Source: a virus
IMG/VR virus record: IMGVR_UViG_3300031419_000010
Span: 46,871-110,870 of that record
Reading direction: 5' to 3' (one strand)
Length of the DNA stretch: 64,000 nucleotides
This document shows positions 1-64,000 of this stretch, piece after piece; positions within the stretch are counted from its first letter, which is position 1; the number at the start of each line of letters is the position of its first letter. A program made the position numbers and the translations under genes. The notes below the pieces were generated by a model, which was not told the DNA's origin, ran no database searches, and saw nothing but the letters and a program-made list of their open reading frames with translations.

Positions 1-1464
1 AAGGTTATCAATAGAGACTAACGATCCAAGCAAGGTGCGCAGAACAGAACGACGGAAAGCAGAACCTTTGTGAAGATTTTTCTCCTGCCACTCAATGAAT
101 TTAGTGCGCAGCGTATCAGCAGGATCAACATAATCATGGAAATCAATATCGGTCAGCTCGAAAAGTTTTTGCACAATTTCGTAGTGGCGAAGTTTTTTGA
201 TCTCGTCCATAGACACGATCTCACCGATGCCTTTCTGCAAAGTATAAAGCGCGTTGCCTAGTACCACGGTAGGCTGAAACTCAAGCTCCTTGAATACGTC
301 AATACCGGCTCCGTCTTTAATGCGGCGCATAATTTTTTCTTCAATCTCAGCAACAGAAAAAATAGGGTGTTCGCCTTCTTCCTGTTCGTCCTCGTCTTCC
401 TCTTCTTCTTCGGAATCGGATTCTTCATCGTCGTCTTCTTCCACAGAATCATCGTCCGATTCATCATCCCAATCGTCGTCTTCGTCGTCTTCCTTTTCGT
501 CGTCTTCCTCTTCGTCGTCTTCCTCTTCCCCTTCAATCTGGAGATAGACGTGAGTTGCAAACTCATCAAACGCGACAGACTGATTAGAATTGTTGATCGC
601 ATTAACGTCAATCATTTCTTGAGGGTCGCCTTTGTGTGCAGAAATACATGCAGCAACAAAACAATCGAAAAATTCTTCGAAGTCGGTATCGTTAAAATCT
701 ACCCAACGATTAAACGATTCTGCGGTGATAAAGTATTTATCGCGCAGACGTTTCAGAATTTCCTGCGGCCCAAGCAAAGCAAGGTTAGTTGCTAGTGTCG
801 GAATGCGGGTAACTGTTTCCAGACCAATAATGACAGCAAAGCGTTGAACCGTTTCAAAAGGGAAAACACTGCACAGGTGCCGGAATACGTCTTTCCCGAT
901 CTCACTGTTATCATCAACAATGGTTTCAGGACTAATGCGAGAGCGCAGAGAAATCCAGTTAGAAGATTCGCCTGCCGCATCGAATGCGTAGCGCTGCGTA
1001 AAGAATTCATTCAGGCCAGCACATACCGGAAACACGCGGTAGAAGTTTCTCAGGTCAGCAAACAGATGCGCCAAAAATGCGCGACGATCTTTGCGGTCAA
1101 ATGGAATATGACACAAAGCGGCCAGGCGAGAAAGTTCGTTGTTGTTCTCCACGCTCAGAAGATCGTTAACATCAAAACGGCGAGTCAGTTGCAGCGTGTC
1201 AGTCACAACGCTTTCAATTGTCATCACGTTAAGATTTGCAAACTCTTCTGGCAACTCATCGCCATTGAAAACCATACCGAGGAAACCAGAACACTCAGAC
1301 GGGTTAAGATGCTTCTGCATAAACGCCAGCAGGGTTTGTTCCGGCGTCTGGTCAGCAACAACGTTTTGCTGATAGCTAAGAAGATTGTCAAAAGCCGCTG
1401 CAATCTCTTTCAGTGCGGTAGCGCGACGTGCAGGATCTTTAGGCAGATTGATATAATCAAACAT
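1..1464 (-). CDS. hypothetical protein with long Asp/Glu-rich linker (runs off the left edge; not in the ORF track)
   Basis: ATG at 1464 overlaps the upstream stop. Frame reads MFDYINLPKDPARR... with no stop seen and encodes EEEDDEEEDD tracts at ~380-530. Confidence 0.8.
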   Translation of the reverse strand, partial: MFDYINLPKDPARRATALKEIAAAFDNLLSYQQNVVADQTPEQTLLAFMQKHLNPSECSGFLGMVFNGDELPEEFANLNVMTIESVVTDTLQLTRRFDVNDLLSVENNNELSRLAALCHIPFDRKDRRAFLAHLFADLRNFYRVFPVCAGLNEFFTQRYAFDAAGESSNWISLRSRISPETIVDDNSEIGKDVFRHLCSVFPFETVQRFAVIIGLETVTRIPTLATNLALLGPQEILKRLRDKYFITAESFNRWVDFNDTDFEEFFDCFVAACISAHKGDPQEMIDVNAINNSNQSVAFDEFATHVYLQIEGEEEDDEEEDDEKEDDEDDDWDDESDDDSVEEDDDEESDSEEEEEDEDEQEEGEHPIFSVAEIEEKIMRRIKDGAGIDVFKELEFQPTVVLGNALYTLQKGIGEIVSMDEIKKLRHYEIVQKLFELTDIDFHDYVDPADTLRTKFIEWQEKNLHKGSAFRRSVLRTLLGSLVSIDNL

Positions 1465-2089
1465 TGGCTTCTTCCTCTTCAACGATGTTTGCGCCCATCA
1501 GAAACTCGATGATCGCGCCGTGTTCTGTTTTTACGTCGCTGTGTTCATCAGCGCCAGCAAGATAAGTTTGATACTCTTCAAGGAAATTCATTTCCTGAAT
1601 TTTCGCCAGCAGATGCTCACGATTCATATCCTCTTCTGCCGGAAACTCATCGTTGATTACATACAGGCTGTGTAGCTGATCAAACGTCAGTGCATCCAGC
1701 ACGAAATCTTTGTGAACCTTCGGATCGATTTTTGGATCGTACGTGCGAGAAAGCAGACGTTCCTGAACCAGTGATTCGCAATCGCCAAAGTTAAACCACA
1801 GTTCAGACTTGTGCGGCTGAATGTTGTTTGGCTCCAGAAAGTTTTTGTTGAAGAAGTTGCGAAGCGTGTCGATGTGCTTGCCGCTATCAGCCAGACGGTT
1901 AGACAGCAGATAAACAACACGCGTACGATCAGAACAATCGACGTTTGTGATTTCCATCGCTTCTAAAACATCGGTAAGCTGCTTGTCGTTGAACAGCGCC
2001 AGTGCATACCACCATTCGCCTTCTTCCAACAAACGCGCAATAACCAGATCGCCATTAATTTGCTTGCTCATCTTTTTACCCTTAAACAA
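1457..2089 (-). CDS. hypothetical acidic protein
   Basis: ORF coupled to both neighbours; start may be MSKQ at 2071. Confidence 0.7.
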   Translation of the reverse strand: MFKGKKMSKQINGDLVIARLLEEGEWWYALALFNDKQLTDVLEAMEITNVDCSDRTRVVYLLSNRLADSGKHIDTLRNFFNKNFLEPNNIQPHKSELWFNFGDCESLVQERLLSRTYDPKIDPKVHKDFVLDALTFDQLHSLYVINDEFPAEEDMNREHLLAKIQEMNFLEEYQTYLAGADEHSDVKTEHGAIIEFLMGANIVEEEEANV

Positions 2090-2900
2090 AATCGTCTTTT
2101 AAGTCGGCACGAAAACCAGCAGCCAGTTCCGGCGTGATCTTTTCGTACGTGTAAGTTAATGCTTCGAACACCGCAAGAGTTTCGTCTTTCGGTTTCCAGT
2201 TCGACCAATCAACCCATTCAGCATTCGCTTTGTATGTTTCAATGCCTTCATAGATCATATCGGTAACGCTTTCTGCAAGCAGCGAATCTTCGTAGTCTTC
2301 ATCAAAAATGTCTATGCCGATAGAAGCCATCAAATCATCGCGCTGTGATTCTTTAAGCGCGTTGTTCAGGAAGTCCAAAATCTTTTGTTCCTGACGATGA
2401 TAAACAACATAGTCCATCATCATTTTGAAAAGCTCAAGGCGCGTTTTATCTTCAAACACGCGAGGATCTTCTTCGGGCATCAGCGCGATAAGTTGCGGAA
2501 CACTTAGCTTTGAAAGTTCCTCCGCACTATCCTGCATGTTTTCTTTATCGACCAGAACATCAGCCGCACGACACGCCGCCACCAACTCAGTTGGATGCTG
2601 TGTCATCAGATACGCCTGAATGCGTTCGTCCATAATAAAGTCAGCAGGACGCGCAAACATCGGATGCTGCGTTGCCATACGAATCAGAGCGCCAACCATG
2701 ATATGAATTTCATCACTCACTTTTGACAGTTCAAAAATCCGCTGCGAATAGTGCTCCAGTTCTTTTGGGTGCTGGCTCAGTTCTGCTTTTTCCAGCAACT
2801 GATAAAACTCAGGAGTGAACTTGTGTGAACCTGAACGAGCAGCAGCATAGATAAAGCGCGTACCCGAAATTAATTCTGACAGACTTGCATGAGTTTTCAT
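2082..2900 (-). CDS. hypothetical acidic protein
   Basis: 272-aa ORF with GAGG SD. Confidence 0.75.
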   Translation of the reverse strand: MKTHASLSELISGTRFIYAAARSGSHKFTPEFYQLLEKAELSQHPKELEHYSQRIFELSKVSDEIHIMVGALIRMATQHPMFARPADFIMDERIQAYLMTQHPTELVAACRAADVLVDKENMQDSAEELSKLSVPQLIALMPEEDPRVFEDKTRLELFKMMMDYVVYHRQEQKILDFLNNALKESQRDDLMASIGIDIFDEDYEDSLLAESVTDMIYEGIETYKANAEWVDWSNWKPKDETLAVFEALTYTYEKITPELAAGFRADLKDDFV

Positions 2901-3009
2901 AGACGCCTCAGTTTTTAGGTATCAGCTTATCACACTGCTTGTTCAAGCGGCGCAAATGCCAACGGTTGATATAGGAACGAACAAAACGGGAAAACTTTTT
3001 AAAGGACAC

Positions 3010-3963
3010 TTACCGCCTCCGAAGAAGATCCGCTACTGCGAGGTTTTTAGCTTTTGATTCGCACATAATGTCGAAGTCCTCAAAAGACAACGCCCACGCA
3101 TTAACTAATGGGTTATGAAAATAATCCGAGTGAGCACGTAGTTTTGTTTTCGGAAAAGGAATCTTGTTCTGATCCGGAAACTCGTCAGACGGAACATACT
3201 CAGGACGTGAAACAGAATAGTGCATTGTTGGGCGAACACCGCGCCAGCTTTCAATAACACGCTTAACGCGTTTATCGTTTGGCTTGATGTATTCGTTTGT
3301 CATTACCCAATGATGATGAATATCAAGAACGACAGGAAGCAGATCGCTAAGCGTTAAACATTCTTCGACGCTGCTTGTCAGTTCGTCATTTTCAACAGTC
3401 AACATTCTGCGGCATTCAGGCGACAGCAATTTAAAGTTGCGTCTAAATTCGCTGGCTCCAAGTTTGCCGCTCAGGTGAATGTTGATTTTGAAGTCTTGAA
3501 ACTTTTTGCCGTAACCCATCAACGTTGCAATCTCTGTGTGATACTCAAGATCACGCAAAGAGTTTTCTACAACGTGAGGCTTGTCACTCGCAAGCACGGT
3601 AAACTGACCGGGATGAAACGAAAGCCTAACGCGATGCAAACGCGCAAGCTCACCGAGATCTTCCAGCAGCGTAACCATATTAGGCAACACATACTTGCGA
3701 CTGATCTCTCTGAAACTTTCATGCGTGAATAACGGTAGGAGTTCGCTTGTTATGCGCATCATGCGTTTCTGTTCCGGACGGATAGCCAACATTTTTGTCA
3801 TAGCAATAACACTACGAATGTTTGACTGTCCAATCTCAACCAGCTTTGCAATTTGTTCACGCTTAGGCAAAAGAGATAAACGCGCAGCAGTAACAGTGCG
3901 CGAAGGGAAAGGCTGCTTGCCGTCAGCACTCATATATTTACAAGCGAATCCTACACGTTGCAT
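3010..3963 (-). CDS. uvsE: UV damage endonuclease UvsE/UVDE
   Basis: Motifs GFACK, RLSFHPGQF, NIH, LTVENDE, LDIHHH, RAHSD, IMCESKAK. Confidence 0.93.
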   Translation of the reverse strand: MQRVGFACKYMSADGKQPFPSRTVTAARLSLLPKREQIAKLVEIGQSNIRSVIAMTKMLAIRPEQKRMMRITSELLPLFTHESFREISRKYVLPNMVTLLEDLGELARLHRVRLSFHPGQFTVLASDKPHVVENSLRDLEYHTEIATLMGYGKKFQDFKINIHLSGKLGASEFRRNFKLLSPECRRMLTVENDELTSSVEECLTLSDLLPVVLDIHHHWVMTNEYIKPNDKRVKRVIESWRGVRPTMHYSVSRPEYVPSDEFPDQNKIPFPKTKLRAHSDYFHNPLVNAWALSFEDFDIMCESKAKNLAVADLLRRR

Positions 3964-3972
3964 TAATAGTCC

Positions 3973-4158
3973 TCAGAAAGAATCGTATTTCGGATCGGGC
4001 ATTGTGTGGCTATCAGGAATGCCATTTTTAAGAGACTCTGGTATCTCTTTACAGATATTGGATTTTGAATCGCGCAGTGCTTTTGGCAGTTCGTGCGAAT
4101 CGTGTACGCGGTTGCGCATCTTATCCGGAATGCGTTTACCTATATCAGAATTTTTCAT
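3973..4158 (-). CDS. small hypothetical protein
   Basis: Coupled to the upstream stop; internal IPD/IPE repeats. Confidence 0.5.
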   Translation of the reverse strand: MKNSDIGKRIPDKMRNRVHDSHELPKALRDSKSNICKEIPESLKNGIPDSHTMPDPKYDSF

Positions 4159-5093
4159 TACTCAAATTCCTCTTTCGCTTTCAGATCCGCAATGCGCTGT
4201 TTCAGTTCTTTGCGCAGCTTAGGTAAAGCAAGATGCAAATTCACACCAGACTTGCGACCAAAAGAGACAACTTTTTTGCTTACGCGTGTCACTGACATGC
4301 CGAGACTGTTGCACCAATCAATTAATGGATCGATACCCATCAGATCGATTTCGCTGTCAGTTGGATATTCAATATCGTCCTGATCTTCGTCTTCCGGTTC
4401 GTCGTCCGTGTTCTGCAAAATCTTTTGCTGTTCCTTTGCAGTCTCCAGCGATTTGATAAGCGTTTGGCGATCAACTTTACGCGCCATTGCTTCGTGAGGC
4501 ATAAGGCCGTATGTCACAACAGCCGTATGCAGTTCGCTGTCTGTCTTTGCGTTCGGCCAGAAGTCATCAGGAATGTCCGGATAAGTTTCAGGTTCGTAGA
4601 CAGGTTCCAGCGAAGCCCAAACCATCGAACTACATGAGCGTTGATGAATGAATGTTGCTTCGCCCCAACCAACATCGATCAAGTTCTGGCGCAGTTCTTC
4701 AAACAGCGAAGGCGGCGCAACGCAATCAATCGGACAAACTTCGACGTGAATCAAACCCGGTTTCAGTTTGAATTTTTCAACAGCGTAATCGTCGTTGAGA
4801 AACTTAACGTAATCGGCAACGTCTTTCGGATATTCTTTGTGACGCCCGTAAAAAGGAGAAGGAGTTTCACCGCCAGCGATTTCAAGCAAGCAAGTATTGA
4901 TGCGCTTGCCTGCTTCTGCCAGAAACTTTTCTTGCAGTTCGCGCTGTTCGTACCCAATATCACGAAATTGTTTTGGTGACATAACTTTGCTGCTTCTGGT
5001 TATTGAATTGTGCATTTTAGTTTCCCCGTCCTTCGCGTTCACGTTGGTAGTAACAGTTATGGCAGAGATCATCCCACTCGCCGTAAACTTCAC
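4158..5093 (-). CDS. hypothetical protein
   Basis: 311-aa ORF in operon; start uncertain. Confidence 0.65.
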   Translation of the reverse strand: MKFTASGMISAITVTTNVNAKDGETKMHNSITRSSKVMSPKQFRDIGYEQRELQEKFLAEAGKRINTCLLEIAGGETPSPFYGRHKEYPKDVADYVKFLNDDYAVEKFKLKPGLIHVEVCPIDCVAPPSLFEELRQNLIDVGWGEATFIHQRSCSSMVWASLEPVYEPETYPDIPDDFWPNAKTDSELHTAVVTYGLMPHEAMARKVDRQTLIKSLETAKEQQKILQNTDDEPEDEDQDDIEYPTDSEIDLMGIDPLIDWCNSLGMSVTRVSKKVVSFGRKSGVNLHLALPKLRKELKQRIADLKAKEEFE

Positions 5094-5156
5094 CTTCTTC
5101 CAAATCTTCGCCGCAATCCATACAATGCGCGTACGGTTCGTTTTCGTTTTCCATTT

Positions 5157-5414
5157 TTACCTCAACTGAGAATCTTTACTGCCGCGACGGTTGTAATATG
5201 CGTGGTGCGTTCCGTCATGTTCGGCTTGATGTTCAATGCAGTATTTTGCGTTCGGCATAACTTTCAAACGCGCTTCTGGAATGCGGCAACCACACTCCAG
5301 ACAGTGAGTAGATCCCTTACCTGATAATTGTGAACGAGCAAAATCAATTTCATTGTTGATGTTGCTTTCGATGGTATCGTTCACTCCGTCATCTTTAGTA
5401 AAGCCTACTGCCAT
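5157..5414 (-). CDS. TraR/DksA C4 zinc-finger protein (YbiI-like)
   Basis: CLECGCRIPEARL...YCIEHQ and C-terminal NRRGSKDSQLR. Confidence 0.9.
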   Translation of the reverse strand: MAVGFTKDDGVNDTIESNINNEIDFARSQLSGKGSTHCLECGCRIPEARLKVMPNAKYCIEHQAEHDGTHHAYYNRRGSKDSQLR

Positions 5415-5416
5415 AA

Positions 5417-6847
5417 TTACCCCTTAAAGTTACAGCTACCGACCACCGTGGTAAAAGAACAACGTTTGTCGTCCGTATTCTTTTTGCGTTTGCGAACAGT
5501 TACTTTTGGTTTAGCTGATTTAACCACTTTCGGCATTTTGGTTTGTGATTTGACTGTGCGCGGCTTGCGTACTTTCTTTGGCTCCGGAACCGGATCATTA
5601 CGCGACCAATCAAAATAAAGTTCGCCGTCCATGTGATACACCATTTCAGTGTATTCAGGTTCGACAGCGTTCGGTTCAAACGCGCTGGCTTTTAACCAAG
5701 CATACGAATGGTGCATTTCCGGACTGCGATGAGTAAAGCACGATGCGCAAGCGTCCGTGTAAAAATCTTTTTCACGGCGATGCGTAAACAGCATATCGTG
5801 TTTATCCAGTGTCGGAACATCGCAGAACACTTCGTCAAAGCAAAGAACAAGGAACGGTTTTTTCTGGATGCGCTTACGTGCTTCCTTTTCCTCTTTGATG
5901 CTGCCGCGAGTTGCATCACGCCACTTCAAAACATTTTGACCATACTCACGCAGTTCGTTGTTTTCTTTTTCGTTGGAGTAGTCCACACGAAACACAACGT
6001 CCACCCACGGATTTTCTACCATGAATTGATGCGCAAGATTCATTTCCTGTTCAATGCGCGGATAGTTTTCTTTGTTGATAACAAAGTTAATATGAAAACT
6101 AACTTTCTTACCGAGGCGATTACGAAAGCGAACCAGATCATCCAGTGTCCACGTATAGTTGACGCCCATGATCTTGTTTGCAACTTCGCGATCAAAGCTG
6201 TGCATACTGATATTCAAATGCGACAGCTTGCTTTCCAGTTCGTCGTTTGTGTTGAGATCCAGAAAGCCTAAAACGGAAGAAGTCTTTTCCAGAAAGAAAC
6301 CGTTTGTTGTCAGGCCGACATTCTGAACAGGAGTTTCGCGCTGAATACGATCAATCGTCTCAAACAAAAACTTCATGCGCAGAGTAGGCTCACCGCCGCT
6401 AATCGAAACGTGATCGATAATGCCGCTGTGCTGCTTGATGTGTTTAATCAAACCGTCTTGCCACTCTTCCTGTTTGGCTTTGTGTTCCATTTCTTTCTCA
6501 GGACAGAAGTTGCACTTTGCATTACACGTTACAGGAAGAATTGCAGTGAAGTTACGCAGCATATCAGGCATTGCTAAAACGCGCTTACCTGATTTCTTTT
6601 CAGCGAGACTGATTTCCCACTTTTCAAGTAAGGCACTGCGGTTGTGCGAAACAAATTCCAGACAAGAAGCAGGATAGCTTTGTTCCTGTTCGCCGTGGTT
6701 TTCAAGGAACAGCTTAACACTGCCATCATCGTTACGTGCGATCACAATGCCGCTACCGCCGAGCAAAGTTTCTTGTCCTTTCTCTTGCGGGTTAGGAGTA
6801 GCGATAACCAGATCAGCCAAGCGATACGGATTCAATTTAAAAGTCAT
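5417..6847 (-). CDS. radical SAM protein
   Basis: CNAKCNFC (CxxxCxxC), SGGEPT, TTNG, LNISMH. Confidence 0.88.
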   Translation of the reverse strand: MTFKLNPYRLADLVIATPNPQEKGQETLLGGSGIVIARNDDGSVKLFLENHGEQEQSYPASCLEFVSHNRSALLEKWEISLAEKKSGKRVLAMPDMLRNFTAILPVTCNAKCNFCPEKEMEHKAKQEEWQDGLIKHIKQHSGIIDHVSISGGEPTLRMKFLFETIDRIQRETPVQNVGLTTNGFFLEKTSSVLGFLDLNTNDELESKLSHLNISMHSFDREVANKIMGVNYTWTLDDLVRFRNRLGKKVSFHINFVINKENYPRIEQEMNLAHQFMVENPWVDVVFRVDYSNEKENNELREYGQNVLKWRDATRGSIKEEKEARKRIQKKPFLVLCFDEVFCDVPTLDKHDMLFTHRREKDFYTDACASCFTHRSPEMHHSYAWLKASAFEPNAVEPEYTEMVYHMDGELYFDWSRNDPVPEPKKVRKPRTVKSQTKMPKVVKSAKPKVTVRKRKKNTDDKRCSFTTVVGSCNFKG

Positions 6848-6849
6848 GG

Positions 6850-7299
6850 TTACGCCTTACCTGTAGAAAGTGGAATTTTTGAAGCCATGATGTTCTGATA
6901 TTCAGCTTCGATAAACTCTGCAAACTCCGCGCTAGGATCAACGCCGTGCTGAGAAACAACATGAACATATTCACCAGACCAGAACCAGCCTTTGTAGTCA
7001 TAGTCGCTAAACTCAACAGAGCGGCTGCAATAAGGGCAAGTGCAAAGACCACGAACACGCATATAAAAACCGCCGCGCTGTGCAATCTCACACACAACAG
7101 AAAACTTGCGTACGAACTCGCGACGTTCCTGCGTCATTTCGTTTGACTCAGGAAGTTGATCGTTTTCGTAATTGCGAAACAGAGAAAAGTAGCGGCCTTC
7201 GATTTTAGTGTTTTCGTTTGAATGATTCATCTTAGTACCCCATTGATTCGATTGCGTTACGCAGATCATATTCGTTACTTTCTGCGGTGATTGTTTCAC
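6850..7299 (-). CDS. hypothetical protein with CxxC
   Basis: CTCPYC, HVVSQHGVDPSAEF; start may be 7230. Confidence 0.65.
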   Translation of the reverse strand: MKQSPQKVTNMICVTQSNQWGTKMNHSNENTKIEGRYFSLFRNYENDQLPESNEMTQERREFVRKFSVVCEIAQRGGFYMRVRGLCTCPYCSRSVEFSDYDYKGWFWSGEYVHVVSQHGVDPSAEFAEFIEAEYQNIMASKIPLSTGKA

Positions 7300-7462
7300 A
7301 CTTACGTGGAAGGTTTTGGCCCGATGCGATGAATTGAAGTTTCATCACAACAAAGATTGCATAAAGGCGAGTTGTTTCTCTGCCTTCGTATGCAACCGCG
7401 ACCATTCGAAGAAGTTTCAAGTCGTCTTTGCTAACGACAGGTTTTACTTTCGGAGTGCTCAT
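7232..7462 (-). CDS. hypothetical protein
   Basis: ATGA overlap with the upstream gene. Confidence 0.6.
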   Translation of the reverse strand: MSTPKVKPVVSKDDLKLLRMVAVAYEGRETTRLYAIFVVMKLQFIASGQNLPRKCETITAESNEYDLRNAIESMGY

Positions 7463-7665
7463 TCTGAGTCCTCATCGCCAACAATGTTTACGTCAACCAC
7501 ACCAACTTCATCAAACGCGTGTCGTGCAATAGCAACGATCATTTCTGCGCGTGTAATTTCGTTAGGGTTTGCTTGAAACTTTTCAATCGCTTCATCAATA
7601 GTTGAGCTAGTGATTAGCGCTTCAAGTTCAACATCGCATTGGATTTCGAAATCTTCTTCTCTCAT
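7459..7665 (-). CDS. small acidic hypothetical protein
   Basis: Coupled ORF. Confidence 0.65.
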   Translation of the reverse strand: MREEDFEIQCDVELEALITSSTIDEAIEKFQANPNEITRAEMIVAIARHAFDEVGVVDVNIVGDEDSE

Positions 7666-8066
7666 TATTTTTCACCTAACTGTTTTGGGTTTTTGTTTGT
7701 GGCGAAAAACATTGCCAACCATTTCCACGCAATTTTAGCTTGCGAGAATCTTTGCTTTGTAAAAAGCCCTGCAATTCTTTCCGCTTCATTTTCGTCTAAC
7801 TGTTGCATCAGTTCCAACTGCTTTTCTGTTTCATCGTGCGCGTCCAAAAGACCAACACGAACAGGAAGAGTTGTATGCAGAATTGCGGTGATTTCTTTCT
7901 GGCTATTGGCTACCAGAAAAGAACAAAACTGAGTACCGAGGAAACGCATCATATCGTCGTTTGAAAGATTGTGCTTTTCGGCAACGTCAGCCATCGCATT
8001 GCCTAAGTCTTCGTAGGCGTCAGCCATAAAAGGCGGGAGTTTAACAGGCTTATCAAGTGGCAGCAT
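7665..8066 (-). CDS. hypothetical protein
   Basis: TAAGGA SD; first gene after the promoter motif at 8145. Confidence 0.75.
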   Translation of the reverse strand: MLPLDKPVKLPPFMADAYEDLGNAMADVAEKHNLSNDDMMRFLGTQFCSFLVANSQKEITAILHTTLPVRVGLLDAHDETEKQLELMQQLDENEAERIAGLFTKQRFSQAKIAWKWLAMFFATNKNPKQLGEK

Positions 8067-8144
8067 AGTAAGTTCCTTATACGGGGGATTAGATACGACA
8101 AAAGGCCGTCCTCTAAGAATACAGGAAAGCCTTTCGGTTTAACA

Positions 8145-8167
8145 GCGGTATTTTGGACACTTATTTG
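8145..8167 (-). promoter_or_regulatory. conserved promoter motif CAAATAAGTGTCCAAAATACCGC (copy 1)
   Basis: Near-identical intergenic copies at 15008 and 20733. Confidence 0.7.
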
Positions 8168-8173
8168 CAGAGA

Positions 8174-8713
8174 TTAAGGCTTTACCGCCGATACAAATTC
8201 AGGCGGTACAAAGTCAGTCAGCCAGACGCCGTTAGTTGTTTTCTGCAACTTGTGTCCGGCGTCGTGCATTTCTTTGGCCTTCACATAAAGAACACGGCAC
8301 ATTGCTTTACGTCGCGCCCCGACATTTTCAGCAGTAACCCAATCGAACGTCAGATGAACTTTGGTGCGCTGCATTGGTTTGATGCCTTCATTCAAAATCG
8401 TGTTGACGTTCTGAATTGCTGTTCCGTGATAAAGAATTTCAGGCGGCACATGATCGCCATGATCAATTTTCACGCTTTCGAGTGAGTGACCTTGAATGCA
8501 ACGAATCTTTTTCTTGTCCGGTGAAAATTCGAAGCGACCTTTTTCGTCATTGGTGACAACAGAAATAAGCTGATCCATATCCACCAGCTTATCGCATTTG
8601 TTCACCAAATCTTTTGCGTCAACCCAACCTTGATCATCCATAACCAAACCAATCTGGCCCGGATTATGTCGCAGGAAAAAAGTTAACGTTACGCCAATAC
8701 TTCTGCCTCTCAT
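8174..8713 (-). CDS. kptA: RNA 2'-phosphotransferase Tpt1/KptA
   Basis: LRHNP, KGRFE, IRCIQGHS, LYHGT, GIKPMQRTKVHL, NGVWLTDFVPP. Confidence 0.93.
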   Translation of the reverse strand: MRGRSIGVTLTFFLRHNPGQIGLVMDDQGWVDAKDLVNKCDKLVDMDQLISVVTNDEKGRFEFSPDKKKIRCIQGHSLESVKIDHGDHVPPEILYHGTAIQNVNTILNEGIKPMQRTKVHLTFDWVTAENVGARRKAMCRVLYVKAKEMHDAGHKLQKTTNGVWLTDFVPPEFVSAVKP

Positions 8714-8717
8714 TTTA

Positions 8718-9377
8718 TTACCTTCTACTTTTACGTGGGAAAAGAGACATGAATGCAGGATTCGCTTTGCCTGATTTAATCTCTTCAATGTTTTTCATTG
8801 TATCTTGCATCAAATCTGCCATCGTTTGATTTGAGATACCAAGATCATTCGGTGTAAGAATACCGAAAGGCGTAGCGTCCAAAAGAAACTGCATTCCCAT
8901 CAAACTGTCATGGATACGCGTTACTTCTTTTCCTTTCTCTACATCACCGTTAAATGCGAATCGAGAAAAGATATGGCGCATTTTGTACGTGTGTATTAGC
9001 TGAATATGTGCGCTGTCCATTCCGCGATTAGCCATATACGACATTTGATATTGCAGACGCAGACTATCAAGAGTGATCTCAAGTTTGCGTAAACGCTGGC
9101 GGTATTCATCCAGCTTTGCCACTTCATCAGGCAGATTGGCTTCGCAAAAATCAAAGGCCACCATTTCCTTGTCGCCGCTTCCATAGCGACGGCTGGCGCG
9201 AACCTGTTTGAACGTGTGCGTGATAAAATAAATTTTGCGGCGCAGAGCGTGACACAAAGCATTTGTCGCCACACCGTGAAGCTGCAAACGTTCGCATGTT
9301 TCACCGTGGAATAAATCGTCAGTGTCTGCGCTTCGTGATTTGCGCTGGTAATGAGCGTTGGTGAAAAATCGAGACAT
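8718..9377 (-). CDS. hypothetical protein
   Basis: Coupled ORF. Confidence 0.65.
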   Translation of the reverse strand: MSRFFTNAHYQRKSRSADTDDLFHGETCERLQLHGVATNALCHALRRKIYFITHTFKQVRASRRYGSGDKEMVAFDFCEANLPDEVAKLDEYRQRLRKLEITLDSLRLQYQMSYMANRGMDSAHIQLIHTYKMRHIFSRFAFNGDVEKGKEVTRIHDSLMGMQFLLDATPFGILTPNDLGISNQTMADLMQDTMKNIEEIKSGKANPAFMSLFPRKSRR

Positions 9378-10123
9378 TAACTTTTCCTCGTCTTGAGTTT
9401 ACGATAGACAGGTAGGATAGCATTCGCAATTTCATCCAGCGCAGGAATGTATCCGTCTGATTTTTCTTTACAGAATGCTTCAAACATTTTGTTTGCATCA
9501 GAATCGCTAGGAATCTTTGCACGAAAAGTCAGATCCCATGCCTCACTAAATTCGTTGCGGATTCGATTCTTGAAATCAGAGCTACCCGAAAAGATTTCTG
9601 GATTTAAAAAATACTCCGGAAAATCTCTTCTCAGAATATCCAGACTCTCGCGAACGAAATCAACCAGACCCATTATTGCCACACGCGTTTCAGGCGAACC
9701 GGGAATAATGTGAATGCGCGTTGCACCGTGACAGCTTTGAATGTGCAGATAGCCTTCTTTGTTTTCCGGATTGTATTCGGCATAAAGCGCAGACGTGTAT
9801 TCCATTTCGTTAACGTCCAGCAATCTGCGTCGAGCAAAAGCTGTCTCACTGCGCAGCGCATCTTGAAAATCGCGAAGGAACAGCAACAGGTTTTGCAGCT
9901 TTTCTTCAAAGCTATTTAACACAATGCCTGGCTTGTTGTGCAGGCTGATAGCTTTGTTGCCGTGGTGAATGAGAAGTTCCGTCTGAACCGTAGGCGGGAG
10001 AGTTTCATTTTCCGGATTAAGAACTTCTTTCGCGTAAAAGCCGATAGCGCTAACAGAGCTAGATTCGGACGGATAGAGCCAGCGACGAAAGCTAACTGAT
10101 TTGAAATCTTTTTTATCAGACAT
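9377..10123 (-). CDS. hypothetical protein
   Basis: Likely start MSDKK at 10123. Confidence 0.65.
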   Translation of the reverse strand: MSDKKDFKSVSFRRWLYPSESSSVSAIGFYAKEVLNPENETLPPTVQTELLIHHGNKAISLHNKPGIVLNSFEEKLQNLLLFLRDFQDALRSETAFARRRLLDVNEMEYTSALYAEYNPENKEGYLHIQSCHGATRIHIIPGSPETRVAIMGLVDFVRESLDILRRDFPEYFLNPEIFSGSSDFKNRIRNEFSEAWDLTFRAKIPSDSDANKMFEAFCKEKSDGYIPALDEIANAILPVYRKLKTRKS

Positions 10124-10328
10124 TGTTATTTTTCTCACTATCCCGTTTGAAGTTGTGGCGAATCTTCTTAACCTGCACAACAATCAAAAACAAAAAGCCT
10201 GTCCAGATTGCTATATAACGCATCGTGAATGCAGGCGGGTTATCGTCCAGTACGTCAAAAAAGAAATAGGCTGTGATAGCAAGGCAGATAGACCACAGCA
10301 CTGCGATGATAAAATATTTGTTGTGCAT
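10116..10328 (-). CDS. small membrane protein (2 TM)
   Basis: Two hydrophobic segments; GGAG SD. Confidence 0.65.
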   Translation of the reverse strand: MHNKYFIIAVLWSICLAITAYFFFDVLDDNPPAFTMRYIAIWTGFLFLIVVQVKKIRHNFKRDSEKNNNV

Positions 10329-10378
10329 ATTTATCTCCGTTTTGATTTTCGAGATCTACGTTCCAGAACTAAATTTCC

Positions 10379-10576
10379 TTAACGGCGTTTGGGTGGATTG
10401 CGCAGACGACGGCGAAGTTTCTCAAGCGGTGTCTTCGCCTTCGCAATTTTCTCGCGGCGCTTCTGGCGCATTTCAGAGATCTTCAAAATGTTTTTGAGGA
10501 ACCCCGCCAGATGCGCCAAAATGCCAAACGAGGCGATAACATAAAACACTGTCTCACTCGTTTGGTGTATGTTCAT
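10379..10576 (-). CDS. small membrane protein with basic tail
   Basis: One TM segment plus Arg/Lys tail. Confidence 0.6.
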   Translation of the reverse strand: MNIHQTSETVFYVIASFGILAHLAGFLKNILKISEMRQKRREKIAKAKTPLEKLRRRLRNPPKRR

Positions 10577-11275
10577 TTAGATTTTACCTTCCTGATAAAG
10601 TTTAAACAGCTTTAACATTCCCACAGGCACGGTTTCCGATTCTGTGTTCAGCATTTCCATACAGGTTAAAGGCCAGATCTCCAGAGGGCGACCGTCAGTA
10701 AAAGGTAATGACAAGACGCCTTCTAAAATGCTTTTGCGAATCTCGTTCCACGACTTGCCTTCTTCGTTTGTGTTGATTGCTTCCCAACACTCAGGAGTAA
10801 GCTGATCAAGAAACGTAGAATGAATCCGCGTGTCTTCCAGCTTAGCGTTCGGTTGCTTTCTGTGTTGCAGTAAGCGCAGGTGTTCCGGATAGTCCGTCCA
10901 TTCGATCTTTATCGGAAGAAGAAAACTTTCTTCCGGTTTAGCATCGCGCACATTTTCCAGCGTTGCCAGATACGCATTGGCTGTCCGGCCAGGCAGAAGG
11001 TTTTCAGGATCAAACTGGTTATGGTTAAAGCGAACATAGCCCAAGTTGGCAACAAACTGAAACTCTTCAAAGCGAGAACGAATCACAGGAAGAATATAAC
11101 TGTGATTGATAAAGCGATAGCCTTTCACTTCCGGATCGATTTTTACTGGAAGACGAAAACCTTTTTTATCTTTGGTGTTCAGTTCCATCCAGTAGATATA
11201 CTGACGATGAATGATGCCGTTAATTGAAAAGTGTGCCTCGCCAAACTGTTCAGTTTTGAAATGTTCAAGACGCAT
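10577..11275 (-). CDS. hypothetical protein
   Basis: Coupled ORF. Confidence 0.7.
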   Translation of the reverse strand: MRLEHFKTEQFGEAHFSINGIIHRQYIYWMELNTKDKKGFRLPVKIDPEVKGYRFINHSYILPVIRSRFEEFQFVANLGYVRFNHNQFDPENLLPGRTANAYLATLENVRDAKPEESFLLPIKIEWTDYPEHLRLLQHRKQPNAKLEDTRIHSTFLDQLTPECWEAINTNEEGKSWNEIRKSILEGVLSLPFTDGRPLEIWPLTCMEMLNTESETVPVGMLKLFKLYQEGKI

Positions 11276-11970
11276 CAGTTTTCCTCCACGTCACAATCAC
11301 AGGAACCGCGACCGCAATTTTCGCAGTCAGGTAAGCACTGGCAGGATTCAGAGTGGCAGTGAGAGCAAATATCTTCTTCGTCACAATCCTCTTCGCTTTC
11401 GCAGTCGCAGTCATCGCCAATCTGACCGCCGCAAGTGTCACACCACTGAGTTTCTTCTTCCTTGTACATATCTTCGTACGCGTGATCGGTGGCGTCGATG
11501 ATTGCAGGACTCAGACCCGTAAAGCGCGACACACAATCACGCGCATAATCGAGCATCTGCTCTTTGGTGTACGCCGGATAACTATGATCCGCAAACGTCG
11601 CTTTGGGTTTAGGCAGCGACACGTAACCAGTTGGCAAAGTTTTCGCGGCTTGTTCGTCTTCCGGATCAAGGCGAACATCCAGACGGTACAAAGCAAAACT
11701 TAATGCACTACGCGCATCGCGAATAATGATTTCAGAATCGAAAAGATTTGTGCAAACGATCACAATGTCTTTGCCGTCATTCTCACTGCACAAAGTTACA
11801 GTGCCGTTGTCGTTGTCCAGCGTGATTTGCTGAGGCTCAACTTTAACGTTAAGAGAATCGCCGTGATAAAGAACATCGCGATATGCAGCAGAATGATCGC
11901 CAGTACCCATAACCAGAGAAAGAAGGCTTCCGAAATTTGTCATGATGAGTTTCCTTATTTGCTGATCCAC
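11275..11970 (-). CDS. hypothetical protein with Cys/acidic C-terminal tail
   Basis: Three CxxC...CxC units at the C-terminus. Confidence 0.75.
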   Translation of the reverse strand: MDQQIRKLIMTNFGSLLSLVMGTGDHSAAYRDVLYHGDSLNVKVEPQQITLDNDNGTVTLCSENDGKDIVIVCTNLFDSEIIIRDARSALSFALYRLDVRLDPEDEQAAKTLPTGYVSLPKPKATFADHSYPAYTKEQMLDYARDCVSRFTGLSPAIIDATDHAYEDMYKEEETQWCDTCGGQIGDDCDCESEEDCDEEDICSHCHSESCQCLPDCENCGRGSCDCDVEEN

Positions 11971-12707
11971 GCACGAATGCGAGAAATTTTCGATGTGCTT
12001 TCGTACGCCATAACATGCAAGGCACGATCCAGAGAACCAAAGATGCCAGTTGTTTCATTCAACTTAGCTGGCAAGTCGCCTTCATATTTCAGCGCCACAG
12101 CAACAATAGCTTCCTGCTCCAGAGCCGCAAGATCTTTTATAATCTCTGAAAGCTCTTTGCTTGTGATACCAAATTCTTTGCGCAATAACGGACGCAGATA
12201 AATAGATTTTTTGTGTTGATGTACCCACGCATGGGCGCATTCAATCAAAGGACGATCAGTTGGCTCTTTGATTTCCGGCTCAGGAATATCAAATGACTTT
12301 TCACCCGGTGTAGGAACAGTATGTGCGCCCCAGCTTTCGTCTATTGCGTTGTTTGATTGCGTGTCCTCAATGTCACGGTTGTTTGCGCAGTCCAAAACAA
12401 AATGCAGCGCGTGAGTAGCTTCGGCAAAAACAACGTTGCGGTAAATTGGATCTTCGCATTCGTGCGCAACGGCGCGAACCATAATGTTTTTACCGTGGGA
12501 GAAAATAGAAAACGTCAGGTTCACGTCTTCGGAGAAATCAAGCACGGTAATGTTGATTGAGTTTTTATTGATTGTGGCTGAAAAACCTTCGTCAGCCAGC
12601 ATTGCGCGAATGGTAACAGCGGCGATGTTGTTCGTTGATTGGCGACCAAACGCTTCAACAAAAATTGCAGCAATCAAAGTCAATTTATCGTTCATTACTT
12701 GATCCAT
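11955..12707 (-). CDS. hypothetical protein
   Basis: Overlapping operon ORF. Confidence 0.7.
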   Translation of the reverse strand: MDQVMNDKLTLIAAIFVEAFGRQSTNNIAAVTIRAMLADEGFSATINKNSINITVLDFSEDVNLTFSIFSHGKNIMVRAVAHECEDPIYRNVVFAEATHALHFVLDCANNRDIEDTQSNNAIDESWGAHTVPTPGEKSFDIPEPEIKEPTDRPLIECAHAWVHQHKKSIYLRPLLRKEFGITSKELSEIIKDLAALEQEAIVAVALKYEGDLPAKLNETTGIFGSLDRALHVMAYESTSKISRIRAWISK

Positions 12708-13642
12708 CCTGTCATGCGTTTGATAAGAGATCTTTTGTTTCGTGCGGCTAAGCGGTACGCCTGAACTTCACCAAGCAGCAGCGTTAAGACGGCAAACATA
12801 TCATAGGTATCGTCTTCGATTTCGTCGCGATCCGTATACGCCATATATGCTTCTTCAACTTCTTCTGTTTCAAGATTGCCAATATCTCCAACAACCAAAG
12901 AGAACGGACGGTTTTTTGTTTCGACACAGAGCATACTCAATGTCTCTTCAAAAAATTCATTATCCTTGTTTTGGCAATACCAAATCACCGCTTGCGCTTT
13001 GAGGCGAATGCGCATTTCGTGAGATTCGTTTTCAAACTCGCGTGAATTTATCGCAATGTGGTCAAGAGACGAGAAAGGTTCAGCCATATAAAATTCGGCG
13101 TGTTGAACCAGATCCTGAACTTCTTTAGACAGAGGTTTTGACGAGTCACCTTCAAGAAATTCTTTTAATTCGCCAACACTGAGTTTGCGTGAAGTGTCTT
13201 CTTCATCGAAATCTTCGTTGCCATCCCACTCTTCGCTGTCATCTGACTCTTCGTAGGTTGGGTTTTCGAAACGATACCAGAGCGGTTTTAATTCACCTGT
13301 TGGTTCGATAACTTTTTCTTCCACAGCGCAAAGGACAATCCACTTAACAGCCTGCTCGATGGTTTCAAAACGAGCGGTTGCTTTGTGGTAATGATCATTG
13401 AACTCATCGGTCAAAATAACTTTCAGGTTATTTGAATGAGGGAAAATTTCAGCTTCAATGTCGTGGTTGGAAAAGCCGCGAGTAAGTTTCGCAGAGAGTT
13501 TGCCTTGATCCGATTTGGTATAAACTTGAGCGCGAGTAAGTTTGCTGAACTCGCGAAGTGTAAGAACGATTCCGCTATCGGTGTCACGTCCAGAATGCGC
13601 TTCGACGATTTGAGAGAAGAGTTGGTTAAGTTTGCTGTTCAT
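12695..13642 (-). CDS. hypothetical acidic protein
   Basis: AAGGA SD; 315 aa. Confidence 0.75.
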   Translation of the reverse strand: MNSKLNQLFSQIVEAHSGRDTDSGIVLTLREFSKLTRAQVYTKSDQGKLSAKLTRGFSNHDIEAEIFPHSNNLKVILTDEFNDHYHKATARFETIEQAVKWIVLCAVEEKVIEPTGELKPLWYRFENPTYEESDDSEEWDGNEDFDEEDTSRKLSVGELKEFLEGDSSKPLSKEVQDLVQHAEFYMAEPFSSLDHIAINSREFENESHEMRIRLKAQAVIWYCQNKDNEFFEETLSMLCVETKNRPFSLVVGDIGNLETEEVEEAYMAYTDRDEIEDDTYDMFAVLTLLLGEVQAYRLAARNKRSLIKRMTGWIK

Positions 13643-13669
13643 AGCAATTCCTTAGTAAGAGAGGTTTTA

Positions 13670-13963
13670 TTACAGACGGTTTTGATGTGCGAACACACCG
13701 TTTTCTTCGTACTTGATTAAAGAGAAATGGTTATCCCAAACAGGTGAAGCGAGATCGTAAACTTCGGTAACGTCAGGAGAACCGCCAACAGCTTTTAAAA
13801 ATTGTTGCGCATCAGTTTCACAGTCAAAGAAAGCAAAAACACTACGCGCCATATCCAAACGATCAGGAAGAGGAACAAACCAGAACCGACAACAGTGAGT
13901 GCTTGTTTCTTTGCGAGTCAAAGAACCGTTATGCTTTTCGAGTGCCAGAATAGCTTGAGTCAT
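13670..13963 (-). CDS. hypothetical protein
   Basis: ORF with SD. Confidence 0.65.
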   Translation of the reverse strand: MTQAILALEKHNGSLTRKETSTHCCRFWFVPLPDRLDMARSVFAFFDCETDAQQFLKAVGGSPDVTEVYDLASPVWDNHFSLIKYEENGVFAHQNRL

Positions 13964-14013
13964 TTTGTTTTCCCTAGTGCAAAGAAGCCGCTCATTTTGG
14001 GCGGCAGAAAGTT

Positions 14014-14487
14014 TTAGCCTCTAGCGGGCTGGCCTGTATGACGTACGATGATTTCCGGATATTCGAAATCGCCGTTACGACGAGTTACGCGCTGATAGTA
14101 TTGCTCACGCGGATAACCTTTCGGCGCTGCGAAGATTGCAGGCTCATCCCCAAAGTTCAGATAGGGATCGATGTATTCCTCCATATCGAGAAATTCCGAC
14201 ATTGGCGCACTGCCAACATAATCGAAAAGAGGAATCCACTCAGACGTGGTGCGAATGTAACGCCACTTTGTTTCGCCAAAGCCGGGAACCTTTATGAGAT
14301 CCTCCAGCAGCATGTGCGAAGTCTGAACAACCGACTCAACTTTAACGCCGTTGATGTTTGGCGCAATGAAACTCAAACTAGGTGAGTCTTTCAGATCCAG
14401 TTCATTTACGATCTGATTCAGCGTGTACACGTTACGGCTAACAGGAAAACGTTTTTTCATTTTTACTTTCTCCAAATGCCCGGACAA
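14014..14487 (-). CDS. hypothetical protein
   Basis: Likely start MKKRF at 14460 with GGAG SD. Confidence 0.65.
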   Translation of the reverse strand: MSGHLEKVKMKKRFPVSRNVYTLNQIVNELDLKDSPSLSFIAPNINGVKVESVVQTSHMLLEDLIKVPGFGETKWRYIRTTSEWIPLFDYVGSAPMSEFLDMEEYIDPYLNFGDEPAIFAAPKGYPREQYYQRVTRRNGDFEYPEIIVRHTGQPARG

Positions 14488-14546
14488 ATTCCGGTGCGTA
14501 GTAGGAACATTTCAAAGGACACTCTTTCGAATGCCCTTCACAATGT

Positions 14547-14933
14547 TTAAATCAGATCCAGCAAATCAAGAATCGGTTTTCCAACCGGAACCGGAACGAT
14601 GTAGAAATCGAAACGCGGCTGAGTTTCTTCGTCGGCGTTGTAAACAACATCGTAAACGCCGTGAACATTTATGATGCGATTGTCTGCCAGCACAACGCGC
14701 ATTTGTTCGATCATGTTCGCGCTGTCGCTTTCGGCTAACTTGCCTTGCGATGCAGGAAGACGATTTGAAAGCGCTTTCGGGTTTGTGGTTCCCAAAACGT
14801 TGAAACCGATGTTTACGCCAGTTGTTTTCTGTTTGATGATCGCCGCTTCCAGCAAGCGAAGCATTGCTTCATAACGTACGTGGCTGGCTGAGTTACCGAA
14901 CATCTGAATAGAAGGCGCTTTAGTCTGTTGCAT
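14547..14933 (-). CDS. hypothetical protein
   Basis: First gene after the promoter motif at 15008. Confidence 0.7.
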   Translation of the reverse strand: MQQTKAPSIQMFGNSASHVRYEAMLRLLEAAIIKQKTTGVNIGFNVLGTTNPKALSNRLPASQGKLAESDSANMIEQMRVVLADNRIINVHGVYDVVYNADEETQPRFDFYIVPVPVGKPILDLLDLI

Positions 14934-15007
14934 GGTTTGTCTCTTTGTTGTGGTAAGCTAGGATTGGCCTACGCTTATATTTTGCCGGAAAAAGCCGTCC
15001 AAATCGA

Positions 15008-15030
15008 GCGGTATTTTGGACACAGATTTG
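15008..15030 (-). promoter_or_regulatory. conserved promoter motif (copy 2)
   Basis: + strand GCGGTATTTTGGACACAGATTTG. Confidence 0.7.
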
Positions 15031-15040
15031 TAGGGTTAGC

Positions 15041-15379
15041 TTATTTCCATTTGTCGAAGCCGTTCTCATCTTGCAGAATCAAAAGAGCGGTCGATGTGTG
15101 ACGATGCCCTACTAACGAATCGTGCAAATCTTCATTTGGAACTTCTTTTAAATGTTCACACGATGCGTAAAAGATTTGGGCCGAAATGTTATCATTGAAA
15201 CACCAGCGGTAAGTAAAACTTTGAATACGTCCGATGCCAACACAAACCGACATTGAAAATGCAAGACGCAATAAACCGATCCAGCTTCCATCAGGAAGTT
15301 TACGAGTCTGAATAAAACCTTGACTCAAAATAAACTGTTCAATCTCTGCATCTGTCATGCCTTCGAAACCGTCGCGCAT
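15041..15379 (-). CDS. hypothetical phage protein
   Basis: AAGGAGG SD before ATG at 15379. Confidence 0.75.
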   Translation of the reverse strand: MRDGFEGMTDAEIEQFILSQGFIQTRKLPDGSWIGLLRLAFSMSVCVGIGRIQSFTYRWCFNDNISAQIFYASCEHLKEVPNEDLHDSLVGHRHTSTALLILQDENGFDKWK

Positions 15380-15436
15380 AAAATTCCTCCTTAAACGTAA
15401 GAAGGGATGAACCGCGAAGCCCATCCCTGTTTTTGA

Positions 15437-15688
15437 TTATTGCTTTTTCATCTGCTCAACTACATCGCCCAAACCCATCGCTTGAAGCAGCGTTGCAGGA
15501 TCATGTTGAGCAACATCCCAGCCGACACCCAAACGAATTTCTCCGCTTTCTACACGGTCAACTGTTTGCATAAAATCGGCAAACGCATTGCGATAATCAG
15601 TTTCAGATTCGTTTTCGTTTGGCATACGAAAGCCGCGTTGTTGTGCGCGACGTTTCAGGCTGTCCATATCAGGGAATGACATTGGCAT
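15437..15688 (-). CDS. hypothetical phage protein
   Basis: Coupled ORF. Confidence 0.7.
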   Translation of the reverse strand: MPMSFPDMDSLKRRAQQRGFRMPNENESETDYRNAFADFMQTVDRVESGEIRLGVGWDVAQHDPATLLQAMGLGDVVEQMKKQ

Positions 15689-16053
15689 TATTTTTTATCC
15701 TTGTGTTCAAGAGCGATGCGATAAGATGTGCCGTGGAAGCCAGCAGAATAAAACGTGCCGCGTTCGATAGACGCAGTTTTCCAGCCGTGCGTTAACACCA
15801 AACGCTTTTCGACTTCACGCATATCTTCATGCGTAACCTTGCTCAGAATTTTGAAGTCCGGAACAAGGATCTGCATACCGCGTTTACCATCAGGCAGAGT
15901 TTCGTGCGTTACGCCTGCGACAACCGGGAACCCGACGCCTGCAAGCACCGCAAACTGAACAACGCAATAAAGCGTGTCTGCTTCGCTCAGTTCAGATCTG
16001 AAATCGTGCTGCTTTAAAACAAGCTCACGAAAAACACCGCTATCAATCTGCAT
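15688..16053 (-). CDS. hypothetical protein
   Basis: Likely start MQIDS at 16053. Confidence 0.65.
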   Translation of the reverse strand: MQIDSGVFRELVLKQHDFRSELSEADTLYCVVQFAVLAGVGFPVVAGVTHETLPDGKRGMQILVPDFKILSKVTHEDMREVEKRLVLTHGWKTASIERGTFYSAGFHGTSYRIALEHKDKK

Positions 16054-16426
16054 ATTCACCCTGCAAGCTGTTTGGAACCTGAACCGGCACACTACCCAAA
16101 GAAGTAGCGATGAAAGTTTTCAGAACCGCATGAGAGATAGTTTCAGCCGAGTAGCTGAATACGCCATCCGAAGAAACAACATGCCACTTTTCATTTTTAT
16201 GCTCCAGTGAAAAGTGTTTGTCTTCGATCAGATTAATAATGGAATCTGCCGAGTCTTCGCGGAAAGTAACGTAATGTACTACGCCTGTAATGATACCCTC
16301 ATTAGATTCTTTGTAGCGACTTGAAATACGCGGAACGTTGTTGCGTAGGATTACCTGCGCAAGCCAGTTTGCCGACTCAACAGTAAGTTGATCAATCGAC
16401 ACGGTTACTGTACTTATTTTTGTCAT
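16043..16426 (-). CDS. NinX/DUF2591-like phage protein
   Basis: LIEDKHFSL...W...AETISHAVLKTFIATSLG..VQVP resembles the NinX-family C-terminus. Confidence 0.45.
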   Translation of the reverse strand: MTKISTVTVSIDQLTVESANWLAQVILRNNVPRISSRYKESNEGIITGVVHYVTFREDSADSIINLIEDKHFSLEHKNEKWHVVSSDGVFSYSAETISHAVLKTFIATSLGSVPVQVPNSLQGEYAD

Positions 16427-16433
16427 GTGCGCC

Positions 16434-16772
16434 TCATACTATATAAATGCAATGGTTGTCGTTTGTCCAAATCCACGGACGAGTCGCGTTATCGCGAACA
16501 TCAACAACCTGTTTGATAAATTTTTCATCAGCAATCTGGCTGAGAGACACGCTAACAATATCCAGTTCAGTATCGTTAGTGTGAGAGTTTTCGAATTTCA
16601 GAAAGTCTTTGAACTTCTGATAATTCTCTTTTGTTTCGAGATACACAAAACCATCAGGACGCTTTGCAAGGCCGCGTTGCTTTTCCTGCATCTGACAGAC
16701 GATAAACACGTTAGGAATTCCATTTGCCTCACGTAACTCTTTCCCGGTATTCGGGCAGAAGTGCTGAGTCAT
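16434..16772 (-). CDS. hypothetical protein
   Basis: GGAG SD. Confidence 0.7.
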   Translation of the reverse strand: MTQHFCPNTGKELREANGIPNVFIVCQMQEKQRGLAKRPDGFVYLETKENYQKFKDFLKFENSHTNDTELDIVSVSLSQIADEKFIKQVVDVRDNATRPWIWTNDNHCIYIV

Positions 16773-16804
16773 GATAATCTCCCATGCGGTATACGCATAA
16801 AAAT

Positions 16805-17017
16805 TTAGTATCGCCGGTACACCCGTGGAAACGCTGCACGGGCCATGCTGTGCAACGCTGCGCTGTACGCGATGATAACAATGTTGCGAACCAAGTCGCT
16901 GAATGCTTCTTTATAAATTCCGTAGTAACAGAATATTCCATAAAGCACGTTTAGGATTAAAAACGAGTAACGTGATCTCTTTACAGTTCCGAACATGAAA
17001 TGCTTTATCTTGTTCAT
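16805..17017 (-). CDS. small membrane protein
   Basis: Two hydrophobic segments. Confidence 0.6.
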   Translation of the reverse strand: MNKIKHFMFGTVKRSRYSFLILNVLYGIFCYYGIYKEAFSDLVRNIVIIAYSAALHSMARAAFPRVYRRY

Positions 17018-17211
17018 TGCTTTTTCCTGCGACGAATTTTTACAGCAGCCATGATCGCAAACAAAATGCTGTATGCGACCACGACACTTATTTTTCCAGT
17101 AGTGGAATAGTCAAACATGAAAGTTGAAATTCCGAACAGGACGAAACTTATTACCGATACGGTTTCAATAAAAGCAAAGAACTCCGGACATAGATAAAAC
17201 TTTTCGTCCAT
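17014..17211 (-). CDS. small membrane protein
   Basis: Two TM segments, basic C-terminus. Confidence 0.6.
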   Translation of the reverse strand: MDEKFYLCPEFFAFIETVSVISFVLFGISTFMFDYSTTGKISVVVAYSILFAIMAAVKIRRRKKQ

Positions 17212-17219
17212 GTGCTTTC

Positions 17220-17963
17220 CTAGCGTGGGTTAAGAAGGTCTGAGACAAACGAGTAAAACGATTCTTTATCGAAAGCGATAATCTTGTTGCTGATCATTGC
17301 TTCGTGCTTTTTCAAAAGCTCCTGCACAAGTTTGTCTTCGTGCTTGAGAAGTTTCGGCAAGCGATCTGCAATCGGGCCATCACCACTCAGAATGAAATTG
17401 GCTTTGTCTGCCAGTTCCTTCGGATCATTTGTGGCCTGCGAGAAAATCAGTTCGCCGTCGATATACAAAATAATCGTTACCAGCGAACTTTCTTTTTTCA
17501 GAAAGTGTAATTCGGTGCGCTCTTTGTTTTGCAGTACACGAATGATAATCCGGTCAACGCAGTTAACAACGCGGAACTTGTCAGGATCATCCTGCATCAA
17601 AGCAAATGCACTAGCAGCAGCAAAGATTGCAGACGGCGTTTGATCCCGCGTTGCCAGATAACGATAGATTGCATCCAGTGCCTGCTCCAGAGTTGTAGCG
17701 CAAGTGCTGTCTGCAAAATCGCCCTGCTTAACCAGAATGGAAACGTAGTGCATTTCGCTACGCATCACAGTGATTTCGCGAAAGTCCTGCGTTTCTTTTT
17801 CTTCATCCCATTTCATAGGACGAACGATAAGAACAAATTGAAGTGGCGTTACTTGTTTGATTGAAGCAATGCGCTGAATGTCCTGAACCTGCACACAAGG
17901 ATTCGGATTAAAGAACATTTCGCGAAGATGTTCGAACAGGTTTGTTTTGATTTTGTTTTTCAT
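17220..17963 (-). CDS. hypothetical protein
   Basis: Likely start MKNKI at 17963; the longer track ORF overlaps the neighbour. Confidence 0.7.
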   Translation of the reverse strand: MKNKIKTNLFEHLREMFFNPNPCVQVQDIQRIASIKQVTPLQFVLIVRPMKWDEEKETQDFREITVMRSEMHYVSILVKQGDFADSTCATTLEQALDAIYRYLATRDQTPSAIFAAASAFALMQDDPDKFRVVNCVDRIIIRVLQNKERTELHFLKKESSLVTIILYIDGELIFSQATNDPKELADKANFILSGDGPIADRLPKLLKHEDKLVQELLKKHEAMISNKIIAFDKESFYSFVSDLLNPR

Positions 17964-17964
17964 T

Positions 17965-18303
17965 TTAGTAGCATTCCTCGTCGTCTTCATCGTCTTCAAC
18001 ATCTTCTTCGTTGTCACACTCAGATTCTTGTTCATCATCGGATTCTTGCGCGTCAGCAATAGAACCTTCGTAGCCGGGATTGCGATCCTGAAAGTCGCGA
18101 AGTTGTTCCTGCGCCGCTTCGTCAGCTTCGCTATCCATATCTTCTTGCGCCGCTTGTGCAATGTCATCGATCATTTGATTGCGGTCAGGAAGGTCTGCGT
18201 CATCCGAAAGGTGATCATAGAGGCCGTATTTGTCAGCCAGTTCTTGAAGACGAACATCGTCGAGGCAAGCCAGTTGGCCTTTATCAGTATTCCAGTAGCT
18301 CAT
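17965..18303 (-). CDS. small very acidic protein (possible DNA mimic)
   Basis: Very Asp/Glu-rich; AAGGA SD. Confidence 0.7.
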   Translation of the reverse strand: MSYWNTDKGQLACLDDVRLQELADKYGLYDHLSDDADLPDRNQMIDDIAQAAQEDMDSEADEAAQEQLRDFQDRNPGYEGSIADAQESDDEQESECDNEEDVEDDEDDEECY

Positions 18304-18331
18304 AAAATCATTCCTTGTTTAGTTGTTGCTG

Positions 18332-18742
18332 TTAACGAAACTTTTGGATACGTGCAACGTCCAGTGCGAATTGATCGCGGTTGCATGTATTGAAACTTGT
18401 CTGCCAGAAACCGTTGATGTAACTCATACGGCGATCAGCAAACTCCCGAACTTCTTCGCCGCCTAAAAAGCGGAACGTTAAGCGATAACCACGCAGCCGC
18501 GCAAAACAGTAACCGATATACTTGATCACGAATTCAATATCGTGCATCGGAAACTTTTCAAACGTCAGAATAATGGTTCCGCGTTCTACTTGTGCGCTTA
18601 CCGTTGCATCTTCCAGTTCAAGCGGCAGTTGGTTAAAGATGCGATGCGGTGCCTTTCCCATTTCCCGCACAACCATTCGCGCCGTTCCTGCGGCAACATA
18701 AAACTGAGTGTCAGGCACTAAGGCTTTTCTTTCCATAGTCAT
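18332..18742 (-). CDS. hypothetical protein
   Basis: Coupled ORF. Confidence 0.65.
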   Translation of the reverse strand: MTMERKALVPDTQFYVAAGTARMVVREMGKAPHRIFNQLPLELEDATVSAQVERGTIILTFEKFPMHDIEFVIKYIGYCFARLRGYRLTFRFLGGEEVREFADRRMSYINGFWQTSFNTCNRDQFALDVARIQKFR

Positions 18743-19254
18743 TTGAATTTATCCGGATCAATGTTGAAGAAAGGATATTGTGACACCAGCTTGTCAGCAG
18801 GCAGCAACTTGTAGTAAGTACCAATGTTAAGCGGCGTATCGCCAAACGCTTCAAATCCAAGATTGGTGAGATACTTCCGGAATTTTTCTTCCAACGGATT
18901 TTCTACACCAAGAATAATGTTGCGCTGTTCGCATTCGTACATCAGAGAAAACAGCAGAGCACTAAACAATCCCTTGCCTTGTTCTTTGTGCGCCACGTTC
19001 ACGTTAGAGATACAAATATAACTGTGACCAAACCGACCGTAGCGATTTGCGCCATAGCGAACATAAATGTCGAACGGTTTGATTTTTGGATGAACATACT
19101 CAGAAGATGTAGGCAGAGTCTTCTGTGAAATATTCTCCAGACGATTCAGAATGTGATCCACCAGCGAACTAATTACTTCGCCGTGCGTTTCCAGCACACG
19201 CTCAAAACGGTTTTGATATTGAGCGGGAACACTTGCTAAAAGTTTGTCAGTCAT
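18739..19254 (-). CDS. GNAT-fold acetyltransferase-like protein
   Basis: ISNVNVAHKEQGKGLFSALL (motif A) and YLTNLGF (motif B). Confidence 0.7.
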   Translation of the reverse strand: MTDKLLASVPAQYQNRFERVLETHGEVISSLVDHILNRLENISQKTLPTSSEYVHPKIKPFDIYVRYGANRYGRFGHSYICISNVNVAHKEQGKGLFSALLFSLMYECEQRNIILGVENPLEEKFRKYLTNLGFEAFGDTPLNIGTYYKLLPADKLVSQYPFFNIDPDKFK

Positions 19255-19826
19255 TACTGCATCCTCATATAAAGTTGATAGAGTTTTTCGGATTCTTGTT
19301 TTGATACCTGCTCCATGTAGGAAACGCGATCATCGACTCCGAGATTTTCATCAAGGAAAATTGCAATACATTCGCTTTCCGTTACGTCCGGATCTTTTAC
19401 AAGAGGACGGCCCGAACTTTCAACAACGATTTCGTGCTCAAGGGAAGAAAGATTGCCGACCATGCGAGTGACTTCGCGCAACAGATCGCCGCGTGTCAGT
19501 TTTAACGTGCTTCGCTGGTTAAGCAAAACTTGCTGCATCAAATCTGTTTCTAAGTTTCGAGTCAGCAAATCCTTTAAGCTATCGTAAGAATGAACGTTAA
19601 TAGAAGAAACGTTGCAGCCGTCGCAGGTAACAGTGTAGCGATAATCATCGTAGACCATGAATACCGCAAAGCTGTCAGAGTCTCCAATTCTTTGGAACGA
19701 TAACTCTGTCAGCAACTGCGGTTCAGGAATGCGACGGGCAATCACTAAGGCGATTGTCTGGAACATGCGGAGATCATAAGGCATAAGCAAATTTCCTTTC
19801 TGCATCGAGGCCAAAGAACAGGCCAA
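19254..19826 (-). CDS. hypothetical protein, paralog of 19774-20256
   Basis: YRYTV...MQQVLLNQRSTL..TRGDL..VTRMV. Confidence 0.65.
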   Translation of the reverse strand: MACSLASMQKGNLLMPYDLRMFQTIALVIARRIPEPQLLTELSFQRIGDSDSFAVFMVYDDYRYTVTCDGCNVSSINVHSYDSLKDLLTRNLETDLMQQVLLNQRSTLKLTRGDLLREVTRMVGNLSSLEHEIVVESSGRPLVKDPDVTESECIAIFLDENLGVDDRVSYMEQVSKQESEKLYQLYMRMQ

Positions 19827-20256
19827 TCAGTTCGCGCATTTCTTGACGACTTTTCTTGTCACTCAAAATGTATTCCAACACAGCAGCGCGAAGTTCACCG
19901 CTTTCGCCTTCGTCCGGTTCGCCTACGCCGATCAGAAATTCCTGAATGTCATTCAGCGTTGCCTCAAGAACCATAGGGCGAACAACTTTCGCCAAATCTT
20001 CCTGCGTTGTTTCCAGTGTGTTGCGTTCGCCGCGAATCATTTCCTGCATCTTTCGCGCTTCGAAGCAACTGCACAACATGCCGCCTTCAACTTTCTCAAC
20101 CATCAGATGCTCAGACACGCGATAACGATTGCCGTCGCTGTAATTGAAGTACGCGTAAAAGTTTCCGTGACGCTCAACCAGATCAAGATTCGTTACATCC
20201 GATGGATCGATAAGGTTAGTCATCATGGATTGAATAATGTGAGATAACTTTTTCAT
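19774..20256 (-). CDS. hypothetical protein, paralog of 19254-19826
   Basis: NRYRV...MQEMIRGERNTL..TQEDL..VRPMV. Confidence 0.7.
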   Translation of the reverse strand: MKKLSHIIQSMMTNLIDPSDVTNLDLVERHGNFYAYFNYSDGNRYRVSEHLMVEKVEGGMLCSCFEARKMQEMIRGERNTLETTQEDLAKVVRPMVLEATLNDIQEFLIGVGEPDEGESGELRAAVLEYILSDKKSRQEMRELIGLFFGLDAERKFAYAL

Positions 20257-20330
20257 GGCTCATTTCCTTGTGCAGATTTTTGTGTGTTTAAACAAGAAGC
20301 GCCCAACCAATGTTGAGCGCGATAGAATTT

Positions 20331-20654
20331 TTACCAGTGAGAATGTTTTGCTGATTTCTCTTCCATCGTTTTCATTACTTCATGATAACGACCAACGCGC
20401 AGATGTTCTTTCGAAAAACTTTCAATCGCGTTCCATTCACCAACCAGATCGTAGGAAGTTTCTTTCCCTTCCTGAACCGAAACCTGAACAACAACGTCGT
20501 TCTCTTCCAGTTCCGTATCGGTAACGTCTGCCATATCACGCTCAGTTAACGCGATACGATATTCAGGTTCAGCAGAGATAGCGCCGAACATTACCTTTAC
20601 AGGCTCCTGCGGATGTGAGGCGGCAAGCAGTGCAACGATAGCTAAGATGTTCAT
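20331..20654 (-). CDS. hypothetical protein with N-terminal hydrophobic signal
   Basis: MNILAIVALLAAS. Confidence 0.65.
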   Translation of the reverse strand: MNILAIVALLAASHPQEPVKVMFGAISAEPEYRIALTERDMADVTDTELEENDVVVQVSVQEGKETSYDLVGEWNAIESFSKEHLRVGRYHEVMKTMEEKSAKHSHW

Positions 20655-20732
20655 GCAAATTTCCTTTTCGGAAGGTTGAGGCCGGTAGTGGCCCTGAGTC
20701 CTAATTGTACCTGAGAGTTTTGGCTAAAACGA

Positions 20733-20755
20733 GCGGGATTTTGGACACTTATTTG
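20733..20755 (-). promoter_or_regulatory. conserved promoter motif (copy 3)
   Basis: + strand GCGGGATTTTGGACACTTATTTG; TACAAT -10 downstream on the minus strand. Confidence 0.7.
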
Positions 20756-20809
20756 CTGAGTTGGCCAGGCAGAGGGATAGGAGATTTTCAGGCAGTCCGT
20801 TGCCTGTAA

Positions 20810-22054
20810 TTAGTGCGAAGGCTGATAGTGCTTTTTGAAACTTTTGGCTATGCGACGTTTAGCCAGATCGTAATGTTCGTGACCTATGCCAATCAAATGA
20901 CGATTTAGTTTGGCGCACACAATGCCGATTCGACCTTTGCCTATGTTTGGAGAAAATACAGTCTGCCCTTCTGTTGTGTTCGACAGAATAAGCTCAGTTA
21001 ATTCTTCGACTGAAAGTTTTCTATCCAAGACAAAAGCAGAACCGCTATCAGATTTGATACGCGAGATTTCTGATAAGGGAAGATCGTATTTTTCCACCAG
21101 CACCAAATCGGCACTTCCTTTTTTGACGCGACGAATCTTTTTAGCAGAATCGAAAAGCACCAGAGGATTCTTTTTCTTTTCTGCGTACCGGGCAATAATT
21201 CCTGCGACACGTTCCGGCATAAGTTTGGCGTAGTCAGGATTCAATTCACAAAGAATTGCGTTGCGGTTTAAATATTTTGCAACGCCTGCGGTTGTTCCGC
21301 TTCCACCAAACGGATCGATAACCGTATCACCTTCACGCGATCCGGAAAGTATGCAGGGCAAAATCAAGTCAGGTGGATATGCAGCAAAGTGACCGCCTTT
21401 GAATGGCTGGCTTGCCAATGTCCAAACGCTGCGCTTGTTTGCTTTAGCATATTTTTCTTTGTCGCTCTTAACCGGAGTTTTAATTGACTCGTTATCAAAA
21501 TAATACTTCGGCTTTTTGCTCAACAGAAAAACATATTCGTGCGAACGTGTGCAGCGATCACGAACACTTTCAGGCATAGGCGATGTTTTCTGCCAGATAA
21601 TATCTTGCCGCAAATGCCAGCCGTCATCGCGTAATGCCATTGCTAACATCCACGGAATGCCGATCATATCTTTTTCTTTCAGACCTTCCAGCTTTTGCCC
21701 GCGCTTAGATTGGCGCGTGTCCTTTGGCAAGCCTCGCTGCTTTGTTCCGGTACGCTCACCGCCGAAACTGTGTGCCGGATTATCCTGCTTGCATCCGGGC
21801 CGATAGTTGTAATAACTGTCAGCAATGTTAAGCCACAAAACGCCATCAGGTTTTAATGTGCGTTTCACTTCCCGGAAAACTTCTACCAGCGCATTGATAT
21901 ATTCAGCAGGCGTTTTCTCCAAACCGATCTGCTCGTTGTTTCCATAATCGCGCAGACCGTAATAAGGAGGACTCGTTACACACATTTGAACACTGGCATC
22001 CGGTATCTTTTTTAATGTTGTGCGCGAGTCTCCTATCAGTACGCGAATAGTCAT
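20810..22054 (-). CDS. N4-C/N6-A DNA methyltransferase (beta class)
   Basis: TSPPY, DIIWQK..PMPES, HFAAYP, DPFGGSGTT. Confidence 0.92.
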   Translation of the reverse strand: MTIRVLIGDSRTTLKKIPDASVQMCVTSPPYYGLRDYGNNEQIGLEKTPAEYINALVEVFREVKRTLKPDGVLWLNIADSYYNYRPGCKQDNPAHSFGGERTGTKQRGLPKDTRQSKRGQKLEGLKEKDMIGIPWMLAMALRDDGWHLRQDIIWQKTSPMPESVRDRCTRSHEYVFLLSKKPKYYFDNESIKTPVKSDKEKYAKANKRSVWTLASQPFKGGHFAAYPPDLILPCILSGSREGDTVIDPFGGSGTTAGVAKYLNRNAILCELNPDYAKLMPERVAGIIARYAEKKKNPLVLFDSAKKIRRVKKGSADLVLVEKYDLPLSEISRIKSDSGSAFVLDRKLSVEELTELILSNTTEGQTVFSPNIGKGRIGIVCAKLNRHLIGIGHEHYDLAKRRIAKSFKKHYQPSH

Positions 22055-22197
22055 GATTGAAGTCTATCCTTGCGCACCAACTCTAAAAGTTTTTCGTCTG
22101 AGATTCCCCAGCCATGCCAATAGTGCTCAGTGGCAAGTGCAATCTGACCGCGATAAAGCAACGTGCTTATCGCTCTCGCTAATAAAGTTTTATTCAT
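22051..22197 (-). CDS. small hypothetical protein
   Basis: Fills the gap between the two MTases with coupled start and stop. Confidence 0.5.
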   Translation of the reverse strand: MNKTLLARAISTLLYRGQIALATEHYWHGWGISDEKLLELVRKDRLQS

Positions 22198-23377
22198 TTG
22201 CTTTCCTTTCTTTCGCAAACCGTTTGTACGCTTCGACAATATAGCTTTTGCAGATAGCGTAATAAAGATCCTGTTCCTCGATCCCTATGTATTTCAAATT
22301 CATCTGCGCACAAAGATAACCGCTGTGACCGCGCAGCATGTAAGGATCAAGAACAACAGAATTTGCATTCGTGTTTTCTTCAATTATCGTTCGCATAGTC
22401 TGAGGCGAGAACCTGTGACCAAACGTTGAAACGATGATTCCTTTTTCAGTGCGCACACGTTGAAACTCTGCAAACAAATCAGCCATAGAAGTTGGATCGT
22501 TCCAGCGCTTGTTAACGCTACTGAAAATAACCAAGTCCACGCTGTTATCCGGAATCGTGCGTAACTTTTCCAGAGTGTTACCGTGCATGAGTTTGATTTG
22601 CTGTTTCATTCTGTTCGGTTCCTGAGTGAAGTCGGCTAAAACATCCTCGCAAATAATCGAAGTGTTTTTCCAATCTTCTTTGTATTCAGCAGTGTCAACG
22701 CCAATGCCCGGCGTCAACTCAATACCAGTATCTTTATGAAAGTTGATATACTTTTTGCATTCAACTTCCTGATAGTGTCTTGTTTGGGAATACTTAAACG
22801 GCGAACTTTGCTGCGGGATAATAAACGATCCGTAACGGGCAACCTGTGACGCACGTTCAATGATTCTAAACTCAAAATCTTTACCGCGATATTTTCCCAT
22901 GTGATCGGATGTTTTCAAATATCCAAACGGAGGATTACTGATCGCGTTATCAAACTTCATGTTCGGATCAAGGTACTGCAAAACATCGTGTGTCAGTGCA
23001 TCATCGTTTACCCATATTGCTTCGGGCAAAAGGCGTTTACCTATATCACAATATTCTTTGTTGAGTTCCACGCAAACAATAATCGGCTTCACGTTGGGAT
23101 GATAGTATTTCATCCGGTGCATGTAGCAGAAACTCAAAATGCCCGTGCCTGCACACAGGTCAACGAGCGATCCATATCCTTGAATGTCTAATTCAAAATC
23201 CCACGCGTACGAAAGAGGTGTATGAAAACTGCCAAGCAAACGCACGTCACTTGTTGCGCTTTCAAAATAGTTTTCATATACGAAAATCTTTTGATCAAAC
23301 GTCAGCGGTTTATCGCTGTTGATCAGCTCCATCGCTTTTTGGTGACGCGCACTGTCAGCCTTTGTTAGTTTCCCCAT
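22190..23377 (-). CDS. N6-adenine DNA methyltransferase (NPPF type)
   Basis: VDLCAGTGIL, CVELN, ISNPPFG; likely start MGKLT. Confidence 0.85.
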   Translation of the reverse strand: MGKLTKADSARHQKAMELINSDKPLTFDQKIFVYENYFESATSDVRLLGSFHTPLSYAWDFELDIQGYGSLVDLCAGTGILSFCYMHRMKYYHPNVKPIIVCVELNKEYCDIGKRLLPEAIWVNDDALTHDVLQYLDPNMKFDNAISNPPFGYLKTSDHMGKYRGKDFEFRIIERASQVARYGSFIIPQQSSPFKYSQTRHYQEVECKKYINFHKDTGIELTPGIGVDTAEYKEDWKNTSIICEDVLADFTQEPNRMKQQIKLMHGNTLEKLRTIPDNSVDLVIFSSVNKRWNDPTSMADLFAEFQRVRTEKGIIVSTFGHRFSPQTMRTIIEENTNANSVVLDPYMLRGHSGYLCAQMNLKYIGIEEQDLYYAICKSYIVEAYKRFAKERKANE

Positions 23378-23684
23378 TTGACGCGTCCATAATAATCGTA
23401 AAGTCAGTGCCGGGAATAGCGAAAGTATAACGCCACAGGTTTTCACCGATGCGCTCAAACTGTTTCAGTTTCCAGCTAAAGCGAATCTGTTTTAAAACCT
23501 TTGAGATTGGAAAGATTGCATAAGGTGCGCCTGCAATAAATCCGGGAATGTGCTGCACAACATGTTTTGCTTTAACGAAAAATTCTTTCTTTTCGTGATC
23601 GGCAGAAATAGATTTTATGTAGTGCATCCCGCCGCGACCGCCGCCTTTATAAAGCAGCGCCAGATACGGCCTGTCATTTGTCAT
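23355..23684 (-). CDS. hypothetical protein
   Basis: Overlapping operon ORF. Confidence 0.6.
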   Translation of the reverse strand: MTNDRPYLALLYKGGGRGGMHYIKSISADHEKKEFFVKAKHVVQHIPGFIAGAPYAIFPISKVLKQIRFSWKLKQFERIGENLWRYTFAIPGTDFTIIMDASNGETNKG

Positions 23685-24321
23685 CTAAAATTTCCTTTCG
23701 CTGCTCGTCATTCATTGAAAGCAGACTTGCAAGTTGATGCGGCTGGATCAGGATAGGACAATTCAAACTTCCCAAACCGTTTGCAGCATGATCGTCTTCC
23801 CAAATCCAGTAGTCCTTTTTAAGAACGGCACGATGTGAAGCAAGCTCACTCTCAATATTGCGAATCGACATATCTTTAATATCAAGATGCGCAGTGTAAT
23901 CGCGCACACGTTCCAGAATGCGATCACCAAAGCGAATGCCGGAGCGCAGAGAACGGGAATCAGCAGCAAGTTTAGTTGTGTGTTCCTGAACATACGCTGC
24001 ATAGCCTTGATTCATTGCTTCACGTAAAAGATCGGCATCAAACATTCCCGTTCCCGGAAACGTGGCAACAACATTCGTACGAGGCTCAAAGCGCAGATAA
24101 AAATCGTGCCCGTTATAATCAAGCTGCGCAACGTTGACGATATGAAGCGAAAACTTTTCAGTATCCCATTCGTGCGGAGTAATGATCACCAGCGCCTGAA
24201 AATCTTCTGTTTTGAGTTTGTCGGCAAGCACAACAGGAATGCGAACCGTGTTCAAACCAAACTCAACTTTTGAAGCGAATACGATCAGAGTGCGTTGACG
24301 ATAGCGAGTATTGCGTGACAT
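23674..24321 (-). CDS. hypothetical protein
   Basis: AGGA SD. Confidence 0.7.
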   Translation of the reverse strand: MSRNTRYRQRTLIVFASKVEFGLNTVRIPVVLADKLKTEDFQALVIITPHEWDTEKFSLHIVNVAQLDYNGHDFYLRFEPRTNVVATFPGTGMFDADLLREAMNQGYAAYVQEHTTKLAADSRSLRSGIRFGDRILERVRDYTAHLDIKDMSIRNIESELASHRAVLKKDYWIWEDDHAANGLGSLNCPILIQPHQLASLLSMNDEQRKEILDDK

Positions 24322-24335
24322 AAATTTTTCCTAAG

Positions 24336-24980
24336 TTAGATAACCCATTGTTCGTACCAAGAGGGCGTGTTTTGTAGCATCAACGCCATTCCGATACAGA
24401 AGCCATGCCCGAATTTTTTATCAGGATTGTTTAACGCTTGAAGAAAAGGATGACGCTCACCCGCTTTGTATTTGTAGGCTTTGAATGCGTCGTAAGTATC
24501 GTAATCACGAATCACAATGTTCGCGCCGCTGTTGAATTGTTTTTTCAGCTTGCGGAACTTTGGAGTCTGCAACATCAGCTTTGAATATTCCGGAACGTAG
24601 ATCTGCTTTCGTGCTGCAACATAACTCAAGCGAAGATTTCCCCACTTAGAAAAATCTGCTTTCCTGCCTTTACCCATCGGATAGCGAAAGCCACGTTTGG
24701 TTCGTGCTCCGCTCAGGTGCCACATAAACCATTCGCTATTTATTTCTCCGCACAGCAAATCAGAATCAAACTGCATGTGCTCACGATAAACTTTGCTGTA
24801 CTGCCAAAGGTTTTCGAAGTTGAGAAACATAACGCCGTCCGGAGTTCGACACGGCCCCAAATGAAACGGGCTAAGCTGGCTCCATTCGTCGTCGGTTGAA
24901 ACAGGCGTAATGTCGAGATCAACATTTTTAGGTGCCTTGTCTTTTAAGCTCAGCACCGTAACTGTTCCCATCTTTTTCAT
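24336..24980 (-). CDS. DUF6939-like conserved viral protein
   Basis: LSPFHLGP, FENLWQYSKVY, YVAARKQIYVPEY, FGHG; family assignment from recall. Confidence 0.55.
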   Translation of the reverse strand: MKKMGTVTVLSLKDKAPKNVDLDITPVSTDDEWSQLSPFHLGPCRTPDGVMFLNFENLWQYSKVYREHMQFDSDLLCGEINSEWFMWHLSGARTKRGFRYPMGKGRKADFSKWGNLRLSYVAARKQIYVPEYSKLMLQTPKFRKLKKQFNSGANIVIRDYDTYDAFKAYKYKAGERHPFLQALNNPDKKFGHGFCIGMALMLQNTPSWYEQWVI

Positions 24981-24993
24981 AGACGATTTCCGT

Positions 24994-25218
24994 TTAAGCG
25001 TAATGCCAGAACACCACGTAAAGGAGATACGAAACAGCGGCAATAGTTGCTATTACGTTTGTGCTTTGATTCATTGCCTCAGCAACTTTTTTACCAAAGA
25101 CAACTTCCAGACTAATACCGAATCTTCTGAGACGCGTATGCAACACAAGTGCAATCGCGCCTTGCAGAAACATCAAACAGAAAATTGCATAAAAGAAACA
25201 TGCAAGAAAAGCACACAT
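24994..25218 (-). CDS. small membrane protein
   Basis: Two hydrophobic segments. Confidence 0.55.
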   Translation of the reverse strand: MCAFLACFFYAIFCLMFLQGAIALVLHTRLRRFGISLEVVFGKKVAEAMNQSTNVIATIAAVSYLLYVVFWHYA

Positions 25219-25220
25219 AA

Positions 25221-25772
25221 TTAGCTCTCAGTGTTTTCGCTTTTCAAACTCACCTGCACATCATAGCCGCGACGAACCAGTTCTTTCGTGATCTCGTTTA
25301 CGGTTGCATTGCGCAAAAATGGATTTGTCACGCGAGGAAATTTTGCTACACCGCTTTTGGGTTTAGCGGATTCCGGATCGGTATAGAAGCGTTGGCAGTG
25401 CGGCATCTGCACACTGAAATGAGAATCAAGAGAAGCAAAGCCGTAGCCTGCATCCAGACCTGAATCAGAATTCAGATACTCAGTGATTTCATTGCGTACG
25501 GTTCCGGGCATTTGTGCAAAGGTCAACGCTTCCGGTTTCTCGCTCCACTGAATCGTATAAGGACGATCAGTTTTGCCGTTGTTTGGAATGTTGCGAAAAT
25601 AATAAACATCACGCAGCAAAAAGAATTCGTAGGTGCCCGCGTCCTCAACTGCCAAAACAATTGCGCTTGCTTTTACCATACGCGCCTTGATGCGCAGATA
25701 ACTGAAAATACGATTTTGCTCAAGCTGGAGTTTGGAACATTTGATAACCAGCGCTTTAATATCCCATGACAT
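25221..25772 (-). CDS. hypothetical protein
   Basis: AGGAG SD before MSWDI. Confidence 0.7.
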   Translation of the reverse strand: MSWDIKALVIKCSKLQLEQNRIFSYLRIKARMVKASAIVLAVEDAGTYEFFLLRDVYYFRNIPNNGKTDRPYTIQWSEKPEALTFAQMPGTVRNEITEYLNSDSGLDAGYGFASLDSHFSVQMPHCQRFYTDPESAKPKSGVAKFPRVTNPFLRNATVNEITKELVRRGYDVQVSLKSENTES

Positions 25773-25829
25773 TTGAAATTTACTCCTGAAAATGAAAAAG
25801 GGAATGAGCATAAGCCCACTCCCTATTAT

Positions 25830-27653
25830 TTACAGTTTCCGGATGATGTTAGCGCCCATCAAGATTTGATCGCGTACGTCCTCACTATTGCAGGTAATGC
25901 GATAGTTGTTTGGTGCCGCACGGTTGATGATCGCAGTGCCGTTAGAATCTAACAGCGGTTGTTTGAAACTTCCCTGATACAGCATATCTACCGCCGCCGG
26001 GTTCCCGGTAAGGAAGATTCCAGTTTTGGTACAGCGAATATCAACGTTGTTTGTTTTGGCGTGAAGCGTACCAGTTCCCGGAGTAAACGGACGACCGTCT
26101 GCCAGTGAATACTTTTTGCTACTCGCTTTCACAACTGCGTCGATTGTGGATTTGAGTGCGCGAACAAACTTGCTAATGTTTTTAGCAACGCTTGAATCAA
26201 CCGTTGTGTAATTGGCTTCGTTCAGATTAAAACTATAGCCTTTGTTTCGGTTGTATCGAATCAGAACAGGCAGAGAGATTCCAGTTTCAGGCATCCGGTA
26301 AGACATATTCCAAACCAGATTATCGTCGTTGGTTTCTTTCGCGTTGTGAACTTCATCAAACAGTTTCAGGCCGCTGCTTGCCAGTGCGCTTAGCATATCC
26401 TGTTTGTATTTCAGCATCAGGTTATCTGTCACGCCGTGAGTTTTCTCTTTACGTGCAGCGCGTTTGCGATCCGCTTCAAACATATCTTTCAAAGTTTGAA
26501 TCACGTAACCCGCATCGTAGTTCTGTCCAATATCAACGGTTTTGTGAACGCGTTTGTATGGAGTGAGTAACCAACGAGCATCGCCAAATTTCAGCGTACC
26601 AAATTCTTCCTGACCCATGATCAATTCCAAACCGCGTGGAAGCAGTTTAGTTTTCAGTCCGGTAATGTTGCGCTTGAGGTTATCGCCAATCGCTTTAACG
26701 TGATCAACATACTTCTCAAACTTTTTATCCAGAGTCTGAGGCAGCACATCAGAGATTTCATCCACCAGCACGGTTTCAGATTTATGATCGTCTTTCGCTT
26801 TGCCTTTTCCGAACGCCGGAATAAATGCGTTTGCGTTGGTTGGGTTTTCTGTTTCGATAAAGTGAATCAGACGCGACACAGCTTTGCGCAGATTGGTTTC
26901 ACTGCCGTACGTTTTGCCTTTGGAATCTTTCGAATAAACGCCGTAGCTGAAAGTTCCGTCTTTGTGAACCATTACAGCATACGCCAGATCTTCGCGAGGG
27001 TTGTTTGTGACTTTCGGATACACACGAACCTGATAGCCGCCTACAACTTTGTTTTGCAGAACATCATGATCCTGCAACGGATAACCCGCGTTGCCAAACG
27101 TGGCGATAACGTCATTAACCACTTTGCCGAACTTTGTATCATCGTTCGCTTTGTTTTGATGATCAGGAATCTGCGGAGTACCAGCAGGCGTATTGGATTT
27201 AACTTCTTCGCCAACTTTCAGAACAGGTTTTTCCGCTGGCGCAGGTTTAGCTTTGCGCTCTTTGGTTTTCGGAACAGGCTTCGCAACTTTTGCGCTGTCG
27301 GTTTTAGCGCCTGCGGTATGCCACTTGCTAGACACTTTGATCATCTTGAATGCTTTCAGACTTGCATCAAGAGTTTTGGCTTTTGCCAGATCCTGAACCG
27401 CTTTGATTGTGGCTTTGCCTGAAACGGTTGAACGGAAACGAATGATCTCATCGTCTTCTGCATCACGCAGCATCAGCATCAGGCCGCGTAAATGCGGAGA
27501 CAGCACAAGTTTAGATTTAGCGAGAGTTTCAATGTTCGCCAGAATCTTTTCTGAGTTTTTACCGAAGAGATAGTTTGCTGCTTCTTTCTGCGCTTTGGTT
27601 GCAGAAACTGAAACAACATTTTGATCCAAATTCGGTAAGGATACGGTTGTCAT
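25830..27653 (-). CDS. large basic protein, probable virion/internal head protein
   Basis: GAGG SD before MTTVSLP; VSVSA motif; Lys/Ala-rich N-terminal half. Confidence 0.65.
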   Translation of the reverse strand: MTTVSLPNLDQNVVSVSATKAQKEAANYLFGKNSEKILANIETLAKSKLVLSPHLRGLMLMLRDAEDDEIIRFRSTVSGKATIKAVQDLAKAKTLDASLKAFKMIKVSSKWHTAGAKTDSAKVAKPVPKTKERKAKPAPAEKPVLKVGEEVKSNTPAGTPQIPDHQNKANDDTKFGKVVNDVIATFGNAGYPLQDHDVLQNKVVGGYQVRVYPKVTNNPREDLAYAVMVHKDGTFSYGVYSKDSKGKTYGSETNLRKAVSRLIHFIETENPTNANAFIPAFGKGKAKDDHKSETVLVDEISDVLPQTLDKKFEKYVDHVKAIGDNLKRNITGLKTKLLPRGLELIMGQEEFGTLKFGDARWLLTPYKRVHKTVDIGQNYDAGYVIQTLKDMFEADRKRAARKEKTHGVTDNLMLKYKQDMLSALASSGLKLFDEVHNAKETNDDNLVWNMSYRMPETGISLPVLIRYNRNKGYSFNLNEANYTTVDSSVAKNISKFVRALKSTIDAVVKASSKKYSLADGRPFTPGTGTLHAKTNNVDIRCTKTGIFLTGNPAAVDMLYQGSFKQPLLDSNGTAIINRAAPNNYRITCNSEDVRDQILMGANIIRKL

Positions 27654-27711
27654 AAAATCCTCACAGGAAATAAAAAAGGCCACCTTCTCTTTCGAAAAAG
27701 CAGCCTTGTGT

Positions 27712-27954
27712 TTACATCAGAAGTTGAAACAGAGTTTCGTCTTCCACCCACATCGCACGACCAATAAACTCTTTCTCACGATAGTAAGAAATTACGGTGT
27801 TATCTGCGGAACGGAAAGATTCACACTCTTTTGTGCGTTGGACAAACATATCTAAATCGACGTGCTCAAGTTTCTGAATGAGAAAAGGCTCATTCGAAAA
27901 CCATTGCAAACGACGGTCATTATATGCAAGCCTGATAGTGCCACGATTTGCCAT
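27712..27954 (-). CDS. hypothetical protein
   Basis: GAGGA SD before MANRG. Confidence 0.6.
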   Translation of the reverse strand: MANRGTIRLAYNDRRLQWFSNEPFLIQKLEHVDLDMFVQRTKECESFRSADNTVISYYREKEFIGRAMWVEDETLFQLLM

Positions 27955-28020
27955 GACTCGTCCTCTTTCTTTTTGTAATAGCAATTCTATGCTACACAAT
28001 TAAATTAGGGACGAACTTGA

Positions 28021-28779
28021 TTAATCAATGGTTGCACGGAAAATAATAGAAACAAGTTCTGGCGTCATCAGAATACGAACTTTTCTTTGTTTTGATTGGG
28101 CGTAGTCGATGGCGTATTGTTTTAGTTCCAGAACAAAGTTGGGTTCCATCAACGCAAGTGAATCACCGAAAGAAATGTCGATGGTTTCTGCGTCGATAAG
28201 TTTTTCGATATTCGTTTTAATATGCTGTTTCCAACTTTCAGGATCAGCGGTCATTTCCGGATGTTGAGTAAACGGAAAGTTTGAAATAAGATTTTTGAAC
28301 GGAAGCGAAGTGCCGAGACTAGGAGCGCAAGTATAAATGCTCTCCGACATTTGCCAGCGATGCAGATATGATTCTTTCAGTCCTTCATACAGATAACGAT
28401 TGCCAACAAAGTTAACTCTCATAACGTGAGGGCTAAGAATCTCAGTCAGTTCGCCAAAGAATTCATTGCGAAGTTTTGCATCCATGTACTCAATTGAATC
28501 AGTTGCGTACACAATCAGGTCTTCATTCAGATTTGAAGAGTGTTTAGCAACATAGTTAAGGGACGCGCGATCTGTTACGCCTACCAGATGAATTCGATCT
28601 ACAGCAGCGCCACGTATGCCGAGCACAGAATAAAAATGCCCTTCAACAGCGTCTTTGGTTATGCCGATCATCAGCATGTCAATCCGGCCTGCGTTTTTGA
28701 AATCAGAATTTTCGCGACGGACGCCATGCACCAAAGATTTTGCTAAATCTGGAGTAACATCAATATGACTAAATTTCAT
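28021..28779 (-). CDS. hypothetical protein
   Basis: GAGG SD; 252 aa. Confidence 0.7.
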   Translation of the reverse strand: MKFSHIDVTPDLAKSLVHGVRRENSDFKNAGRIDMLMIGITKDAVEGHFYSVLGIRGAAVDRIHLVGVTDRASLNYVAKHSSNLNEDLIVYATDSIEYMDAKLRNEFFGELTEILSPHVMRVNFVGNRYLYEGLKESYLHRWQMSESIYTCAPSLGTSLPFKNLISNFPFTQHPEMTADPESWKQHIKTNIEKLIDAETIDISFGDSLALMEPNFVLELKQYAIDYAQSKQRKVRILMTPELVSIIFRATID

Positions 28780-28849
28780 TGCTTATTTCCTCATTGGAGG
28801 TTTTATTAAAAAGCCGTCACCCCATTGATGTACGGCTTTCAGGTTTAAC

Positions 28850-29398
28850 TTACAGGCGCATTAAATCCTGTAAGGTTTTGATATGCGAACGAACAATCTT
28901 CTTCACGGCGTCTTTCATTTCGTCGTAAGGAGGAATTGATTCATCGCTTGCACGAATCAAATCAACAACAGCACGTTCGTGAGAATCCAGAATCAAACTT
29001 TCTGCTTCCAGTTCCTGCTCTGCCTTCACGCGCTTTTTCAGTTCGGCTTCTTCTGCTTTTTCTTCGGCAGAAAGTTCACCTTCCTGTTTCGCCAGCACTT
29101 CAAGGCGAACCGAAACAACATCGGTATATGCAGAAGTGGGAGAGTTTCTATAGCGCGACAAATCAAGCACACGCAGAATGTGAAAACCATGCGGGAACTT
29201 TTCTTTCAGTTCAACATGATTATCGACCACCGCCGGACGATCTGAAAATTCTTCACGCGGTAGCAAAAATTTCACGCCAGTGATATAGCCTTCTTCCGGA
29301 TTGCTGTAGTCCGGTGTGCCGCCCAGCGGTATCAGCACCTGAGAGATCAAATCCTCAACAAGATTTTTGTCAGACTGTGTGGCATTGAGATTGTTCAT
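28850..29398 (-). CDS. hypothetical protein
   Basis: GGAG SD before MNNLN. Confidence 0.7.
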   Translation of the reverse strand: MNNLNATQSDKNLVEDLISQVLIPLGGTPDYSNPEEGYITGVKFLLPREEFSDRPAVVDNHVELKEKFPHGFHILRVLDLSRYRNSPTSAYTDVVSVRLEVLAKQEGELSAEEKAEEAELKKRVKAEQELEAESLILDSHERAVVDLIRASDESIPPYDEMKDAVKKIVRSHIKTLQDLMRL

Positions 29399-30137
29399 CT
29401 TTGGCTCCAAAGAAATCATTGATTGCGTAATCGAGTGCGCCAGTTCCGAGATCTTTGTGCTCTCCGTAAGTTGGCGCGTCGAACAGAACGTGAATCGTTT
29501 TGTCTTTTGGACAAACAGTGTATTCGTACAAACCATCTTTCACAGTAAAGTGAGAGTAGTCTTTGCTGAGTGTGAAGCCACAGTTTTGACCGCGACCGCT
29601 CAGACGATACTGGAAAACATTTTGTTCAATTGATTCGCGAACAAAGTTTTCATAACGCGCATCCTGCATCAGTTCCAAATCAACCTGACTTAAAACTTCT
29701 GAATACGCATACATGACCAGTTGCATTACCGAAAGCGGAAGAGTTACAAAACCTTCCTGCATCGCCACAACGTAACACGGATTGAAAATAAAACCGCTTG
29801 CGTGTGGAGTACATACAGAAAACTTGTTACGTGCAATCACAACCTGATCTTCAAGTTGCATTTGCTCAAGAATCGCCGCGCTCTCACCGATGTTGTCGCC
29901 GGGAAAAGTGTGCCAGTGACGTTCGATCTTTTCTTCCATTTCGCGGCTGTCGCAGAACACAGTTAAGCCGATACGGAAATCATCAGGTTCATGAACGTTA
30001 ACCAGATTGATTTTGTTTGGAAGCAGTGCCGGATCAATTTTATCTGGATGGCGGGGCGTAACACCAATTTCTGCTTTGCGTTGAATGCTGCTCAAAATTT
30101 TTGGCTTACGTGCAAGATCGTGCAGTGACTTTTTCAT
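29370..30137 (-). CDS. hypothetical protein
   Basis: ATGA coupling. Confidence 0.7.
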   Translation of the reverse strand: MKKSLHDLARKPKILSSIQRKAEIGVTPRHPDKIDPALLPNKINLVNVHEPDDFRIGLTVFCDSREMEEKIERHWHTFPGDNIGESAAILEQMQLEDQVVIARNKFSVCTPHASGFIFNPCYVVAMQEGFVTLPLSVMQLVMYAYSEVLSQVDLELMQDARYENFVRESIEQNVFQYRLSGRGQNCGFTLSKDYSHFTVKDGLYEYTVCPKDKTIHVLFDAPTYGEHKDLGTGALDYAINDFFGAKDEQSQCHTV

Positions 30138-30931
30138 GCGATAGCTCCTGACGAGCGGTAGAATTTTGAAAGCACATAGGCAGAGTAACGCGGCTTAGAA
30201 AGGTAAAGCGTTGCGTCACTCACACGCATAAAGTTTTCCAGACGACTAATCATGCGATCCGAAAACGCATTTTCCCATGCAGGATCGATCGAGAAAGAAT
30301 CATACTCAATCTTCTTAGGTGCGTCGGTAAACATTTCCATCAAGGATTCCGGGGAAAGCTCACGCGGAACAATGTTGTTGTCTCCGAGAATCCCGATGCC
30401 GCCAGACTGAGGACGAGAAAGAGACTCTTCCACAATCCAAGATTTCATACTCGCTTCGAATTTTTCGCTGAACTCGACCGGAACATAAACACGCGTCGGA
30501 TGCTCAGCAGTAGAAGCAGTGCGAATTGAGCGGAACATTTCCGCAAGGGATCTTGAAAGTTCGGTTGCGTTGATAACCTGCAAACTTTCAGACATAACAA
30601 TGTTGATGCCGTTAAACGTATTGCCGCGCAGATGCGCAGATGCACTGTGAATGCCTACGGCTTTGATGCCGATAGGATCGCGGCGCAGTTTTGCAAACAG
30701 TGCAGACTCTGCCGCTTTTTCAGTTACGTCCACATAAACGAACGGACGCGTTTGCAAAAGGCTTTTGAACTCATTAAACGTTTCAGTATGATTCAGCTTT
30801 CGGGCTTCGCGCATTTTGTCAGTCGCTTCTTTATTGCGATGATGCGCACCGTGAATCAAACCATCAATAACGAAACCATCACGAACAACGATCACTTCGA
30901 TTAACTTTGACATACATATCTCCTGCCGCAT
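30134..30931 (-). CDS. hypothetical protein
   Basis: Downstream of a CTGTAAA motif. Confidence 0.7.
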   Translation of the reverse strand: MRQEICMSKLIEVIVVRDGFVIDGLIHGAHHRNKEATDKMREARKLNHTETFNEFKSLLQTRPFVYVDVTEKAAESALFAKLRRDPIGIKAVGIHSASAHLRGNTFNGINIVMSESLQVINATELSRSLAEMFRSIRTASTAEHPTRVYVPVEFSEKFEASMKSWIVEESLSRPQSGGIGILGDNNIVPRELSPESLMEMFTDAPKKIEYDSFSIDPAWENAFSDRMISRLENFMRVSDATLYLSKPRYSAYVLSKFYRSSGAIA

Positions 30932-30951
30932 TGGGCTATTAGAGAAAAAAT

Positions 30952-30974
30952 AAGGGAACTAAAAAGTTCCCTTT
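30952..30974 (-). terminator. intrinsic terminator
   Basis: AAGGGAACT-AAAA-AGTTCCCTT hairpin with a T tract on the minus strand. Confidence 0.6.
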
Positions 30975-31030
30975 GCTCAACATGAGCGATAAGACTACAC
31001 ACAGCAATGTGTTCTTTACTTGTCTACCGT

Positions 31031-31441
31031 TTACAGTTTTGGTGTGAAATCTTTTCCACACTGGTAGACAGGGCGATACATAGATCCGAGCCATTGGAAT
31101 ACCACAGCACAGACCGCAAATTCATTCAGGGAAGGCCAACGAATAACAGAACTTCCAAAGATTACGCCAACAAGATTTTCGTTTCCGGGAATTTGAATAT
31201 CATCCAGATACTGACTGAAAGTTTCAGCAACCATTCCAGTGCTGTAATCTTTGATCGCATCAGCAACAGAGTTGCCAACACAAAAAGCAATAAAGCAGGC
31301 GCTGGACGGTTTATACATTTCTGCATCACATTTAATCGGAAGCAAAGCAATCGGAGTAAATGGAATGTTCGCTTTTTCTTCTGGTGAAGCAAGATGAGAA
31401 CCGGAATAAATTTGAGTAGGGAGAATATAATCTCGCATCAT
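31031..31441 (-). CDS. hypothetical protein
   Basis: ORF after recA. Confidence 0.65.
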   Translation of the reverse strand: MMRDYILPTQIYSGSHLASPEEKANIPFTPIALLPIKCDAEMYKPSSACFIAFCVGNSVADAIKDYSTGMVAETFSQYLDDIQIPGNENLVGVIFGSSVIRWPSLNEFAVCAVVFQWLGSMYRPVYQCGKDFTPKL

Positions 31442-31474
31442 TACCTACAAAGGCGGGTTTCCCCGCCGTGTAAA

Positions 31475-32995
31475 TTAATCGTCGTCGTTATCATCGTTAT
31501 CGGTAGACTTACCTTTAGCGATAATACTGGCACGAAGAAGATCGCGACCTTTAGGCGATTGCAGGAACTTGAAACACCAAGCGCGTAAGCTGTTAGGTTT
31601 GACACCCATCTTTTTACAAACTTTGGTGATCTGTTCTTTGTTGCCGTTGATCAGTGTGCGGAACTCCTGCCAATCAATTGCGTTTTTGCTTGCAAGAGGA
31701 CAAGGATCATTGAACTTGATACGGTTACGCGTACCAGAGATCAGGCCGATAGTTTTCATATAGTGCCATGTATCGAACACTGGATCAAAACCACGCGCTT
31801 CACCTTTGCCGTCAGATTCCCACAAACGAACCCACGTTGTTTGGTTTGGAATACCACCCATTTTATTTTTAACCGTACGAATCGCGATAAAGCGATAACG
31901 GTCAATGCCGCCCGGAACGGTAACGCTGTCTTCACCAACGATCCCCGGCGCATCTTTCAGAACAGTCCAACCTTGCGGAACTGCACGGCTTGCCATACGC
32001 AGACGAACGTCACTATAGAATTTCAGTGCATCGCCGCACGGTTCATATTCAGGACTACCAAACATTGTCGCAGGTTTCTGACGCAACTGGTTGATACCAA
32101 TAATCGTCATCATCTTACGACGCATACCGCCACGGAAACGTTTGATACCGTCCGAGAACATACGCGCTTGAAGCGCCATTGCTTTTGAACCTTCGTCATC
32201 GTCAACTTGATCCGGCATCATTGCAGGATAAGAGTCAACGAGCGTAAGGCTTTGCATGTGCGCATCAGGTGCCGGAACTTTGAATTGGTTATGACTGCTA
32301 AACCATTTCTTGTCGTAGTGATTGCCGACGAACTTTTTATTCTCTTTGGTATTCTCGAAAATAAAGAATGCGCGACCGTCTTTTTCAACAACCTTATCAG
32401 GAAGACGGCGACGAACACTCGACATATAATCGAAGAACTTCTCGCCGTTGTCTGGTGCGTAGTAACGAATACGTGGGCGAACTAACCACTCATCGGTTTC
32501 CGTATCTTTAACACCAAAGATTTCTTTCGGATCGATTTTAACGCCAAGCGTCTTCAACTGGTTAGCGGCGTATTGTTCATCTGCCGAACCTTCGTAGTCA
32601 AAGTAACTTGTGGTGCCACGGAAGTTTTGTTTGATCAGCGCAGCAGCGATACACATCGCGAGAGTTGATTTACAACTTTGTTCACCGCCTGCAAACGTAT
32701 ACCAGCCGCCCGGAACGATACCGCCATCCAGATACATATCCAGCGCCAGAATCCCGGTACTGATACGCTCCGCATAACGCATCATGTTTTGCGAACTGAT
32801 TTTCGTTTTCTTCTCAACCGCGTCGATTACGCCGTCAAGGTAAGCGTTCATGTCAATGCCAAATGCTTTCGGTTCGATTGCATCGATCACTGACTTCGCC
32901 GCTTTCTTCACAACTAAATCAGATCCCTCAACCGCTTTGGTTTTGGAAACTTTTTTAGCTGGTTTTTCTTTCTCTTTGGTTTTGGTTTTAGCCAT
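31475..32995 (-). CDS. recA: RecA/UvsX-like recombinase
   Basis: ISTGILALD, GGEQSCKST, LVDS, ALQAR, INQLR, GDALKFYSDVRL, TVKNK. Confidence 0.92.
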   Translation of the reverse strand: MAKTKTKEKEKPAKKVSKTKAVEGSDLVVKKAAKSVIDAIEPKAFGIDMNAYLDGVIDAVEKKTKISSQNMMRYAERISTGILALDMYLDGGIVPGGWYTFAGGEQSCKSTLAMCIAAALIKQNFRGTTSYFDYEGSADEQYAANQLKTLGVKIDPKEIFGVKDTETDEWLVRPRIRYYAPDNGEKFFDYMSSVRRRLPDKVVEKDGRAFFIFENTKENKKFVGNHYDKKWFSSHNQFKVPAPDAHMQSLTLVDSYPAMMPDQVDDDEGSKAMALQARMFSDGIKRFRGGMRRKMMTIIGINQLRQKPATMFGSPEYEPCGDALKFYSDVRLRMASRAVPQGWTVLKDAPGIVGEDSVTVPGGIDRYRFIAIRTVKNKMGGIPNQTTWVRLWESDGKGEARGFDPVFDTWHYMKTIGLISGTRNRIKFNDPCPLASKNAIDWQEFRTLINGNKEQITKVCKKMGVKPNSLRAWCFKFLQSPKGRDLLRASIIAKGKSTDNDDNDDD

Positions 32996-33054
32996 TACTA
33001 TAGGATTCCTGAGAAAAGAAAAGGCGACCGAAGCCGCCTCTTGAGATTACCTAC

Positions 33055-34293
33055 TTACTTCTTTTTCTTTTTGGATTTCTTGTCATCAGAAGATGATTTC
33101 TTTTTCTTCTTAGACTTTTTGGAATCCTCTTCATCCTCATCGTCGTCATCCGACTTTTTGGATTTCTTTTTCTTCGAAGACTTGTCAGAAGACTTCGACG
33201 ACTTAGAAGATTTGGAAGAAGATTTCTTTTTCTTCTTCTTGCTGTCTTCTTCGTCTTCGTCATCCTCATCGTCCTCATCGTCGTCTAACAGCTTACGCGA
33301 TTTGGATTTTTTGGATTTCTTCTTAGACTTTGAATCGTCTTCATCTTCATCGTCTTCGTCGTCATCCTCATCCTCATCCTCGTCGTCATCCAGCTTGCGA
33401 CGTTTCTTGTCGGACTTTTTATCCTTGCCTTTCTTTTTCTTGCCGAGCGACATTGAATCATCATCGTCGTCTTCGTCATCATCGCCATCAGCAACTTCGC
33501 TACCGCCGATAATGTCCATGCGTTTGAATTCAGTCAGCGCGTCTTTCTCGCTCAGACGGCCCAACGCGTCATAAATCTTTTCCCAATCTTCAAAGTTCCA
33601 AGTCAGATATTCTGACTCTTCCTCAGTGATCGGACGATGCTTGCCGCGCTCAACAGTGTATTTGTTCGCAGCCGCTGCTTTGGCGTCGTATTTGATCTCA
33701 ACGTCACAGCCATATTTCGGATGGTTGATCGGGAATGCCTGTTCGACTTTCTTCCCGGTTTTCTTATCCTTCACTTTATGGAAGTTACGTTCGCCAAGCT
33801 GTTTGATTTTGTTCGCAAGGCTGTTAGTGATTGGAACCACAACAACCGGAGTCCACGAATCAGAATCTTTATCTTTCTTACCAGTTTTTTCTTCCTGCTT
33901 TGAATGCTTAGGAAGTTTGCGCGGTTTCGATTCTTGCTCGTCGCGAGAAATCGCCTGAACGAACCATTTGAAATCGAACTGCGCTGGCGCACCAGATTTA
34001 TCATCACCATGCTCAAGCGCACAGAAAGGACATTTCATTCCACGCAGAGGATCGCGGCTATCCGGATCGAAACTCACACACATCATCGGGATCTTGAACA
34101 GCTTGTCCTTTTCTTTCCCGCCCATGATGCGCACCCAATGCTTTTTGATTGGTAAGAAATCGAGTGCGAGAATACGAATAGTTGTCCACTGTCCTGCCGC
34201 TTTTTTCGCAAGCGGGAAGATTTCCCACAAATCAGTTTCGCGAAGATTGTCGCGACTGGAATTGTCAGAAACGGCATCAAAACCACGGGCCAT
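33055..34293 (-). CDS. ssDNA-binding protein (gp32-like) with blocky acidic/basic tail
   Basis: Adjacent to recA; IRIL, HW, CPFC and GCDVEI in a gp32-like order; ~145-aa D/E and K/S tail. Confidence 0.65.
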   Translation of the reverse strand: MARGFDAVSDNSSRDNLRETDLWEIFPLAKKAAGQWTTIRILALDFLPIKKHWVRIMGGKEKDKLFKIPMMCVSFDPDSRDPLRGMKCPFCALEHGDDKSGAPAQFDFKWFVQAISRDEQESKPRKLPKHSKQEEKTGKKDKDSDSWTPVVVVPITNSLANKIKQLGERNFHKVKDKKTGKKVEQAFPINHPKYGCDVEIKYDAKAAAANKYTVERGKHRPITEEESEYLTWNFEDWEKIYDALGRLSEKDALTEFKRMDIIGGSEVADGDDDEDDDDDSMSLGKKKKGKDKKSDKKRRKLDDDEDEDEDDDEDDEDEDDSKSKKKSKKSKSRKLLDDDEDDEDDEDEEDSKKKKKKSSSKSSKSSKSSDKSSKKKKSKKSDDDDEDEEDSKKSKKKKKSSSDDKKSKKKKK

Positions 34294-34356
34294 GTTAAGT
34301 CCTCAAAATTTGGAGTGAATCGGTATACACAGTATGTTTACAGATTCTGTTTTTAA

Positions 34357-35400
34357 TTACGACAAGTCCTGTCGGCGCATGTACGATCTCATGAAGTCTA
34401 ATTCTTCTTTTTCGAATGCTTCCCTTATATCCATCGTAAGTCGAGCAATACCGAACGGATCAACACGTTTTACCAACAGTCCTAATTTTTCTGCCTGTCT
34501 GGTTCCATTCACAGAGTCTTCAAGGTTATCCCCACCGACTCTGAAATGCAGAGAGGAATCCGCGCCTTCTGATCCTTCGTCAGAATCATTCGGGTTTGTA
34601 TCCAGACTCACAGAAAAGTTAACGGATGAAGTGTCCTCTTTTGTTGCGAGGCGTTTTTTCTGAGTCTGCGGAATAATGTAGGCAATCCCATATTCGTGAT
34701 CGCTGCTACTACAAGTCTGCGCATTCAGAATCCACCACTTCACGTACGAAACAATAGCGCCCTTCGCACTATCATATTTGTTTATTGCGATTAGAACATT
34801 GCGCAAGAAGTTTTGATTAACGTCCTTGCTGTCATACTGTTTGCCTTTGTTCGTGTCGATATAAAACTTCGCATGTTTCTGGCACAGGCGATAAAAATCA
34901 GCAACGACAGAATGAAAGTAATCCTTAAACAAAGGCAGCATGTCATTCAAACGTACCAGCGCTACAAAAAGTTTTGAACGCGAACTCGCACCAGTAGCAG
35001 TAACAATCGCATCCAAACGTTTTGCATATATCTTTCGCTTATCGCTATCCGTTGTTGAAATGAACAAACGATACAAATCAACATAGGTGCGATAATATTT
35101 GTTTAGAACGTTTTCCAAGAAGATATAGATAAAGTTCCGTTCCATCTTCACTTCGACCAGATACTGCATTCGCATGTCACGCGGCGTAGTCAAAGTTTTG
35201 ATAACCAGACTGATCGCACGTTCACGCGTTTCTGCATTATAAGGCTTACGCTTTTTATTCGAAGTGACCAGACTCAGGAGATAAATCAACTGCACATCAA
35301 ACAAGTCTGTGTTTTCCACAATCTCGCGCAATGAATCATAAAGCAGCGTATCTAAAACATCCTCAGTCTGACCGCCCGTAAGATTGGACTTGTCTGACAT
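34357..35400 (-). CDS. sigma-70 family phage sigma factor
   Basis: Region 2: DVNQNFLRNVLIAINKYDSAKGAIVSYVKWWI; region 3.2-like VSLD. Confidence 0.75.
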   Translation of the reverse strand: MSDKSNLTGGQTEDVLDTLLYDSLREIVENTDLFDVQLIYLLSLVTSNKKRKPYNAETRERAISLVIKTLTTPRDMRMQYLVEVKMERNFIYIFLENVLNKYYRTYVDLYRLFISTTDSDKRKIYAKRLDAIVTATGASSRSKLFVALVRLNDMLPLFKDYFHSVVADFYRLCQKHAKFYIDTNKGKQYDSKDVNQNFLRNVLIAINKYDSAKGAIVSYVKWWILNAQTCSSSDHEYGIAYIIPQTQKKRLATKEDTSSVNFSVSLDTNPNDSDEGSEGADSSLHFRVGGDNLEDSVNGTRQAEKLGLLVKRVDPFGIARLTMDIREAFEKEELDFMRSYMRRQDLS

Positions 35401-35437
35401 TTATCGCACCCACAGAATAGTTGACCCTACCTTACCT

Positions 35438-35725
35438 TTACAGTTTTCGCGTAGTTTCACGATCAACATACTCTAATTGTTGTTCCAAAGTTTCAAACTT
35501 TTCAGGCTTGAACTTTCCGAGATCAGACGGCGCAGGAGGATTGTCTTGTGCAGCTTTTTCTTTCTGCAATTTTTCATCCTCTTCTTCCTTTTTGCGAATT
35601 TCTTCCGGCGAGGTTTCGTCGTTGTATTCGCGGAAACGTTCACGTTCCTTTTTGTGGTCTTCTGCGCGTTGTGCGTTGTCTGAAAGTTGTGGGCCGTCTT
35701 GTGCAAGATCGATTTCTACTTTCAT
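35438..35725 (-). CDS. small charged protein (MKVEIDLA leader)
   Basis: ATGA overlap with the upstream stop. Confidence 0.7.
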   Translation of the reverse strand: MKVEIDLAQDGPQLSDNAQRAEDHKKERERFREYNDETSPEEIRKKEEEDEKLQKEKAAQDNPPAPSDLGKFKPEKFETLEQQLEYVDRETTRKL

Positions 35726-36192
35726 TTCGCCTTTTCCCTTGTTTGGTTGCCAAGCGTAATGCGGAGCAAAGGAATGTGAGGTGACATAATGATGTTGTGC
35801 AAACATTCCAATTCAGCCTCAGAACTATTTTTCGTAATAGTGATATGAGGGCGATAAGGAATGTGATCAAAGTTCACGTTAGGGTTTGCGTGGATTCGCG
35901 CATGTTCCGCTTGAAGATCTTCCGATTCCAAAGTCAGAACCAGAATGTTATCGTCTGGCCCGAACAATTCAACGCCTGCAATAACGGCTTCGAAAGTTCC
36001 GGTGCTTAGAGGAATGTCGTTGTCCGGATTGCGATTATCAAATGCAATCGTAACGTGCAGGTTATCCAAATCTTCCGGAGCGGCGACTGCGCTGCAAATC
36101 GCTTTGATCATTTGAGACGATTTTTCGTCAGGATGTAATTTCCACAAGCCGGGAGTCACAGGGTTTAATCTCCAGTGGATGAAACTCACCAA
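35722..36192 (-). CDS. 2H phosphoesterase, Acb1/T4 gp57B-like anti-CBASS nuclease
   Basis: Two HxT motifs (LHVTI, YRPHITI) and LVLTLESEDL, in the gp57B/Acb1 layout. Confidence 0.75.
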   Translation of the reverse strand: MVSFIHWRLNPVTPGLWKLHPDEKSSQMIKAICSAVAAPEDLDNLHVTIAFDNRNPDNDIPLSTGTFEAVIAGVELFGPDDNILVLTLESEDLQAEHARIHANPNVNFDHIPYRPHITITKNSSEAELECLHNIIMSPHIPLLRITLGNQTREKAK

Positions 36193-36649
36193 ACGTCACA
36201 GCGGTTTTGCAGATCGGACAAGGCGAACGGCCTTCCGCGTGAGTAATGTATTCCGGATGAATCGTACAGGGGAAATCACTGTTGTAGAAAACACGGAACA
36301 CATAACCGCGAACAGTTTTGTCATCCATAAAACGAAACGGACGAACATGAAAACCATTCGGCATCAAATGAGTTTTGATGTAATCAAAGATAAGGCGATA
36401 CTCATATTCAATATCGCCGCCAAAGTTTTCAGGCAGTCTAGTAAAAATAACATCCACAACTGGCTTGATAAACTTTTGATCGGTATTTTTGAACGGATGC
36501 AGATAACGGCAAACTTTGTTGTCTTTCAACAACTCAACCGGATAGCAAAAAGAGTCTCTGAAAAGAACATTGTGCCAGCGGTCTTTTTGAGCCGCCAGCT
36601 TTTTAATGAAATCTACAAAAGCCTGTTCATGCTGTTTTCTGTTTTGCAT
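36128..36649 (-). CDS. hypothetical protein with C-terminal Cys/His cluster
   Basis: CTIH...CPIC. Confidence 0.6.
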   Translation of the reverse strand: MQNRKQHEQAFVDFIKKLAAQKDRWHNVLFRDSFCYPVELLKDNKVCRYLHPFKNTDQKFIKPVVDVIFTRLPENFGGDIEYEYRLIFDYIKTHLMPNGFHVRPFRFMDDKTVRGYVFRVFYNSDFPCTIHPEYITHAEGRSPCPICKTAVTFGEFHPLEIKPCDSRLVEITS

Positions 36650-36653
36650 AAAT

Positions 36654-36872
36654 TTATTCCGTTGTGTATTCGCAATTACATGGTTGTTCTACTGTATCCG
36701 CGAAGCCAGAAGGTTCAGAAACTTTTCCGCATTTGGTGCAAGTCCGTACCCAACCGTGCGGAGACAAACGCGCTGCGCTCATCGTGTTGCTGATTGGTGT
36801 GGGATCAGGCATCGCTAAAGTTTTCCCTAGTGTTAATCTGCGCCGCCTGTTACCACAAGTAGCGCATCCCAT
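36654..36872 (-). CDS. small Cys-rich Zn-binding protein
   Basis: CATC, CTKC, CNC. Confidence 0.6.
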   Translation of the reverse strand: MGCATCGNRRRRLTLGKTLAMPDPTPISNTMSAARLSPHGWVRTCTKCGKVSEPSGFADTVEQPCNCEYTTE

Positions 36873-37190
36873 TTAAAACTCCAGTTCGATATGAATTTTG
36901 TTTTCAACCGTCGCGGTTGAAACTGTTTTGGCAGTACGCCCAATCAAACCGTCAATTTGTTCCTGCGTCATTTTACGCAACAGATGAGGACGCAAAAACT
37001 CTACGATCTCAGTGCTGAGTAAAACATCGTGGCGCACAAAGTTTGAAGGCGATTCTTTTGCCTTAGTCTTTGCAGCAGACCAGCATTGTTCTGAATGCTT
37101 TTCGATCTCACGCATGATAATGCCGCGAGTGAATCCGTCAATGACAGAACCGTTTTGCATTGGAAGAACAAAGCGAGAACAAGTGATCAT
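36873..37190 (-). CDS. hypothetical protein
   Basis: Coupled ORF. Confidence 0.6.
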   Translation of the reverse strand: MITCSRFVLPMQNGSVIDGFTRGIIMREIEKHSEQCWSAAKTKAKESPSNFVRHDVLLSTEIVEFLRPHLLRKMTQEQIDGLIGRTAKTVSTATVENKIHIELEF

Positions 37191-37471
37191 ACGAAATTTT
37201 CCTTGTGTGATTCAAAAGATGGATTGCGTGGTAACGCGCTGAACACGAAACTCACGTCAGGTTGTTTGCCGCACGACATTCCTAACTTTAGTCCAGAAAT
37301 GTACATCCCTTTATATTTTTCGATTGTGCTACAAAATGGAGACAGCAGATCAATCGTTTCCTTGTCCACGAAAATATCGGCCATAAGATCTTTGTTTTTA
37401 TTTTCCAGCTTGCTCCAAATATCAAGCAGACCAGAAACGGGATGTACAGAGGTACTGGACATTGCGCTCAC
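37187..37471 (-). CDS. hypothetical protein
   Basis: Coupled ORF. Confidence 0.55.
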   Translation of the reverse strand: MSAMSSTSVHPVSGLLDIWSKLENKNKDLMADIFVDKETIDLLSPFCSTIEKYKGMYISGLKLGMSCGKQPDVSFVFSALPRNPSFESHKENFV

Positions 37472-37473
37472 CT

Positions 37474-37629
37474 TTAGAAAAGAGTAACCACTTTTTGCCG
37501 TCTTGAATCGGTGCGGCGCATTTCGCGAGTGCGACCGCGTGGTTTAGATTGGAAAACTTCACGAACAACTTCTTTCAGTTGTTTTTCTTCTTCCTTGCCA
37601 AGATCAAATCCTGAATATGCGAAACGCAT
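37474..37629 (-). CDS. 51-aa basic protein (not in the track)
   Basis: MRFAYSGFDLGKEEEKQL...VVTLF* exactly fills the gap. Confidence 0.6.
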   Translation of the reverse strand: MRFAYSGFDLGKEEEKQLKEVVREVFQSKPRGRTREMRRTDSRRQKVVTLF

Positions 37630-37630
37630 T

Positions 37631-38290
37631 TTAATCACCGTTAGTTTTAATTCGTTTGGCTAGAGCCATTGCATGTTTACACAGTGCCGGAACATGCGCG
37701 GGGTTTGTGTAATCAGGCGGCTCCCCGTTGCCATAAATAATTCGACCTGCGCCGTGTTCAGCATTCGCGTACTCCCACATAAACACGTAGTTAGCACACG
37801 GACAACTTACCATGACACGTTTTTGTTTTGAGATAGGTTTGTTTGGATCGTCCAGACCAACAAACATAACTTCATATTCACGAACTTCTTTCGAAGGACG
37901 CAAAGGATCTTTATGGCGAACTTTTGCCATAACAACAGGAAGTGCTTTTCCTGTTTTGGTTTTCTTATAACCGCGCACATAACACTCATCGCCATTTTCA
38001 CGCATCAAGCGCGGAGTGTTTTTGATCAGCAATGTAAGGCTTACGCCTTTATCCATCTTTGCAGTGCGTGGCGGTTGCGGAACTTGCTTAGGTGTAAAAG
38101 GAGTGGCGGTTGCAATACGCTTTTCACCACTTGTCATACGTCGCGACTTATCGCTAGACGCACTTAAAGTTTTTACACCCTTCGCATACTTCCCGCTGGA
38201 AACTTGCTTCAAAGCCTTCTGTCGCTGCTCCGCTTGTTTGGCAGCAGGACTTTTCTTTGTGGGCTTTGCGAGTGACTTGTATTTAGCCAT
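37631..38290 (-). CDS. SWIM-type zinc finger protein
   Basis: VSCPCANY...LCKH (CxC...CxH); Lys-rich N-terminus. Confidence 0.7.
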   Translation of the reverse strand: MAKYKSLAKPTKKSPAAKQAEQRQKALKQVSSGKYAKGVKTLSASSDKSRRMTSGEKRIATATPFTPKQVPQPPRTAKMDKGVSLTLLIKNTPRLMRENGDECYVRGYKKTKTGKALPVVMAKVRHKDPLRPSKEVREYEVMFVGLDDPNKPISKQKRVMVSCPCANYVFMWEYANAEHGAGRIIYGNGEPPDYTNPAHVPALCKHAMALAKRIKTNGD

Positions 38291-38985
38291 TCGAAAATGA
38301 TCTCCTTTGGTACAAAGAAATGTTGATCGGACGTAGTGCGAATGTGGCTCAACTTTTCTATCGTGTCATCCATGTGATTTGGAATACGCGTATAGCGAAA
38401 GTGAGTCGCACCACGATCAAGATTTCTGTTTGAGCAAATGCCGATCAATTCTGAACAAAATCCTTTATCCAAAATAACAGGAATCAGATCATGCGCAATT
38501 GCGACAGATTCAACAGTTCGCATAAGCCACGAAAGATTTTGAACAGCGCCTTCGGAAGAACGCAAACGTATTTGATCGGCGGGCTTGCCATTAAACCAAA
38601 TACTTTCGATAACAAGAAAGTTATTTTTTCTGGTCAGTTTGAAACTACAACGAGGAGTTACAGGACTCGTTTTCATAAGTGTGTCGATTGCGATCAAACA
38701 ATCAACCAGCGATTGACTATCGCCCATGCCTTCATGAAAACATGCAAGTTCTGTTTTATTCTTCGTCGTCTCCAAAGTCATCGTCAGAGTCTCCAGACTC
38801 ATCACCCGCGTCTTCGGATTCTTCATCCTCTTCTTTTCCACCAGATTTTTTGTTCTTTCCTTTACCTGCGCCGCCTGCATTATCGGAGTCGTCGTCGGAA
38901 GCATCATCGTCAGATCCAAAGTCATTTGAGTCATCATCACCGAAACCCTCGTCATCATCTTTCGAATCATCCGTGGCTGCGGCAC
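38209..38985 (-). CDS. hypothetical protein (start uncertain, probably near 38780)
   Basis: Fills 38290-38755. Confidence 0.5.
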   Translation of the reverse strand: MPQPRMIRKMMTRVSVMMTQMTLDLTMMLPTTTPIMQAAQVKERTKNLVEKKRMKNPKTRVMSLETLTMTLETTKNKTELACFHEGMGDSQSLVDCLIAIDTLMKTSPVTPRCSFKLTRKNNFLVIESIWFNGKPADQIRLRSSEGAVQNLSWLMRTVESVAIAHDLIPVILDKGFCSELIGICSNRNLDRGATHFRYTRIPNHMDDTIEKLSHIRTTSDQHFFVPKEIIFEWLNTSHSQSPQRKVLLPNKRSSDRRL

Positions 38986-39187
38986 CCTTCTTATCTTTTA
39001 CAGATTTCTTAGGTGCTGCTTTTTCTGCAACTTTCTCCTTTGCTTTCTCTTCTTCATGCTGGCGTAAACGCTTCTCCAGCGCTGAAAATTCTGAAAGATC
39101 CGTACGCGTTGTTGAAGACTCAGGAGAATCCAAAGTGCTTCGCCCTTTGTCGCTAGTGTTTGCACTCAGCGAGATTAAAACTTTCAT
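38756..39187 (-). CDS. low-complexity acidic protein with MKVLISLS leader
   Basis: GAGG SD; D/E/G/K-rich. Confidence 0.75.
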   Translation of the reverse strand: MKVLISLSANTSDKGRSTLDSPESSTTRTDLSEFSALEKRLRQHEEEKAKEKVAEKAAPKKSVKDKKGAAATDDSKDDDEGFGDDDSNDFGSDDDASDDDSDNAGGAGKGKNKKSGGKEEDEESEDAGDESGDSDDDFGDDEE

Positions 39188-39194
39188 AGTGACC

Positions 39195-40274
39195 TCAAAG
39201 TTCAAATTGTTTTACGATACGCTTTTCCGGTTTGCCTTTCTTTTTCGGCATCAAACCGCCTTGATCTTTCTTTACGGCAGAAGGATTTGATTTCACAACC
39301 TCAGCGTAAGAAAGAGTAGGATCAGCCATAATACGTTTTTCCATTTGCTCAAGAAAGTCTACGATGCGCGAAGTGATAAAACAGTGATCAACAAACGGGC
39401 AAGTTTCGTAACCATGAAATTCATCCCAATAGTATTCAGGAGACTTGCAAGGTTTCTTCTTGATAGCAGCGGTAGGATCTTTTTCACGAACAGAAGCGAT
39501 AACGGAATCCCATGCGCGAATCTGCTTCATCATAAACTTGTAAGCGATCTGCGATTCTTCTTCGTCGAACTTAAAACTTTTCTCAACGAACTTTTTGGGA
39601 TTGTCGCGAGGCACATACACCAACGTGTAATCAACGATGTTGTATCCGTAACGCTTTTTCAGAATGTAGGCGTAGGTTGCGATTTGATAGCGATGGTACT
39701 TAACAAAGAAAGTTCCATCTGACGCTTTAGTGATCGTGGTACTTTTCAAGTCGATCAAACTATACGTGCCGTCAAGGTTATCAATCAAACCATCAACAAA
39801 GCCTTTCAAACTTTTGTACAGCACACGCAGTTCGCAATAGTCCATTGCCTTTTTGCACTTCGGGCAAATGTTGTCGCACGAATGTTTGCGCGTGTACTTT
39901 CCTTTTTTAATACGCTTGCCATTTTCATACACGCTTTTTGTTTTCGCGTACTCAGGGCAATCTGTGTTTGTGCATTTCCAGTGACCAACCATCTGACCAC
40001 TGTAGCCCAAAGCGTTCTGCAAACTTTCGTGCATCCCCGTACCGGCTTTTGCAAAAATGTTTAGCATCGTTCCGTTTTCGCCGCTCAGAAATTTGTTATG
40101 CTTTTCGTAAATACGTTTGGCATATTCCTGAATGCTGCAAATTGGAAACATACTCGGACTAACACGCTTTTTGGGCCAACGCTTTTCCGGAACAGTTACA
40201 TCAAGTGCGGAGTCAATCAAACGACCAACGCGAGAGAGCGTTCTCGTTTCATATAAGTTTCGGATTTGTCGCAC
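39195..40274 (-). CDS. Cas4-like PD-(D/E)xK exonuclease
   Basis: SPS..PIC, GT.MH, GFVDG, IDLKST, QIATY, and C-terminal C...CPF..C (Fe-S type). Confidence 0.8.
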   Translation of the reverse strand: MRQIRNLYETRTLSRVGRLIDSALDVTVPEKRWPKKRVSPSMFPICSIQEYAKRIYEKHNKFLSGENGTMLNIFAKAGTGMHESLQNALGYSGQMVGHWKCTNTDCPEYAKTKSVYENGKRIKKGKYTRKHSCDNICPKCKKAMDYCELRVLYKSLKGFVDGLIDNLDGTYSLIDLKSTTITKASDGTFFVKYHRYQIATYAYILKKRYGYNIVDYTLVYVPRDNPKKFVEKSFKFDEEESQIAYKFMMKQIRAWDSVIASVREKDPTAAIKKKPCKSPEYYWDEFHGYETCPFVDHCFITSRIVDFLEQMEKRIMADPTLSYAEVVKSNPSAVKKDQGGLMPKKKGKPEKRIVKQFEL

Positions 40275-40581
40275 TGTTCACCTCAATAGAAATGTTCTTT
40301 TCGAACAAATATACATCGTAGAAATAAGATCCATTTTTCACTACTAAATGTTCTACGGGATCGGTTTCACGACTCACAATCTGCATAAACTTGAAACGGT
40401 CTTCAAGTTCCGCACGAAATTCAGGAGTGTATTCAGAAACAGGAATAGACAAGCCTCGCATGTTGCTGTCTTTGAATACGGCGTATGTTCTTGCGTCTAA
40501 CTCTGTAGATTTACAGAATCGCATCCAATGTGCGGGATATAAACGATGAACAATGTTTGATGCGTATGATGTAGTATTCAT
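40249..40581 (-). CDS. hypothetical protein
   Basis: Downstream of CTAATTT on the minus strand. Confidence 0.6.
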   Translation of the reverse strand: MNTTSYASNIVHRLYPAHWMRFCKSTELDARTYAVFKDSNMRGLSIPVSEYTPEFRAELEDRFKFMQIVSRETDPVEHLVVKNGSYFYDVYLFEKNISIEVNSATNPKLI

Positions 40582-40649
40582 GGCATTAAAATCTGTAAAT
40601 TCGAGTTAATAGGTACAGAAAAATTAGTATTTCAAACAGGTGTTATTCT

Positions 40650-41690
40650 ATGAGTGACGTTCATCAGGTAGTTATGGAAGAGATCGGGAAACTTCCCGGC
40701 GATAAAAAGTTTGCAGCAGAATCCATTATTGTTTGCTGTCCGTTCCACGACGACAGATCACCAAGTTGCGGAATCTACACAGCAGTAGGAATGGAAATTC
40801 CATTAGGTTACTTTCACTGTTTCGGTTGCGGTGAAAAAGGAAGTTGGAATGATCTTGCGCGTAAGGCAGGATTGCAGGAAATAAAAGAATGGCGCATGAA
40901 AGACGCAGGCGAAAACTCGCTTAGCGCATTGCTCCAGACTTACGACAAGATGGATAAGAAAGTTGGCACGTATGCAACTGTTGCGCTTTTGATGAAAGCG
41001 TTAAAGCGCGATAGTTATATGGAATGGCCGGAAGATGTGGAGTGGCGAACTTATCCGGGATCGTTAGTTCGTGCGGCAGGTGGATTGTTGAATGCGCAGC
41101 GTACCGGAACAAACATTTGTTTCTTTCCGTGCAAGGTAGGATCAAAATACATTGGCGGCGTTGCGGCGTATCTTACCAAACAATTAACCGGAACAAGTTA
41201 CGTTAACTCTAATGGTGATTGGGCCAAAACAAAAGGTCTGTTTCCGACTCAACTTGTGCGCGACTGTTTGAAAAAATACAAACTGAAATATGTTGTGTTG
41301 GTTGAAGGGCCACGCGATGCGCTTGCGCTTCTCAGTTATGGAATCCCGGCGCTGGCGGTATTAGGTGCGCAGCAGTTTGGATCTGAGAAAAGAAGGCTGG
41401 TTGAAATGTTAGGTGTGACTACGGTCTACACAATGACAGATAACGATGACGGCGGGAAACTTTTGAGGGATAAGATTTTCAAGGAGTTCTCAACCAATTC
41501 GCTTATGCGTGTTAAGCATTTCAAATTGCCGCGTGAGAAGGACGAGAAAGGAAAGCTGATTAAACTTGATCCGGACAATGCGCCAATCAAGATCATCAAA
41601 GAAGTGAAGGCACTGTTGAAAGACGTGCAAGGCGAGAAGTGTTTTATCCCAGCAAAGAAGTTAGGCTGGAAACGCGAGAAGAAAAAATAA
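40650..41690 (+). CDS. DNA primase (CHC2 zinc finger + TOPRIM)
   Basis: CPFHDD...HCFGCG; LVEGPRD; TDND. Confidence 0.88.
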   Translation: MSDVHQVVMEEIGKLPGDKKFAAESIIVCCPFHDDRSPSCGIYTAVGMEIPLGYFHCFGCGEKGSWNDLARKAGLQEIKEWRMKDAGENSLSALLQTYDKMDKKVGTYATVALLMKALKRDSYMEWPEDVEWRTYPGSLVRAAGGLLNAQRTGTNICFFPCKVGSKYIGGVAAYLTKQLTGTSYVNSNGDWAKTKGLFPTQLVRDCLKKYKLKYVVLVEGPRDALALLSYGIPALAVLGAQQFGSEKRRLVEMLGVTTVYTMTDNDDGGKLLRDKIFKEFSTNSLMRVKHFKLPREKDEKGKLIKLDPDNAPIKIIKEVKALLKDVQGEKCFIPAKKLGWKREKKK

Positions 41691-41704
41691 CTGCACCAAA
41701 ACAA

Positions 41705-41734
41705 AAGGGGAAGCCGCAATGGTTTCCCCTTTTT
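41705..41734. terminator. bidirectional intrinsic terminator
   Basis: AAAGGGGAAGCC-GCAAT-GGTTTCCCCTTTT between convergent genes. Confidence 0.8.
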
Positions 41735-41752
41735 CATTTCACCAACGAATTT

Positions 41753-42409
41753 TTATTCGTCGTCTTCCTCTTCTTCTTCATCGTTCATGCGATCTTGAAT
41801 CGCTTCCAGAATCAGCTCAGTCAGAGGGCCGCTCTTGATTGATTTGCGCAGACGTTCCAGATCGTCAAACGTCAGGCTGTGGGCGCGAGTCATGAATTCA
41901 CGTTGCAGAGACTCATCATCTTCGTCTTCTTCTGCGCGGTCGATCATGGCTTCGATGAAATCGTTGTTCGGAGAATTTTTCTGCTTCTTAGCGATCTTAC
42001 GTGCCTTAGCAGAAGTTTCGCCAGAATCCAGATCGATCTCTTCGTGGTCTTCGCTATCGTCGGTAATGGTATCAACGATTTTGTTGATGCGCTGATATTC
42101 AGATTTTGCGCGAGGTGTAGAAAGATATTTTTCTGCATCTTCGGCGCGAACGATAACGAGTTGCTTTTTGGTAAGAATCTGACGCAGCGTTGAACTGCGC
42201 AGCAGATTTTCCAGCGGTGCCATCGTGGTAAGATCAATCGGGATAAAGGTCGCCGGGATCAGTACCGGAATAGTGACGTTAAGTTCGTTGATACAGTTGA
42301 AAGCGATGTTCCCGTTTGGGTTCGAACGGTTCAACACGTACAAGGACGCGACAGGATCGTTGCCGAATTCTTTGTTAAACTGCGTCAGAGAGATGGGGGT
42401 GATTTTCAT
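41753..42409 (-). CDS. hypothetical protein; N-domain paralogous to 42522-44513
   Basis: IDLTTMAPLENLLRSSTLRQ. Confidence 0.75.
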   Translation of the reverse strand: MKITPISLTQFNKEFGNDPVASLYVLNRSNPNGNIAFNCINELNVTIPVLIPATFIPIDLTTMAPLENLLRSSTLRQILTKKQLVIVRAEDAEKYLSTPRAKSEYQRINKIVDTITDDSEDHEEIDLDSGETSAKARKIAKKQKNSPNNDFIEAMIDRAEEDEDDESLQREFMTRAHSLTFDDLERLRKSIKSGPLTELILEAIQDRMNDEEEEEDDE

Positions 42410-42521
42410 TTAAATGTTACTCCAAGATTTAGCGAATTTGTTTTCAGTACCCGCACGTCCATGTGCAGAAAGATTTGAGCTAGTTAAACATTACCAAGTT
42501 CAGATCTATTACATGAAAAAG

Positions 42522-44513
42522 TTACTCAGCAGCTTTGGCGGCAACGGTATAAGTGAAACTGGAGTTTGCGAAACCACGTTTTGCGAAACCAATTTCAATT
42601 TCCTGTGCGGCAGCGGCGGCGGATTTGAGATTCAGAGTAAAGCTACCTGCGTCGTCAGCTTCAACAGAAGCAGAAGCATCAGCACAAGTTACCAGAGCGT
42701 GAGGCTCCGTGGTTGCCGTTACGGTGGTGTCACCTTCTGTAATGGTCAACGCTGGTTCAACGAAATTACTAAGCGCGGTAGGAGTTACCGTTAAAGTTTT
42801 ATCTGCGTAATGCAGTTTCTTAAACGTTAAAGTTTCTGCGCTGTTCATCGCCGGGCCAGACAGTTCGAAATTACCATCGGACTCAACAGTGCCAACTTTA
42901 TTACCTTCGATGAAAATTTCTGCATCAGGTTCTGCGGTGCCGTTGATTTCAGTTTCACCAACATAAATAGTTTGATAAGTTGGTGCAGCCTGAACACTCA
43001 GCGCTTTGACTGCAAGCACTAAAGTTTTATCAGCGTAGTTTGTTTTCTGGAACAGAACGTTGGTGTTGCCTGCGCTCAGTGCATCAACGGTCAGACTAAA
43101 TGATCCATCAGCAGAAGCGACAACAGATTTATCCGCAACAGAAACTTTCGTTCCTTCCAGAGTTGTACCAGTGATAACAGTGTCACCTGCGTACGCATCG
43201 TTAAGCGTTGGTGCTGGCAGATCTTTTCCGAGAATATCTACTTCGGCTGCTTTCGAGTTGTAGTATTCGCTGGTGAAAGTAATGATCGCTTCGCCTGCAT
43301 CCAATGCGTCAGTTGCAAAACTAAATGCGCCGTCGTTACCAACAGCAACGTCGTAAGTTTTCGCGTCCGTTACCAGTTCAGCTTTAACATCGGTTGAACC
43401 AGCTTTCAGAACAACTTTACCTTTCACAACTTTTTCTTCCGCGTGAACGGCGTCAACAGTTACTGCGCCAAACTCGTTTTTCTCAGGAGTGCGAGAGAAC
43501 GTAGTTTCTTTGTAGCCAGTAGATTTGACAGTTGCTTTAACGTCGCCCTGAATAGGATTGCAGTTAGCGTTGTATTCAGTTTCGTTTGCCGGAACAGTGA
43601 CGTTAATCAGTGCCTGGCCAGCGATCTCAATTTCAACGCCAAACGGCAACGGCTGTGCCGGATTGATGTTTAACAGAACAGCGTCATCCAGATATTTCGG
43701 AGTGATCATTGTTACGTTAACTTCGCGCTGTTGTGCAGCAGGCGTCACAGTCAGATCGGTGTAGCCTTCATGCGAGAAAAGAATTTCCAGAGTGCCGTGA
43801 GGATACGGAACGTCCAGAGCAAATTTTCCATCGCTACCAGCAGTCGCAACGTCAGCGCTATTGCCGTCATTCAGAAGAATAACAGTTGCGCCTTCGAGTG
43901 TGGTGCCGGTGATCTGCGAGTCAAAGTTGGTGAAGGTGTTCACAGTTGGCTGCGGATAAACCTGCTTCGGTTTTTCCTGAACAGTCACAGCGACGTTTTT
44001 AGTTTCAAATTTTTCTTTCATGAAACTAACGTTAAACTGTTGACCAGCAACAAGCAAATCAATCACAGGCAGAGAAAAGTTTTTACCTTCTCCGACGATT
44101 GTTGCAGAAACTTTACCGCCAATCACAGATTGAACTTGAGTTCCTTCCGGTGCGCTTCCGGAAATCGCGGTGTCGCCTTCGGTAACAGGAACATCAACCA
44201 GCGTGTAAGCCGGGAACTTTTGATCATTTGGCTCAGGCATATCCTGCGGGTTAACCAAGCGCAGTTGCTTTGAAGCAAACACTTGACGCAGTTCGGCACT
44301 TGCCAAAAGGTTTTGTAGCGGCGCATATTCGGTAAGGTCAACGGCGCTTCCCGTGATCGGAATGATAATGTCGCGCATACGAAAATCGCTACCAAGCACA
44401 CTGAAAGAAATCTGACCGCGAGGGAAACTTGCGTTGCGAACCCACATCTTTGGATCAGTAAGAACATTCGTTTTCAGAATTTGTTCAAACTGTTCAAGAG
44501 TAATCGTACTCAT
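42522..44513 (-). CDS. Ig-like repeat virion protein (decoration/fibre candidate)
   Basis: About seven ~80-aa Thr/Val-rich repeats (ITGTT..G..V...DG.F.L). Confidence 0.75.
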   Translation of the reverse strand: MSTITLEQFEQILKTNVLTDPKMWVRNASFPRGQISFSVLGSDFRMRDIIIPITGSAVDLTEYAPLQNLLASAELRQVFASKQLRLVNPQDMPEPNDQKFPAYTLVDVPVTEGDTAISGSAPEGTQVQSVIGGKVSATIVGEGKNFSLPVIDLLVAGQQFNVSFMKEKFETKNVAVTVQEKPKQVYPQPTVNTFTNFDSQITGTTLEGATVILLNDGNSADVATAGSDGKFALDVPYPHGTLEILFSHEGYTDLTVTPAAQQREVNVTMITPKYLDDAVLLNINPAQPLPFGVEIEIAGQALINVTVPANETEYNANCNPIQGDVKATVKSTGYKETTFSRTPEKNEFGAVTVDAVHAEEKVVKGKVVLKAGSTDVKAELVTDAKTYDVAVGNDGAFSFATDALDAGEAIITFTSEYYNSKAAEVDILGKDLPAPTLNDAYAGDTVITGTTLEGTKVSVADKSVVASADGSFSLTVDALSAGNTNVLFQKTNYADKTLVLAVKALSVQAAPTYQTIYVGETEINGTAEPDAEIFIEGNKVGTVESDGNFELSGPAMNSAETLTFKKLHYADKTLTVTPTALSNFVEPALTITEGDTTVTATTEPHALVTCADASASVEADDAGSFTLNLKSAAAAAQEIEIGFAKRGFANSSFTYTVAAKAAE

Positions 44514-45130
44514 TTAATTTTCTCCAGAAGAGAGTTTAAGGCGAAACAGAAGATCTGATACTTTTTCGGAGTCAGGCCAAGCGCGGTGCCTAGCGCAAAC
44601 TCCGTGTTAGTAAGAGTTGAAGTTACTTCTGCAAAACGCGCTTCGTCGCCCATGTACTGCAACATCCAGATTTGATATTCCGGAAAAGTTTCTTGCAGGA
44701 ATCCATGAACGCCGTCAACAGATGGAACGGTTCCAACGTTGTATGAGAAATTTCTTTCCGTTGCAGTGAGATCAAGTTTGTGAATAAAAGTGCTCAGACA
44801 AATTGCAAGACGCGCACGGTTCTGTGAGCGACGAACAGTTGCCTCAAGTTGCTTTTGATCAAACTCACCAAGTTCGGGGAACAATCCCTTTTTGTAGTAA
44901 GCGATTTCTTTACTGCTAATCGGACGGTCAGAACTTTCTTTTCTGTCCAGCGCAAGACAGCCAGTTTCAGTTGCGGTTGTGCAATACTGGCAGCGCGACA
45001 TTGGACACATGCCACGAAAGCGAAAAGGATGGTTCGACTCTTCCAATTCAGGACAAAGATTGATCGGACGCGTATCAACTTTAATCGGAATGTTTTTCTG
45101 TTTGCGTTTTGCTCTTACTGCGGTTGCCAT
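44510..45130 (-). CDS. hypothetical Cys-containing protein
   Basis: CP...CPMSRCQYC...GC. Confidence 0.7.
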   Translation of the reverse strand: MATAVRAKRKQKNIPIKVDTRPINLCPELEESNHPFRFRGMCPMSRCQYCTTATETGCLALDRKESSDRPISSKEIAYYKKGLFPELGEFDQKQLEATVRRSQNRARLAICLSTFIHKLDLTATERNFSYNVGTVPSVDGVHGFLQETFPEYQIWMLQYMGDEARFAEVTSTLTNTEFALGTALGLTPKKYQIFCFALNSLLEKIK

Positions 45131-45189
45131 CTTTTGAATTCCTGTATACAGATTTTATTTTCTATTACAGTACATTTACAGCTTTTGTT

Positions 45190-45876
45190 TCAAAAGTTTG
45201 GAAATTCCACACAATATTCCAAAACAGTCAAGCTGGAATTTGGTGCTGTATCCAGATGATCTGCGCATGACAAAATTAAAATTCGTGGACGCTGCTTAAA
45301 CGGCAACGTGTGTTTCGAAACCATTTTGGTAACGTTGTCTACAAGCTCGTTTAAGTTTTTCCAGTTGAATGATGCACGGGCAAGATCTTCAACTTGATGC
45401 TTGTTGAAAAGCTCAAGGTATTTTTCGTGCGTGATCATTTCAGTGCCAACGCCTACAGTTTCAAACATGCTGCGAATCACATCACACGTTCGGAACATAG
45501 GAAGCGAAACAGGCGCAAGCGGATCGATAGGTTGGTCAACATTGAATCCACGAGGACAAACAGAGAAAACAAACGTGGTAAAGTTTTTGCCTTCGGTCTG
45601 GATCGTTTCAATTTCGCGATAATAAATATCGCAGCCGAGATCCGGATCAACCGTTGGGAAAACTTTACTGCCAACAAAATGCTGAATATCTTTTATCAGC
45701 TTGTTGTAAGTGATCCAAGTAGATTTAAATTCAAACTGCTCAAGCAGATTGCCTTTGGTATCCCGCGCCGCCTGCCCCGGAAGAAGAATGTGAAGGTCTG
45801 CTTCGAACAGCGCTTCCATTAAAGACTGAATCAGCACGTCAGTTTGAAAATTGTTGGTTTGCATATTAACGGTCAT
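45190..45876 (-). CDS. hypothetical protein
   Basis: ATGA coupling with ruvC. Confidence 0.7.
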   Translation of the reverse strand: MTVNMQTNNFQTDVLIQSLMEALFEADLHILLPGQAARDTKGNLLEQFEFKSTWITYNKLIKDIQHFVGSKVFPTVDPDLGCDIYYREIETIQTEGKNFTTFVFSVCPRGFNVDQPIDPLAPVSLPMFRTCDVIRSMFETVGVGTEMITHEKYLELFNKHQVEDLARASFNWKNLNELVDNVTKMVSKHTLPFKQRPRILILSCADHLDTAPNSSLTVLEYCVEFPNF

Positions 45877-46442
45877 GTTTTAAATTCCAAAAGTTTGGGC
45901 GAATTGAGGAAGCGATCAATTAGTTTGTAGATCGTCTTCTGAATTCCCGCAAAGGGTTTGAGATTGTTCATTTTATAGAACGTATAAACTCCAATCAACA
46001 TGGAGTCGAATTCGTGAATTGCTTTCTTACTCTTTTTCGAAGTAAGTTTAAACTCATCGTAAAGATCTTTGAGTTTTGGTTCGCACTCACGGTTGAAAGC
46101 ATTCTTCCATTGCGAAGCAGTGATCGCAAAGAAGGGAATTTTTTTCTTATGGCAGTAAAAAGCCATAACGCCAATCATGATACTGATTGCTTCGATGGTG
46201 TTTCCACCTAACCCGCGTGACTGAAAGCGTTCAAAACACATTGCGTCAAACGGGCCATACTTTTTGTCGATTGCAGTGATCTCGTCAAGAAACTTTTTCG
46301 TTACTGCGCCAAGATCACCAGTAAGATCTTGAATCGGACTGCCAAACATTCGCGTTCCGATAATGTCCAACTTCTTTTTCTCAAAGTTGATAACGGTAAG
46401 CGCAAAGTTCACTTTTCCGGGATCACCAGATAAAATGCGCAT
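45873..46442 (-). CDS. RuvC-like Holliday junction resolvase
   Basis: ILSGDPG.VNFA, CFERF, ASQWK, HEFDS. Confidence 0.75.
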   Translation of the reverse strand: MRILSGDPGKVNFALTVINFEKKKLDIIGTRMFGSPIQDLTGDLGAVTKKFLDEITAIDKKYGPFDAMCFERFQSRGLGGNTIEAISIMIGVMAFYCHKKKIPFFAITASQWKNAFNRECEPKLKDLYDEFKLTSKKSKKAIHEFDSMLIGVYTFYKMNNLKPFAGIQKTIYKLIDRFLNSPKLLEFKT

Positions 46443-46577
46443 AGAAAGCTCCTTTTATTTGTCTATATAAATAATCATTCGTGCGCCTCAAGGTAGAATA
46501 AAATTTTATCAGTAATTTTTCTAAGTAAAGGATTGCTGTGAGAAGGTGTACCATAACGGGCTATTAGAGGCGACACT

Positions 46578-47693
46578 ATGAGTTGGATCAATTCTGGAAA
46601 AAGCCGCACCACTTACAAACGACACAAAACTTATGAAGGTGAAAGAGTCCAAAAAAGATTGGACAGCATCATCGAAGTTGTGCAGTCGAAAGTTGAGCAA
46701 GCTCTTGCTGTTGATAGCACAAAAGTTATCATCTTTAAAAAAGCAAAGTTTGGTTTGGTGTGCAGTTGTAACCGCGTCGAAAATGATTTCGAAGATCTTT
46801 TAGAAGGCGGGATGAAAAGCGTTGTGCGCGAAAATGATGGCGAGTCGCGAGGCGCAGGAGTTTCAATTAAAAGTTCCGGCTCCACGATGTTTGGTGGAAA
46901 AGGAAAAGGCGCAATTGCGTTAGATGATATGATCAGTTCCAGTGCGCAGGCCACGCTTGACGCTGCGGATATGATGAGTGACGGCGGCGAAGAAGATATT
47001 CGCTATGACGGAGGCAACAACGTTAACTGCGGTATCTGTTATCGTCAGGGTGTGCAGCCGGGCTATCAGTCAACAGGTTATATCTATAACGTAATGACGC
47101 ATCACCACACGCAAAAACTTTCCGGATACAATGAGGATCAGTCAACAGCGCCAACAACTTTCAAAGCAGTTAAGAAAGGGGCGTACGTTGATTTTGAAAC
47201 CTTAGTACCGAAATATTTTAAGTCGGCAAAATACAGCATTCGCATAAACGAGATTGTGTTGCCGCCTAGCGTGAAAATGTTTGCTGTGATCAACGGCAAA
47301 GAAACCGCGCTCACTCTTGATCTTCTGAACAAAAAGAAAGGTCAGAATATTATTGTGCGCGTCAAAGATGTTGAGGTGTTCACTCACGCCATTTTGATTT
47401 TTGATTTGGGTGTGGCTGACGTTAACTGCAATATCAGCGAAGAACAAAACACGTTGAACTACGATCAAGAACTCACAGTTGGTAATATCACTGTAGTGCT
47501 TCCTGCTCGTGTTGGAATGATTGAGCCGGAAGATATTCTTGTTCTGCCGTTCAAACGTTATGTTCTGAAAGTTACTGAGGCACCAAAGAAACGCACTGCA
47601 AAAAATCAGTCGTGGGAATGGGTTGTCACAACACGTCCAGTACAGCGAAAGGAATTGCAGTACAACATCAACAAAGGTTTTGACTTGAGGTAA
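46578..47693 (+). CDS. probable virion structural (head completion/neck-like) protein
   Basis: CSC...CGIC; beta-rich C-terminus; first gene after the strand switch. Confidence 0.45.
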   Translation: MSWINSGKSRTTYKRHKTYEGERVQKRLDSIIEVVQSKVEQALAVDSTKVIIFKKAKFGLVCSCNRVENDFEDLLEGGMKSVVRENDGESRGAGVSIKSSGSTMFGGKGKGAIALDDMISSSAQATLDAADMMSDGGEEDIRYDGGNNVNCGICYRQGVQPGYQSTGYIYNVMTHHHTQKLSGYNEDQSTAPTTFKAVKKGAYVDFETLVPKYFKSAKYSIRINEIVLPPSVKMFAVINGKETALTLDLLNKKKGQNIIVRVKDVEVFTHAILIFDLGVADVNCNISEEQNTLNYDQELTVGNITVVLPARVGMIEPEDILVLPFKRYVLKVTEAPKKRTAKNQSWEWVVTTRPVQRKELQYNINKGFDLR

Positions 47694-47695
47694 TC

Positions 47696-48256
47696 ATGCA
47701 GACAGAAATTATTCTAGGTCGCAATCCCGATCAGGTTGCAGATATTCCACAAAGCGGAGACGCGCAAAACACGATCACTGGCGAGAAGCTAACAGAGGAT
47801 GCGCCGCGCACTGATTCAACGATCACGATGCGCGACAACGCACCAGTTGTTAAGCAGGCCGAAGCTGTTGACGTTCGTCCGACGAGCATCAAAGCGGTGG
47901 CGTGTGACGATCCCGGCTACGAAGATTATCTTAAACGTTTGTACAACGTTCCGGAAGGCGGCGAAGTGTCAGGCATTCAAAGAATCTTTGCAGGTCTGGC
48001 GCAAGAACTTCACGACATTACTCAGGGATCAATTGATCGCAAATACAATGTTGTTGGCGGTGTGAGTGAGTCGCGATCTAAATCGGCAAATGCGCGAAGC
48101 AAAATGCTGAAAATGATCATGCCGGAATTGAGTCGTGACATGGGCGATAAACTGTCGAAAGCCGTTGGAGACAACGATGGAGACGCTGTTGCTATGCTTA
48201 TGGCGCAGATCGGCAGGAAGTTGCAGAAAAAGCTCAACATGAAAAATCGAAAGTGA
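47696..48256 (+). CDS. hypothetical (possibly virion) protein
   Basis: GAGG SD; internal VSES motif. Confidence 0.65.
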   Translation: MQTEIILGRNPDQVADIPQSGDAQNTITGEKLTEDAPRTDSTITMRDNAPVVKQAEAVDVRPTSIKAVACDDPGYEDYLKRLYNVPEGGEVSGIQRIFAGLAQELHDITQGSIDRKYNVVGGVSESRSKSANARSKMLKMIMPELSRDMGDKLSKAVGDNDGDAVAMLMAQIGRKLQKKLNMKNRK

Positions 48257-48686
48257 GTAGAATCGCATTCTAAGGGCTTAAAACGCAAATCTACGCGATA
48301 TTGAAATTTGCGTTTTTTATTAAATCCCTTTTTACTCTTACATATCAATGACTTACAGAATGAGCCAAATATTTTACACGTATTTCGGAAATGAAACTTT
48401 CGCTATCCTTTGAGTATTTGCCTATATCCATTGAGTATAGGTAGGGCTAGGTAGGGTATAGCTAGATCGTATGGTGATACCTATAGCGGAGCGCAATGCC
48501 GAACGGACGCAGCCCAGGCCCAGGCCGCCCCAGGCGTAAACCAGCGTAGCGTATGCGTGTATAGCTTTTTAAAATAGATAAGGTCACAAAGAATTTTATC
48601 TTGAAGACAAGAGCTAAAAATAAAAGGGATCTTTGGGCAGGTGGATCGGAAAAATTCTGTAAAGATCAAATGTGTTTCGATAAATC
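48257..48686. other. origin-like non-coding region
   Basis: Inverted repeat 48280-48316, IHF box, AT-rich tracts and several short direct repeats. Confidence 0.55.
48343..48355 (+). promoter_or_regulatory. IHF binding site
   Basis: TATCAATGACTTA matches WATCAANNNNTTR, with an upstream A/T tract. Confidence 0.65.
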
Positions 48687-50348
48687 ATGTTTAGGTATGT
48701 TATGGATACTTTTATCATTAAGAATCCTGCGTATCAAGAGCATTTCACAGTCGAATGGGTTCGAAAGAATGTTATCTTTGCGTGTCCGTACGATGGCCCG
48801 GAAGATCGCGAGTGGGAATTTAGAGAACAAGTTTCCACCTTCTTCTGGCACATTGTGCATTGCACACTTTATAACAGCAAGTTTAAAAACGTTAAGCGTC
48901 TTCCGTCTATTCCTTTCGCTTGGGTCTTTGGTATTCAAAAACTGCCTATGGTTTTTGGATCGGCAGGTAGCCACGGATCAAGTTCAAGATACTCGGAAAA
49001 ATCGAGAACGAAGTTTTCACGCGCACTAGAATGGCTAAAAGAAAATGTTCTGGATGTGTCAGGCTATAAATATGGCGCAGCGGGATCGGCGTGTCGTGAG
49101 TTCAGGATCAAACGTGCGGTATTTGATGGCATGTATCCGTACTCTCCGAAAACGCCGGAAGAAATCTTTGGGAAAGTAAGATATTGCAGTCCAAACTTTT
49201 TGCGAAATACTCCAGTGGGAAAAACCTTAGCTGATATTCTTGAAAGGAAATCGGTTGAGGCGTTGGGTAAACCTTCGCATGATTTTGATTCTCTTGATCG
49301 CAATCGTGATCGCGAAGTCAGAAAACTTTACAAGGAAGTTTTAGATAAACAAGATCCTCTTTCGATTACACTGCTTCCTGTTGTGGAAGAGTTGAGTCGA
49401 TTGAGTAAGTTCACCAGCGCTCAAGCAAAGGCCCGTCATCGTTTGGTGTTTTCAAACACAATGGGAATCTTAGCAGGCAACTTTTCTTGCCATAGCGTTG
49501 AGGAAATGAAAATTTCTTATCTGCCAACTTATCGTGTTAGTCCGGTAGGCGGTCGTCTTTATGAATGTGGCGGCGGTTTTCAAAACTTCCCTCGCAGTCT
49601 AAAAGAGCGTTGCCATATTCGCGGGTACAACCACGACATGCGAAGCAGTCAGCTAAACATTTTGAAGATGGAATTTGATCGCAACAATATTCGTTGCAGT
49701 TCAATCCAAAACTACAAAAGCGTTGCAGACTTTGGTGAACCTTATGGCTTGTCGAAAGACGATACAAAGGTTTGCTTTTATGCGACGGTGTTTAGTATAG
49801 GTCAGGCACTGAATGCAAAATCTTGTTGGCACTCTGAACCTCTGCGCGTTATTGCGAAATCAAAACGCACTGAGTGTATTCACCGCGCCGCAAAACAGTT
49901 GGGTAAAAAGTATCGTGACTCTTCAATGATTCCGCCTGTGATAAAGCTGGCGAGAAAGTTGATGGTGAAGGAAACCAATCGCATTCGCGACATTTGGAAC
50001 AAAGAGAACGAAACTTTAACACTGGCGCTTGAAGAACTTTGCGAAATTTATATTTCCAAAGCTCGTAAGGCGAAGGAAAAAAGTGTGCTCACAAATGCAG
50101 TAGGCGTACGATTTGCCTGGCCGACAGAAGAGATAGATTACAAAATCCGAAAACAGATTTTGAGTCACATGATCACGGGAATCGAAACGAAACTTTTGTT
50201 CGATATGATTTTGTCGAATGATGTTCGTGTTTATTCTTTTGAGCACGACGGCGCACTGATTAGCAGAGCGAAGGTATCGTCAGAGGAAATCGAATTTGTT
50301 CGAAAACCTTTCGATGAAACTTCCTATCAGTATTTCAAAAATCTGTAA
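48687..50348 (+). CDS. minimal family-A polymerase-like protein (TV-Pol-like), no exonuclease domain
   Basis: GGRLY..GGFQNFP, NHDMRSSQL (motif A), TKVCFYAT (motif B), FEHDG (motif C). Confidence 0.7.
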   Translation: MFRYVMDTFIIKNPAYQEHFTVEWVRKNVIFACPYDGPEDREWEFREQVSTFFWHIVHCTLYNSKFKNVKRLPSIPFAWVFGIQKLPMVFGSAGSHGSSSRYSEKSRTKFSRALEWLKENVLDVSGYKYGAAGSACREFRIKRAVFDGMYPYSPKTPEEIFGKVRYCSPNFLRNTPVGKTLADILERKSVEALGKPSHDFDSLDRNRDREVRKLYKEVLDKQDPLSITLLPVVEELSRLSKFTSAQAKARHRLVFSNTMGILAGNFSCHSVEEMKISYLPTYRVSPVGGRLYECGGGFQNFPRSLKERCHIRGYNHDMRSSQLNILKMEFDRNNIRCSSIQNYKSVADFGEPYGLSKDDTKVCFYATVFSIGQALNAKSCWHSEPLRVIAKSKRTECIHRAAKQLGKKYRDSSMIPPVIKLARKLMVKETNRIRDIWNKENETLTLALEELCEIYISKARKAKEKSVLTNAVGVRFAWPTEEIDYKIRKQILSHMITGIETKLLFDMILSNDVRVYSFEHDGALISRAKVSSEEIEFVRKPFDETSYQYFKNL

Positions 50349-50385
50349 ATAGTTATCAGTAAACCGAAGTGTTGGAGATTCTATC

Positions 50386-51456
50386 GTGCCGAAGAAAAAC
50401 GCACGGACGGAAAAGTTGCCAGCGGGGTTGGGTGAGTTGTTTGAAGCGGATCGTCCGGAAGAATCCAAAGTGAAACTTCCGAAAAAGATCAACGGCATTC
50501 GACTCAAACCCAAACCGAAGCCTAAAGCAAAAAAGAAGTCCGGGAATGAAGTGCCAATTGAGATCTACGAACTTGCTGCGTTGTACGAATGCTATCACCA
50601 CAACACAGTAACCGATAGTTATCGCACTTGGCCCGATATGACAATTGCAGAAGCATACAAAATCGTTTCTCAGATGAATCCGTCTGAACTCGAAAGCGTA
50701 AAACAATATGCAGCGTTATATCGAAATGACAGCGGCCTTAAATTTGAAGAGTTGCGTGAATTCCGAAACGCACTCATCGAGAAAGAAATTTCGATTGGGA
50801 TTAGCATTCCCCTGTTTATCGAACATTTCAAGATTGAACCGAACGATCCTATCATTGCCTCGTTGCTTTATACGTGGGCGTCTTATGTTAGGACGATGGT
50901 TGAACGACGCAAAAAATTAATCCCCACAAAAACTCGTCATGCTGCTACTGTGCAGGAAGGCGATTTTTGCGTTGAGATAGAGTGTAACGCGGAACAGGCC
51001 AAAGTGCTTGATCGCTATTGCTCAGTGTGGCACGGAACTTTGCTGGCGTGTCGCGACTATCTCAAATCTCTTGGCAATCGTGCGCCAAAGCGTATTGACA
51101 AAATCAGTAGCAAGCTGGCTACTCAGATTCGCAAGGAACATAACTTTGAAGATGTTCCGCGCAGTCTTGTTGTTTGTGCGTTGAATGGGTACACGCAAAA
51201 ACTAAAGTTCGATAACAACAAAGATTTTAAACGCGATCTGGATCGTTTCTACGTGAAGGACAACTTTAAACTTTTTGAAAATTCATTGACTGTCGGTAAA
51301 GCCAAAGAGATTGCTATCACAAAAATTGTTGGTGGTGAGCGTCTTGATCTAACTGTTCGTGGAATTTCTTTTGCCCGTACTTCTCCGTTGGTTTACACCG
51401 TGACGATTCAGTACGATAAAATGGAATTGCTTGAGCAACAGTACGGTACGGATTAA
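50386..51456 (+). CDS. protein with C-terminal TnpB-like REC/WED region lacking RuvC
   Basis: IECNAEQAKVL..., TQIRKEH..EDVPRSLV..AL, FKL..NSLTVGK..I, VRGISFAR...YTVTI. Confidence 0.55.
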   Translation: MPKKNARTEKLPAGLGELFEADRPEESKVKLPKKINGIRLKPKPKPKAKKKSGNEVPIEIYELAALYECYHHNTVTDSYRTWPDMTIAEAYKIVSQMNPSELESVKQYAALYRNDSGLKFEELREFRNALIEKEISIGISIPLFIEHFKIEPNDPIIASLLYTWASYVRTMVERRKKLIPTKTRHAATVQEGDFCVEIECNAEQAKVLDRYCSVWHGTLLACRDYLKSLGNRAPKRIDKISSKLATQIRKEHNFEDVPRSLVVCALNGYTQKLKFDNNKDFKRDLDRFYVKDNFKLFENSLTVGKAKEIAITKIVGGERLDLTVRGISFARTSPLVYTVTIQYDKMELLEQQYGTD

Positions 51457-51476
51457 GCCTCTTCGGAGGCTTTTTC
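51456..51476 (+). terminator. intrinsic terminator
   Basis: AGCCTC-TTCG-GAGGCT followed by a T tract. Confidence 0.85.
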
Positions 51477-51502
51477 TTCAATCACTTTCGGGAACAATAA
51501 TT

Positions 51503-51964
51503 ATGTTGAGTAATGAGCGTCTTGCTGTAGAAATTCAAAACAGACTCGACATTGTTAATCAATCAATGTGGAACATTTTCGATGCGTTCGAAAAAAGTAT
51601 CTCCGTTCCTAACACTCCTTTCTTCGTTAGCGCTGAGTGGCTGTATGATCACCGCACTCTGTCTTTACGCATGGGAAAAGGAACGGGTCACAGTACGTTT
51701 GCAAAGCAACTGGCAGAGAAACACAACGCCTTTCTTTTAACTATGGATCATGAAGCGCAAGAAGGAGAATTTAATTTCTCACACAATCGCCTTCGTGAAT
51801 TGTACCACAAATTCGGAACTCCAAACATTCCTACTCTGTTTGTTATCGACGACGCTTATCAGTTTGGCGGTCGTTTTGAATCTCTCCGCTTACGTCTGGA
51901 AAGGTTCCGCGATACACTCGGTGAGGATTATCTTCGCAGCGTTCGTTTTGTGCTTTTGAATTAA
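51503..51964 (+). CDS. degenerate P-loop-like protein
   Basis: MGKGTGHST and FVIDD. Confidence 0.6.
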   Translation: MLSNERLAVEIQNRLDIVNQSMWNIFDAFEKSISVPNTPFFVSAEWLYDHRTLSLRMGKGTGHSTFAKQLAEKHNAFLLTMDHEAQEGEFNFSHNRLRELYHKFGTPNIPTLFVIDDAYQFGGRFESLRLRLERFRDTLGEDYLRSVRFVLLN

Positions 51965-51974
51965 GGAAACATGT

Positions 51975-52463
51975 ATGTCTGATTTTAACGAAAGCAATCT
52001 GAACAAGATTCAGAAAACTTTACTGCAACTGGTAAACGATGGGATCGATTATTCGAAAAACGTTTGCAGTATTGTGGCACCTGCTGGATTTGCTGATCCA
52101 AAAGGCATCCGTGATTATTGCCGCATCGCAGTGACTATGCCGCAACGCGCTGGCTCAAGTATGTTCGCTCAGTTTCTTGCTGAATACCTCAGTCAGAAAT
52201 ATCCAGACGCGAACATTATTCGTTTAGCCGGAGAAGAACTTTGCTATGGCGAATCAATCGATCCACGTATTGATTTTATCACCGTGAAAACTCCAGCCGA
52301 TTACGGTCGCGCTCGTCGCCAGATCCGTGACAGCGAAAAGAAATACAATTTCGTGATCGTCGATTCGTACGAATGGGTTTGCGGATTGGATAACCGTCTG
52401 GAAAAACTGTCAGTAGACATGTACCGCACAGGTAACGCTGATCAGTACATCATCGGCCTGTAA
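51975..52463 (+). CDS. degenerate P-loop-like protein
   Basis: MPQRAGSS and FVIVD. Confidence 0.6.
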   Translation: MSDFNESNLNKIQKTLLQLVNDGIDYSKNVCSIVAPAGFADPKGIRDYCRIAVTMPQRAGSSMFAQFLAEYLSQKYPDANIIRLAGEELCYGESIDPRIDFITVKTPADYGRARRQIRDSEKKYNFVIVDSYEWVCGLDNRLEKLSVDMYRTGNADQYIIGL

Positions 52464-52471
52464 GGAAATCT

Positions 52472-53449
52472 ATGAAACATCGTGAAGGTGAATATCTGAT
52501 TGTGCGTAGCGGGAACAAAAATGTTCTCGTACTTGCAACCGGAAAACAAGTTGGCTATCTGGTCAACACACTGGCGTCAAGCGATCCTACCACGATCAAG
52601 TTTAGCGCTAAGTACGACATACTCGCGATTCTCGGCAAAGATCCGGAACCGGGCCAAAAAGTTTTCGGAGTTTCGATTACTCCGCATGTAGGTTTGAAAC
52701 AAGTTGTCGGAATGCCTGCGATGAATCTTTACGGACGTGAAGAACAAGTCGGCAAAGCAATCCGTATTGCCTGCAAAAAGTTTCCTGCTGTTATCGAAAA
52801 GTATGGCGTAGGCGAAGCGATGCGCCGCTGCAAAGAAATCAATTTCAATCAGGTTTCTGGCGGTAGTAAAACGCACGACTTCAAAACTAAGTTCGCGAAA
52901 GAAGAATGGCACGATGCCTTTAATATCTGCGTGAACAAAGATAGCCTGTCGCAAGATGTAACCAACAATATGCTGCTGGCACTTGGGGAAAGTGTGTATC
53001 AACATTTGATTCCTACTAAGCGTAAGATCAAATGGATTCTTCTGCTGAACAAACTGCGCAACGTTCAAAAGTTGGATCAAGATACGTTGGTCGGTTTTCT
53101 GGATGACTTCCTGAAAGCTGGTGATGCTAAAGACGTGAAAAATTTGGTGTCGGAAGATCTGCTTCCATTCACCGATATTATTTTGCGTAGCGTTGCACGT
53201 CAGCGTGTGATGAGCGTTAAGGAACTGGAGTTGCTCGCACAGAACGACAGTGAAGCGATCACAAAATTCTGGCCTGCTGAACTTGAAGTGAGTGATGCGC
53301 GTCCTGACATTGATAAGTCAGCAATGAAAAGTGCCCGTGCATTATTCTCCTATAGTTTCAGCCGATTTGTTCAGGGCGTTGATTTGGGTAAAACTCTGAA
53401 CAAAGCCGTACGCCTCTCTGTTAAGGAGATTCGCGGGGATGCTGATTGA
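52472..53449 (+). CDS. hypothetical protein
   Basis: TAAGGA SD; 325 aa. Confidence 0.75.
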   Translation: MKHREGEYLIVRSGNKNVLVLATGKQVGYLVNTLASSDPTTIKFSAKYDILAILGKDPEPGQKVFGVSITPHVGLKQVVGMPAMNLYGREEQVGKAIRIACKKFPAVIEKYGVGEAMRRCKEINFNQVSGGSKTHDFKTKFAKEEWHDAFNICVNKDSLSQDVTNNMLLALGESVYQHLIPTKRKIKWILLLNKLRNVQKLDQDTLVGFLDDFLKAGDAKDVKNLVSEDLLPFTDIILRSVARQRVMSVKELELLAQNDSEAITKFWPAELEVSDARPDIDKSAMKSARALFSYSFSRFVQGVDLGKTLNKAVRLSVKEIRGDAD

Positions 53450-53774
53450 TCAACTGAACCAAAAAGGAGAAGACGTATTTTCTCCTTTTCCTTTTGACGT
53501 AAATCTGCCGTTTGCTCGTTGCATGATCGCTGGGATAATTTATATCGGAACTGTGTGCAATATTGACGACGATGTTTTTCTGTTGAATGCACATAGCTAC
53601 GATTCTGTTCTTAATCGTTACACCGAAATTGGCGAAGCGATTTTGCTCGATCCCTCTGATCAGATTTTGAAAGTGATAAATACGGATCAAGTGACTTTGC
53701 TTTATCCGAACCAAACTTTCACAGCCGCAATGATAAACGGCTTACCTGTTTTCTTTTCTACAAGGATACATTAA
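53439..53774 (+). CDS. hypothetical protein
   Basis: Overlapping operon ORF. Confidence 0.6.
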   Translation: MLIDQLNQKGEDVFSPFPFDVNLPFARCMIAGIIYIGTVCNIDDDVFLLNAHSYDSVLNRYTEIGEAILLDPSDQILKVINTDQVTLLYPNQTFTAAMINGLPVFFSTRIH

Positions 53775-54341
53775 GTGTTAGTTATTTTCGATGCAGACGA
53801 TACAGGACTGATTACACATCCTGTCATTCTCAACATTTTGAAACAACGTCACGGTCAAGATCTTCCTGTTGACCAGTATCTGACAAAGGACAATGCAGGC
53901 GAAGGTTTTATTGGCCTGATGGAAGATGGCGAGTTTCTCCCGCTGTGTAATATTCGCGAAGGTTTCATTGAGTGCGTTGATGCAGTGATTGCTGCCGGGC
54001 ATGAAGTTGGAATCGGAACACATCGCGGCTATCATCGAATGGGTATGATTCATACTCGCTCTATCTTTGGTGCGCACTGGAAAAAATTCACACGTAACTT
54101 TTTCATTGATCCCTACGTGCATCCGTGCAAGATGAGTTTCATTGAAGAAAGCATTGATGAAGATTTTATCATTGTCGATGATCGGCCCAACTTTAACTCT
54201 GAGTACGATCAGGATGATCCTCGCATTATTCTTTTTGATCAGCCGTGGAACAAAAATCTGCCGTTTGTGCGCGTGGATAAGTTCGATGAAAACTTTCTTA
54301 AAATTCTTTTTGAAAGAATCGAATTTATCTCTAATTTATAA
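53775..54341 (+). CDS. HAD-family 5'(3')-deoxyribonucleotidase-like protein
   Basis: IFDADDT, GTHR, IVDDRP, FDQPWN. Confidence 0.8.
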   Translation: MLVIFDADDTGLITHPVILNILKQRHGQDLPVDQYLTKDNAGEGFIGLMEDGEFLPLCNIREGFIECVDAVIAAGHEVGIGTHRGYHRMGMIHTRSIFGAHWKKFTRNFFIDPYVHPCKMSFIEESIDEDFIIVDDRPNFNSEYDQDDPRIILFDQPWNKNLPFVRVDKFDENFLKILFERIEFISNL

Positions 54342-54342
54342 A

Positions 54343-54623
54343 CTCAAGCCGCAAGGACTTTTGAGAAGAGTTCGTTGTGGCAGAACGAGCCTGCGTTGGT
54401 TTCAAGCATGTAACCAAATGACAGTAAGACTCGTTCGGTGTGTATCCCACTATCGCACCTTAAATCGTGGGGGAGTTTTTCCAATAGGGATACCCGACAG
54501 CCTTGCGGGGAAACTCCAAAGCGATTTGAAAAGATTGTTTTGGAGTTTCAAATATCCTGATAACTATAAACTGCAACAACATTACCCTGATGGGAACAGA
54601 CTTCGCAATCTGTTCCCTTTTTT
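54343..54623 (+). ncRNA. candidate structured ncRNA
   Basis: Nested helices with G-U pairs and a GAAA tetraloop; ends in a terminator. Confidence 0.6.
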
Positions 54624-54624
54624 T
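54592..54624 (+). terminator. intrinsic terminator
   Basis: GGGAACAGA-CTTCGCAA-TCTGTTCCC followed by T7. Confidence 0.85.
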
Positions 54625-54680
54625 GTCCAAAATCTGTAAATAGTCGGTATACGCTTTCTATCTCTACTGGAAAATATATC

Positions 54681-55931
54681 ATGGCTAAAGTTTCAAAACG
54701 CACCATTGGCGACGACGATACCAAAAAGAAAAAGAAAAAGAAGGTTGAAGGAAAGAGCCTGAAAAAGAAAGGTTCGTCTCGCGTGTTTGAACTGGAGACA
54801 AGCAACTTCGCAAACAAGTATCGTCCGAAAAGCATTGAAGACTTTATCGGGCAAGAGCACATTCTCAAACAATACTCAGGTTGGTTGAAGACTAAAAACT
54901 TCCCCAGCGTTATTCTGATCAGCGGTCATTTGGGATCAGGCAAAACAACGTTTGCGGGAATCATCGGTAAGACGGTGAACTGCGAAACGTTAAACGCGTG
55001 TGGTGAGTGTGGTTCGTGTAAAGCGTTTGATGGTGGAATGCACCCGGACATTCTGACTTACGATATGGGTAACGACAGCGGTAAAGTTGACGGCGCTCAA
55101 AAGATTATTGAAAGCAGTACGCTGTCACCGCTTTATAATCGTCGCGTTTATATTCTGGATGAAGCGCACCTGATGACAACTCAAGCGGAATCTAAATTCC
55201 TTATCCCGCTTGAGAATCCGGCACCGCACACTATCTGGATTCTGGTATCAACCGATCCGCAGAAAATCAAAAGCACGATTCTTTCACGCTGCGTTAAGCT
55301 GCCAATCAATCCGATTGATCCGGAAGTGATTGCAGGCCGCATTCGTTCTATCGCGAAAGCAGAAAAGATTCTGCCGAAAGATAAAAAGGAACTGAAAGCC
55401 GCAGACGAAGCGATCAACACAATCGCAGAATACAGTGGCGGTCAGTTGCGTGGTGCAATCGGTTTATTCCAAACTGTTTACAGCGCGGTCAAAGGCGGCG
55501 AAACGTTTAACAATGATCTTGTGCTGGATATGGCGGCATCCGATCCGGACGTTAACTTAGGCGACATGGCTGTAGGCTTCACGCAAAGTTATTTGCAGAT
55601 GGACTTGATTGAAACCGTACGTTTCATTCGTCAGGCGCAAGACATTCGCGGCCTGCTGCATAAAACTCGTTGGCTGCTGCATTACCTGATGGGTAACATC
55701 GCAAAAACAAATAAGTTCCAAACTGCTGAACTTCGCAAGTTCTTAGACGAATCCAAAAAGTCTAAACTTAAAGTGAATCCGGTATCGGTGATTTATTTGC
55801 AGAAGGCGTTGTGTGATATTGAACTGGCTATCAACTCAAGCAGCATTCCAGTTGATGTTATGTTTGAAAGCACTGTCACTGCGCTGATGGCAGATATTTT
55901 TTCTGGTAAACTTTCGGTAGATTTGAAATAA
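54681..55931 (+). CDS. dnaX: DNA polymerase III gamma/tau-like clamp loader subunit
   Basis: KYRP, GQEH, GHLGSGKTT, C..ACGECGSC, LDEAH, TILSRC. Confidence 0.9.
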   Translation: MAKVSKRTIGDDDTKKKKKKKVEGKSLKKKGSSRVFELETSNFANKYRPKSIEDFIGQEHILKQYSGWLKTKNFPSVILISGHLGSGKTTFAGIIGKTVNCETLNACGECGSCKAFDGGMHPDILTYDMGNDSGKVDGAQKIIESSTLSPLYNRRVYILDEAHLMTTQAESKFLIPLENPAPHTIWILVSTDPQKIKSTILSRCVKLPINPIDPEVIAGRIRSIAKAEKILPKDKKELKAADEAINTIAEYSGGQLRGAIGLFQTVYSAVKGGETFNNDLVLDMAASDPDVNLGDMAVGFTQSYLQMDLIETVRFIRQAQDIRGLLHKTRWLLHYLMGNIAKTNKFQTAELRKFLDESKKSKLKVNPVSVIYLQKALCDIELAINSSSIPVDVMFESTVTALMADIFSGKLSVDLK

Positions 55932-56015
55932 TTCTAATGGGTGGCCTTGTGCTGCCCATTTTGCGTTTTGACGCTAATTTCTTACTACAAGTTTTCATTA
56001 CTGGAATCCCTGCAA

Positions 56016-56495
56016 ATGCAAATCGTATTTTCCCTTTCAAAGATTTCGGAGGATCTGTACTGGACGCGCTATAGCGGCAGTCTGAACCCTCTTGAAATGA
56101 GCAAGATGTGTCGCAAACTTTTTGGCGATGATGTTAACCTTAAAGCCTCGCCTATCGGCACAATCAAAACTCGTACAAGCGAAATGACGTTTGTTCCGTC
56201 TGGCGAAGAAGGCGTAATTGCTCTTTATCGCGACGAGGTTGTTAAGTCAGCCAAAGATTTCCAAAACATCATGAAACCAATGCCTGTTAAAACTCCTTTC
56301 GGTGCTGGTGATTTTTATCTGGCTATCGAAGGCAAAGGCCGCAGCATTGCGTACCTTGTCTGGCACAAGGAAAAAGATCAGTTGGTTTATTTCCCTGATG
56401 TTGATGCGCTGCAAGATTTTTACGAAGCTCTCGGTGTTTCACCGGGCGTCGAAAGAATGAAGTCGTACCCAAGCCGTAGGGTTTACGGTGGATAA
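56016..56495 (+). CDS. hypothetical protein with MQIVFSLS leader
   Basis: Start follows a terminator and CTAATTT. Confidence 0.7.
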   Translation: MQIVFSLSKISEDLYWTRYSGSLNPLEMSKMCRKLFGDDVNLKASPIGTIKTRTSEMTFVPSGEEGVIALYRDEVVKSAKDFQNIMKPMPVKTPFGAGDFYLAIEGKGRSIAYLVWHKEKDQLVYFPDVDALQDFYEALGVSPGVERMKSYPSRRVYGG

Positions 56496-56575
56496 GGAGG
56501 TGATCCTATCTCTTCTTTACCGCCAAGAAGTAAAACTTAGGCGGTAGGTACGCTGTACCGAAAAATCTATTTTAA

Positions 56576-56598
56576 AGGCGGGAGCAATCCCGCTTTTC
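56576..56598 (+). terminator. intrinsic terminator
   Basis: GCGGGA-GCAA-TCCCGC followed by TTTT. Confidence 0.75.
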
Positions 56599-56612
56599 TT
56601 TTGAGGTTCCTT

Positions 56613-57290
56613 ATGAAAATTCTAGTCAGCTTGTCGAAAGCGGTTTCGGCTTTCACTCCAAAAGATCAAGCAGCCTTCGACAAGTGGTTTGGAAAATCAG
56701 TTGTCAAAGATCCGCAGGGAAATCCTCTCACTGTATTTCACGGTACTCCGGGAGATTTCAACACGTTTGATCGTAAGCGCTTAGGCTTAGGCAACGACGA
56801 ATATGGCATTGGATTTTATTTCACTGACAGCGCAGAGTTTGCCCGTGCTTATATGGGCGACAGCGGAAGCACAATGCCTGTGTATCTTAAAATTCAAAAG
56901 CCGATTATTTTTGAGAAGCAGCCACGCCTTACATACACGCAGGCTTTCAAAATTGCGAATGGTTTAACGCGCCCTCACTTTAATCGCTTTCTTGCTGAAA
57001 ACTATGATTTGGATTATCAAGGTCTGGCAAGTGCGAAGCGTGAGTATCTGGAAAACTTTGTTGGCATGGATGTTATCGACGCAGGTAACAATCTGTTCCA
57101 AGATCTTTATAAAGACGAACCCGAAGCATATCGCTTCCCGGAAGTCTTTGCAGCCGCAACAGGAAGAGACGGCATAATTGCAAAACGTGGTCAACACTTT
57201 TTCTACATCGTGTTTAGTCCGACGCAAATCAAATCTGCAATCGGAAACAAGGGAACGTTTAAACCACGTACCGAAAACATTCTGGAGTAA
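56613..57290 (+). CDS. ADP-ribosyltransferase-like protein (ART-PolyVal type) with MKILVSLS leader
   Basis: FDKWFGKS...PLTVFHGT, GFYFT, MPVYL, DGII, VFSPTQIKSA..NKGTF. Confidence 0.7.
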   Translation: MKILVSLSKAVSAFTPKDQAAFDKWFGKSVVKDPQGNPLTVFHGTPGDFNTFDRKRLGLGNDEYGIGFYFTDSAEFARAYMGDSGSTMPVYLKIQKPIIFEKQPRLTYTQAFKIANGLTRPHFNRFLAENYDLDYQGLASAKREYLENFVGMDVIDAGNNLFQDLYKDEPEAYRFPEVFAAATGRDGIIAKRGQHFFYIVFSPTQIKSAIGNKGTFKPRTENILE

Positions 57291-57292
57291 CT

Positions 57293-57727
57293 ATGCAAGT
57301 TCTCATTAGTCTTAGCAAAATGAAAAGTCCACTTGAAGATCAAAAAGTGATTCTTGAAAATGCAAAGGACAACGTGACGAAGGCGCAGCGTAGTGAAAAG
57401 TTGGCGCGTAAAAAATTGCAGGACGCCACTGAGGAACAACGCAACGTTGATGGTGCTCGAAAGGAAGTAAACATTCGCAGTGCCATTCGCCGCCGCGCCA
57501 GTGACGTTGAACGCGCCCAACAACAAAAGGTCGGAAGGGCCGGAGTAGTTGATCGTTTGATCGCAGAGTTGGAACGTCTGGACAAGTCAAAAGATACTGA
57601 CCAGAACAGAAAAGCCAACGAAGAACGACGCACAAGTTTGAGAAAACAAATTTCAGACGCACGAACAGCGATGAAGAAAATCAAACTTCCTAAGTCTACT
57701 GTTAAACGCAAGAAACGCCGCCGCTAG
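57293..57727 (+). CDS. basic coiled-coil protein with MQVLISLS leader
   Basis: GGAG SD; Arg/Lys-rich. Confidence 0.7.
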   Translation: MQVLISLSKMKSPLEDQKVILENAKDNVTKAQRSEKLARKKLQDATEEQRNVDGARKEVNIRSAIRRRASDVERAQQQKVGRAGVVDRLIAELERLDKSKDTDQNRKANEERRTSLRKQISDARTAMKKIKLPKSTVKRKKRRR

Positions 57728-57735
57728 GGAAACTT

Positions 57736-58005
57736 ATGAAAAGGTTTGTTTCGCTTTCAAATTCAATGTATCACAATCACGATTACATTGAACTGGTTCA
57801 GCTTGATAATCAAATCAAGGAAGAAGAACGAAGCCAAACAGAATGGACGCCGGGAATGATTTTCGCATCGGAAGACGCTCTGAAATATCCTCGACGTTTG
57901 CGCGATCTGTTAAAGCGTCATTTGGGTCTGGAGAATGTGACCGGGCCGTTTTTCAGCGACTGCTACTTTGACAACAAAGTTAAAATCACGGAACTTCCGA
58001 AATAA
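57736..58005 (+). CDS. hypothetical protein with MKRFVSLS leader
   Basis: Followed by a terminator. Confidence 0.7.
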   Translation: MKRFVSLSNSMYHNHDYIELVQLDNQIKEEERSQTEWTPGMIFASEDALKYPRRLRDLLKRHLGLENVTGPFFSDCYFDNKVKITELPK

Positions 58006-58008
58006 ATA

Positions 58009-58032
58009 AGGGCGGCGCTTGCTGCCCTTTTT
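58009..58032 (+). terminator. intrinsic terminator
   Basis: GGGCGGC-GCTT-GCTGCCC followed by T5. Confidence 0.8.
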
Positions 58033-58077
58033 CACGTCTAAATCTGTAAAATGCTGATATAGGTTTAATATTTAACG

Positions 58078-58281
58078 TTGGAATTTGTTATGCTGAATCC
58101 ATGCCCGTGCTTCAAAATTTATCGCTATGTTCAAGACATGAATCCGTACACGCATGAGCCGGAACTTGAGCGCGAAATTGTGAAGGAAGTTTTTGCCGAA
58201 CCAGAAAAAGAAATCAAAAAGCTGGAAGCAAAATACCCTAACGACGAACTTTGGTTTGAACCTGATCAGGTCTGGATGTAA
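58078..58281 (+). CDS. small hypothetical protein
   Basis: Follows CTGTAAA; likely start MLNP at 58090. Confidence 0.6.
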   Translation: MEFVMLNPCPCFKIYRYVQDMNPYTHEPELEREIVKEVFAEPEKEIKKLEAKYPNDELWFEPDQVWM

Positions 58282-58283
58282 CT

Positions 58284-60584
58284 ATGCCCGGTATTTCGTT
58301 AAAGTCTATCTCGTTAAAAAATGTCGTGGTGTATAAAGAGTTAGAACTGAACGATCTGGATAAGCAAGGTTTTGTAACCGTGTCCGGATATAACCACGAC
58401 AGCCCAAACGTTCGCAACAATAAAAACGGTGTGGGTAAAAGTTTGATGTTTGGCACACTGCCTAATCTTTTCTACGAAGCCGATCCGCTGGCACTGACCA
58501 AACGCAGCAAAACAAACATGCTGAAAAAGGAAAGTTCGATTGTGCTGGAGTGGCAGTCGCCTCTCGGTGCGTTGATTCGTATTGAACAGACAGCCAGTAA
58601 ATATAAAGTTTTCATGAATGGCGAAGACCAGAAGGTTGAGCGTCAGGACGTTGCAAAGACGTGGATCAAAAAACACTTTCCACTTTCGCAGGATGAATTT
58701 TATAGCTACTGCTACATTCAAACTCAGATTCCTCATCCGTTCCAGCGCAGCAAACCTTCTGAGCGTTTGAAATATCTGACCGATTTGTTTGGCCTTGACG
58801 TTTATGATCGCATTCGTGCAGCAACCAAAATCAAACTGGATGCAGCCAAAGACGCAGAGAAAGAAAGCAAAGGCATTGCCGACATTTACGATGTTACTTC
58901 GCGCAAGCAGGACAGTTTAAAAGTCACTGACAAGACGCGCAAGAAAGCACGTAAGCTCGAAAAGAAAAGTGACGCGCTCAAAGAAGAACGCAACGAACTT
59001 TATGATCGCTTTGCACAGCTCACTGCTGAACGCAAAGACGTTAAGCGTTACTATGAAATCATGGAAAAGATTTCGGCACTGAAAACGGTAAGCGATAACC
59101 CTAAAAAGGAAGTAAAGAAACTTCGCAAGCTGTTGCGCGATCTGGAAGATTTCGAAGAGTACGAAGACGAACTTTCCAAGTACAAGAAACGCCGTGCAGA
59201 TCTTAAAGAGAAGATCGCAGAGTTGCCTGAGTCAGAAGCCGATCCAAAAGCACTTTCCAAAAAGCACTCCAAGCTGGTAGGGCGCGAGGAAGAAATTGAG
59301 GATCTGCTTGAATCGCTGGACGAAGAACTGGAAGCGTACGCAGATTGGAAAGCTGCTGTTAAGAAACTCACCAAAGAGTTGAGCAAACTCAAGAAGCCTA
59401 AGAAAACTTCTGACGAACTGGAAGAGGAACTTAACGAAGCAACTAGCGTCGTTCGTGCTTACGAAAAACTTTCTCACAAAGTTGACGGCAAAACTTGTCC
59501 TACGTGTGGACAGGATGTTGACCTGAAAAGTTTGAAACGCGCAGCAACCAAAGCACAGGACGAGATCGATTCTATCCGTGCGCAGCAAAAGTATTTCCGC
59601 GTTAAGAAAGATTTGAAAGAACTGGAAGGTGACGCACCGAAGAAACCAAAGCACGATAAAGAATCTCTGCAAAAGGAACTGAGTAAAATCAGTAACCAGA
59701 TTGAATCACTCGAAGATGAGTTTGAGACAATCAAAAAGCGTGACTCTCTCGTTGCCAAACTTGATGCGTTAGAAAAGCCTGAACAGGTTCATCGTCCTAA
59801 GATGCCGACTAAAGATATGGACGGCAGAATTGAGAAACTGGAAAAGCTGAATGACTATAACCAAAGTCTGAAAGCATTCACTGCGCCAAGCAAATCGGCA
59901 AAAGAAATTGATGAAGAGTATTTCTCGGTCGATAAAAAGATCAAAGCACTCACATCTGAGATTGCCGATATTGAACGTGAAGCGCAGGCTGCTATTTCCA
60001 AAGTTCAGGAGTACGATCACTACGAAGGAACGTTAGTTGATCTGCGTACCAAACTTTCTAAGCTGCAACCGCTGATTGATAAGCGTGTGCTTTACGAAAC
60101 TCTTTATAAAGCGTACAGCGGCACTGAATTAAAACTTCGTGCGATGGAAGGTCGTTTGCAATTGATTCAAGACAAGCTGAATGAGAACAGCCATTTGGTT
60201 TATCCGGAACAAATGCACTTCAAACTTTTCACTTGTCCTCAAGGCGTTGGTGCGACGGTAACGCGAGTATCAAGCGATACCACAACCGACATAAGTATTA
60301 TGAGCGGCGCAGAAACTAACTGCTTCCGTTTGTTGTGGGCGATCAGTATTCTTCCGTTCGTACCAGAATCACGGCGCACAGACTTTATCGTTCTGGATGA
60401 GCCTGAATCAAACTGTAGTGATGCGGTGCGCGATCATTTGATCGAACACTTCCTGCCAATTTTGAAAAAGGTTGTGCCAAACGTTTATTGGGTTACTCCG
60501 TTGAGTGTCGAAAGTTTTAGTGACAAACAATGGACAGTAGAGAAAACCAAAGGCGTTTCAGTATTGACCAGAAAGGAAATGTAA
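58284..60584 (+). CDS. SbcC/Rad50/gp46-like SMC ATPase
   Basis: NGVGKS, Q-loop, coiled coil with CPTC hook, MSGAE, IVLDEPE. Confidence 0.9.
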   Translation: MPGISLKSISLKNVVVYKELELNDLDKQGFVTVSGYNHDSPNVRNNKNGVGKSLMFGTLPNLFYEADPLALTKRSKTNMLKKESSIVLEWQSPLGALIRIEQTASKYKVFMNGEDQKVERQDVAKTWIKKHFPLSQDEFYSYCYIQTQIPHPFQRSKPSERLKYLTDLFGLDVYDRIRAATKIKLDAAKDAEKESKGIADIYDVTSRKQDSLKVTDKTRKKARKLEKKSDALKEERNELYDRFAQLTAERKDVKRYYEIMEKISALKTVSDNPKKEVKKLRKLLRDLEDFEEYEDELSKYKKRRADLKEKIAELPESEADPKALSKKHSKLVGREEEIEDLLESLDEELEAYADWKAAVKKLTKELSKLKKPKKTSDELEEELNEATSVVRAYEKLSHKVDGKTCPTCGQDVDLKSLKRAATKAQDEIDSIRAQQKYFRVKKDLKELEGDAPKKPKHDKESLQKELSKISNQIESLEDEFETIKKRDSLVAKLDALEKPEQVHRPKMPTKDMDGRIEKLEKLNDYNQSLKAFTAPSKSAKEIDEEYFSVDKKIKALTSEIADIEREAQAAISKVQEYDHYEGTLVDLRTKLSKLQPLIDKRVLYETLYKAYSGTELKLRAMEGRLQLIQDKLNENSHLVYPEQMHFKLFTCPQGVGATVTRVSSDTTTDISIMSGAETNCFRLLWAISILPFVPESRRTDFIVLDEPESNCSDAVRDHLIEHFLPILKKVVPNVYWVTPLSVESFSDKQWTVEKTKGVSVLTRKEM

Positions 60585-60922
60585 TGGGTAATCTTCGAGT
60601 TCATAACGTAATCGACAGCCCGGAAATCTTTGTTGGTTATGAAGTTGTTCCAGATCCGACACTGACTGAAAGCCTGCATGAAACAATCACACGCAATTGG
60701 TTAGGCCGCATTGCTGATCGTCTTTTCGATCTACCTAAGCGCCGTATTCGTATTATTCCGTCTAAGGTGGTTTATCTGGCAGCCGGAAAAATCTTTGTGC
60801 ATCCGGATTATGTAGCGGCTGTTAATTCGGCACTGCAAGATGAGCATATAAGAAGGCGCACAGACTATTCGCACCTTAAACCTCAAACACCAATTGATAG
60901 CGTAACTCGCGGGAGAAAATAA
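60584..60922 (+). CDS. hypothetical protein
   Basis: TAATG coupling. Confidence 0.65.
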   Translation: MGNLRVHNVIDSPEIFVGYEVVPDPTLTESLHETITRNWLGRIADRLFDLPKRRIRIIPSKVVYLAAGKIFVHPDYVAAVNSALQDEHIRRRTDYSHLKPQTPIDSVTRGRK

Positions 60923-61636
60923 ATGCCTGTAGTTGCCGTAACTCAACAAAGTCCTGAGCAGGTGATGGGCTGGCTCAAGCAGCAAGATCCAAATGTGCGT
61001 GTAACGTTTTGTCCTCAAGGCGTTGCACTTGATCCCGATAAGAAATATCGTGAACACATTTTTATTGTTGGCACCAAAGAGTTTGATCGCAATGCCGTAA
61101 GCATTCGTCAAATGCCGCAGCATATCTTTTTCGTGTTTGGTCACAGTACGCTGTTGGCTAAATACGGATTGGAAGTCGATGCAAAAGTTGCAGACATTGA
61201 ACCTCAGCGATCAAAGCTGGTTCCGGTTGGTAGCTATCTGAAAGATTTAAAACAGAAAGCTATCGAAGGAAGTTTGTTCTACGATCTGATGACTTTCATT
61301 TATACGCTGCCAAGCAAAACTCACCAGAAGCCAATCACAGCCACAATTTGTAGATGGATTTATTTTGGATGCCAAACGGAAATCCGCGACGAACTGAAAG
61401 ACCTCAGCTTAAAAATGAGTAGCAGTAATATGGCTAAGCTAATGTCGATTCTGGAAAAGCCTGTTACTTATCGTCTGCGTGATGCGTTTATCGATCTCAA
61501 AGATGGCACCTGCACAACGATGGGCCAGGCGGTGATCAAACATCGTGTTCAGGTTTTCGAACTCGGATACATCAAAGGTAACGTTGAGAAAGTTGCGAAC
61601 GTTACCGATGAGTTAGTTTCAAATCAGGGGATCTGA
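60923..61636 (+). CDS. hypothetical protein
   Basis: Coupled ORF. Confidence 0.7.
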   Translation: MPVVAVTQQSPEQVMGWLKQQDPNVRVTFCPQGVALDPDKKYREHIFIVGTKEFDRNAVSIRQMPQHIFFVFGHSTLLAKYGLEVDAKVADIEPQRSKLVPVGSYLKDLKQKAIEGSLFYDLMTFIYTLPSKTHQKPITATICRWIYFGCQTEIRDELKDLSLKMSSSNMAKLMSILEKPVTYRLRDAFIDLKDGTCTTMGQAVIKHRVQVFELGYIKGNVEKVANVTDELVSNQGI

Positions 61637-61959
61637 TGACTCTTGATTTAGAGTTTATTCTTTTGGTGTCTGTTCTATTCACTGTTGTTAGTTGTGAGAT
61701 TTCAGATTATCGAAAGTGCCCAAGCCTTTCAGTTGCGCTGGTTCAAAGTTTCATTTTGTCTGCGATTTTAAATCTCGTGTTTGTTAGTGCAGATCAGCGT
61801 ATTTGTTTTTATGTGTGTTCGGCAATAATCTATATTGGCATGGGTTATCTGTATGTGAACATTCAGGACGCTATGACGAAACTTTTTAAAAAGTTTTACG
61901 TGCTTGATATTGGTATTTTTCAGGCCGCTACTGCAATGGCAATCTACAAATACGTTTAA
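61636..61959 (+). CDS. multi-TM membrane protein
   Basis: 3-4 hydrophobic segments; lies upstream of the lysin but is separated from it by a terminator. Confidence 0.6.
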   Translation: MTLDLEFILLVSVLFTVVSCEISDYRKCPSLSVALVQSFILSAILNLVFVSADQRICFYVCSAIIYIGMGYLYVNIQDAMTKLFKKFYVLDIGIFQAATAMAIYKYV

Positions 61960-61964
61960 TCAAA

Positions 61965-61990
61965 AGGGTGGCATTCGTGCTGCCCTTTTT
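61965..61990 (+). terminator. intrinsic terminator
   Basis: GGGTGGCA-TTCG-TGCTGCCC followed by T5. Confidence 0.8.
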
Positions 61991-62039
61991 CTATTCTGAT
62001 GCTAATTTTCTTCTATCTCAACAAGGGGGATAGATTAAA

Positions 62040-62615
62040 ATGGCAATGAAAGTAAACCTTGCTGAAAGAGCAATCGTAGAAGTTATGGAACGCGAAGGCG
62101 GTTCTAAATATACGAATCGTCCGACAGATCGCGGTGGCCCTACTCGTTGGGGAATCACTCAATCTGTTGCGCGTGACTTCGGCTACATGGGTGACATGCA
62201 AAACTTATCTCAAGAAACTGCGATTGAAATTTATCGCAAACGTTTCTGGGATTTCTGTAAGTGTGATGAACTGGCGAAATACAGCGAAGAACTTGCTGTG
62301 TGGGTTTTCGATTTTGCGGTGAACTCCGGGCCTGCTAACGCAATCGCTCCGCTGCAAGATCTTCTGAACGTGTTGAACAACCGCCAGAAACTTTATCCGG
62401 ACTTTGCACCTGCACCAAACATCGGGCCAAAAACTCTGAATGCTCTGGCTGCTTATAGCAAAGTGCGTGACGTTAAAATTCTGGCGCGTGTGTACAACGG
62501 TCTGCGTCTTGCATTCCTAAAAGACATTGCGAAACGCGATGAGTCGCAAGAAGATAACGTTTATGGCTGGTTCACTCGCGTCGTAAATATTACGGCTCTT
62601 GTCGGAGTGAAGTAA
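62040..62615 (+). CDS. glycoside hydrolase family 108 lysozyme (endolysin) with PG-binding domain
   Basis: EGG..YTNRPTDRGGPTRWGIT, FDFAVNSG, IGPKTL, GWFTR. Confidence 0.9.
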   Translation: MAMKVNLAERAIVEVMEREGGSKYTNRPTDRGGPTRWGITQSVARDFGYMGDMQNLSQETAIEIYRKRFWDFCKCDELAKYSEELAVWVFDFAVNSGPANAIAPLQDLLNVLNNRQKLYPDFAPAPNIGPKTLNALAAYSKVRDVKILARVYNGLRLAFLKDIAKRDESQEDNVYGWFTRVVNITALVGVK

Positions 62616-63044
62616 ATGAAAGTCGAGATCAGTATGCAGGAACAACGCTCTGTTTCCGCATCGAACAGCTACAAAGTAACGTCGCGTGGTATTCTGGTTA
62701 ATCCGATTGCCGCAACGATGTTCAAACATTTCGCTGACGCTCTGCGCACTGCCGCTAAAGCGCAACGCAACTTCTCTCGCAAAGAAGAAACAGCGAAAAA
62801 GAAATTCCGCAGTGCTCGTCCTGAAACGCCAGAACAGAAAGCTGTTTTGAAGCGTAAGAAAGATGCGCTGCAAACAGAACGCGAGAAAGTTAAGCAACTC
62901 GGAAACGCTATGACCGATGCTAAACAATCCGCAGGTATTCGCTGGACTGTTGGTTTGTCTGGCAGTACCGTTGTTGCAAAAATCAAAGGGCGCTCTGTGC
63001 CTTTCCGTGTTGTATCTCAGAAAGTTTTCGACGCTGCAAAATAA
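62616..63044 (+). CDS. basic protein (MKVEISM...SVSAS leader)
   Basis: Lys/Arg-rich. Confidence 0.7.
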   Translation: MKVEISMQEQRSVSASNSYKVTSRGILVNPIAATMFKHFADALRTAAKAQRNFSRKEETAKKKFRSARPETPEQKAVLKRKKDALQTEREKVKQLGNAMTDAKQSAGIRWTVGLSGSTVVAKIKGRSVPFRVVSQKVFDAAK

Positions 63045-63055
63045 AGGAAAAGTAA

Positions 63056-63856
63056 ATGAAAGTAGAAATCAATCTGGCGGCGTCTGACGTTGTTTCAGAA
63101 TCCGCAAAACTGCCTAACCACATTGTTCGTCGCGTTAAAGGCAAAGCCCCTCAAGTCTTTTTCCGCAAGAGCGAAAAAGAAGGTCTGACTGCTGCATTCA
63201 AAGCAGGCCGCACTGCGTACAAGGCTGCTGAGAAGCTGCATAAAGCCAACAAAAAACTGGACACCAATGTTGCTGCGCAGAAAACAAAACCTTCTGATGT
63301 GCGTAAAGCGAAAATCGCTTCTCTTCGCGCTGAGATCAAAACTCTGCGTAAGAGCGTAACTGATTCAATCAGTACCGCACGTAAACATCTGCGCAAGTTT
63401 GGCACCACTGTTAGCCTGCCGTTCACTAAAGAAGATCTGCTGAACGAAAGGAAGTTTAACAACACGCCGCCGATGCAGTCTGAACTGAAAGTTAAAGGCG
63501 TACGCGGTGACGTTAAGCCTGCACTGATTGCGGATGACAAGTGGGCTGAAACTGTTGGTAAAAAAGCTGCTGCTAAGCCTGCTGCTAAAACCGCTGCTAA
63601 AGTTGCGCCTGTTAAGAAAGGACAGAAGCCGGTTGTGAAGCTGCCAACTAAGCTGGATAAGAAACCTGCTAAGAAAAAGAAAGCGCAGACGATTGACGAA
63701 ATCGAAGATGAAATGGCGCGTGAAGCCTACATCCGTGCAGGCAAAAAGATTCCTAAGCGTTTGCAGGAAGGCGCAGCGAAACCAAAAGGCAAACTGGTTC
63801 CGGCATTTGCACCAAAGCAAAAGGTCGCTGCTAAAAAGACTGCCAAAAAGAAATAA
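63056..63856 (+). CDS. histone-H1-like Lys/Ala-rich protein (MKVEINL...VSESA leader)
   Basis: KKAAAKPAAKTAAK repeats. Confidence 0.75.
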   Translation: MKVEINLAASDVVSESAKLPNHIVRRVKGKAPQVFFRKSEKEGLTAAFKAGRTAYKAAEKLHKANKKLDTNVAAQKTKPSDVRKAKIASLRAEIKTLRKSVTDSISTARKHLRKFGTTVSLPFTKEDLLNERKFNNTPPMQSELKVKGVRGDVKPALIADDKWAETVGKKAAAKPAAKTAAKVAPVKKGQKPVVKLPTKLDKKPAKKKKAQTIDEIEDEMAREAYIRAGKKIPKRLQEGAAKPKGKLVPAFAPKQKVAAKKTAKKK

Positions 63857-63872
63857 AACTTAGGGGCATACG

Positions 63873-64000
63873 ATGAAGACATTTGTTTCAGTATCTGCTG
63901 CATTGTCTGATCGCGCCCTGCAAGAAGTTTTAATTCGTGGAAAAACTGATGTGCGTGTTGTGGCTAGTCGCAAGATGAATAACAACACGTATCTGTTTGC
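63873..64000 (+). CDS. partial CDS with MKTFVSVS leader
   Basis: ATG at 63873; frame open to the window end. Confidence 0.65.
   Translation, partial: MKTFVSVSAALSDRALQEVLIRGKTDVRVVASRKMNNNTYLF

Follow-up and report, generated by a model that had tools for sequence, protein, structure and literature searches.

A non-coding region, a stripped-down PolA-like enzyme (P0001) and the RuvC-less half of a TnpB protein (P0002) make up a self-contained, co-inherited three-part cassette in a group of jumbo phages. The cassette was analyzed at positions 48257-51476 of the window, i.e. the whole stretch of 64,000 nucleotides taken from a 110-kb virus record, where four parts (non-coding gap, P0001, P0002 and a terminator) follow one another. 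This DNA belongs to a Dickeya Salmondvirus-like jumbo phage; the phages hosting the cassette are a plant-pathogen group, with genomes of 250-270 kb. The combination is undescribed so far, and its role is unproven. The features of the locus, in window coordinates, are:

48257..48701, no strand: non-coding region between g186 and P0001, found at the same position in 19/19 loci
48257..50745, plus strand: exchanged cassette, made up of the whole gap, P0001 and P0002 residues 1 to ~120, with equal boundaries in two lineage pairs
48280..48316, plus strand: terminator of g186, a perfect 11-bp hairpin followed by a T-run, with an A-run/T-run on either side
48343..48355, plus strand: IHF consensus TATCAATGACTTA; no island of the gap is better conserved in Dickeya-type phages, the other allele type included
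48363..48386, plus strand: conserved A-rich/TTTACAC motif (GAAAAATTTACA[CT]GG in Erwinia types)
48485..48500, plus strand: conserved island AGCGGAGCGCAATGCC, specific to allele A
48513..48535, plus strand: three CCCAGGC copies, individually not above chance, within simple-sequence DNA that evolves fast and lies 60-150 nt ahead of the promoter
48655..48663, plus strand: TTCTGTAAA, promoter-like element of P0001; 18/19 loci retain it ahead of their PolA-like gene
48687..50348, plus strand: P0001, 553 aa (548 aa from the likelier start at 48702)
50343..50349, plus strand: CTGTAAA, promoter-like element of P0002, overlapping the Leu and stop codons of P0001
50386..51456, plus strand: P0002, 356 aa, with a disordered Lys/Pro-rich tail (residues 1-54) and a helical domain (residues 55-185)
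50953..51420, within P0002: TnpB-type WED and REC lobe (residues 190-345)
51455..51472, plus strand: intrinsic-terminator-like hairpin AAGCCTC-TTCG-GAGGCTT, followed by a T-run

The initial annotation had grouped the gap and the two genes into one module and proposed synteny across related jumbo phages as a check, and the three elements indeed stay linked wherever P0002 is present. The gene order g371, g186, gap, PolA-like gene, g325 is kept in 19 loci, gap and PolA-like gene being syntenic in all 19 loci examined, and a P0002 homologue lies immediately downstream of the P0001 homologue in 22/22 phage records having P0002. Contexts of P0002 relatives, including the distant P0035-P0039, came from IMG/VR, from phage records in GenBank and from a single metagenome scan. 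A P0001 homologue is found alone in one sub-clade (Y3/Alexandra), where P0002 is therefore dispensable; ORFs that follow the PolA-like gene in Y3 were considered as cryptic P0002 remnants and rejected (hhalign probability <=1%). The P0001/P0002 family is restricted to one phage group. The surroundings of the unit are largely as first described: the hairpin and T-run at 51455-51472 close it, the switch of coding strand, placed ~2 kb off, is located at 46443-46577, 1.7 kb distant, and a separate DnaG/TOPRIM-type primase is encoded at 40650-41690. The window also carries a sigma factor gene at 34357-35400, and an SbcC-like gene is nearby, together with one annotated as Holliday-junction resolvase in JA33.

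The cassette is moreover exchanged as a block. In two separate backbone lineages, otherwise near-identical phages bear P0001 alleles merely 45% identical. JA33 and JA13 have flanks 96-98% identical, and diverge from the g186 stop codon to P0002 residue ~121; a metagenome contig (L066) has flanks 98.6% and 89% identical to those of the window, and carries the other P0001 allele, 45% identical, between the same two boundaries. The window lineage and the JA lineage each contain both alleles, A and B, which have diverged in parallel, and isolates exist for either (JA11/JA33 vs. JA13/JA29). Each allele type retains its own conserved island in the gap, allele-B gaps featuring a different conserved block where allele A has AGCGGAGCGCAATGCC. 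This 16-mer matched 28 IMG/VR contigs, only 2 of them relatives, the remainder being judged chance. The fixed boundaries of the cassette could alternatively result from recombination in the nearest conserved sequence.

P0001 is an accessory, exonuclease-less putative polymerase of the family-A fold, with an intact two-Asp site and an extra N-terminal domain, and the initial assignment to exonuclease-less family-A polymerase-like proteins thus holds. Residues ~193-545 correspond to the thumb, palm and fingers of family-A polymerases (D317, K361, Y365, D521). Comparison of residues 201-545 with KlenTaq 377-832 gave Z 15.3 (rmsd 3.7, 284 residues), and Pol theta scored Z 15.1 in the same comparison. 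In a wide fold search, independent of Foldseek, the top 10 of 48,161 chains were family-A DNA polymerases, human Pol nu being the best match (Z 13.7; Pol theta, Z 12.8); T7 and mitochondrial RNA polymerases ranked below the DNA polymerases, at Z 10.1-10.6. Catalytic residues of motifs A, B and C were assigned by motif inspection of alignments. Among 13 sequences representing all clades, the deeply divergent one included, D317, K361 and D521 never vary, and Y365 hardly does. By the same inspection, motif A reads D-M-x-S-S-Q-L-N, with no steric-gate Glu evident, and motif C reads H-D-G, or F-D-G in the deep clade, lacking the Glu of DNA polymerases. P0001 has no exonuclease domain, either 3'-5' or 5'-3'. 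Sequence searches returned nothing in Pfam at E<=1 (PF00476 being unmatched across the 110-kb record at E<=10), no match to PDB sequences at E<=10, and an unnamed family only in PHROGs. Residues 1-190 gave weak winged-helix-like matches (Z 4.5-5.2), to be taken as a lead only, and the Protein Atlas gave no usable lead for the N-terminal domains of P0001 and P0002. JA33, Y3 and pEa_SNUABM_7 have a canonical PolA (PF00476, ORF of 1054-1055 aa) at a distance of ~37-41 kb from the PolA-like gene; in the presence of this separate replicative polymerase, P0001 is best seen as a second, specialised enzyme.

The C-terminal half of P0002 is a TnpB WED/REC lobe from which RuvC has been removed, as anticipated in the initial annotation. 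Residues 190-343 match residues 3-173 of ISDra2 TnpB (Z 14.3, rmsd 3.0, 150 residues), and TnpB, Cas12 or Fanzor proteins fill the first 28 places among the 48,161 chains of the wide fold search. At the sequence level, P0002 had no match in Pfam, in the PDB or in profile searches. Both RuvC and the zinc finger are missing, the protein stopping at the WED/RuvC boundary in 18/18 homologues; PF01385 is unmatched in the 110-kb record, and ORFs downstream of P0002 have no related Pfam match. The helical domain had no match in the wide fold search, which was dominated by the C-terminal lobe. P0002 is not mobile, occupying one syntenic slot in 22 phage records, and no transposase is annotated among its neighbours in JA33 or JA13. 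Predicted complexes of P0001 with P0002 residues 55-356 scored 0.40, 0.00 and 0.00, values obtained without controls and counting neither way. P0002 was also considered as a TldR. Proteins so defined keep an inactivated RuvC scaffold and target a promoter by means of a short guide RNA (PMC13622181); the assignment was rejected, RuvC being absent from P0002 and not merely inactivated.

The gap has no ORFs of at least 75 aa over the 430 nt at 48257-48686, and measures 445 nt if P0001 starts at 48702, the start of its homologues (MDTF...). At the matching position its length is 320-490 nt in all 19 related loci. Called the largest of the window at first, it is among the three largest, the others being found at 37488-37912 (425 nt) and 16773-17219 (447 nt), the latter containing ORFs of 65-70 aa. 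AT-rich flanks with 25-33% GC (48300-48420 and 48540-48630) surround a GC-rich core, reaching 70% GC at 48480-48539. Most of the gap evolves fast and is poorly conserved in sequence. The IHF box reported earlier is confirmed as a match to the consensus WATCAANNNNTTR at 48343-48355, with ~0.014 such matches expected in the gap; it is found at the identical position in 4/4 Dickeya-type relatives, is not found in Erwinia-type gaps, and is thus conserved in one lineage only. In 13/19 loci the TTTACAC motif is present between +102 and +134 of the gap. The 110-kb record has a single copy of it, which nearly repeats the CTGTAAA promoter core in inverted orientation. The repeats, or iterons, attributed to the gap exist as copies (TATCC(T/A)TTGAGTAT twice, TAGGTAGGG twice, CCCAGGC three times), but are not in excess of the shuffled expectation (p ~0.1), have low tandem-repeat scores, and relatives do not preserve them as repeats, either within or between allele types. 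Different short repeats are found in other lineages in the zone corresponding to the CCCAGGC copies.

Each gene has its own CTGTAAA motif, at 48657 and 50343, as had been noticed, but the motif is not specific to the unit. Of 30 copies in the 110-kb record, 20 are co-oriented with an ORF and lie at most 120 nt upstream of its start, as do 34 of 78 in JA33, the expected share being 7.5-8%, and the motif is found upstream of primase, SSB, clamp loader, SbcC-like and sigma genes as well. CTGTAAA was therefore rejected as a module-specific signal, and is a genome-wide phage promoter motif.

Linkage, exchange as a block and a promoter motif common to replication genes are in line with the origin or priming module initially proposed; GC skew, repeats and the lineage-bound IHF box are not. 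Our preferred reading, held tentatively, is that the cassette may make DNA synthesis start at a specific site of the phage genome, either by origin-type priming or by primer extension. P0001 would bind the allele-specific gap sequence, and then either start a primer or extend one. Docking on P0001 would be the part of the exchangeable N-terminal ~120 residues of P0002, whose conserved WED/REC lobe and Lys/Pro tail would hold, with no RNA guide involved, duplex DNA or an RNA-DNA hybrid, and the cassette would be expressed from the CTGTAAA promoter class along with replication genes. Origin function of the gap is plausible, yet unproven. An AT-rich stretch and an IHF site (Dickeya-type only), as expected of an iteron origin, are present, while at least three conserved direct repeats are not. 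The cumulative GC skew, suggested as a check, did not single out the gap: the minimum is at ~40 kb of the window and at ~185 kb of the complete relative JA33, in both ~8 kb from the gap, beside the primase gene. The position of the skew is a weak test of an origin, since skew largely follows gene orientation in these phages. In a more specific form, which we regard as unlikely as it stands, the TnpB DNA-recognition lobe, relieved of nuclease and guide, would be the DNA- or R-loop-holding subunit of a family-A polymerase firing a private, allele-specific origin upstream of its own gene. If true, neither a PolA-fold replication initiator nor a RuvC-less TnpB exaptation would have a precedent, and the cassettes would be exchangeable 'replicon types' among co-circulating jumbo phages.

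A role in repair or damage tolerance, with P0001 as a Pol-theta/Pol-nu-like enzyme that fills gaps, joins ends or bypasses lesions on the large phage genome, P0002 as a DNA-binding cofactor, and the gap as no more than terminator, promoter and regulatory spacer, is rather doubtful. The ranking of Pol nu and Pol theta in the wide search, the missing proofreading domain, the nearby SbcC-like and resolvase genes and the fast evolution of most of the gap all fit such a role, which leaves unexplained both the allele-specific conserved islands of the gap and the occurrence, in two lineages, of deeply diverged allele types swapped together with upstream DNA and the N-terminus of the partner. Another role would be in conflict, as a counter-defence or in the exclusion of related co-infecting phages, the alleles being under frequency-dependent selection. 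Loci of conflict or specificity typically show the parallel divergence seen for A and B in the window and JA lineages, the family is limited to one phage group, and TnpB derivatives are often recruited to regulatory or toxin roles (PMC10691335). This explanation is nonetheless improbable: within an allele type P0001 is 83% identical, vs. 62-78% for several neighbours, a degree of conservation not in keeping with arms-race-like rapid change, and the promoter class is common with replication genes.

Two further possibilities carry very little weight. The initial annotation envisaged a nucleic-acid-guided binding component, and an RNA from the gap might be bound by P0002 like an omega-RNA, guiding the polymerase to its target. 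The WED/REC lobe descends from an RNA-guided family, the conserved TTTACAC motif could serve as a start site, and RNAalifold produced, from six Erwinia-type gaps, a weak consensus including one hairpin with compensatory changes. Much of the guide-RNA scaffold is held, in TldR and TnpB structures, by the RuvC domain (PMC13622181), which is wholly missing in P0002; no Rfam family was matched, the gap does not fold better than shuffles on either strand (z -0.39, +0.85), its sequence is poorly conserved, and fewer than 30 nt separate P0002 from the next gene, leaving no room for a downstream omega-RNA. A guided component is accordingly highly improbable. Equally remote is a function in transcription, with P0001 as a minimal single-subunit RNA polymerase and P0002 as a promoter-targeting factor. 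T7 and mitochondrial RNA polymerases share the fold, and motif C lacking Glu and a steric-gate Glu not evident on motif inspection would suit such an enzyme, but DNA polymerases outscore RNA polymerases in the fold search. Furthermore, polymerases 45% identical are found in phages 96-98% identical elsewhere, and genome-wide promoters cannot be allele-specific; in the related PaBG group, phage-encoded sigma factors serve the host RNA polymerase (PMC7412058), and a sigma gene is present in the window too.

A conserved family retaining the WED/REC lobe alone implies that this half of TnpB can work by itself, with a bearing on the ways in which RNA-guided proteins are taken apart and reused. It is joined, in a strict gene pair, to a second, minimal PolA-fold enzyme, which has its own N-terminal domain and is swapped as a unit with its upstream DNA. 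The cassette is a candidate for the start of DNA synthesis in poorly understood jumbo phages, or for a new specificity or conflict module, and is tractable, since isolates of either allele are available.

P0001 shares with family A DNA polymerases (Klenow/KlenTaq, Pol nu, Pol theta, T7) thumb, palm and fingers (Z 13-15), the Asp of motif A, the O-helix Lys and Tyr, and the His-Asp of motif C. It differs from them in lacking exonucleases, PF00476 or PDB-sequence matches and, by motif inspection, the Glu of motif C, in carrying an unrelated N-terminal domain of 190 residues, and in being a second copy beside the canonical phage PolA. In ori-rep units of plasmids the origin lies just upstream of its own initiator gene, and ColE2 Rep and P4 alpha are origin-specific primer makers. 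As in iteron plasmids (pSC101 ori/repA), ColE2 Rep and P4 alpha, a non-coding region with IHF site and AT-rich DNA directly precedes the gene of the acting protein, and discrete, exchangeable specificity types are found in both cases; significant or conserved iterons are absent from the cassette, which encodes a PolA-fold enzyme in place of a winged-helix Rep or primase.

To our knowledge, all TnpB derivatives described so far (Cas12 types, TldR, Cas12k, sigma-linked dCas12f) keep the RuvC scaffold and an RNA guide. P0002 has WED and REC in common with TnpB (Z 14.3, 150 of ~170 residues) and with its nuclease-dead derivatives TldR, Cas12k, Cas12m and sigma-associated dCas12f, and is, like other exapted TnpBs, non-mobile, fixed at one locus and paired with a conserved partner gene. 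The derivatives described keep RuvC, degenerate or not, and a guide RNA, whereas P0002 lacks both RuvC and zinc finger, has no evident guide and, compared with nuclease-dead TnpB derivatives, has added a new N-terminal domain and a basic tail. In the PrimPol-TnpB operons of Deinococcus, located on bacterial chromosomes, TnpB is full-length and catalytically active, and its partner is a primase-polymerase of archaeo-eukaryotic type (PMC10691335). The TnpB of the cassette is RuvC-less, its partner has the PolA fold and the setting is a phage; in both systems, a TnpB-family protein is conservedly paired with a DNA-synthesising enzyme.

The non-coding gap, the gene for the family-A-polymerase-like protein P0001 and that for its partner P0002, which has a TnpB-type WED and REC lobe, lie near a switch of coding strand in a window taken from a 110.9-kb fragment.

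40650-41690, gene for a DnaG-type primase
46443-46577, switch of coding strand
46578-47693, flanking gene g371
47696-48256, flanking gene g186
48257-48686, non-coding gap (to 48701 if P0001 begins at the ATG of its homologues)
48687-50348, P0001
50386-51456, P0002
51455-51472, terminator-like hairpin

The window region shares ~77% DNA identity with the Dickeya solani jumbo phages JA11, JA13, JA29 and JA33 (Salmondvirus, ~255 kb). In 19/19 loci g371 is followed by g186, the gap (320-490 nt), the PolA-like gene (homologue of P0001), a variable stretch and g325. In all 22 GenBank phage records with a P0002 homologue (Yoloswag; pEa_SNUABM_5, 7, 14, 16, 18, 21, 28, 35 and 36; pEp_SNUABM_52; Dickeya JA phages), this homologue comes after the PolA-like gene at a distance of 13-75 nt. 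The observation in the initial annotation is confirmed, and the module is a real co-inherited unit. In Y3, Alexandra and pEa_SNUABM_1, 2, 39 and 40 the PolA-like gene stands without P0002; these phages form one sub-clade in a quickly built maximum-likelihood tree (midpoint-rooted, with SH-aLRT as the only support), and a single loss of P0002 would be the simplest reading. The g371 homologue of JA33 (3969-5214 of the JA33 locus, L001) consists of two separate ORFs, JA33_203 and JA33_202, whose matches to the query overlap, which suggests a frameshift or a sequencing error. Just past the terminator lies an ORF kept in Dickeya-type relatives (51485-51964); its AAA-ATPase-like match in Pfam is weak (E 0.009, below cut-off).

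P0001 matches no Pfam family and no PDB sequence, even at E<=10, and falls in PHROGs into an unnamed family only. Its homologues (18 in a first search, 10 later) all come from 200-270 kb contigs of this phage group (Dickeya JA phages; Erwinia Y3, Alexandra, Yoloswag and pEa_SNUABM phages). The PolA-like fold named in the initial annotation is confirmed by structure. Residues ~193-545 of the AlphaFold model (pLDDT 80, pTM 0.75) align to KlenTaq 377-832 in a model-based structural alignment (Z 15.3, rmsd 3.7, 284 residues), Z values to Pol theta and T7 DNA polymerase being about equal, and a Foldseek-independent search of 48,161 chains puts family-A DNA polymerases in the top ten places (Pol nu Z 13.7, Klenow Z 13.5). 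Motif A (N-x-D317-M-x-S-S-Q), the O-helix (K357-x3-K361-x3-Y365-x3-F369) and motif C (E-H-D521-G) were assigned by inspection of alignments. D317, K361 and D521 never vary and Y365 hardly does, even in a deeply diverged clade beyond tblastn reach, homologous by hhalign (probability 98.4%, E 6e-15), whose motif B (R-x3-K-x2-N-Y-G-x2-Y-x-G) is near the textbook PolA motif. The exonuclease domain is absent; residues 1-190 are a separate conserved domain, the sole structural leads being weak winged-helix-type matches (Z 4.5-5.2). As motif inspection finds no Glu after the motif C Asp and no evident steric-gate Glu, the sugar specificity of P0001 cannot be assumed. At a distance of ~37-41 kb from the PolA-like gene, JA33, Y3 and pEa_SNUABM_7 also carry a canonical PolA (PF00476, 182-184 bits), encoded by an ORF of 1054-1055 aa, so P0001 is an accessory enzyme. 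PaBG, a member of the group that the cited paper links to these Erwinia and Dickeya phages, encodes sigma factors of its own, homologues of Pol III beta and gamma, and a PolA that includes UDG and exonuclease domains (PMC7412058).

The most variable part of the P0001 family (13-27% identity) is a helical hairpin in the fingers, residues 376-440 (window ~49812-50006), where Dickeya types have an insertion of ~35 residues. The 553-aa P0001 query gives a single tblastn hit over 546-553 residues in both JA33 (L001 6187-7845) and JA13 (locus L002, 6111-7736), yet the annotated proteins are shorter (JA33_200, 405 aa; JA13_200, 284 aa); their GenBank starts look too far downstream, inflating the apparent gap. 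In pEa_SNUABM_5 the homologue (MW366843.1 180521-182173) is labelled 'putative helicase', a label for which no support was found here.

P0002 has no family or PDB match, and a profile search of 1.84 billion representatives returned six clusters only. The model (pLDDT 78) begins with a disordered tail rich in Lys and Pro (residues 1-54), followed by a helical domain (55-185) and an alpha/beta domain (190-345). The latter aligns to ISDra2 TnpB 3-173, WED plus REC (Z 14.3, rmsd 3.0, 150 residues). The best 50 matches of the structure search are all TnpB, Cas12 or Fanzor; in an independent wide fold search the top 28 belong to the same superfamily, after which Z falls to ~6. All homologues stop at one shared point, where RuvC would start; ORFs downstream are unrelated, and neither OrfB_IS605 nor HTH_OrfB profiles match anywhere in the 110.9-kb record. 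In BFVD the entire architecture is found only in JA11, Yoloswag and one more entry, other matches being TnpB or Fanzor proteins of full length. The form without RuvC is therefore old and conserved, not a pseudogene.

The gap, P0001 and P0002 residues 1 to ~120 behave as an exchanged cassette, present as allele A (window, JA33, JA11) or B (JA13, JA29, metagenome contig L066). JA33 and JA13, two phages of one species, share 96-98% identity in their flanks, but diverge precisely from the g186 stop codon to P0002 residue ~121; identity of the PolA-like protein to P0001 is 83% in JA33 and 45% in JA13. L066 and the window share 98.6% identity as far as the g186 end and 89% from P0002 residue ~120 on, but L066 carries the other allele in between (PolA-like protein 45% identical to P0001, 75% to that of JA29). 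Two backbone lineages thus each contain both allele types, with equal boundaries. Protein conservation within an allele type is high (83%), and each type retains its own conserved island in the gap. Since polymerases only 45% identical are tolerated in otherwise near-identical phages, any sequence-specific target of P0001 must lie inside the cassette, or not exist. This is the strongest argument for a putative cis-acting site in the gap, and for the N-terminus of P0002 as the part that would fit P0001.

From 5' to 3' the gap holds a hairpin terminator, an IHF consensus, an A-rich/TTTACAC motif, the allele-specific island, a fast-evolving simple-sequence zone, an AT-rich stretch and a promoter. 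The IHF consensus is conserved among Dickeya types only; the A-rich/TTTACAC motif, occurring once in the 110-kb record, is kept across Dickeya and most Erwinia types. Repeats listed for the gap in the initial annotation do exist, but are neither above chance nor conserved. A GAGTAGA(A)TCGC... stretch is present once in allele A, immediately behind the g186 stop, and twice in allele-B gaps (JA13 and JA29; columns 28-46 and 187-205 of the gap alignment). There the two copies bracket the segment that carries the terminator, the IHF site and the TTTACAC motif, and may be the scar of a recombination event.

The CTGTAAA motifs (consensus AAATCTGTAAATA) noted ahead of P0001 and P0002 are real, but not specific to them. 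Their orientation tracks the coding strand, they are mostly intergenic, and 20/30 copies in the record and 34/78 in JA33 precede an ORF start in the same orientation by <=120 nt (expected 7.5-8%). The copy upstream of the PolA-like gene is retained in 18/19 loci. Separate copies say only that each gene has its own promoter. As the motif also precedes primase, SSB, sigma factor, clamp loader and SbcC-like genes, P0001 and P0002 share the promoter class of replication genes.

Site-specific initiation of DNA synthesis fits more of these facts than any other reading, and is tentatively proposed as the function of the cassette. An origin at the gap itself is not supported by GC skew, a weak test because skew mostly tracks gene orientation: the cumulative curve turns at ~40 kb in the window, whereas complete JA33 has its minimum at ~185 kb and its maximum at ~40 kb, the locus there spanning 170-176 kb and the strand switch falling at 176.5 kb. 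The turn thus lies ~8 kb past the locus, next to the primase gene and a pair of divergent CTGTAAA promoters. Two CTGTAAA elements 48 nt apart and pointing away from each other (40509-40600, with a minus-strand ORF on one side and the primase gene on the other) sit exactly at the window's turn, making this segment an alternative origin candidate. A 4.7-kb block of minus-strand genes (41753-46442), like JA33 176.5-185 kb, has the positive skew of the plus-strand block, which may reflect recent inversion or replication-driven skew.

The main alternatives to site-specific initiation are a repair polymerase acting with a cofactor, which is doubtful, and a conflict or specificity module, which is slightly more so. 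RNA guidance is very improbable; the gap contains no tRNA or Rfam match, and folds on both strands no better than shuffles. A role in transcription is hardly to be expected either; single-subunit RNA polymerases rank after the family-A enzymes among the 48,161 chains (Z 10.1-10.6).

A full-text literature search, not aimed squarely at RuvC-less TnpB with a family-A polymerase, found no published account of the two genes. Among published arrangements, the one found to come nearest is the pairing of PrimPol with TnpB in Deinococcus, where TnpB is full-length and active (PMC10691335). P0002, in contrast, has the WED/REC lobe without RuvC, and the polymerase fold of that pair differs from the family-A fold of P0001. 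TldRs, in turn, retain the RuvC domain (PMC13622181) that P0002 lacks.

Follow-up and report, generated by a model that had tools for sequence, protein, structure and literature searches.

A TV-Pol-type minimal polymerase in the replication module of Dickeya and Erwinia-type jumbo phages

The polymerase locus and the surrounding replication genes

We analyzed a polymerase gene and its surroundings in the window, the whole 64,000-nucleotide stretch of viral DNA. The phage is a giant Dickeya/Erwinia-type jumbo phage that carries a TV-Pol (Transposon-Virus polymerase) besides a normal DNA polymerase and primase. The main features of the locus are as follows.

40650 to 41690, plus strand: DnaG-type primase (Zn_ribbon_DnaG and Toprim_2)
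45873 to 46442: Holliday-junction resolvase gene
46578 to 48256, plus strand: a conserved pair of upstream genes coding for 371 aa and 186 aa (PHROGs 21298 and 31583, listed as function unknown)
48257 to 48686, no strand assigned: 430-bp non-coding stretch upstream of the TV-Pol gene, examined by sequence, repeats, and alignment to JA11, JA29, and L003
48656 to 48663, plus strand: TCTGTAAA box, a promoter-like element, 31 nt before ATG 48687 and 46 nt before ATG 48702
48687 to 50348, plus strand: TV-Pol-type minimal family-A polymerase gene, an open ORF of 553 aa with the probable true start at 48702
50386 to 51456, plus strand: downstream gene of 356 aa, found by synteny only in Salmondvirus-type phages and lying inside a hyper-divergent block
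54681 to 55931, plus strand: clamp-loader AAA+ subunit (DNA_pol3_delta2, E 4e-29)

Across 16 loci from several genera, the TV-Pol gene kept a constant position between the primase and Holliday-junction resolvase genes and the clamp loader, and the same syntenic position was found in every genus examined (Salmondvirus, Alexandra-like, Y3-like, and AD1). The 371-aa and 186-aa genes were syntenic with it in all genera (16 loci), and a gap of 390-500 bp also precedes the TV-Pol gene in Alexandra and Y3. Genes annotated as exonucleases were observed near the TV-Pol gene in JA11, a complete relative. On unrelated phage contigs, the gene order was AAA+ ATPase, TV-Pol relative, two small genes, DnaB, PolA, and Toprim. 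We considered whether TV-Pol substitutes for a missing primase in other phages and rejected this idea because two such contigs (G003 and G004) also encode Toprim proteins; neither contig had a Prim-Pol or DnaG zinc-ribbon match.

The original prediction had read a "DnaX" gene as pointing to a PolIII-type replisome. That gene encodes the clamp-loader subunit, and the 1005-aa PolA of JA11 is canonical and includes a 3'-5' exonuclease; no PolIII alpha or PolB was found in that genome. This corrects the idea of a PolIII-type replisome in this phage group. The accompanying view that TV-Pol is not the replicase is supported by the JA11 PolA and by the DnaG-type primase and clamp loader in the window.

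Active site, predicted fold, and family

ATG 48702 is likely the true start codon, because homologues begin MDTFIIKNP. In the public annotation of JA11, the start was placed too late, giving a product of 405 aa. The gene belongs to PHROG 30690, listed as function unknown, and every public record checked labels it "hypothetical".

The motifs lie in the 48687-50348 ORF where they had been predicted. They comprise GGRLYECGGGFQNFP (residues 288-302, nt 49548-49592), motif A NHDMRSSQLNIL (D317 at nt 49635), motif B TKVCFYATVFSIG (K361 at nt 49767), SHMITGIE (residues 493-500), and motif C SFEHDGAL (H520 at nt 50244 and D521 at nt 50247). R290, D317, K361, Y365, G498, E500, and E519-H520-D521-G522 were invariant among the 18 close homologues. 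We also aligned 174 family members to the profile and counted residues in non-gap rows only: R290 was present in 169/169, D317 in 170/171, and K361 in 168/171, while G498 and E500 (160/160) and D521 and G522 (156/156) had no exception. The expectation that both catalytic Asp residues are kept in homologues thus held, and, at the sequence level, the motif agreement is far above chance.

One might suppose that the protein is an inactive polymerase fold serving as a structural or regulatory protein, as it has no sequence-profile match to canonical PolA. Against this stands the (near-)invariance of the catalytic Asp pair, the hairpin Arg, the O-helix Lys, and the QG/E motif in 150-170 sequences at 15-30% overall identity, and we regard such an inactive role as highly improbable.

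Structural modeling (pLDDT 80) divided the protein into the following parts, all on the plus strand.

48714 to 49256: N-terminal domain, residues ~10-190, alpha/beta and weakly winged-helix-like, conserved across the wider family
49269 to 49526: thumb-like helical segment, residues ~195-280, from structural alignments (model helices 209-219, 230-240, and 245-263)
49527 to 50321: palm and fingers, residues ~281-545, from conservation and fold matches, with the beta-hairpin R290, GGGFQN, motif A (D317, Q322), motif B (K361, Y365, F369), the ITGIE/LQGxE motif (G498, E500), and motif C (H520, D521)
49803 to 50009: insertion of helices into the fingers, residues ~373-441, specific in part to proteins of Salmondvirus type

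The best 30 Foldseek matches were all family-A DNA polymerases (E 1.5e-4 to 9e-4, prob 1.0), and alignments to Pol nu, KlenTaq, Pol theta, and T7 DNAP started at model residues 189-202. The model therefore contains the family-A thumb, palm, and fingers at residues ~190-545. Because the thumb at ~195-280 belongs to the polymerase fold, ~190 N-terminal residues lie outside the assigned fold, rather than the ~280 estimated originally. For the N-terminal domain, Foldseek gave nothing at E <= 1e-3 and an Atlas search was uninformative (0.84); within its best 50 structural rows, the matches were winged-helix-type, not DnaQ/RNase H-type. This ~190-residue domain may bind nucleic acid. The insertion in the fingers is ~35 residues longer than in Alexandra/Y3-type homologues and forms long helices (384-440) in the model; unrelated helical-hairpin structures matched it in the structure comparison.

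By sequence, no Pfam family was found at E <= 0.1 for the TV-Pol protein or 50 relatives, including no exonuclease or RNA_pol match, and PDB-sequence searches with the protein and its profile gave no match. Alignment by hhalign was not significant (E ~0.3) against either the PolA that the phage itself encodes or three PolAs, although it placed the right motifs together, and the PF00476 (DNA_pol_A) gathering score was not reached, compared with 180 bits for the phage's real PolA. The predicted family-A link thus rests on structure prediction and motifs, with sequence profiles falling short of canonical PolA. Whereas canonical family-A enzymes (Klenow, KlenTaq, T7 DNAP, Pol nu, and Pol theta) have a core of ~420-600 residues, motif C HDE, and Glu at the steric gate, this TV-Pol has ~350 residues, EHDG, and Gln, respectively, and no 3'-5' exonuclease domain was recognized in it.

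That Pol nu and Pol theta are among the best structural matches and that no proofreading domain was recognized would also suit a polymerase of repair or recombination. Such an enzyme would, in the manner of Pol I, Pol nu, and Pol theta, perform gap filling, D-loop extension, or lesion bypass in recombination-dependent replication, with no chain starts. Consistent with this are the Holliday-junction resolvase gene at 45873-46442 and the exonuclease-annotated genes nearby in JA11, the co-occurrence with a full replicase and primase, and the repair role proposed for the analogous divPolA2 by Yutin et al. 2024 (PMC11348598). We consider this explanation rather unlikely.

The residues near the active site also bear on the "mini RNA polymerase" raised by the original prediction, that is, a single-subunit enzyme that, like T7 RNAP or mitochondrial RNAP, would serve for transcription of some phage genes or for RNA primer synthesis at an origin. 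The steric gate of Klenow is E710, where T7 RNAP has Gly, and Tyr at the Y639 position of T7 RNAP reads the 2'-OH. We take Q322 as the steric-gate position and F369 as the Y639 position, on the basis of motif spacing and textbook knowledge and not of coordinates. Q322 lies five residues after the motif A Asp, and 154 of the 171 family sequences have Gln and 13 His at this position, instead of Gly; the Y639 position is occupied by Phe in 88, Met in 52, and Tyr in 12. With the equivalence so drawn, neither the Gly nor the Tyr of T7-like RNAPs is found in this protein. Its motif B, K-x3-Y-x3-F, resembles that of T7 DNAP, K-x3-Y-x3-Y. DNA polymerases gave higher scores and lower rmsd in the structure comparison, and a Pfam RNA_pol match was absent. 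To our knowledge, a ~350-residue core is far below the size of any promoter-specific single-subunit RNAP. The primase-polymerase CCPol-MP, moreover, primes with dNTPs only (PMC7581432). As far as these residues indicate, an RNA polymerase is disfavored, and we hold it to be improbable.

The protein is very probably a TV-Pol-type polymerase belonging to the TV-Pol family's N-terminal-domain subset. The ancestor of DNA polymerase I and of T7-type RNA polymerases is believed to have resembled a TV-Pol. Its 18 homologues occur in Dickeya, Erwinia, and Yersinia jumbo phages, and 408 cluster representatives matched at E <= 1e-3. A profile of distant relatives (A4) matched ORF30 of Microcystis phage Ma-LMM01 at E 4.5e-18 (2.7e-14 for the N-terminal domain), and hhalign of the close alignment (A1) against ORF30 gave prob 94.7 and E 6e-8. 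ORF30 (BAF36121) adjoins TnpB (OrfB_IS605) and an IS200/IS605 TnpA (Y1_Tnp). Among cyanobacterial relatives, a Resolvase (serine recombinase) and Zn_ribbon_recom adjoin two (L025 and L028) and ANT/KilA-C adjoins a third (L023), so that relatives of this TV-Pol reside in mobile elements.

The TV-Pol family was defined by Iyer, Abhiman and Aravind 2008 (PMC2579912), who described a core with a bi-helical thumb, a beta-hairpin with an absolutely conserved Arg, and an RRM-like palm with two conserved Asp, the fingers being inserted after palm strand 1 and carrying RxxxK in their first helix. According to the same study, TV-Pols are never fused or linked to a nuclease domain, their elements carry a resolvase, integrase, or IS605/IS630 gene and often a Bro-N/KilA-C protein, and primase and DNA polymerase activity was predicted (PMC2579912). 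We assigned our protein to this family because the ORF30 match and the recombinase, KilA-C, and IS605 contexts correspond to the TV-Pol elements of that study; the model, the fold matches, and the conservation of R290, D317, and D521 agree with its minimal superfamily-A core. The enzyme therefore belongs to a known family and is not a new kind of enzyme, and the original description of a stand-alone, exonuclease-less, minimal family-A-fold polymerase of TV-Pol type is upheld by the profile link to ORF30 and the contexts of relatives. Since the main text of PMC2579912 names the phage and not the ORF, we infer that the TV-Pol it reports in Ma-LMM01 is ORF30.

Like ORF30, our TV-Pol combines the minimal core of thumb, beta-hairpin Arg, palm, and fingers and two catalytic Asp with an extra N-terminal domain, no nuclease domain being recognized in either, and each coexists with the replicase of its host genome. 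The two settings differ in that TV-Pol elements are small and transposon-like, whereas the present gene belongs, with conserved synteny, to the replication module of a jumbo phage. The N-terminal domain, predicted as all-helical in PMC2579912, is alpha/beta and winged-helix-like in our model. In place of the Arg of RxxxK, the position four before K361 is Lys here and variable in the family (Val 63, Lys 39, Arg 22), in an alignment register that is uncertain.

We also compared the protein with divPolA2 (representative AUR84708 of Vibrio phage 1.063.O; PMC11348598), another divergent exonuclease-less PolA-like protein with an extra N-terminal domain, found beside a regular DNA polymerase in large phages and having a similar GGR-x-Y/F ... 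QN-x-P motif. However, divPolA2 reportedly has no homologous thumb and occurs in variable neighborhoods, whereas our TV-Pol aligns with the PolA thumb from ~190 and lies in a conserved replication module. We found no significant link to divPolA2: the 51-row TV-Pol profile matched nothing in the genome of that Vibrio phage (MG592441), and hhalign to AUR84708 gave E 0.03-0.05 over 27-43 columns, a motif-level similarity.

Upstream DNA and the divergent block

The non-coding stretch contains a terminator-like hairpin at 48280-48316 followed by a T run, the conserved boxes ATCAATGACTTACAGA at 48344 and TTTACACG at 48373, short direct repeats at 48404-48465, and a GC-rich tract. We considered 48257-48686 as a structured RNA, an origin, or a template of TV-Pol and found these readings weak: it had no Rfam match, its RNA fold z was ~0 on both strands (-0.2 and -0.1), and its repeats were only short, in 2-3 copies, as in seven related loci. 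A consensus scan of the same stretch found no excess of promoters or terminators.

The TCTGTAAA box is a promoter-like element common to TV-Pol and replication genes. TCTGYAAA occurred 24 times against 7.9 expected, a count reached in no shuffle. Copies of A-rich-TCTGTAAA lie 30-70 nt upstream of the primase (40592), the TV-Pol gene, the next gene (50342), the clamp loader (54633), and others, and the box is retained upstream of the TV-Pol gene in other genera.

In JA11 and JA29, phages that are ~97% identical, the block formed by the non-coding DNA, TV-Pol, and the next gene was only 40-78% identical, while its flanks were 96-100% identical and the breakpoints fell at gene boundaries. This block divergence and the occurrence of the TCTGTAAA box at the TV-Pol gene, primase, and clamp loader are new findings. 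The product of the 356-aa gene had no support by sequence from Pfam, PDB, or hhalign, and the gene is unrelated to the one of 165 aa found after the polymerase in Alexandra. An Atlas feature search returned transposase-fragment and HTH_OrfB_IS605 clusters at 0.88-0.90, which we treat as a lead only; as a TnpB relative by sequence the gene was rejected (hhalign to Ma-LMM01 TnpB, E 0.7; nothing relevant in a PDB profile search).

The confinement of the divergence (40-78%) to exactly 48257-51456 invites the view that this block is a hitch-hiking selfish cassette, descended from a TV-Pol mobile element, that would persist or spread through replication or recombination of its own and benefit the phage little or not at all. 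Mobile elements that carry recombinases, TnpA, and TnpB are the usual setting of TV-Pols (PMC2579912), and the 356-aa gene may derive from TnpB, given the weak Atlas lead. However, the polymerase gene is syntenic in Salmondvirus, Alexandra-like, Y3-like, and AD1 phages, its upstream box is the same as at core replication genes, and its active site is fully conserved. Pfam and PHROG searches of the block, moreover, did not reveal any recombinase or transposase whose catalytic domain is intact. We thus consider a selfish cassette quite unlikely.

A bolder reading of 48257-51456, for which we see only a slim chance, is a self-contained, exchangeable initiation cassette. It would unite the non-coding DNA, a TV-Pol with a winged-helix-like head that starts chains there, and a nuclease-less, TnpB-derived recognition protein that assists in choosing the site, all diversifying as one unit. 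If true, each lineage of otherwise near-identical phages would have a private origin-initiator pair.

Possible role in phage replication

The predicted fold and the observed motif conservation, family link, gene context, and presence of the other replication enzymes leave several roles to be weighed. We tentatively favor an accessory DNA primase-polymerase or initiator of phage replication, giving this role somewhat less than an even chance. In its favor we count the conserved active site, the constant position among replication genes, the TCTGTAAA box common to primase and clamp loader, the order of genes on the unrelated contigs, the residues at Q322 and motif B, and the precedent of CCPol-MP. 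TV-Pol would be an active polymerase without proofreading that uses dNTPs, starts or extends DNA chains at particular sites, and hands over to the replicase as in the CCPol-MP system. It would act as an accessory enzyme of a replication module in a phage type that also has the 1005-aa PolA, a DnaG-type primase, and a clamp loader.

CCPol-MP is the primase-polymerase of SCCmec (Bebel et al. 2020, PMC7581432; Rice 2023, PMC10061031). It elongates existing primers and, together with its partner, synthesizes DNA primers de novo from dNTPs close to a specific site; it is the sole assayed enzyme of its kind, and priming requires the OB-fold partner (PMC7581432). Like our TV-Pol, it is an exonuclease-less family-A polymerase on mobile DNA. 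The two are set side by side by description, CCPol being recognizably close to canonical PolA (CHEAP subfamily, PMC10201439). CCPol also retains three exonuclease-domain helices that hold the OB-fold partner MP and has an adjacent helicase gene, neither of which was found for our TV-Pol. The neighboring products (186 aa and 356 aa; 165-174 aa in Alexandra and Y3) had no Pfam domains.

Several observations weigh against a priming role. A second primase is not required, because the phage already has a DnaG-type primase. No OB-fold partner was identified, and the neighboring genes lack domains recognizable by Pfam or PHROG. No origin has been demonstrated beside the TV-Pol gene, and a GC-skew switch lies at ~40.4 kb, 8 kb upstream of it.

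Whatever its role, TV-Pol is retained as a fixed part of the replication module throughout a clade of culturable jumbo phages of Dickeya, Erwinia, and Yersinia, alongside a complete set of replicase, primase, and clamp loader. JA11 and JA29 form a natural near-isogenic pair that is set apart by just this cassette; since such phages can be grown on laboratory hosts, the role of a second, minimal polymerase is directly testable in them.

A complete family-A active site

The polymerase gene (48687-50348, plus strand) is an open reading frame of 553 residues. Because close homologues begin with MDTFIIKNP, at the second ATG (48702), and residues 1-5 of the frame are not conserved among them, the true start is probably 48702. 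The source fragment (IMG/VR, 110,870 bases, 44% complete) comes from a jumbo phage near Dickeya phage JA11 (Salmondvirus), with 83% protein identity. Homologues turned up in 43 phage records. All of these belong to jumbo phages of Erwinia, Dickeya or Yersinia, and all carry the label "hypothetical protein". A Pfam search of the protein gave no match, and PHROGs assigned it only to family 30690, which is unnamed. In the JA11/JA33 homologue JA11_200 (L001, MH389777, 12445-13662), the public start is about 148 codons late, giving 405 aa, and the annotation omits the conserved N-terminal domain.

Five polymerase motifs are present, those of the original prediction at the positions it gave.

Polymerase motifs, with residue or nucleotide positions and strand
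Residues 288-302, +, GGRLYECGGGFQNFP motif
D317 at nt 49635, +, NHDMRSSQLNIL, motif A
K361 at nt 49767, +, TKVCFYATVFSIG, motif B
Residues 493-500, +, SHMITGIE motif
H520 at nt 50244, +, SFEHDGAL, motif C

They show no variation in 18 homologues, the lowest identity being 35%. Among 1.84 billion cluster representatives searched with a profile, 408 relatives reached E <= 1e-3, and residues were counted in the non-gap rows of 174 sequences aligned to the profile, providing a new residue-level view of conservation in a TV-Pol-type polymerase. R290 was found in 169/169 rows, Q299 in 167, K361 in 168/171, and G498 and E500 each in 160/160, while position 322 held Q in 154 and H in 13. The predicted motif aspartates are likewise conserved (D317 in 170/171; D521, like G522, in 156/156). 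The fourth motif is LQGxE in most members of the wider family, which resembles the Pol I QG motif more closely than the ITGIE of this protein does. The family-A active site of the polymerase is complete and has been kept by strong purifying selection; an inactive polymerase fold is hardly credible.

An AlphaFold model built from an 18-row alignment (mean pLDDT 80.3, pTM 0.75) was compared with the PDB using Foldseek, and the predicted structure contains a PolA-type palm and fingers. The top 30 matches were exclusively family-A DNA polymerases (E 1.5e-4 to 9e-4, probability 1.0), with POLRMT and T7 RNAP ranking after them. A second, independent structure search with VIA-align, covering 48,161 chains, aligned the model to Pol nu, KlenTaq, Pol theta and T7 DNAP, and DNA polymerases scored above RNA polymerases, at lower rmsd. 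Model and conservation counts leave the original prediction unrefuted on both of the grounds it named, a missing PolA palm and fingers and non-conserved motif Asp residues. Pfam found no proofreading exonuclease domain in the polymerase. Judging by motif spacing, Q322, five residues past the motif A Asp, would correspond to the steric-gate residue E710 of Klenow and to a Gly of T7 RNAP. Motif B reads K-x3-Y-x3-F and presumably resembles that of T7 DNAP. Because of these two features, the use of dNTPs is favoured, and the reading of the protein as an RNA polymerase appears improbable.

Affiliation with TV-Pol

The N-terminal domain is kept even in distant relatives, with the patterns FFxH...VP.P and CR.[FY], and profile positions 5-111, within this domain, match ORF30 of the Microcystis phage Ma-LMM01 (E 2.7e-14). 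A profile built from 28 distant relatives matched ORF30 at E 4.5e-18, and in hhalign the close alignment matched it with a probability of 94.7 (E 6e-8); motif A, motif C and the Arg hairpin all fall in register. Canonical PolA was not reached by sequence profiles (Pfam, hhalign). ORF30 adjoins an OrfB_IS605/Cas12f-like TnpB and an IS200 TnpA. In cyanobacterial genomes, among them Nostoc and Calothrix, the neighbours of relatives include large serine recombinases and a KilA-C/ANT protein; Rhodothermales genomes also carry relatives.

Iyer, Abhiman and Aravind (2008, PMC2579912) described TV-Pols with an N-terminal globular domain from elements that encode a Bro-N/KilA-C protein together with a resolvase, an integrase or an IS605/IS630 gene; one such element is integrated in Ma-LMM01. 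Because the ORF30 link and these neighbourhoods fit that picture, we file the polymerase as a TV-Pol of this subset, in line with the original prediction, noting that the Ma-LMM01 ORF goes unnamed in the main text of PMC2579912. The class itself dates from 2008. The Arg of the "RxxxK" motif described there appears not to be conserved here, at a position where the alignment register is uncertain. The divPolA2 enzymes that Yutin et al. (2024, PMC11348598) later described elsewhere among large phages are analogous, but no sequence link to them emerged: our HMM found no match in a divPolA2 representative genome, and hhalign reached E 0.03-0.05 over one motif only. For these phages, this enzyme goes unmentioned both in the jumbo-phage survey of 2021 (PMC7824862) and in the PolA reclassification of 2023 (PMC10201439). 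The homologue is split into two ORFs in a cyanobacterial MAG (L029, 7995-9549; 198 + 311 aa) and a provirus (L034, 7974-9473; 246 + 250 aa), which could reflect decay or a sequencing frameshift.

Replication module, replisome and origin candidates

The polymerase gene keeps one position within the replication module across 16 loci, which come from Salmondvirus, Alexandra-like, Y3-like and AD1-like phages. It is preceded by the primase, several genes, a Holliday-junction resolvase, a 371-aa gene, a 186-aa gene and a 390-500-bp non-coding gap, and followed by variable small genes, a "peptidase" PHROG and the clamp loader. The enzyme may instead be a repair or recombination polymerase, which we regard as rather unlikely. 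The polymerase gene of Alexandra and Y3 is directly followed by a gene of 165-174 aa whose start codon overlaps or abuts the polymerase stop codon (L015 9587-10084, L018 9579-10103); the product of this gene may be a translationally coupled partner.

Replication genes and other features in the window
40650-41690, DnaG-type primase
48280-48316, terminator-like hairpin within non-coding 48257-48686
50386-51456, 356-aa gene after the polymerase, in Salmondvirus-type phages only
54681-55931, clamp-loader subunit (DNA_pol3_delta2)
56601-57290, 229-aa protein with an ART-PolyVal ADP-ribosyltransferase domain (E 6e-26)

The complete JA11 genome encodes one canonical PolA (1005 aa, DNA_pol_A 180 bits) with a 3'-5' exonuclease domain, and neither PolB nor PolIII alpha was found in it. 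For the related PaBG group, the same set of enzymes, with PolA, a clamp and its loader, has been described (PMC7412058). The polymerase coexists with a replicase and a primase; the original prediction was right that it is an accessory enzyme and not the replicase but wrong to argue this from a PolIII-type replisome, a point newly corrected here. This pairing is recurrent, since two unrelated phage contigs show the order AAA+ ATPase, TV-Pol relative, two small genes, DnaB, PolA with exonuclease and Toprim protein. Their canonical PolA genes lie at 12720-15767 (L035) and 8285-11344 (L036), the former with an intein-like insertion within the polymerase domain (Intein_splicing, E 1.6e-5, below the Pfam cut-off).

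The window holds 24 copies of an A-rich TCTGTAAA box, where 7.9 would be expected. Most lie 30-70 nt 5' of start codons, among them those of the primase, polymerase, next and clamp-loader genes and a few others, with a -10-like TAxxx element 8-14 nt after the box.

Examples of TCTGTAAA box copies
40592, 48656, 50342, 54633, 58043, +
34337, 40510, -

Box and TAxxx are probably a phage promoter class. The box is retained 5' of the polymerase gene in other genera, and this newly recognized feature, common to polymerase and replication genes, suggests that they may be co-regulated.

The non-coding stretch 48257-48686, proposed in the original prediction as a template, contains boxes conserved among Salmondvirus phages and short direct repeats; an Rfam search gave no match, and RNA folding of both strands showed nothing unusual. 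Repeats in the corresponding stretches of related loci are short and few. The GC skew changes sign at about 40.3-40.6 kb (cumulative minimum about 40.4 kb), in the gap 40275-40649 between divergent genes beside the primase gene, where two opposed boxes lie (40510, -; 40592, +). Skew stays at or above zero across the minus-strand genes at 41.7-46.4 kb, which argues that the switch is not purely transcriptional. With the switch elsewhere, few short repeats and no Rfam match or unusual RNA fold, an origin at 48.3-48.7 kb is not supported, and 40275-40649 is the better of the two candidates.

The exchangeable block and the proposed role

The divergence between JA11 and JA29 offers a new natural experiment. 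Their DNA is 96-100% identical on either side of a block, 40-55% across the non-coding stretch and polymerase gene, and 55-78% across the 356-aa gene, returning to about 97% at window coordinate ~51,467. The block's edges are the stops of the 186-aa gene (48256) and the 356-aa gene (51456). The window polymerase is 83% identical to that of JA11 and 45% to that of JA29, whereas flanking proteins are equally similar to both. Because divergence is confined in this way, the non-coding DNA, polymerase and next gene behave as one exchangeable unit, as would be expected of DNA and proteins that form a cognate set or of a legacy from a mobile element; that the whole is a selfish cassette is rather improbable. 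The 356-aa gene had no match in Pfam, PDB or hhalign and no sequence relationship to the 165-174-aa gene of Alexandra/Y3. Its language-model features (Atlas) resemble N-terminal fragments of IS605/TnpB-type transposases (HTH_OrfB_IS605 clusters, 0.88-0.90), a weak lead.

CCPol-MP, the sole assayed relative, extends primers and makes de novo DNA primers from dNTPs at a preferred site (PMC7581432). By analogy, our leading reading, held somewhat short of even confidence, is that the polymerase would serve these phages as an accessory DNA primase-polymerase or initiator and would start chains at certain sites, to which its N-terminal domain might direct it.

Follow-up and report, generated by a model that had tools for sequence, protein, structure and literature searches.

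A TnpB-type WED-REC lobe without nuclease domain in an exchanged gene cassette of jumbo phages

Introduction

The closest described relatives of the protein presented here are the TnpB proteins of IS200/IS605 elements, in particular that of ISDra2 (PDB 8H1J, 8EXA, 8EX9 and 8BF8; PMC10097598). In ISDra2 TnpB, the WED domain comprises residues 1-12 and 117-176, REC spans residues 13-116 and RuvC begins at residue 185 (PMC10097598). The TAM duplex is held in the cleft between WED and REC, where K76 makes a bidentate contact with a TAM guanine, and the omega-RNA scaffold rests on WED plus RuvC, with WED contacting stem 4 and the pseudoknot (PMC10097598).

Several TnpB and Cas12 derivatives have lost nuclease activity. 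The TldR proteins (fliC- and oppF-TldR), the sigma-associated Cas12f-like factors, Cas12k and Cas12m keep an inactivated or trimmed RuvC fold (PMC10691335; bioRxiv 10.1101/2023.11.30.569447), in agreement with the initial annotation of the locus, which had stated that TldRs retain an inactive RuvC. Such derivatives are kept for recognition rather than for cutting, are immobilised and are linked to other genes. Some TldRs are encoded by phages.

A different kind of precedent concerns gene exchange. In lambdoid phages, replication cassettes consisting of the origin and O/P-type initiator genes are exchanged as a unit.

Here, we describe a 356-aa protein of a phyllosphere jumbo phage. It was found in a 64,000-nucleotide stretch of an IMG/VR record (hereafter the window), whose positions are used throughout.

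Materials and methods

Residues 185-356 were modelled with AF2 from 21 sequences, including distant Erwinia-type members, and the whole protein was modelled from 15 close homologues. The library used for VIA-align contained 48,161 representative chains. The TnpB profile was built from 63 non-redundant TnpBs of viral contigs, which were gathered by a scan for the motif VGIDLGIK. Residues were mapped onto ISDra2 TnpB in two chained steps, from the family to a viral TnpB (L047) with hhalign and from L047 to 8bf8_A with HMMER. The three complete relatives that were searched are JA11, Yoloswag and a 256,657-bp IMG/VR genome.

Results and discussion

Genomic context and protein layout

The source record is 110,870 bp in length, is estimated to be 44% complete and represents DNA found mainly in phyllosphere and leaf metagenomes. 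The phage is related to Dickeya phage JA11 and Erwinia phage Yoloswag. Dickeya phages JA11, JA33, JA13 and JA29 (Salmondvirus, about 255 kb) share approximately 78% nucleotide identity with the window, and gene order is conserved between the window, these phages and Yoloswag. It starts with a RuvC-type Holliday-junction resolvase on the minus strand, a 371-aa protein and a 186-aa protein, followed by about 430 nt of non-coding DNA, a 553-aa protein (phrog_30690), the 356-aa protein, small proteins, a 'peptidase' (phrog_17197) and a clamp loader. The setting is that of a replication/recombination cluster. The gene of the 356-aa protein is present in a single copy and is syntenic in JA11, Yoloswag and the SNUABM phages. 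The features of the locus are listed in Table 1.

Table 1. Positions of the 356-aa gene, its parts and the surrounding elements in the window
Feature	Position	Strand	Remarks
Non-coding head of the cassette, 430 nt	48257-48686	.	Conserved blocks, short direct and inverted repeats; swapped with both genes
CTGTAAA-type motif	near 48654-48662		Conserved across four type-I phages
553-aa protein, first cassette gene	48687-50348	+	phrog_30690 (PHROG match 1.8e-78)
356-aa ORF	50386-51456	+	Basic tail, N-terminal helical domain, TnpB-type REC lobe; stop codon 51454-51456
Lys/Pro-rich tail (KPKPKPKAKKK), residues 1-55	50386-50550	+	Predicted to be disordered (pLDDT <50 for residues 1-54)
N-terminal helical domain, residues 58-184	50557-50937	+	Conserved; helices at pLDDT 57-88
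Complete TnpB-type REC lobe, residues 185-356	50938-51453	+	Domain model, fold matches, hhalign
WED strand beta-1, residues 193-199	50962-50982	+	
REC helices, residues 202-273	50989-51204	+	
Codon of R259	51160-51162	+	Family-invariant; aligns with ISDra2 K76 (transitive alignment)
WED beta-barrel, residues 287-343	51244-51414	+	
Terminator-like hairpin (UUCG loop, T-run)	51455-51472	+	Overlaps the stop codon, closes the cassette; next gene from 51503
Structured RNA candidate	54343-54623		2.9 kb downstream of the 356-aa gene, upstream of the clamp loader

The family is small, with 15 close clusters and 22 phage records in GenBank, and a profile search of 1.84 billion representative proteins yielded only six clusters with lengths of 309-389 aa, none of them longer. 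In comparison with JA11, JA29 and G001, dN/dS was 0.12-0.20 in the WED-REC lobe and 0.16-0.32 in the N-terminal domain. Purifying selection acts on both domains, and the gene is no decaying fragment.

The Lys/Pro-rich tail is missing in the Erwinia-type homologues (alignments). The N-terminal domain is kept in every homologue, with E68, P83, L143 and W164 invariant across the family, and gave no match in Atlas, in Pfam or in fold searches with the whole-protein model. It is possibly a protein-docking domain. The initial annotation had described the protein as a TnpB fragment from which RuvC was deleted and which was fused to a new N-terminal domain. An unrelated N-terminal domain does precede the lobe, and RuvC and TNB are absent (see below); the direction of evolution is one that we infer, and a recent fusion is not supported since the domain is present in every homologue.

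Relationship to TnpB

The C-terminal half of the protein is a TnpB-homologous WED-REC-WED module. The domain model reached a pLDDT of 89.3 and a pTM of 0.84 and consists of a single strand, followed by three REC helices and a beta-barrel. Alignment to ISDra2 TnpB (8h1j_A) with VIA-align yielded a Z score of 13.4 and an rmsd of 3.9, with 160 of the 172 residues aligned collinearly (model residues 6-172, chain residues 3-182). Chains of TnpB, Cas12 or Fanzor fill ranks 1-28 in the library (Z scores of 13.4-6.4), ahead of the first unrelated chain at 5.8. The topology is that of TnpB, in which the REC helical bundle interrupts the OB-fold barrel of WED between beta-1 and beta-2. Judged by the published domain limits of ISDra2 TnpB (PMC10097598) and the matched part of the chain, the phage domain corresponds to the whole REC lobe and to nothing more.

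A Foldseek search, which had been suggested as a check against TnpB and Cas12f, was led by TnpB and Cas12 chains. The match to ISDra2 TnpB 8exa_A had an E value of 2.9e-5, a probability of 1.0 and a TMq of 0.57; for 8ex9_A, a chain resolved for WED and REC only, TMq and TMt were 0.58 and 0.60. Among the first 19 matches listed, 18 were TnpB, Cas12f, Cas12k or Cas12n. In BFVD, the homologues of JA11 and Yoloswag are represented by predicted structures that were deposited separately, and these share the fold (TMq 0.93 and 0.73, respectively); viral TnpB/Fanzor 'transposases' rank after them. The model of the whole protein was poor (pLDDT 60.5), and its top matches in the PDB, though weak, were again TnpB and Cas12f.

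Sequence identity to the TnpB structures is only 12-15%. Comparison of the profile of the family domain with the TnpB profile using hhalign gave a P value of 4.9e-6 in local mode (score 46, 143 columns) and of 5.2e-7 in global mode (167 columns, query 1-172 to template 7-190). The 31 controls gave P values of 0.12 for the reversed profile and of at least 0.014 for 30 column shuffles. The order of the hallmark TnpB motifs is kept (strand plus EQ helix; L..[IL][RK]KE...[DE]VP[RS]..; [PG]K[AL][KG]). These results bear out the initial annotation of positions 50959-51456 (residues 192-356), according to which residues of approximately 192-345 follow the N-terminal layout of TnpB; the four motifs quoted for it were found at residues 193-207, 244-266, 294-308 and 325-344. 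No TnpB family was detected in Pfam (E values up to 10), PHROGs, PDB sequences or the profile search of 1.84 billion representatives. The proposed check with the HTH_OrfB_IS605 and OrfB_IS605 models was likewise negative, as the Pfam profiles did not match the protein. Plain HMM searches are insensitive here, and the signal requires structure or profile-profile comparison.

Absence of the nuclease lobe

The lobe stops where TnpB continues with the WED-RuvC linker and the RuvC-I motif. In the global hhalign alignment the last columns are those of the TnpB VGID (RuvC-I) motif, and all 21 homologues extend no further than the last WED strand or a short linker behind it (alignments), confirming the earlier observation that the ORF stops where RuvC-I would begin. 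At their C-terminus, the Dickeya-type proteins carry G-T-D or a variant of it, which aligns with G-I-D, with low confidence at this end of the alignment, and may be a vestige of RuvC-I.

Neither OrfB_IS605 nor Y1 TnpA (Y1_Tnp) was found in the 110-kb record, the latter in line with the reported lack of a nearby tnpA. In the three complete relatives, OrfB_IS605 gave no match above the cut-off. The same applies to TNB (PF07282) in both the record and the three relatives, with the best sub-threshold match (13.2 bits, E value 0.02) located elsewhere in JA11. A RuvC half encoded in trans was also searched for by comparing all 157 ORFs of at least 90 aa in the window singly with the TnpB profile; the best P value of 0.0033 over 17 columns is at chance level, in a scan of low power because the 356-aa protein itself is invisible to it as a single sequence.

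Compared to IS200/IS605 TnpB, the phage protein shares the REC lobe, with the REC helices inserted after WED beta-1, and lacks the linker, RuvC, TNB and the C-terminal domain. Since linker, RuvC and TNB are all absent, it cannot cut. It also lacks TnpA, IS ends and an adjacent omega-RNA, adds the N-terminal helical domain and the basic tail, and is encoded by a fixed phage gene, which is present in one copy and subject to purifying selection. As in the phage-encoded TldRs, the lobe resides in a phage genome; TldRs retain the dead RuvC and an adjacent guide RNA, whereas the protein described here lacks the entire NUC lobe, and no RNA gene was found next to its gene. As the exapted TnpBs in the literature searched, TldR included, keep the RuvC fold, the protein represents a more reduced form, as the initial annotation had supposed. 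A RuvC-less TnpB lobe is not described in the TnpB/Cas12-exaptation literature that was searched.

TAM-type cleft

Relative to ISDra2 TnpB, the protein keeps the TAM-duplex cleft and has an arginine (R259) at the position of K76. In the mapping, which is transitive, is based on approximately 13% identity and could be one residue off, S260 corresponds to F77, V263 to Q80 and D292/N293 to T123/N124 of ISDra2. The invariant residues S242, T246 and R249 are located on the preceding REC helix, near S56; together with the invariant S260 they lie on the same REC helices as R259. According to this low-identity mapping, the positions that differ between Dickeya-type and Erwinia-type members would be base-reading ones in TnpB, a pattern to be expected from differing DNA specificities.

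The TAM cleft is kept in full, and one half of the surface for omega-RNA is gone. As this lobe grips the TAM duplex in TnpB, a nuclease-free reader of duplex DNA appears to be the most economical interpretation. Of the two functions suggested in the initial annotation, a TAM-type DNA binder and an RNA-loaded regulator, these data favour the former. An RNA ligand is less likely but conceivable, since WED also binds RNA in TnpB.

Exchange of the cassette between related phages

The family of the 553-aa neighbour occurs in 44 phage records, 22 of which also encode the 356-aa protein; the other 22 carry the neighbour without it. Neighbours of type I are those of the window and the Dickeya JA phages, which possess the 356-aa gene. 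Type II, 35-38% identical to type I, is found in Alexandra, Y3, SNUABM_17, SNUABM_32, SNUABM_34 and fHe-Yen9-02, all without the gene. Type III belongs to phages with the gene (Yoloswag, SNUABM_5, SNUABM_7, SNUABM_16, SNUABM_35 and SNUABM_52); in local alignments, its identity amounts to 19-24% with type I and 21-27% with type II. AD1, whose neighbour is 46% identical to that of Alexandra, also lacks the gene. In phages without it, the slot is filled by proteins of 155-175 aa. Those of the Alexandra- and Y3-type phages show no detectable kinship to the N-terminal domain (hhalign P values of 0.18, 0.069 and 0.21). The function of the 356-aa protein is therefore replaceable, given that related phages do without it and carry small proteins of no detectable kinship in its place.

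The distribution of the gene does not track taxonomy. pEp_SNUABM_52, which has the gene, and Y3, which does not, share a species label. Their right flanks are 98.7% identical, beginning exactly past the stop codon of the 356-aa gene, and their left flanks are 88% identical up to the preceding gene. Between these flanks, the segment of pEp_SNUABM_52 (non-coding DNA, 553-like gene and 356-aa gene) has zero nucleotide similarity to that of Y3, which consists of a non-coding region and genes for proteins of 538, 174 and 165 aa. In the comparison of SNUABM_16 with Alexandra, similarity breaks at the same two points. These matching boundaries indicate that the 553-aa and 356-aa genes, together with the non-coding head, are inherited and exchanged as one unit. 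Exchange of this upstream non-coding region and the two genes as a single cassette between near-identical phages is a new observation at this locus, and it is the strongest evidence that the three parts work together.

The lambdoid replication cassettes show the same kind of swap, in that a non-coding region and two or three genes are likewise exchanged between near-identical phages. A block swap of this kind would be expected if a protein that recognises DNA had to match its cis site. The two systems differ in that no sequence or fold kinship exists between them, and a role of the jumbo-phage cassette at an origin is only a candidate function.

Other parts of the cassette

The non-coding head is a candidate cis site (promoter, binding sites or origin). 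Across four type-I phages it is conserved in an invariant 17-mer, ATCAATGACTTACAGAAT, as well as in the CTGTAAA-type motif of Table 1. The 553-aa protein gave no match in HMM searches of Pfam or PDB sequences. Its invariant residues follow the motif order of family-A polymerases (GGRL..GGGFQN, D317..SSQLN, K361..Y365 and H520-D521). Assignment to that family lacks statistical support, as a comparison with 26 viral PolA domains by hhalign was collinear over the motifs and non-significant (P value 0.056). A complex prediction for the 553-aa protein and residues 55-356 of the 356-aa protein scored 0.00, which is uninformative either way.

Proposed function and alternatives

Taken together, we propose that the 356-aa protein is a nuclease-free, probably duplex-DNA-binding recognition subunit of the cassette, a reading to which we assign a probability slightly above one half (about 0.55). 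The TAM-type cleft of the lobe would bind duplex DNA, the basic tail would add affinity, and the N-terminal helical domain would dock the protein to another phage protein; the 553-aa protein would be its partner in the cassette. Its likeliest task would be to recognise a cassette-specific cis site, either an origin or a regulatory site, on behalf of the cassette, and the non-coding DNA of the cassette itself would be the likeliest target.

Given that the derivatives in the literature searched keep the cutting fold, the protein would add a new mode of TnpB re-use, in which the recognition lobe is employed alone. A RuvC-less family that is coupled to an additional domain and evolves under purifying selection in at least five named genera of jumbo phages would show that this lobe is a self-sufficient module which evolution can redeploy, and would offer a natural minimal TAM/PAM-type recognition domain of about 170 aa for study and perhaps for engineering. 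The cassette swap amounts to a natural experiment, with near-identical phages that differ only in the module, and could reveal its role in jumbo-phage replication or regulation.

A more specific version of the proposal is speculative, and we consider it a long shot. In that version, the phage would possess a new kind of cassette for replication initiation (or priming), and the lobe would serve as its targeting subunit, either programmable or site-specific. The lobe would guide a divergent, polymerase-like enzyme to a cis site that matches it within the non-coding DNA of the cassette, and a short RNA produced from this DNA might take part. The cassettes of sister phages would then solve the same task with unrelated small proteins.

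Among the alternatives, an RNA-loaded regulator fares best, although we regard it as unlikely. The lobe would bind an omega-RNA-like guide and act as a minimal RNA-guided DNA or RNA binder, in effect a TldR-like repressor in further-reduced form. The contacts of TnpB WED with omega-RNA are in favour of this reading, as is a conserved structured RNA downstream, one of two RNA partners named in the initial annotation. This element has a fold z score of -6.4 and nine covarying pairs and occurs in conserved form in JA11, JA29 and the IMG/VR genome; in Yoloswag, conservation extends to its core (nhmmer E value 3.7e-7). A covariance model (R1) located it at the same locus in phages with and without the 356-aa gene, including full-length matches in fHe-Yen9-02 (E value 7e-6) and SNUABM_34 (E value 1.3e-4), which lack the protein; the hairpin alone was found in Y3, Alexandra and others. 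The element is a structured RNA candidate, and its occurrence in phages lacking the protein rules it out as a dedicated partner. The second partner named, the non-coding head of the cassette, was rejected as a structured RNA, as it folds no better than shuffled sequences (z score -0.97). No Rfam match was obtained in positions 44000-58000. Nor does an omega-RNA lie at the 3' end of the gene or beyond it, where space is lacking, with the hairpin on the stop codon and a gap of only about 46 nt to the next gene. In addition, the half of the omega-RNA surface contributed by RuvC is missing.

Still less probable, in our estimation, is a protein without any nucleic-acid role, i.e. a scaffold or adaptor, or a decoy that mimics the TnpB/Cas12 lobe against RNA-guided nucleases of the host or of rival elements. 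Phages often carry mimics of host defence parts, the conserved N-terminal domain fits a protein partner, and the protein is dispensable in sister phages. Against this stand the location of the invariant polar and basic residues, clustered on the counterparts of the DNA-reading helices of TnpB, the Lys/Pro-rich basic tail, and the position in a replication/recombination cluster where the gene is swapped together with a non-coding region. Matches to anti-defence families were limited to one member that matched Gad1 with an E value of 0.004.

Convergence on an OB-barrel with an inserted helical bundle, or the assembly of TnpB from an older stand-alone module, would fit the low identity, the blank standard HMM searches and, for the latter, the nearest Atlas clusters, which are short (178-226 aa) archaeal and Aquificota families of the 'transposase fragment' type that hint at stand-alone lobes, yet we judge it the least probable reading in view of the shared insertion topology and collinearity, the exclusive occurrence of TnpB, Cas12 and Fanzor chains above a Z score of 6, the significance of the profile-profile signal against controls and the common motif order. 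The stand-alone archaeal families are PF27229 and PF27234, both named by Atlas, and PF27142. What is left of the convergent or ancestral reading concerns the direction of descent, which would run from TnpB to the phage lobe in the interpretation favoured here.

Cassette replacement and its gene products

The cassette was found to be replaced between pEp_SNUABM_52 (L130:367-3453) and Y3 (L118:3076-6159), and likewise between the second pair, L128 and L117 (SNUABM_16 and Alexandra). The phages compared share a species or genus label and are 88–99% identical in the flanks, between which a non-coding region and two to three genes are unrelated at the nucleotide level. Within the non-coding region, the CTGTAAA motif located just upstream of the 553-aa gene (48654-48662) recurs in reverse-complement form inside an invariant 17-mer, ATCAATGACTTACAGAAT (window 48340-48362). 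Together they form a 9-nt inverted repeat with a spacing of 292 nt.

In the 553-aa protein, the order of invariant residues is that of the family-A DNA polymerase motifs. HMM searches of Pfam and PDB yielded no match for it, and comparison with viral PolA by hhalign gave a P of 0.056. A separate PolA fused to UDG was reported for these phages (PMC7412058). JA11 gp200 (JA33_200; L001:6746-7963) is 405 aa long in GenBank, its start being placed approximately 430 nt too late; tblastn and the open frame point to a protein of 553 aa, like the one in the window.

Erwinia-type TnpB-lobe proteins start near residue 47. Downstream of the TnpB-lobe gene, two neighbouring small proteins (51503-51964 and 51975-52463, plus strand) resemble degenerate P-loop paralogues (GKGTGHST/PQRAGSSMF), one of them with weak matches to AAA proteins only (E 0.01).

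Features of the cassette and the downstream region
Feature	Window position	Strand	Remarks
553-aa protein	48687-50348	+	PHROG family phrog_30690
KPKPKPK tail, Lys/Pro-rich	50386-50550		Dickeya-type members of the TnpB-lobe family only
Structured RNA candidate, conserved	54343-54623	+	Fold z -6.4; 9 covarying pairs

Downstream RNA candidate

The RNA candidate, for which Rfam holds no family, is flanked by a HAD/PNK-like gene and a clamp-loader gene, and its 3' end is a terminator. Of 15 related jumbo phages, 13 have a match to R1, its covariance model, at this locus (E up to 1), a count that includes several weak or hairpin-only matches. These matches occur irrespective of the presence of the TnpB-lobe gene.

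Follow-up and report, generated by a model that had tools for sequence, protein, structure and literature searches.

Orphan structured RNAs of phages and bacteria include the stable RNAs C and D of phage T4 and the phage-associated GOLLD and ROOL RNAs. To our knowledge, few non-coding RNAs of jumbo phages have been characterised. H-type pseudoknots serve as aptamers or operators in the preQ1-I and SAM-II riboswitches and in the gene 32 leader of phage T4, and CsrB/RsmB-type RNAs are protein sponges in Erwinia and Pectobacterium, hosts that use RsmA/RsmB. In the omega RNA of TnpB (the ISDra2 reRNA), a long-range pseudoknot joins guide-adjacent bases to the 5′ region, and the RNA scaffold is held by the WED plus RuvC of TnpB (PMC10097598).

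The locus described here lies in a jumbo phage from phyllosphere (leaf-surface) metagenomes. All positions are those of the window, the whole 64,000-nucleotide stretch of its DNA that was analysed. A gap of 339 nt, which contains the RNA element, separates the stop of a 188-amino-acid (aa) gene (53775-54341) from the clamp-loader gene (54681-55931), whose product matches Pfam DNA_pol3_delta2 (E = 4e-29). The 188-aa protein (PHROG 16292) had no match in Pfam; its HAD motif I (FDADDTG) and late IVDDRP motif fit the label of nucleotidase given to it in the initial annotation. That annotation had also proposed a structured non-coding RNA (ncRNA) of ~280 nt between the nucleotidase and dnaX, and the region is indeed non-coding and strongly structured on the + strand. 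The minimum free energy (MFE) of 54343-54623 on this strand is -102.4 kcal/mol (z = -6.39, with none of 200 shuffles as good), compared to a weaker fold on the - strand (z = -3.40). The element was assigned to the + strand because G-U pairs are frequent in this orientation, in addition to the weaker fold of the other strand. In relatives, the z of the element was -5.08 (Alexandra) and -6.86 (Yoloswag).

Searching the whole window with Rfam 15 (4227 models) at gathering thresholds gave no matches. With permissive filters (E ≤ 10), the element region returned scores at chance level only, the best being Yfr19 (23 bits vs 70) and a miRNA (19 vs 92), and covariance models of the IS605-orfB and RAGATH-18 type did not match at E ≤ 10. 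ARAGORN found neither a tRNA nor a tmRNA in the 64-kb window, in agreement with the initial annotation, which had seen no tRNA and no recognisable tmRNA. HDV-like and pistol-like ribozymes and an RsmB-like sponge were considered against general background and rejected on topology and on the absence of Rfam matches. The element at 54343-54623 is a structured RNA element of a family that is absent from Rfam.

Like T4 RNAs C and D, GOLLD and ROOL, the RNA is phage-encoded, non-coding, conserved in structure and organised as a discrete, terminator-ended unit with no assigned function. In contrast to GOLLD and ROOL, it is much smaller, lies outside any tRNA cluster and has no Rfam similarity, and unlike these orphan RNAs it is restricted to one jumbo-phage clade of Enterobacterales. 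Its pseudoknot shares with preQ1-I, SAM-II and the T4 gene 32 leader the topology S1-L1-S2-L2-S1′-L3-S2′, in which L1 and L2 are short and L3 is rich in A and U, and like the T4 leader it adjoins a replication gene. However, no Rfam match was found, the pseudoknot sits inside a much larger RNA, and a terminator and a candidate promoter precede the next gene. Repeated GGA-containing motifs (GGGGAG, UUGGAGU) recall CsrB/RsmB, but there are two to three of them, mostly in stems rather than hairpin loops, and no such family matched. With TnpB omega RNAs it has in common a pseudoknot, a size in the range of 100-250 nt, an occurrence in jumbo phages and a variable patch near the 3′ end. It differs from them in that its pseudoknot (54437-54471, the only covarying one) is local and of H-type, it is present in a single copy, no transposon ends were noticed, and it occurs in phages in which the TnpB-like protein discussed below was not detected.

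Secondary structure and covariation

Covariation, named as a check in the initial annotation, was clearly present in the helices, the pseudoknot and the 3′ hairpins. Across the five sequences of the window's clade, the structure model has 91.7% of cells paired and 11 compensatory pairs. The covariation set was compiled without the metagenomic relatives P0002-P0020 (clamp loader 45-88% identical).

The element begins with a 5′ hairpin, P1 (54348-54381, +; GCCGCAAGGACUUUU paired with AAGAGUUCG-UUGUGGC, with one bulged G), which is part of both the MFE and the centroid folds. It is paired in 95.6% of cells in five sequences, with six pairs varying on one side and one on both, and a P1-like hairpin can be seen by eye in Yoloswag. 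This local hairpin takes up the sequence CCGCAAGG, which the initial annotation had paired with CCTTGCGG as a closing helix around three inner helices. That helix is a perfect 8-bp complement in the window only; among the five closest sequences it is 68% paired, five of its eight pairs break and none covary. Nor did the proposed helix GTATCCC/GGGATAC hold up, as it needs a 3-nt insertion unique to the window (four of the five rows have gaps), and its CCC is part of pseudoknot stem S2.

The P2 domain (54383-54436, +) follows, and consists of the helix GAACGAG/CUCGUUC, an inner hairpin UUGGUU/AACCAA and a conserved junction, GACAGUAAGAC, which includes UAAGAC (54425-54430). Its closing helix, recognised in the initial annotation (GAACGAG/CTCGTTC, 54383/54430), is 89% paired with two compensatory pairs, and reads GGCGAG/CTCGCC in relatives. 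The inner helix, also predicted there (TTGGTT/AACCAA), exists but is kept only in part (63% of cells paired). The junction word TAAGAC is almost invariant (20/21 family members).

Directly 3′ of P2 is an H-type pseudoknot (54437-54471, +) that was absent from the initial model. Stem S1 pairs GGUGUG (54437-42) with CGCACC (54454-59), stem S2 pairs CCCAC (54446-50) with GUGGG (54467-71), and the loops are UAU, UAU and UUAAAUC. Both stems are 100% paired in the window's clade, with three compensatory pairs. An automatic search recovered the S1-L1-S2-L2-S1′-L3-S2′ arrangement in 20 of the 21 members, and in Yen9-02 it was identified by eye. Each stem has ~9 different sequences across the family, and the observed score was reached by 0-1 of 300 shuffles. 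For S2, for example, CCCAC/GUGGG is replaced by CCCGC/GCGGG, CCCUC/GAGGG, CCGUGCU/AGCACGG or CCUGCACU/AGUGCAGG. The family-wide covariation of the pseudoknot was tabulated with a separate script because the alignment of the family covariance model, R1, shifts S2 by one column between clades.

The 3′ half of the element contains two further hairpin regions. Px (54476-54510, +) is 88% paired across the family, with four of its six pairs compensatory. Its inner hairpin (CCCG, 54493-96, with CGGG, 54506-09; loop ACAGCCUUG) is 87% paired across the family, with all five pairs compensatory, and 100% paired in the window's clade. Py (54511-54548, +; AAACUCCAAAGCGAUUUG-AAAA-GAUUGUUUUGGAGUUU), a hairpin picked out in the initial annotation, is the best-conserved helix of the family. 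It is 98.4% paired in 21 sequences, with many G-U pairs and six compensatory pairs in its distal stem, while its base, ACUCCAA/UUGGAGU, is invariant. Taken as one set, Px with its inner hairpin and Py have 94% pairing in the 21 sequences, and 15 of 26 pairs are changed on both sides. None of 500 shuffles reached this level, and slid controls gave 30-50% pairing. The base of Py is, with UAAGAC and GGGGAG, one of the invariant blocks of the family.

In the alignment, the linker 3′ of Py (54549-54591, +) has two conserved blocks, AACUAUAAA (54562-70) and UUACCCUG (54582-89), on either side of a variable patch (54571-81). Within the patch, CAACAAC at 54574-54580 is replaced by TTTTACT in contigs of runs X22 and X24; six of seven bases are changed and the flanks unchanged, in contigs that are otherwise 88-94% identical. 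In the window, nine of ten bases of the patch are complementary to the 3′ strand of P1 (54372-81), which we read as chance because this complementarity is missing from JA13 and UViG_3300014590. No significant match to the patch was found in the 110-kb genome fragment.

Distribution, coding potential and transcription unit

By blastn, the intergenic region is 71-73% identical in the Dickeya phages JA11, JA13, JA29 and JA33 (Salmondvirus), where the matching region is unannotated DNA flanked by homologous genes. A fourth lineage with the element, UViG_3300014590, was present in IMG/VR. A tblastn search with the clamp loader led to Yoloswag, pEa_SNUABM_5, Alexandra, AD1 and the Yersinia phage fHe-Yen9-02 (~50-54% protein identity), all of which have gaps or small ORFs 5′ of the clamp-loader gene. 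A search by nhmmer and a motif scan (TAAGAC..GGGGAG..CTCCAA..TTGGAG), with IMG/VR genomes included, placed the RNA core in all of these and gave 21 distinct sequences, from Salmondvirus, Yoloswagvirus, Alexandravirus/AD1, fHe-Yen9-02 and several phages known from metagenomes. The site is constant, between a HAD-like gene of ~190 aa on the 5′ side and the clamp-loader gene on the 3′ side. Covariance model R1 scored 66-140 bits on the 21 distinct sequences and found one copy per genome.

Outside this clade, R1 found nothing in 60 loci from phages with clamp loaders ≤40% identical. A search of bacterial genomes for the pattern GGGGAG..ACTCCAA..TTGGAGT yielded 99 stretches from unrelated phyla. 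The 80 scored with R1 all reached ≤25 bits (true members at least 66 bits), and so no host-encoded homologue was found in these pattern-selected bacterial contigs. A viral scan for AAACTCCAAAG..CTTTGGAGTT gave only a few unrelated terminator-like hairpins (L010, L011, L013, L014), and a metagenome scan with the clamp-loader alignment gave distant cellular DnaX loci only. In the Alcaligenes phage Afa-NA1 (L023:1960-2320), the position of the RNA is taken by ~8 direct repeats of AACAACTGATACATGAG-like words, which look like iterons or repeated promoters.

DNA identity is higher in the RNA region (72%) than in the neighbouring upstream protein gene (61%). Conservation above that of the protein gene is indicative of selection, and implies a function. 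The significance of the RNA lies in its being large, with a pseudoknot supported by covariation, and in its keeping one site across genera whose clamp loaders are only ~50% identical. Cultivable phages of Erwinia amylovora, Dickeya solani and Yersinia enterocolitica are among the carriers; several are in biocontrol development, and in such phages the RNA could be deleted and assayed directly. The covariance model and alignment could also seed an Rfam family.

An open reading frame of 165 aa (54142-54639, TTG start) overlaps the RNA. In the initial annotation, translation and conservation of this frame were named as evidence that would count against an ncRNA. The frame does span the region in all four close relatives. 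However, substitutions in the element are spread over the codon positions (19/26/32) without codon-position bias, and indels, 1, 2, 4, 5, 6 and 7 nt long, put the relatives in different frames; the flanking genes have a third-position substitution bias and only 3n indels. The frame also overlaps the HAD-like gene out of frame, matches no protein family, and has translations that agree only where the DNA is identical. Judged by these patterns, the 165-aa frame is non-coding, and the likelihood of its being a real gene is negligible. Two hypothetical-protein CDSs in GenBank overlap the RNA as well, Yoloswag gp204 (L019:1249-1413) and fHe-Yen9-02 106c (L022:1770-1976). Both are probably mis-annotations rather than genes, and the GenBank annotation can be corrected to that extent.

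A candidate promoter element, a CTAATTT box (54331-54337, +), overlaps the last codons of the HAD-like gene just 5′ of its stop (54339-54341). The motif had been pointed out in the initial annotation and is conserved in all clades. It is invariant in the window's clade, although this conservation is not independent because the box there falls within the tail of a coding sequence. Alexandra, AD1, Yoloswag and the other clades have a CTAATT box too, placed 3′ of the stop codon in DNA that does not code. Alexandra-type phages additionally have a small hairpin and a terminator between the box and the RNA, with a TGTACA motif after the terminator. Two other CTAATTT sites in the genome (55974 and 62002) directly follow terminators and precede gene starts by 38-42 nt. 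With 6 copies in the genome vs ~22 expected, the word is not over-represented.

At its 3′ end, the element has an intrinsic terminator, located by a terminator scan (54592-54624, +), with a 9-bp GC-rich stem (GGGAACAGA/UCUGUUCCC) followed by U7. A terminator had been proposed here, and its stem covaries, being different in sequence yet still paired in JA13, JA29 and UViG_3300014590. The 3′ boundary of the RNA is marked by a promoter-like motif of the clamp-loader gene, AAAATCTGTAAAT (54629-54641, +), which lies outside the RNA. The extended form, AAAATCTGTAAAT(N5-6)GTATA, recurs at 40591, 50341, 54632 and 58042 (+), ~45 nt before gene starts and, in two of the four copies, directly after terminators. 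To judge from sequence, these recurrences are a phage promoter class. A CTGTAAA-type motif precedes the clamp loader in every relative. In Alexandra, AD1, Yen9-02 and Yoloswag, an ORF of ~65 aa with its own CTGTAAA-type motif is inserted between the RNA and the clamp loader (L020:2060-2257, L021:2068-2265, L022:2042-2239 and L019:~2049-2251, respectively); the window's clade does not have it.

Yoloswag, Alexandra, AD1 and Yen9-02 also have an intrinsic terminator between the upstream gene and the RNA, in contrast to the window's clade, where none was found between the HAD-like gene and the RNA. Taken together, the terminators, the CTAATTT box and the separate clamp-loader motif favour an independent transcript of ~280 nt. 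The independent transcription proposed in the initial annotation is thus supported indirectly, by the box, the terminator, the clamp-loader gene's own predicted promoter and the upstream terminators of other clades. RNA-level data comprise two Logan contigs, one of 196 nt (X24) and one of 153 nt (X23), which carry no ends, strand or level. The X24 metatranscriptome contig (54517-54711) crosses the terminator into the clamp-loader gene, which could reflect read-through or contaminating DNA. A possible antiterminator, a GGUUCC/GGAACC match between the RNA body and the terminator, is present in the JA phages and UViG_3300014590, and was rejected because the match is missing from the window.

Strand exchange and possible roles of the RNA

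Segment A (54470-54478, +), which consists of GGGGAG and UUU (GGAGUUU at 54472-78), has the complementary sequence to segment B (54511-17), the 5′ strand of Py, and is unpaired in the ground state. In 21 of 21 sequences, B (nnnCUCC) has two possible partners: A (GGAGnnn), which directly follows the pseudoknot on its 3′ side, and A′ (GGAGnnn, 54542-48), with which it forms Py. The GGG(G/A)G of A is invariant or nearly so in all 21. The alternative pairing of GGAGTTT (54472) with AAACTCC (54511) in the initial annotation is therefore real and conserved. The bases past GGAG co-vary between the three segments: the window has GGAGUUU/AAACUCC/GGAGUUU and Yen9-02 has GGAGUAUGCC/GGCAUACUCC/GGAGUAUGCC. 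In all sequences, Py (B:A′) is favoured over A:B by 5-16 kcal/mol, and the simplest reading of A:B is therefore a transient of co-transcriptional folding or a state stabilised by a factor. During transcription, AAACUCC (B) would pair first with GGAGUUU (A), after which A′ (GGAGUUU) would capture B in the more stable Py hairpin, leaving GGGGAG exposed beside the pseudoknot.

Segment A′ looks like a ribosome-binding site without a start codon. In Yoloswag, a second CUCCAA...UUGGAG hairpin (L019:1597-1628) sequesters the Shine-Dalgarno of gp203, and because of this hairpin we take UUGGAG to be a normal ribosome-binding word in these phages.

The reading we favour, and regard as rather probable, is that ~54345-54624 (+) is the gene for an ncRNA of ~280 nt, the representative of an undescribed structured-RNA family of one jumbo-phage clade (Salmondvirus, Yoloswagvirus, Alexandravirus, fHe-Yen9-02 and metagenomic relatives). 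Transcription would start at the CTAATTT-box promoter and end at the intrinsic terminator. Our best guess for its role is a trans-acting RNA, bound by protein or regulatory, with a conserved GGAG/CUCC/GGAG strand exchange, in which the invariant blocks UAAGAC, GGGGAG and ACUCCAA/UUGGAGU might be recognition sites. More ambitiously, and as a tentative possibility that we would put well short of probable, the RNA might be the founding member of a new phage RNA class, either a putative ribozyme or the core RNA of a ribonucleoprotein specific to phages. The pseudoknot and GGGGAG/ACUCCAA would then form its active or recognition centre, and the patch at 54571-81 an exchangeable specificity element. 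Such an RNA, in a single copy at a fixed site, would have been kept by a whole jumbo-phage lineage of plant-associated Enterobacterales. With respect to the initial annotation, its observations as a whole are partly confirmed and its interpretation partly supported. Two of its four inner helices proved wrong, and the sponge, scaffold, ribozyme or packaging RNA that it proposed are candidate roles.

Three strands competing directly 3′ of a pseudoknot resemble an aptamer with its expression platform, and the RNA is followed by a terminator and then by replication genes, with contig X24 bridging the terminator into the clamp-loader gene. These features would suit a cis-acting leader or attenuator, with the pseudoknot as sensor of a ligand or protein and the A/B/A′ exchange as the control on terminator read-through into the clamp-loader operon. 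We consider this unlikely, however, as Py has no U-tract, and A, B and A′ miss the real terminator, which is 43 nt downstream. The alternative pairing overlaps neither the terminator nor the ribosome-binding site of a downstream gene, no start codon follows A′, and no known riboswitch family was matched in Rfam. In every clade, the clamp loader is preceded by a promoter motif of its own that lies beyond the terminator, and in Alexandra, Yoloswag and Yen9-02 a different gene (the ~65-aa ORF) follows the RNA, with no terminator directly after Py. The riboswitch or attenuator reading is thus weakened, because the switch avoids the terminator and start codons and the downstream gene differs between clades. 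The consistent advantage of Py also argues against it, since with a preference of 5-16 kcal/mol the switch is not near balance unless a factor intervenes. Alternatively, the upstream operon, which would run from the promoter motif at 50341 to the terminator at 54624, could end in this element as a structured 3′ UTR, providing exonuclease protection or a 3′-UTR-derived small RNA. All genes between 50386 and 54341 run in one direction and lie close together, the window's clade has no terminator that would part the HAD-like gene from the RNA, and a long-range helix may start from the stop codon (AAACUC, 54340-45, with GAGUUU, 54473-78). That helix has almost no covariation, four other clades do have an intrinsic terminator between the upstream gene and the RNA, and the element, with its pseudoknot and invariant loops, is far more elaborate than a protective 3′ stem, which together make a 3′ UTR improbable.

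An RNA with a pseudoknot, a size close to that of an omega RNA and, flanked by conserved blocks, a hypervariable 3′ patch might be a guide, with the patch (54571-81) as its specificity segment. Its partner would be a putative nuclease-less TnpB-like protein, whose gene (50386-51456) belongs to the same operon and lies 3 kb upstream. Such a role is highly improbable. The 356-aa protein lacks RuvC and gave no sequence-level signal for a TnpB-like fold, and the local pseudoknot, the lack of any omega-RNA/IS605 match in Rfam and the lack of a significant patch match in the genome fragment also count against it. JA33, Yoloswag and SNUABM_5 have detectable members of the protein family, but BLAST and profile searches, which very divergent homologues could escape, found none in Alexandra, AD1 or Yen9-02, all of which carry the RNA. 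The link between the RNA and the putative TnpB-like protein is weak. An element acting as DNA, such as a single-strand initiation site, a cluster of origin hairpins or a protein operator, would fit the location in a replication-gene region and the invariant inverted repeat ACTCCAA...TTGGAGT at the base of Py. It too has very little likelihood, as the G-U pairs are strand-specific and the covarying pseudoknot, with the flanking candidate promoter and terminator, fits an RNA. Moreover, a scan of the window gave no GC-skew support for an origin at the RNA site, the turning point (minimum) being at ~40 kb, ~14 kb away.

In some of the relatives, the stretch from the CTAATT box to the large RNA contains a second, shorter unit (Alexandra L020:1620-1717; AD1 L021; Yoloswag L019:1075-1190; Yen9-02 L022:1625-1707), which is missing from the window's clade. 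It consists of a hairpin with the loop (A/G)GGAGUU and an intrinsic terminator. The loop is the same word as A and A′ and is complementary to B, and the unit may be a separate small RNA of ~75 nt or an attenuator.
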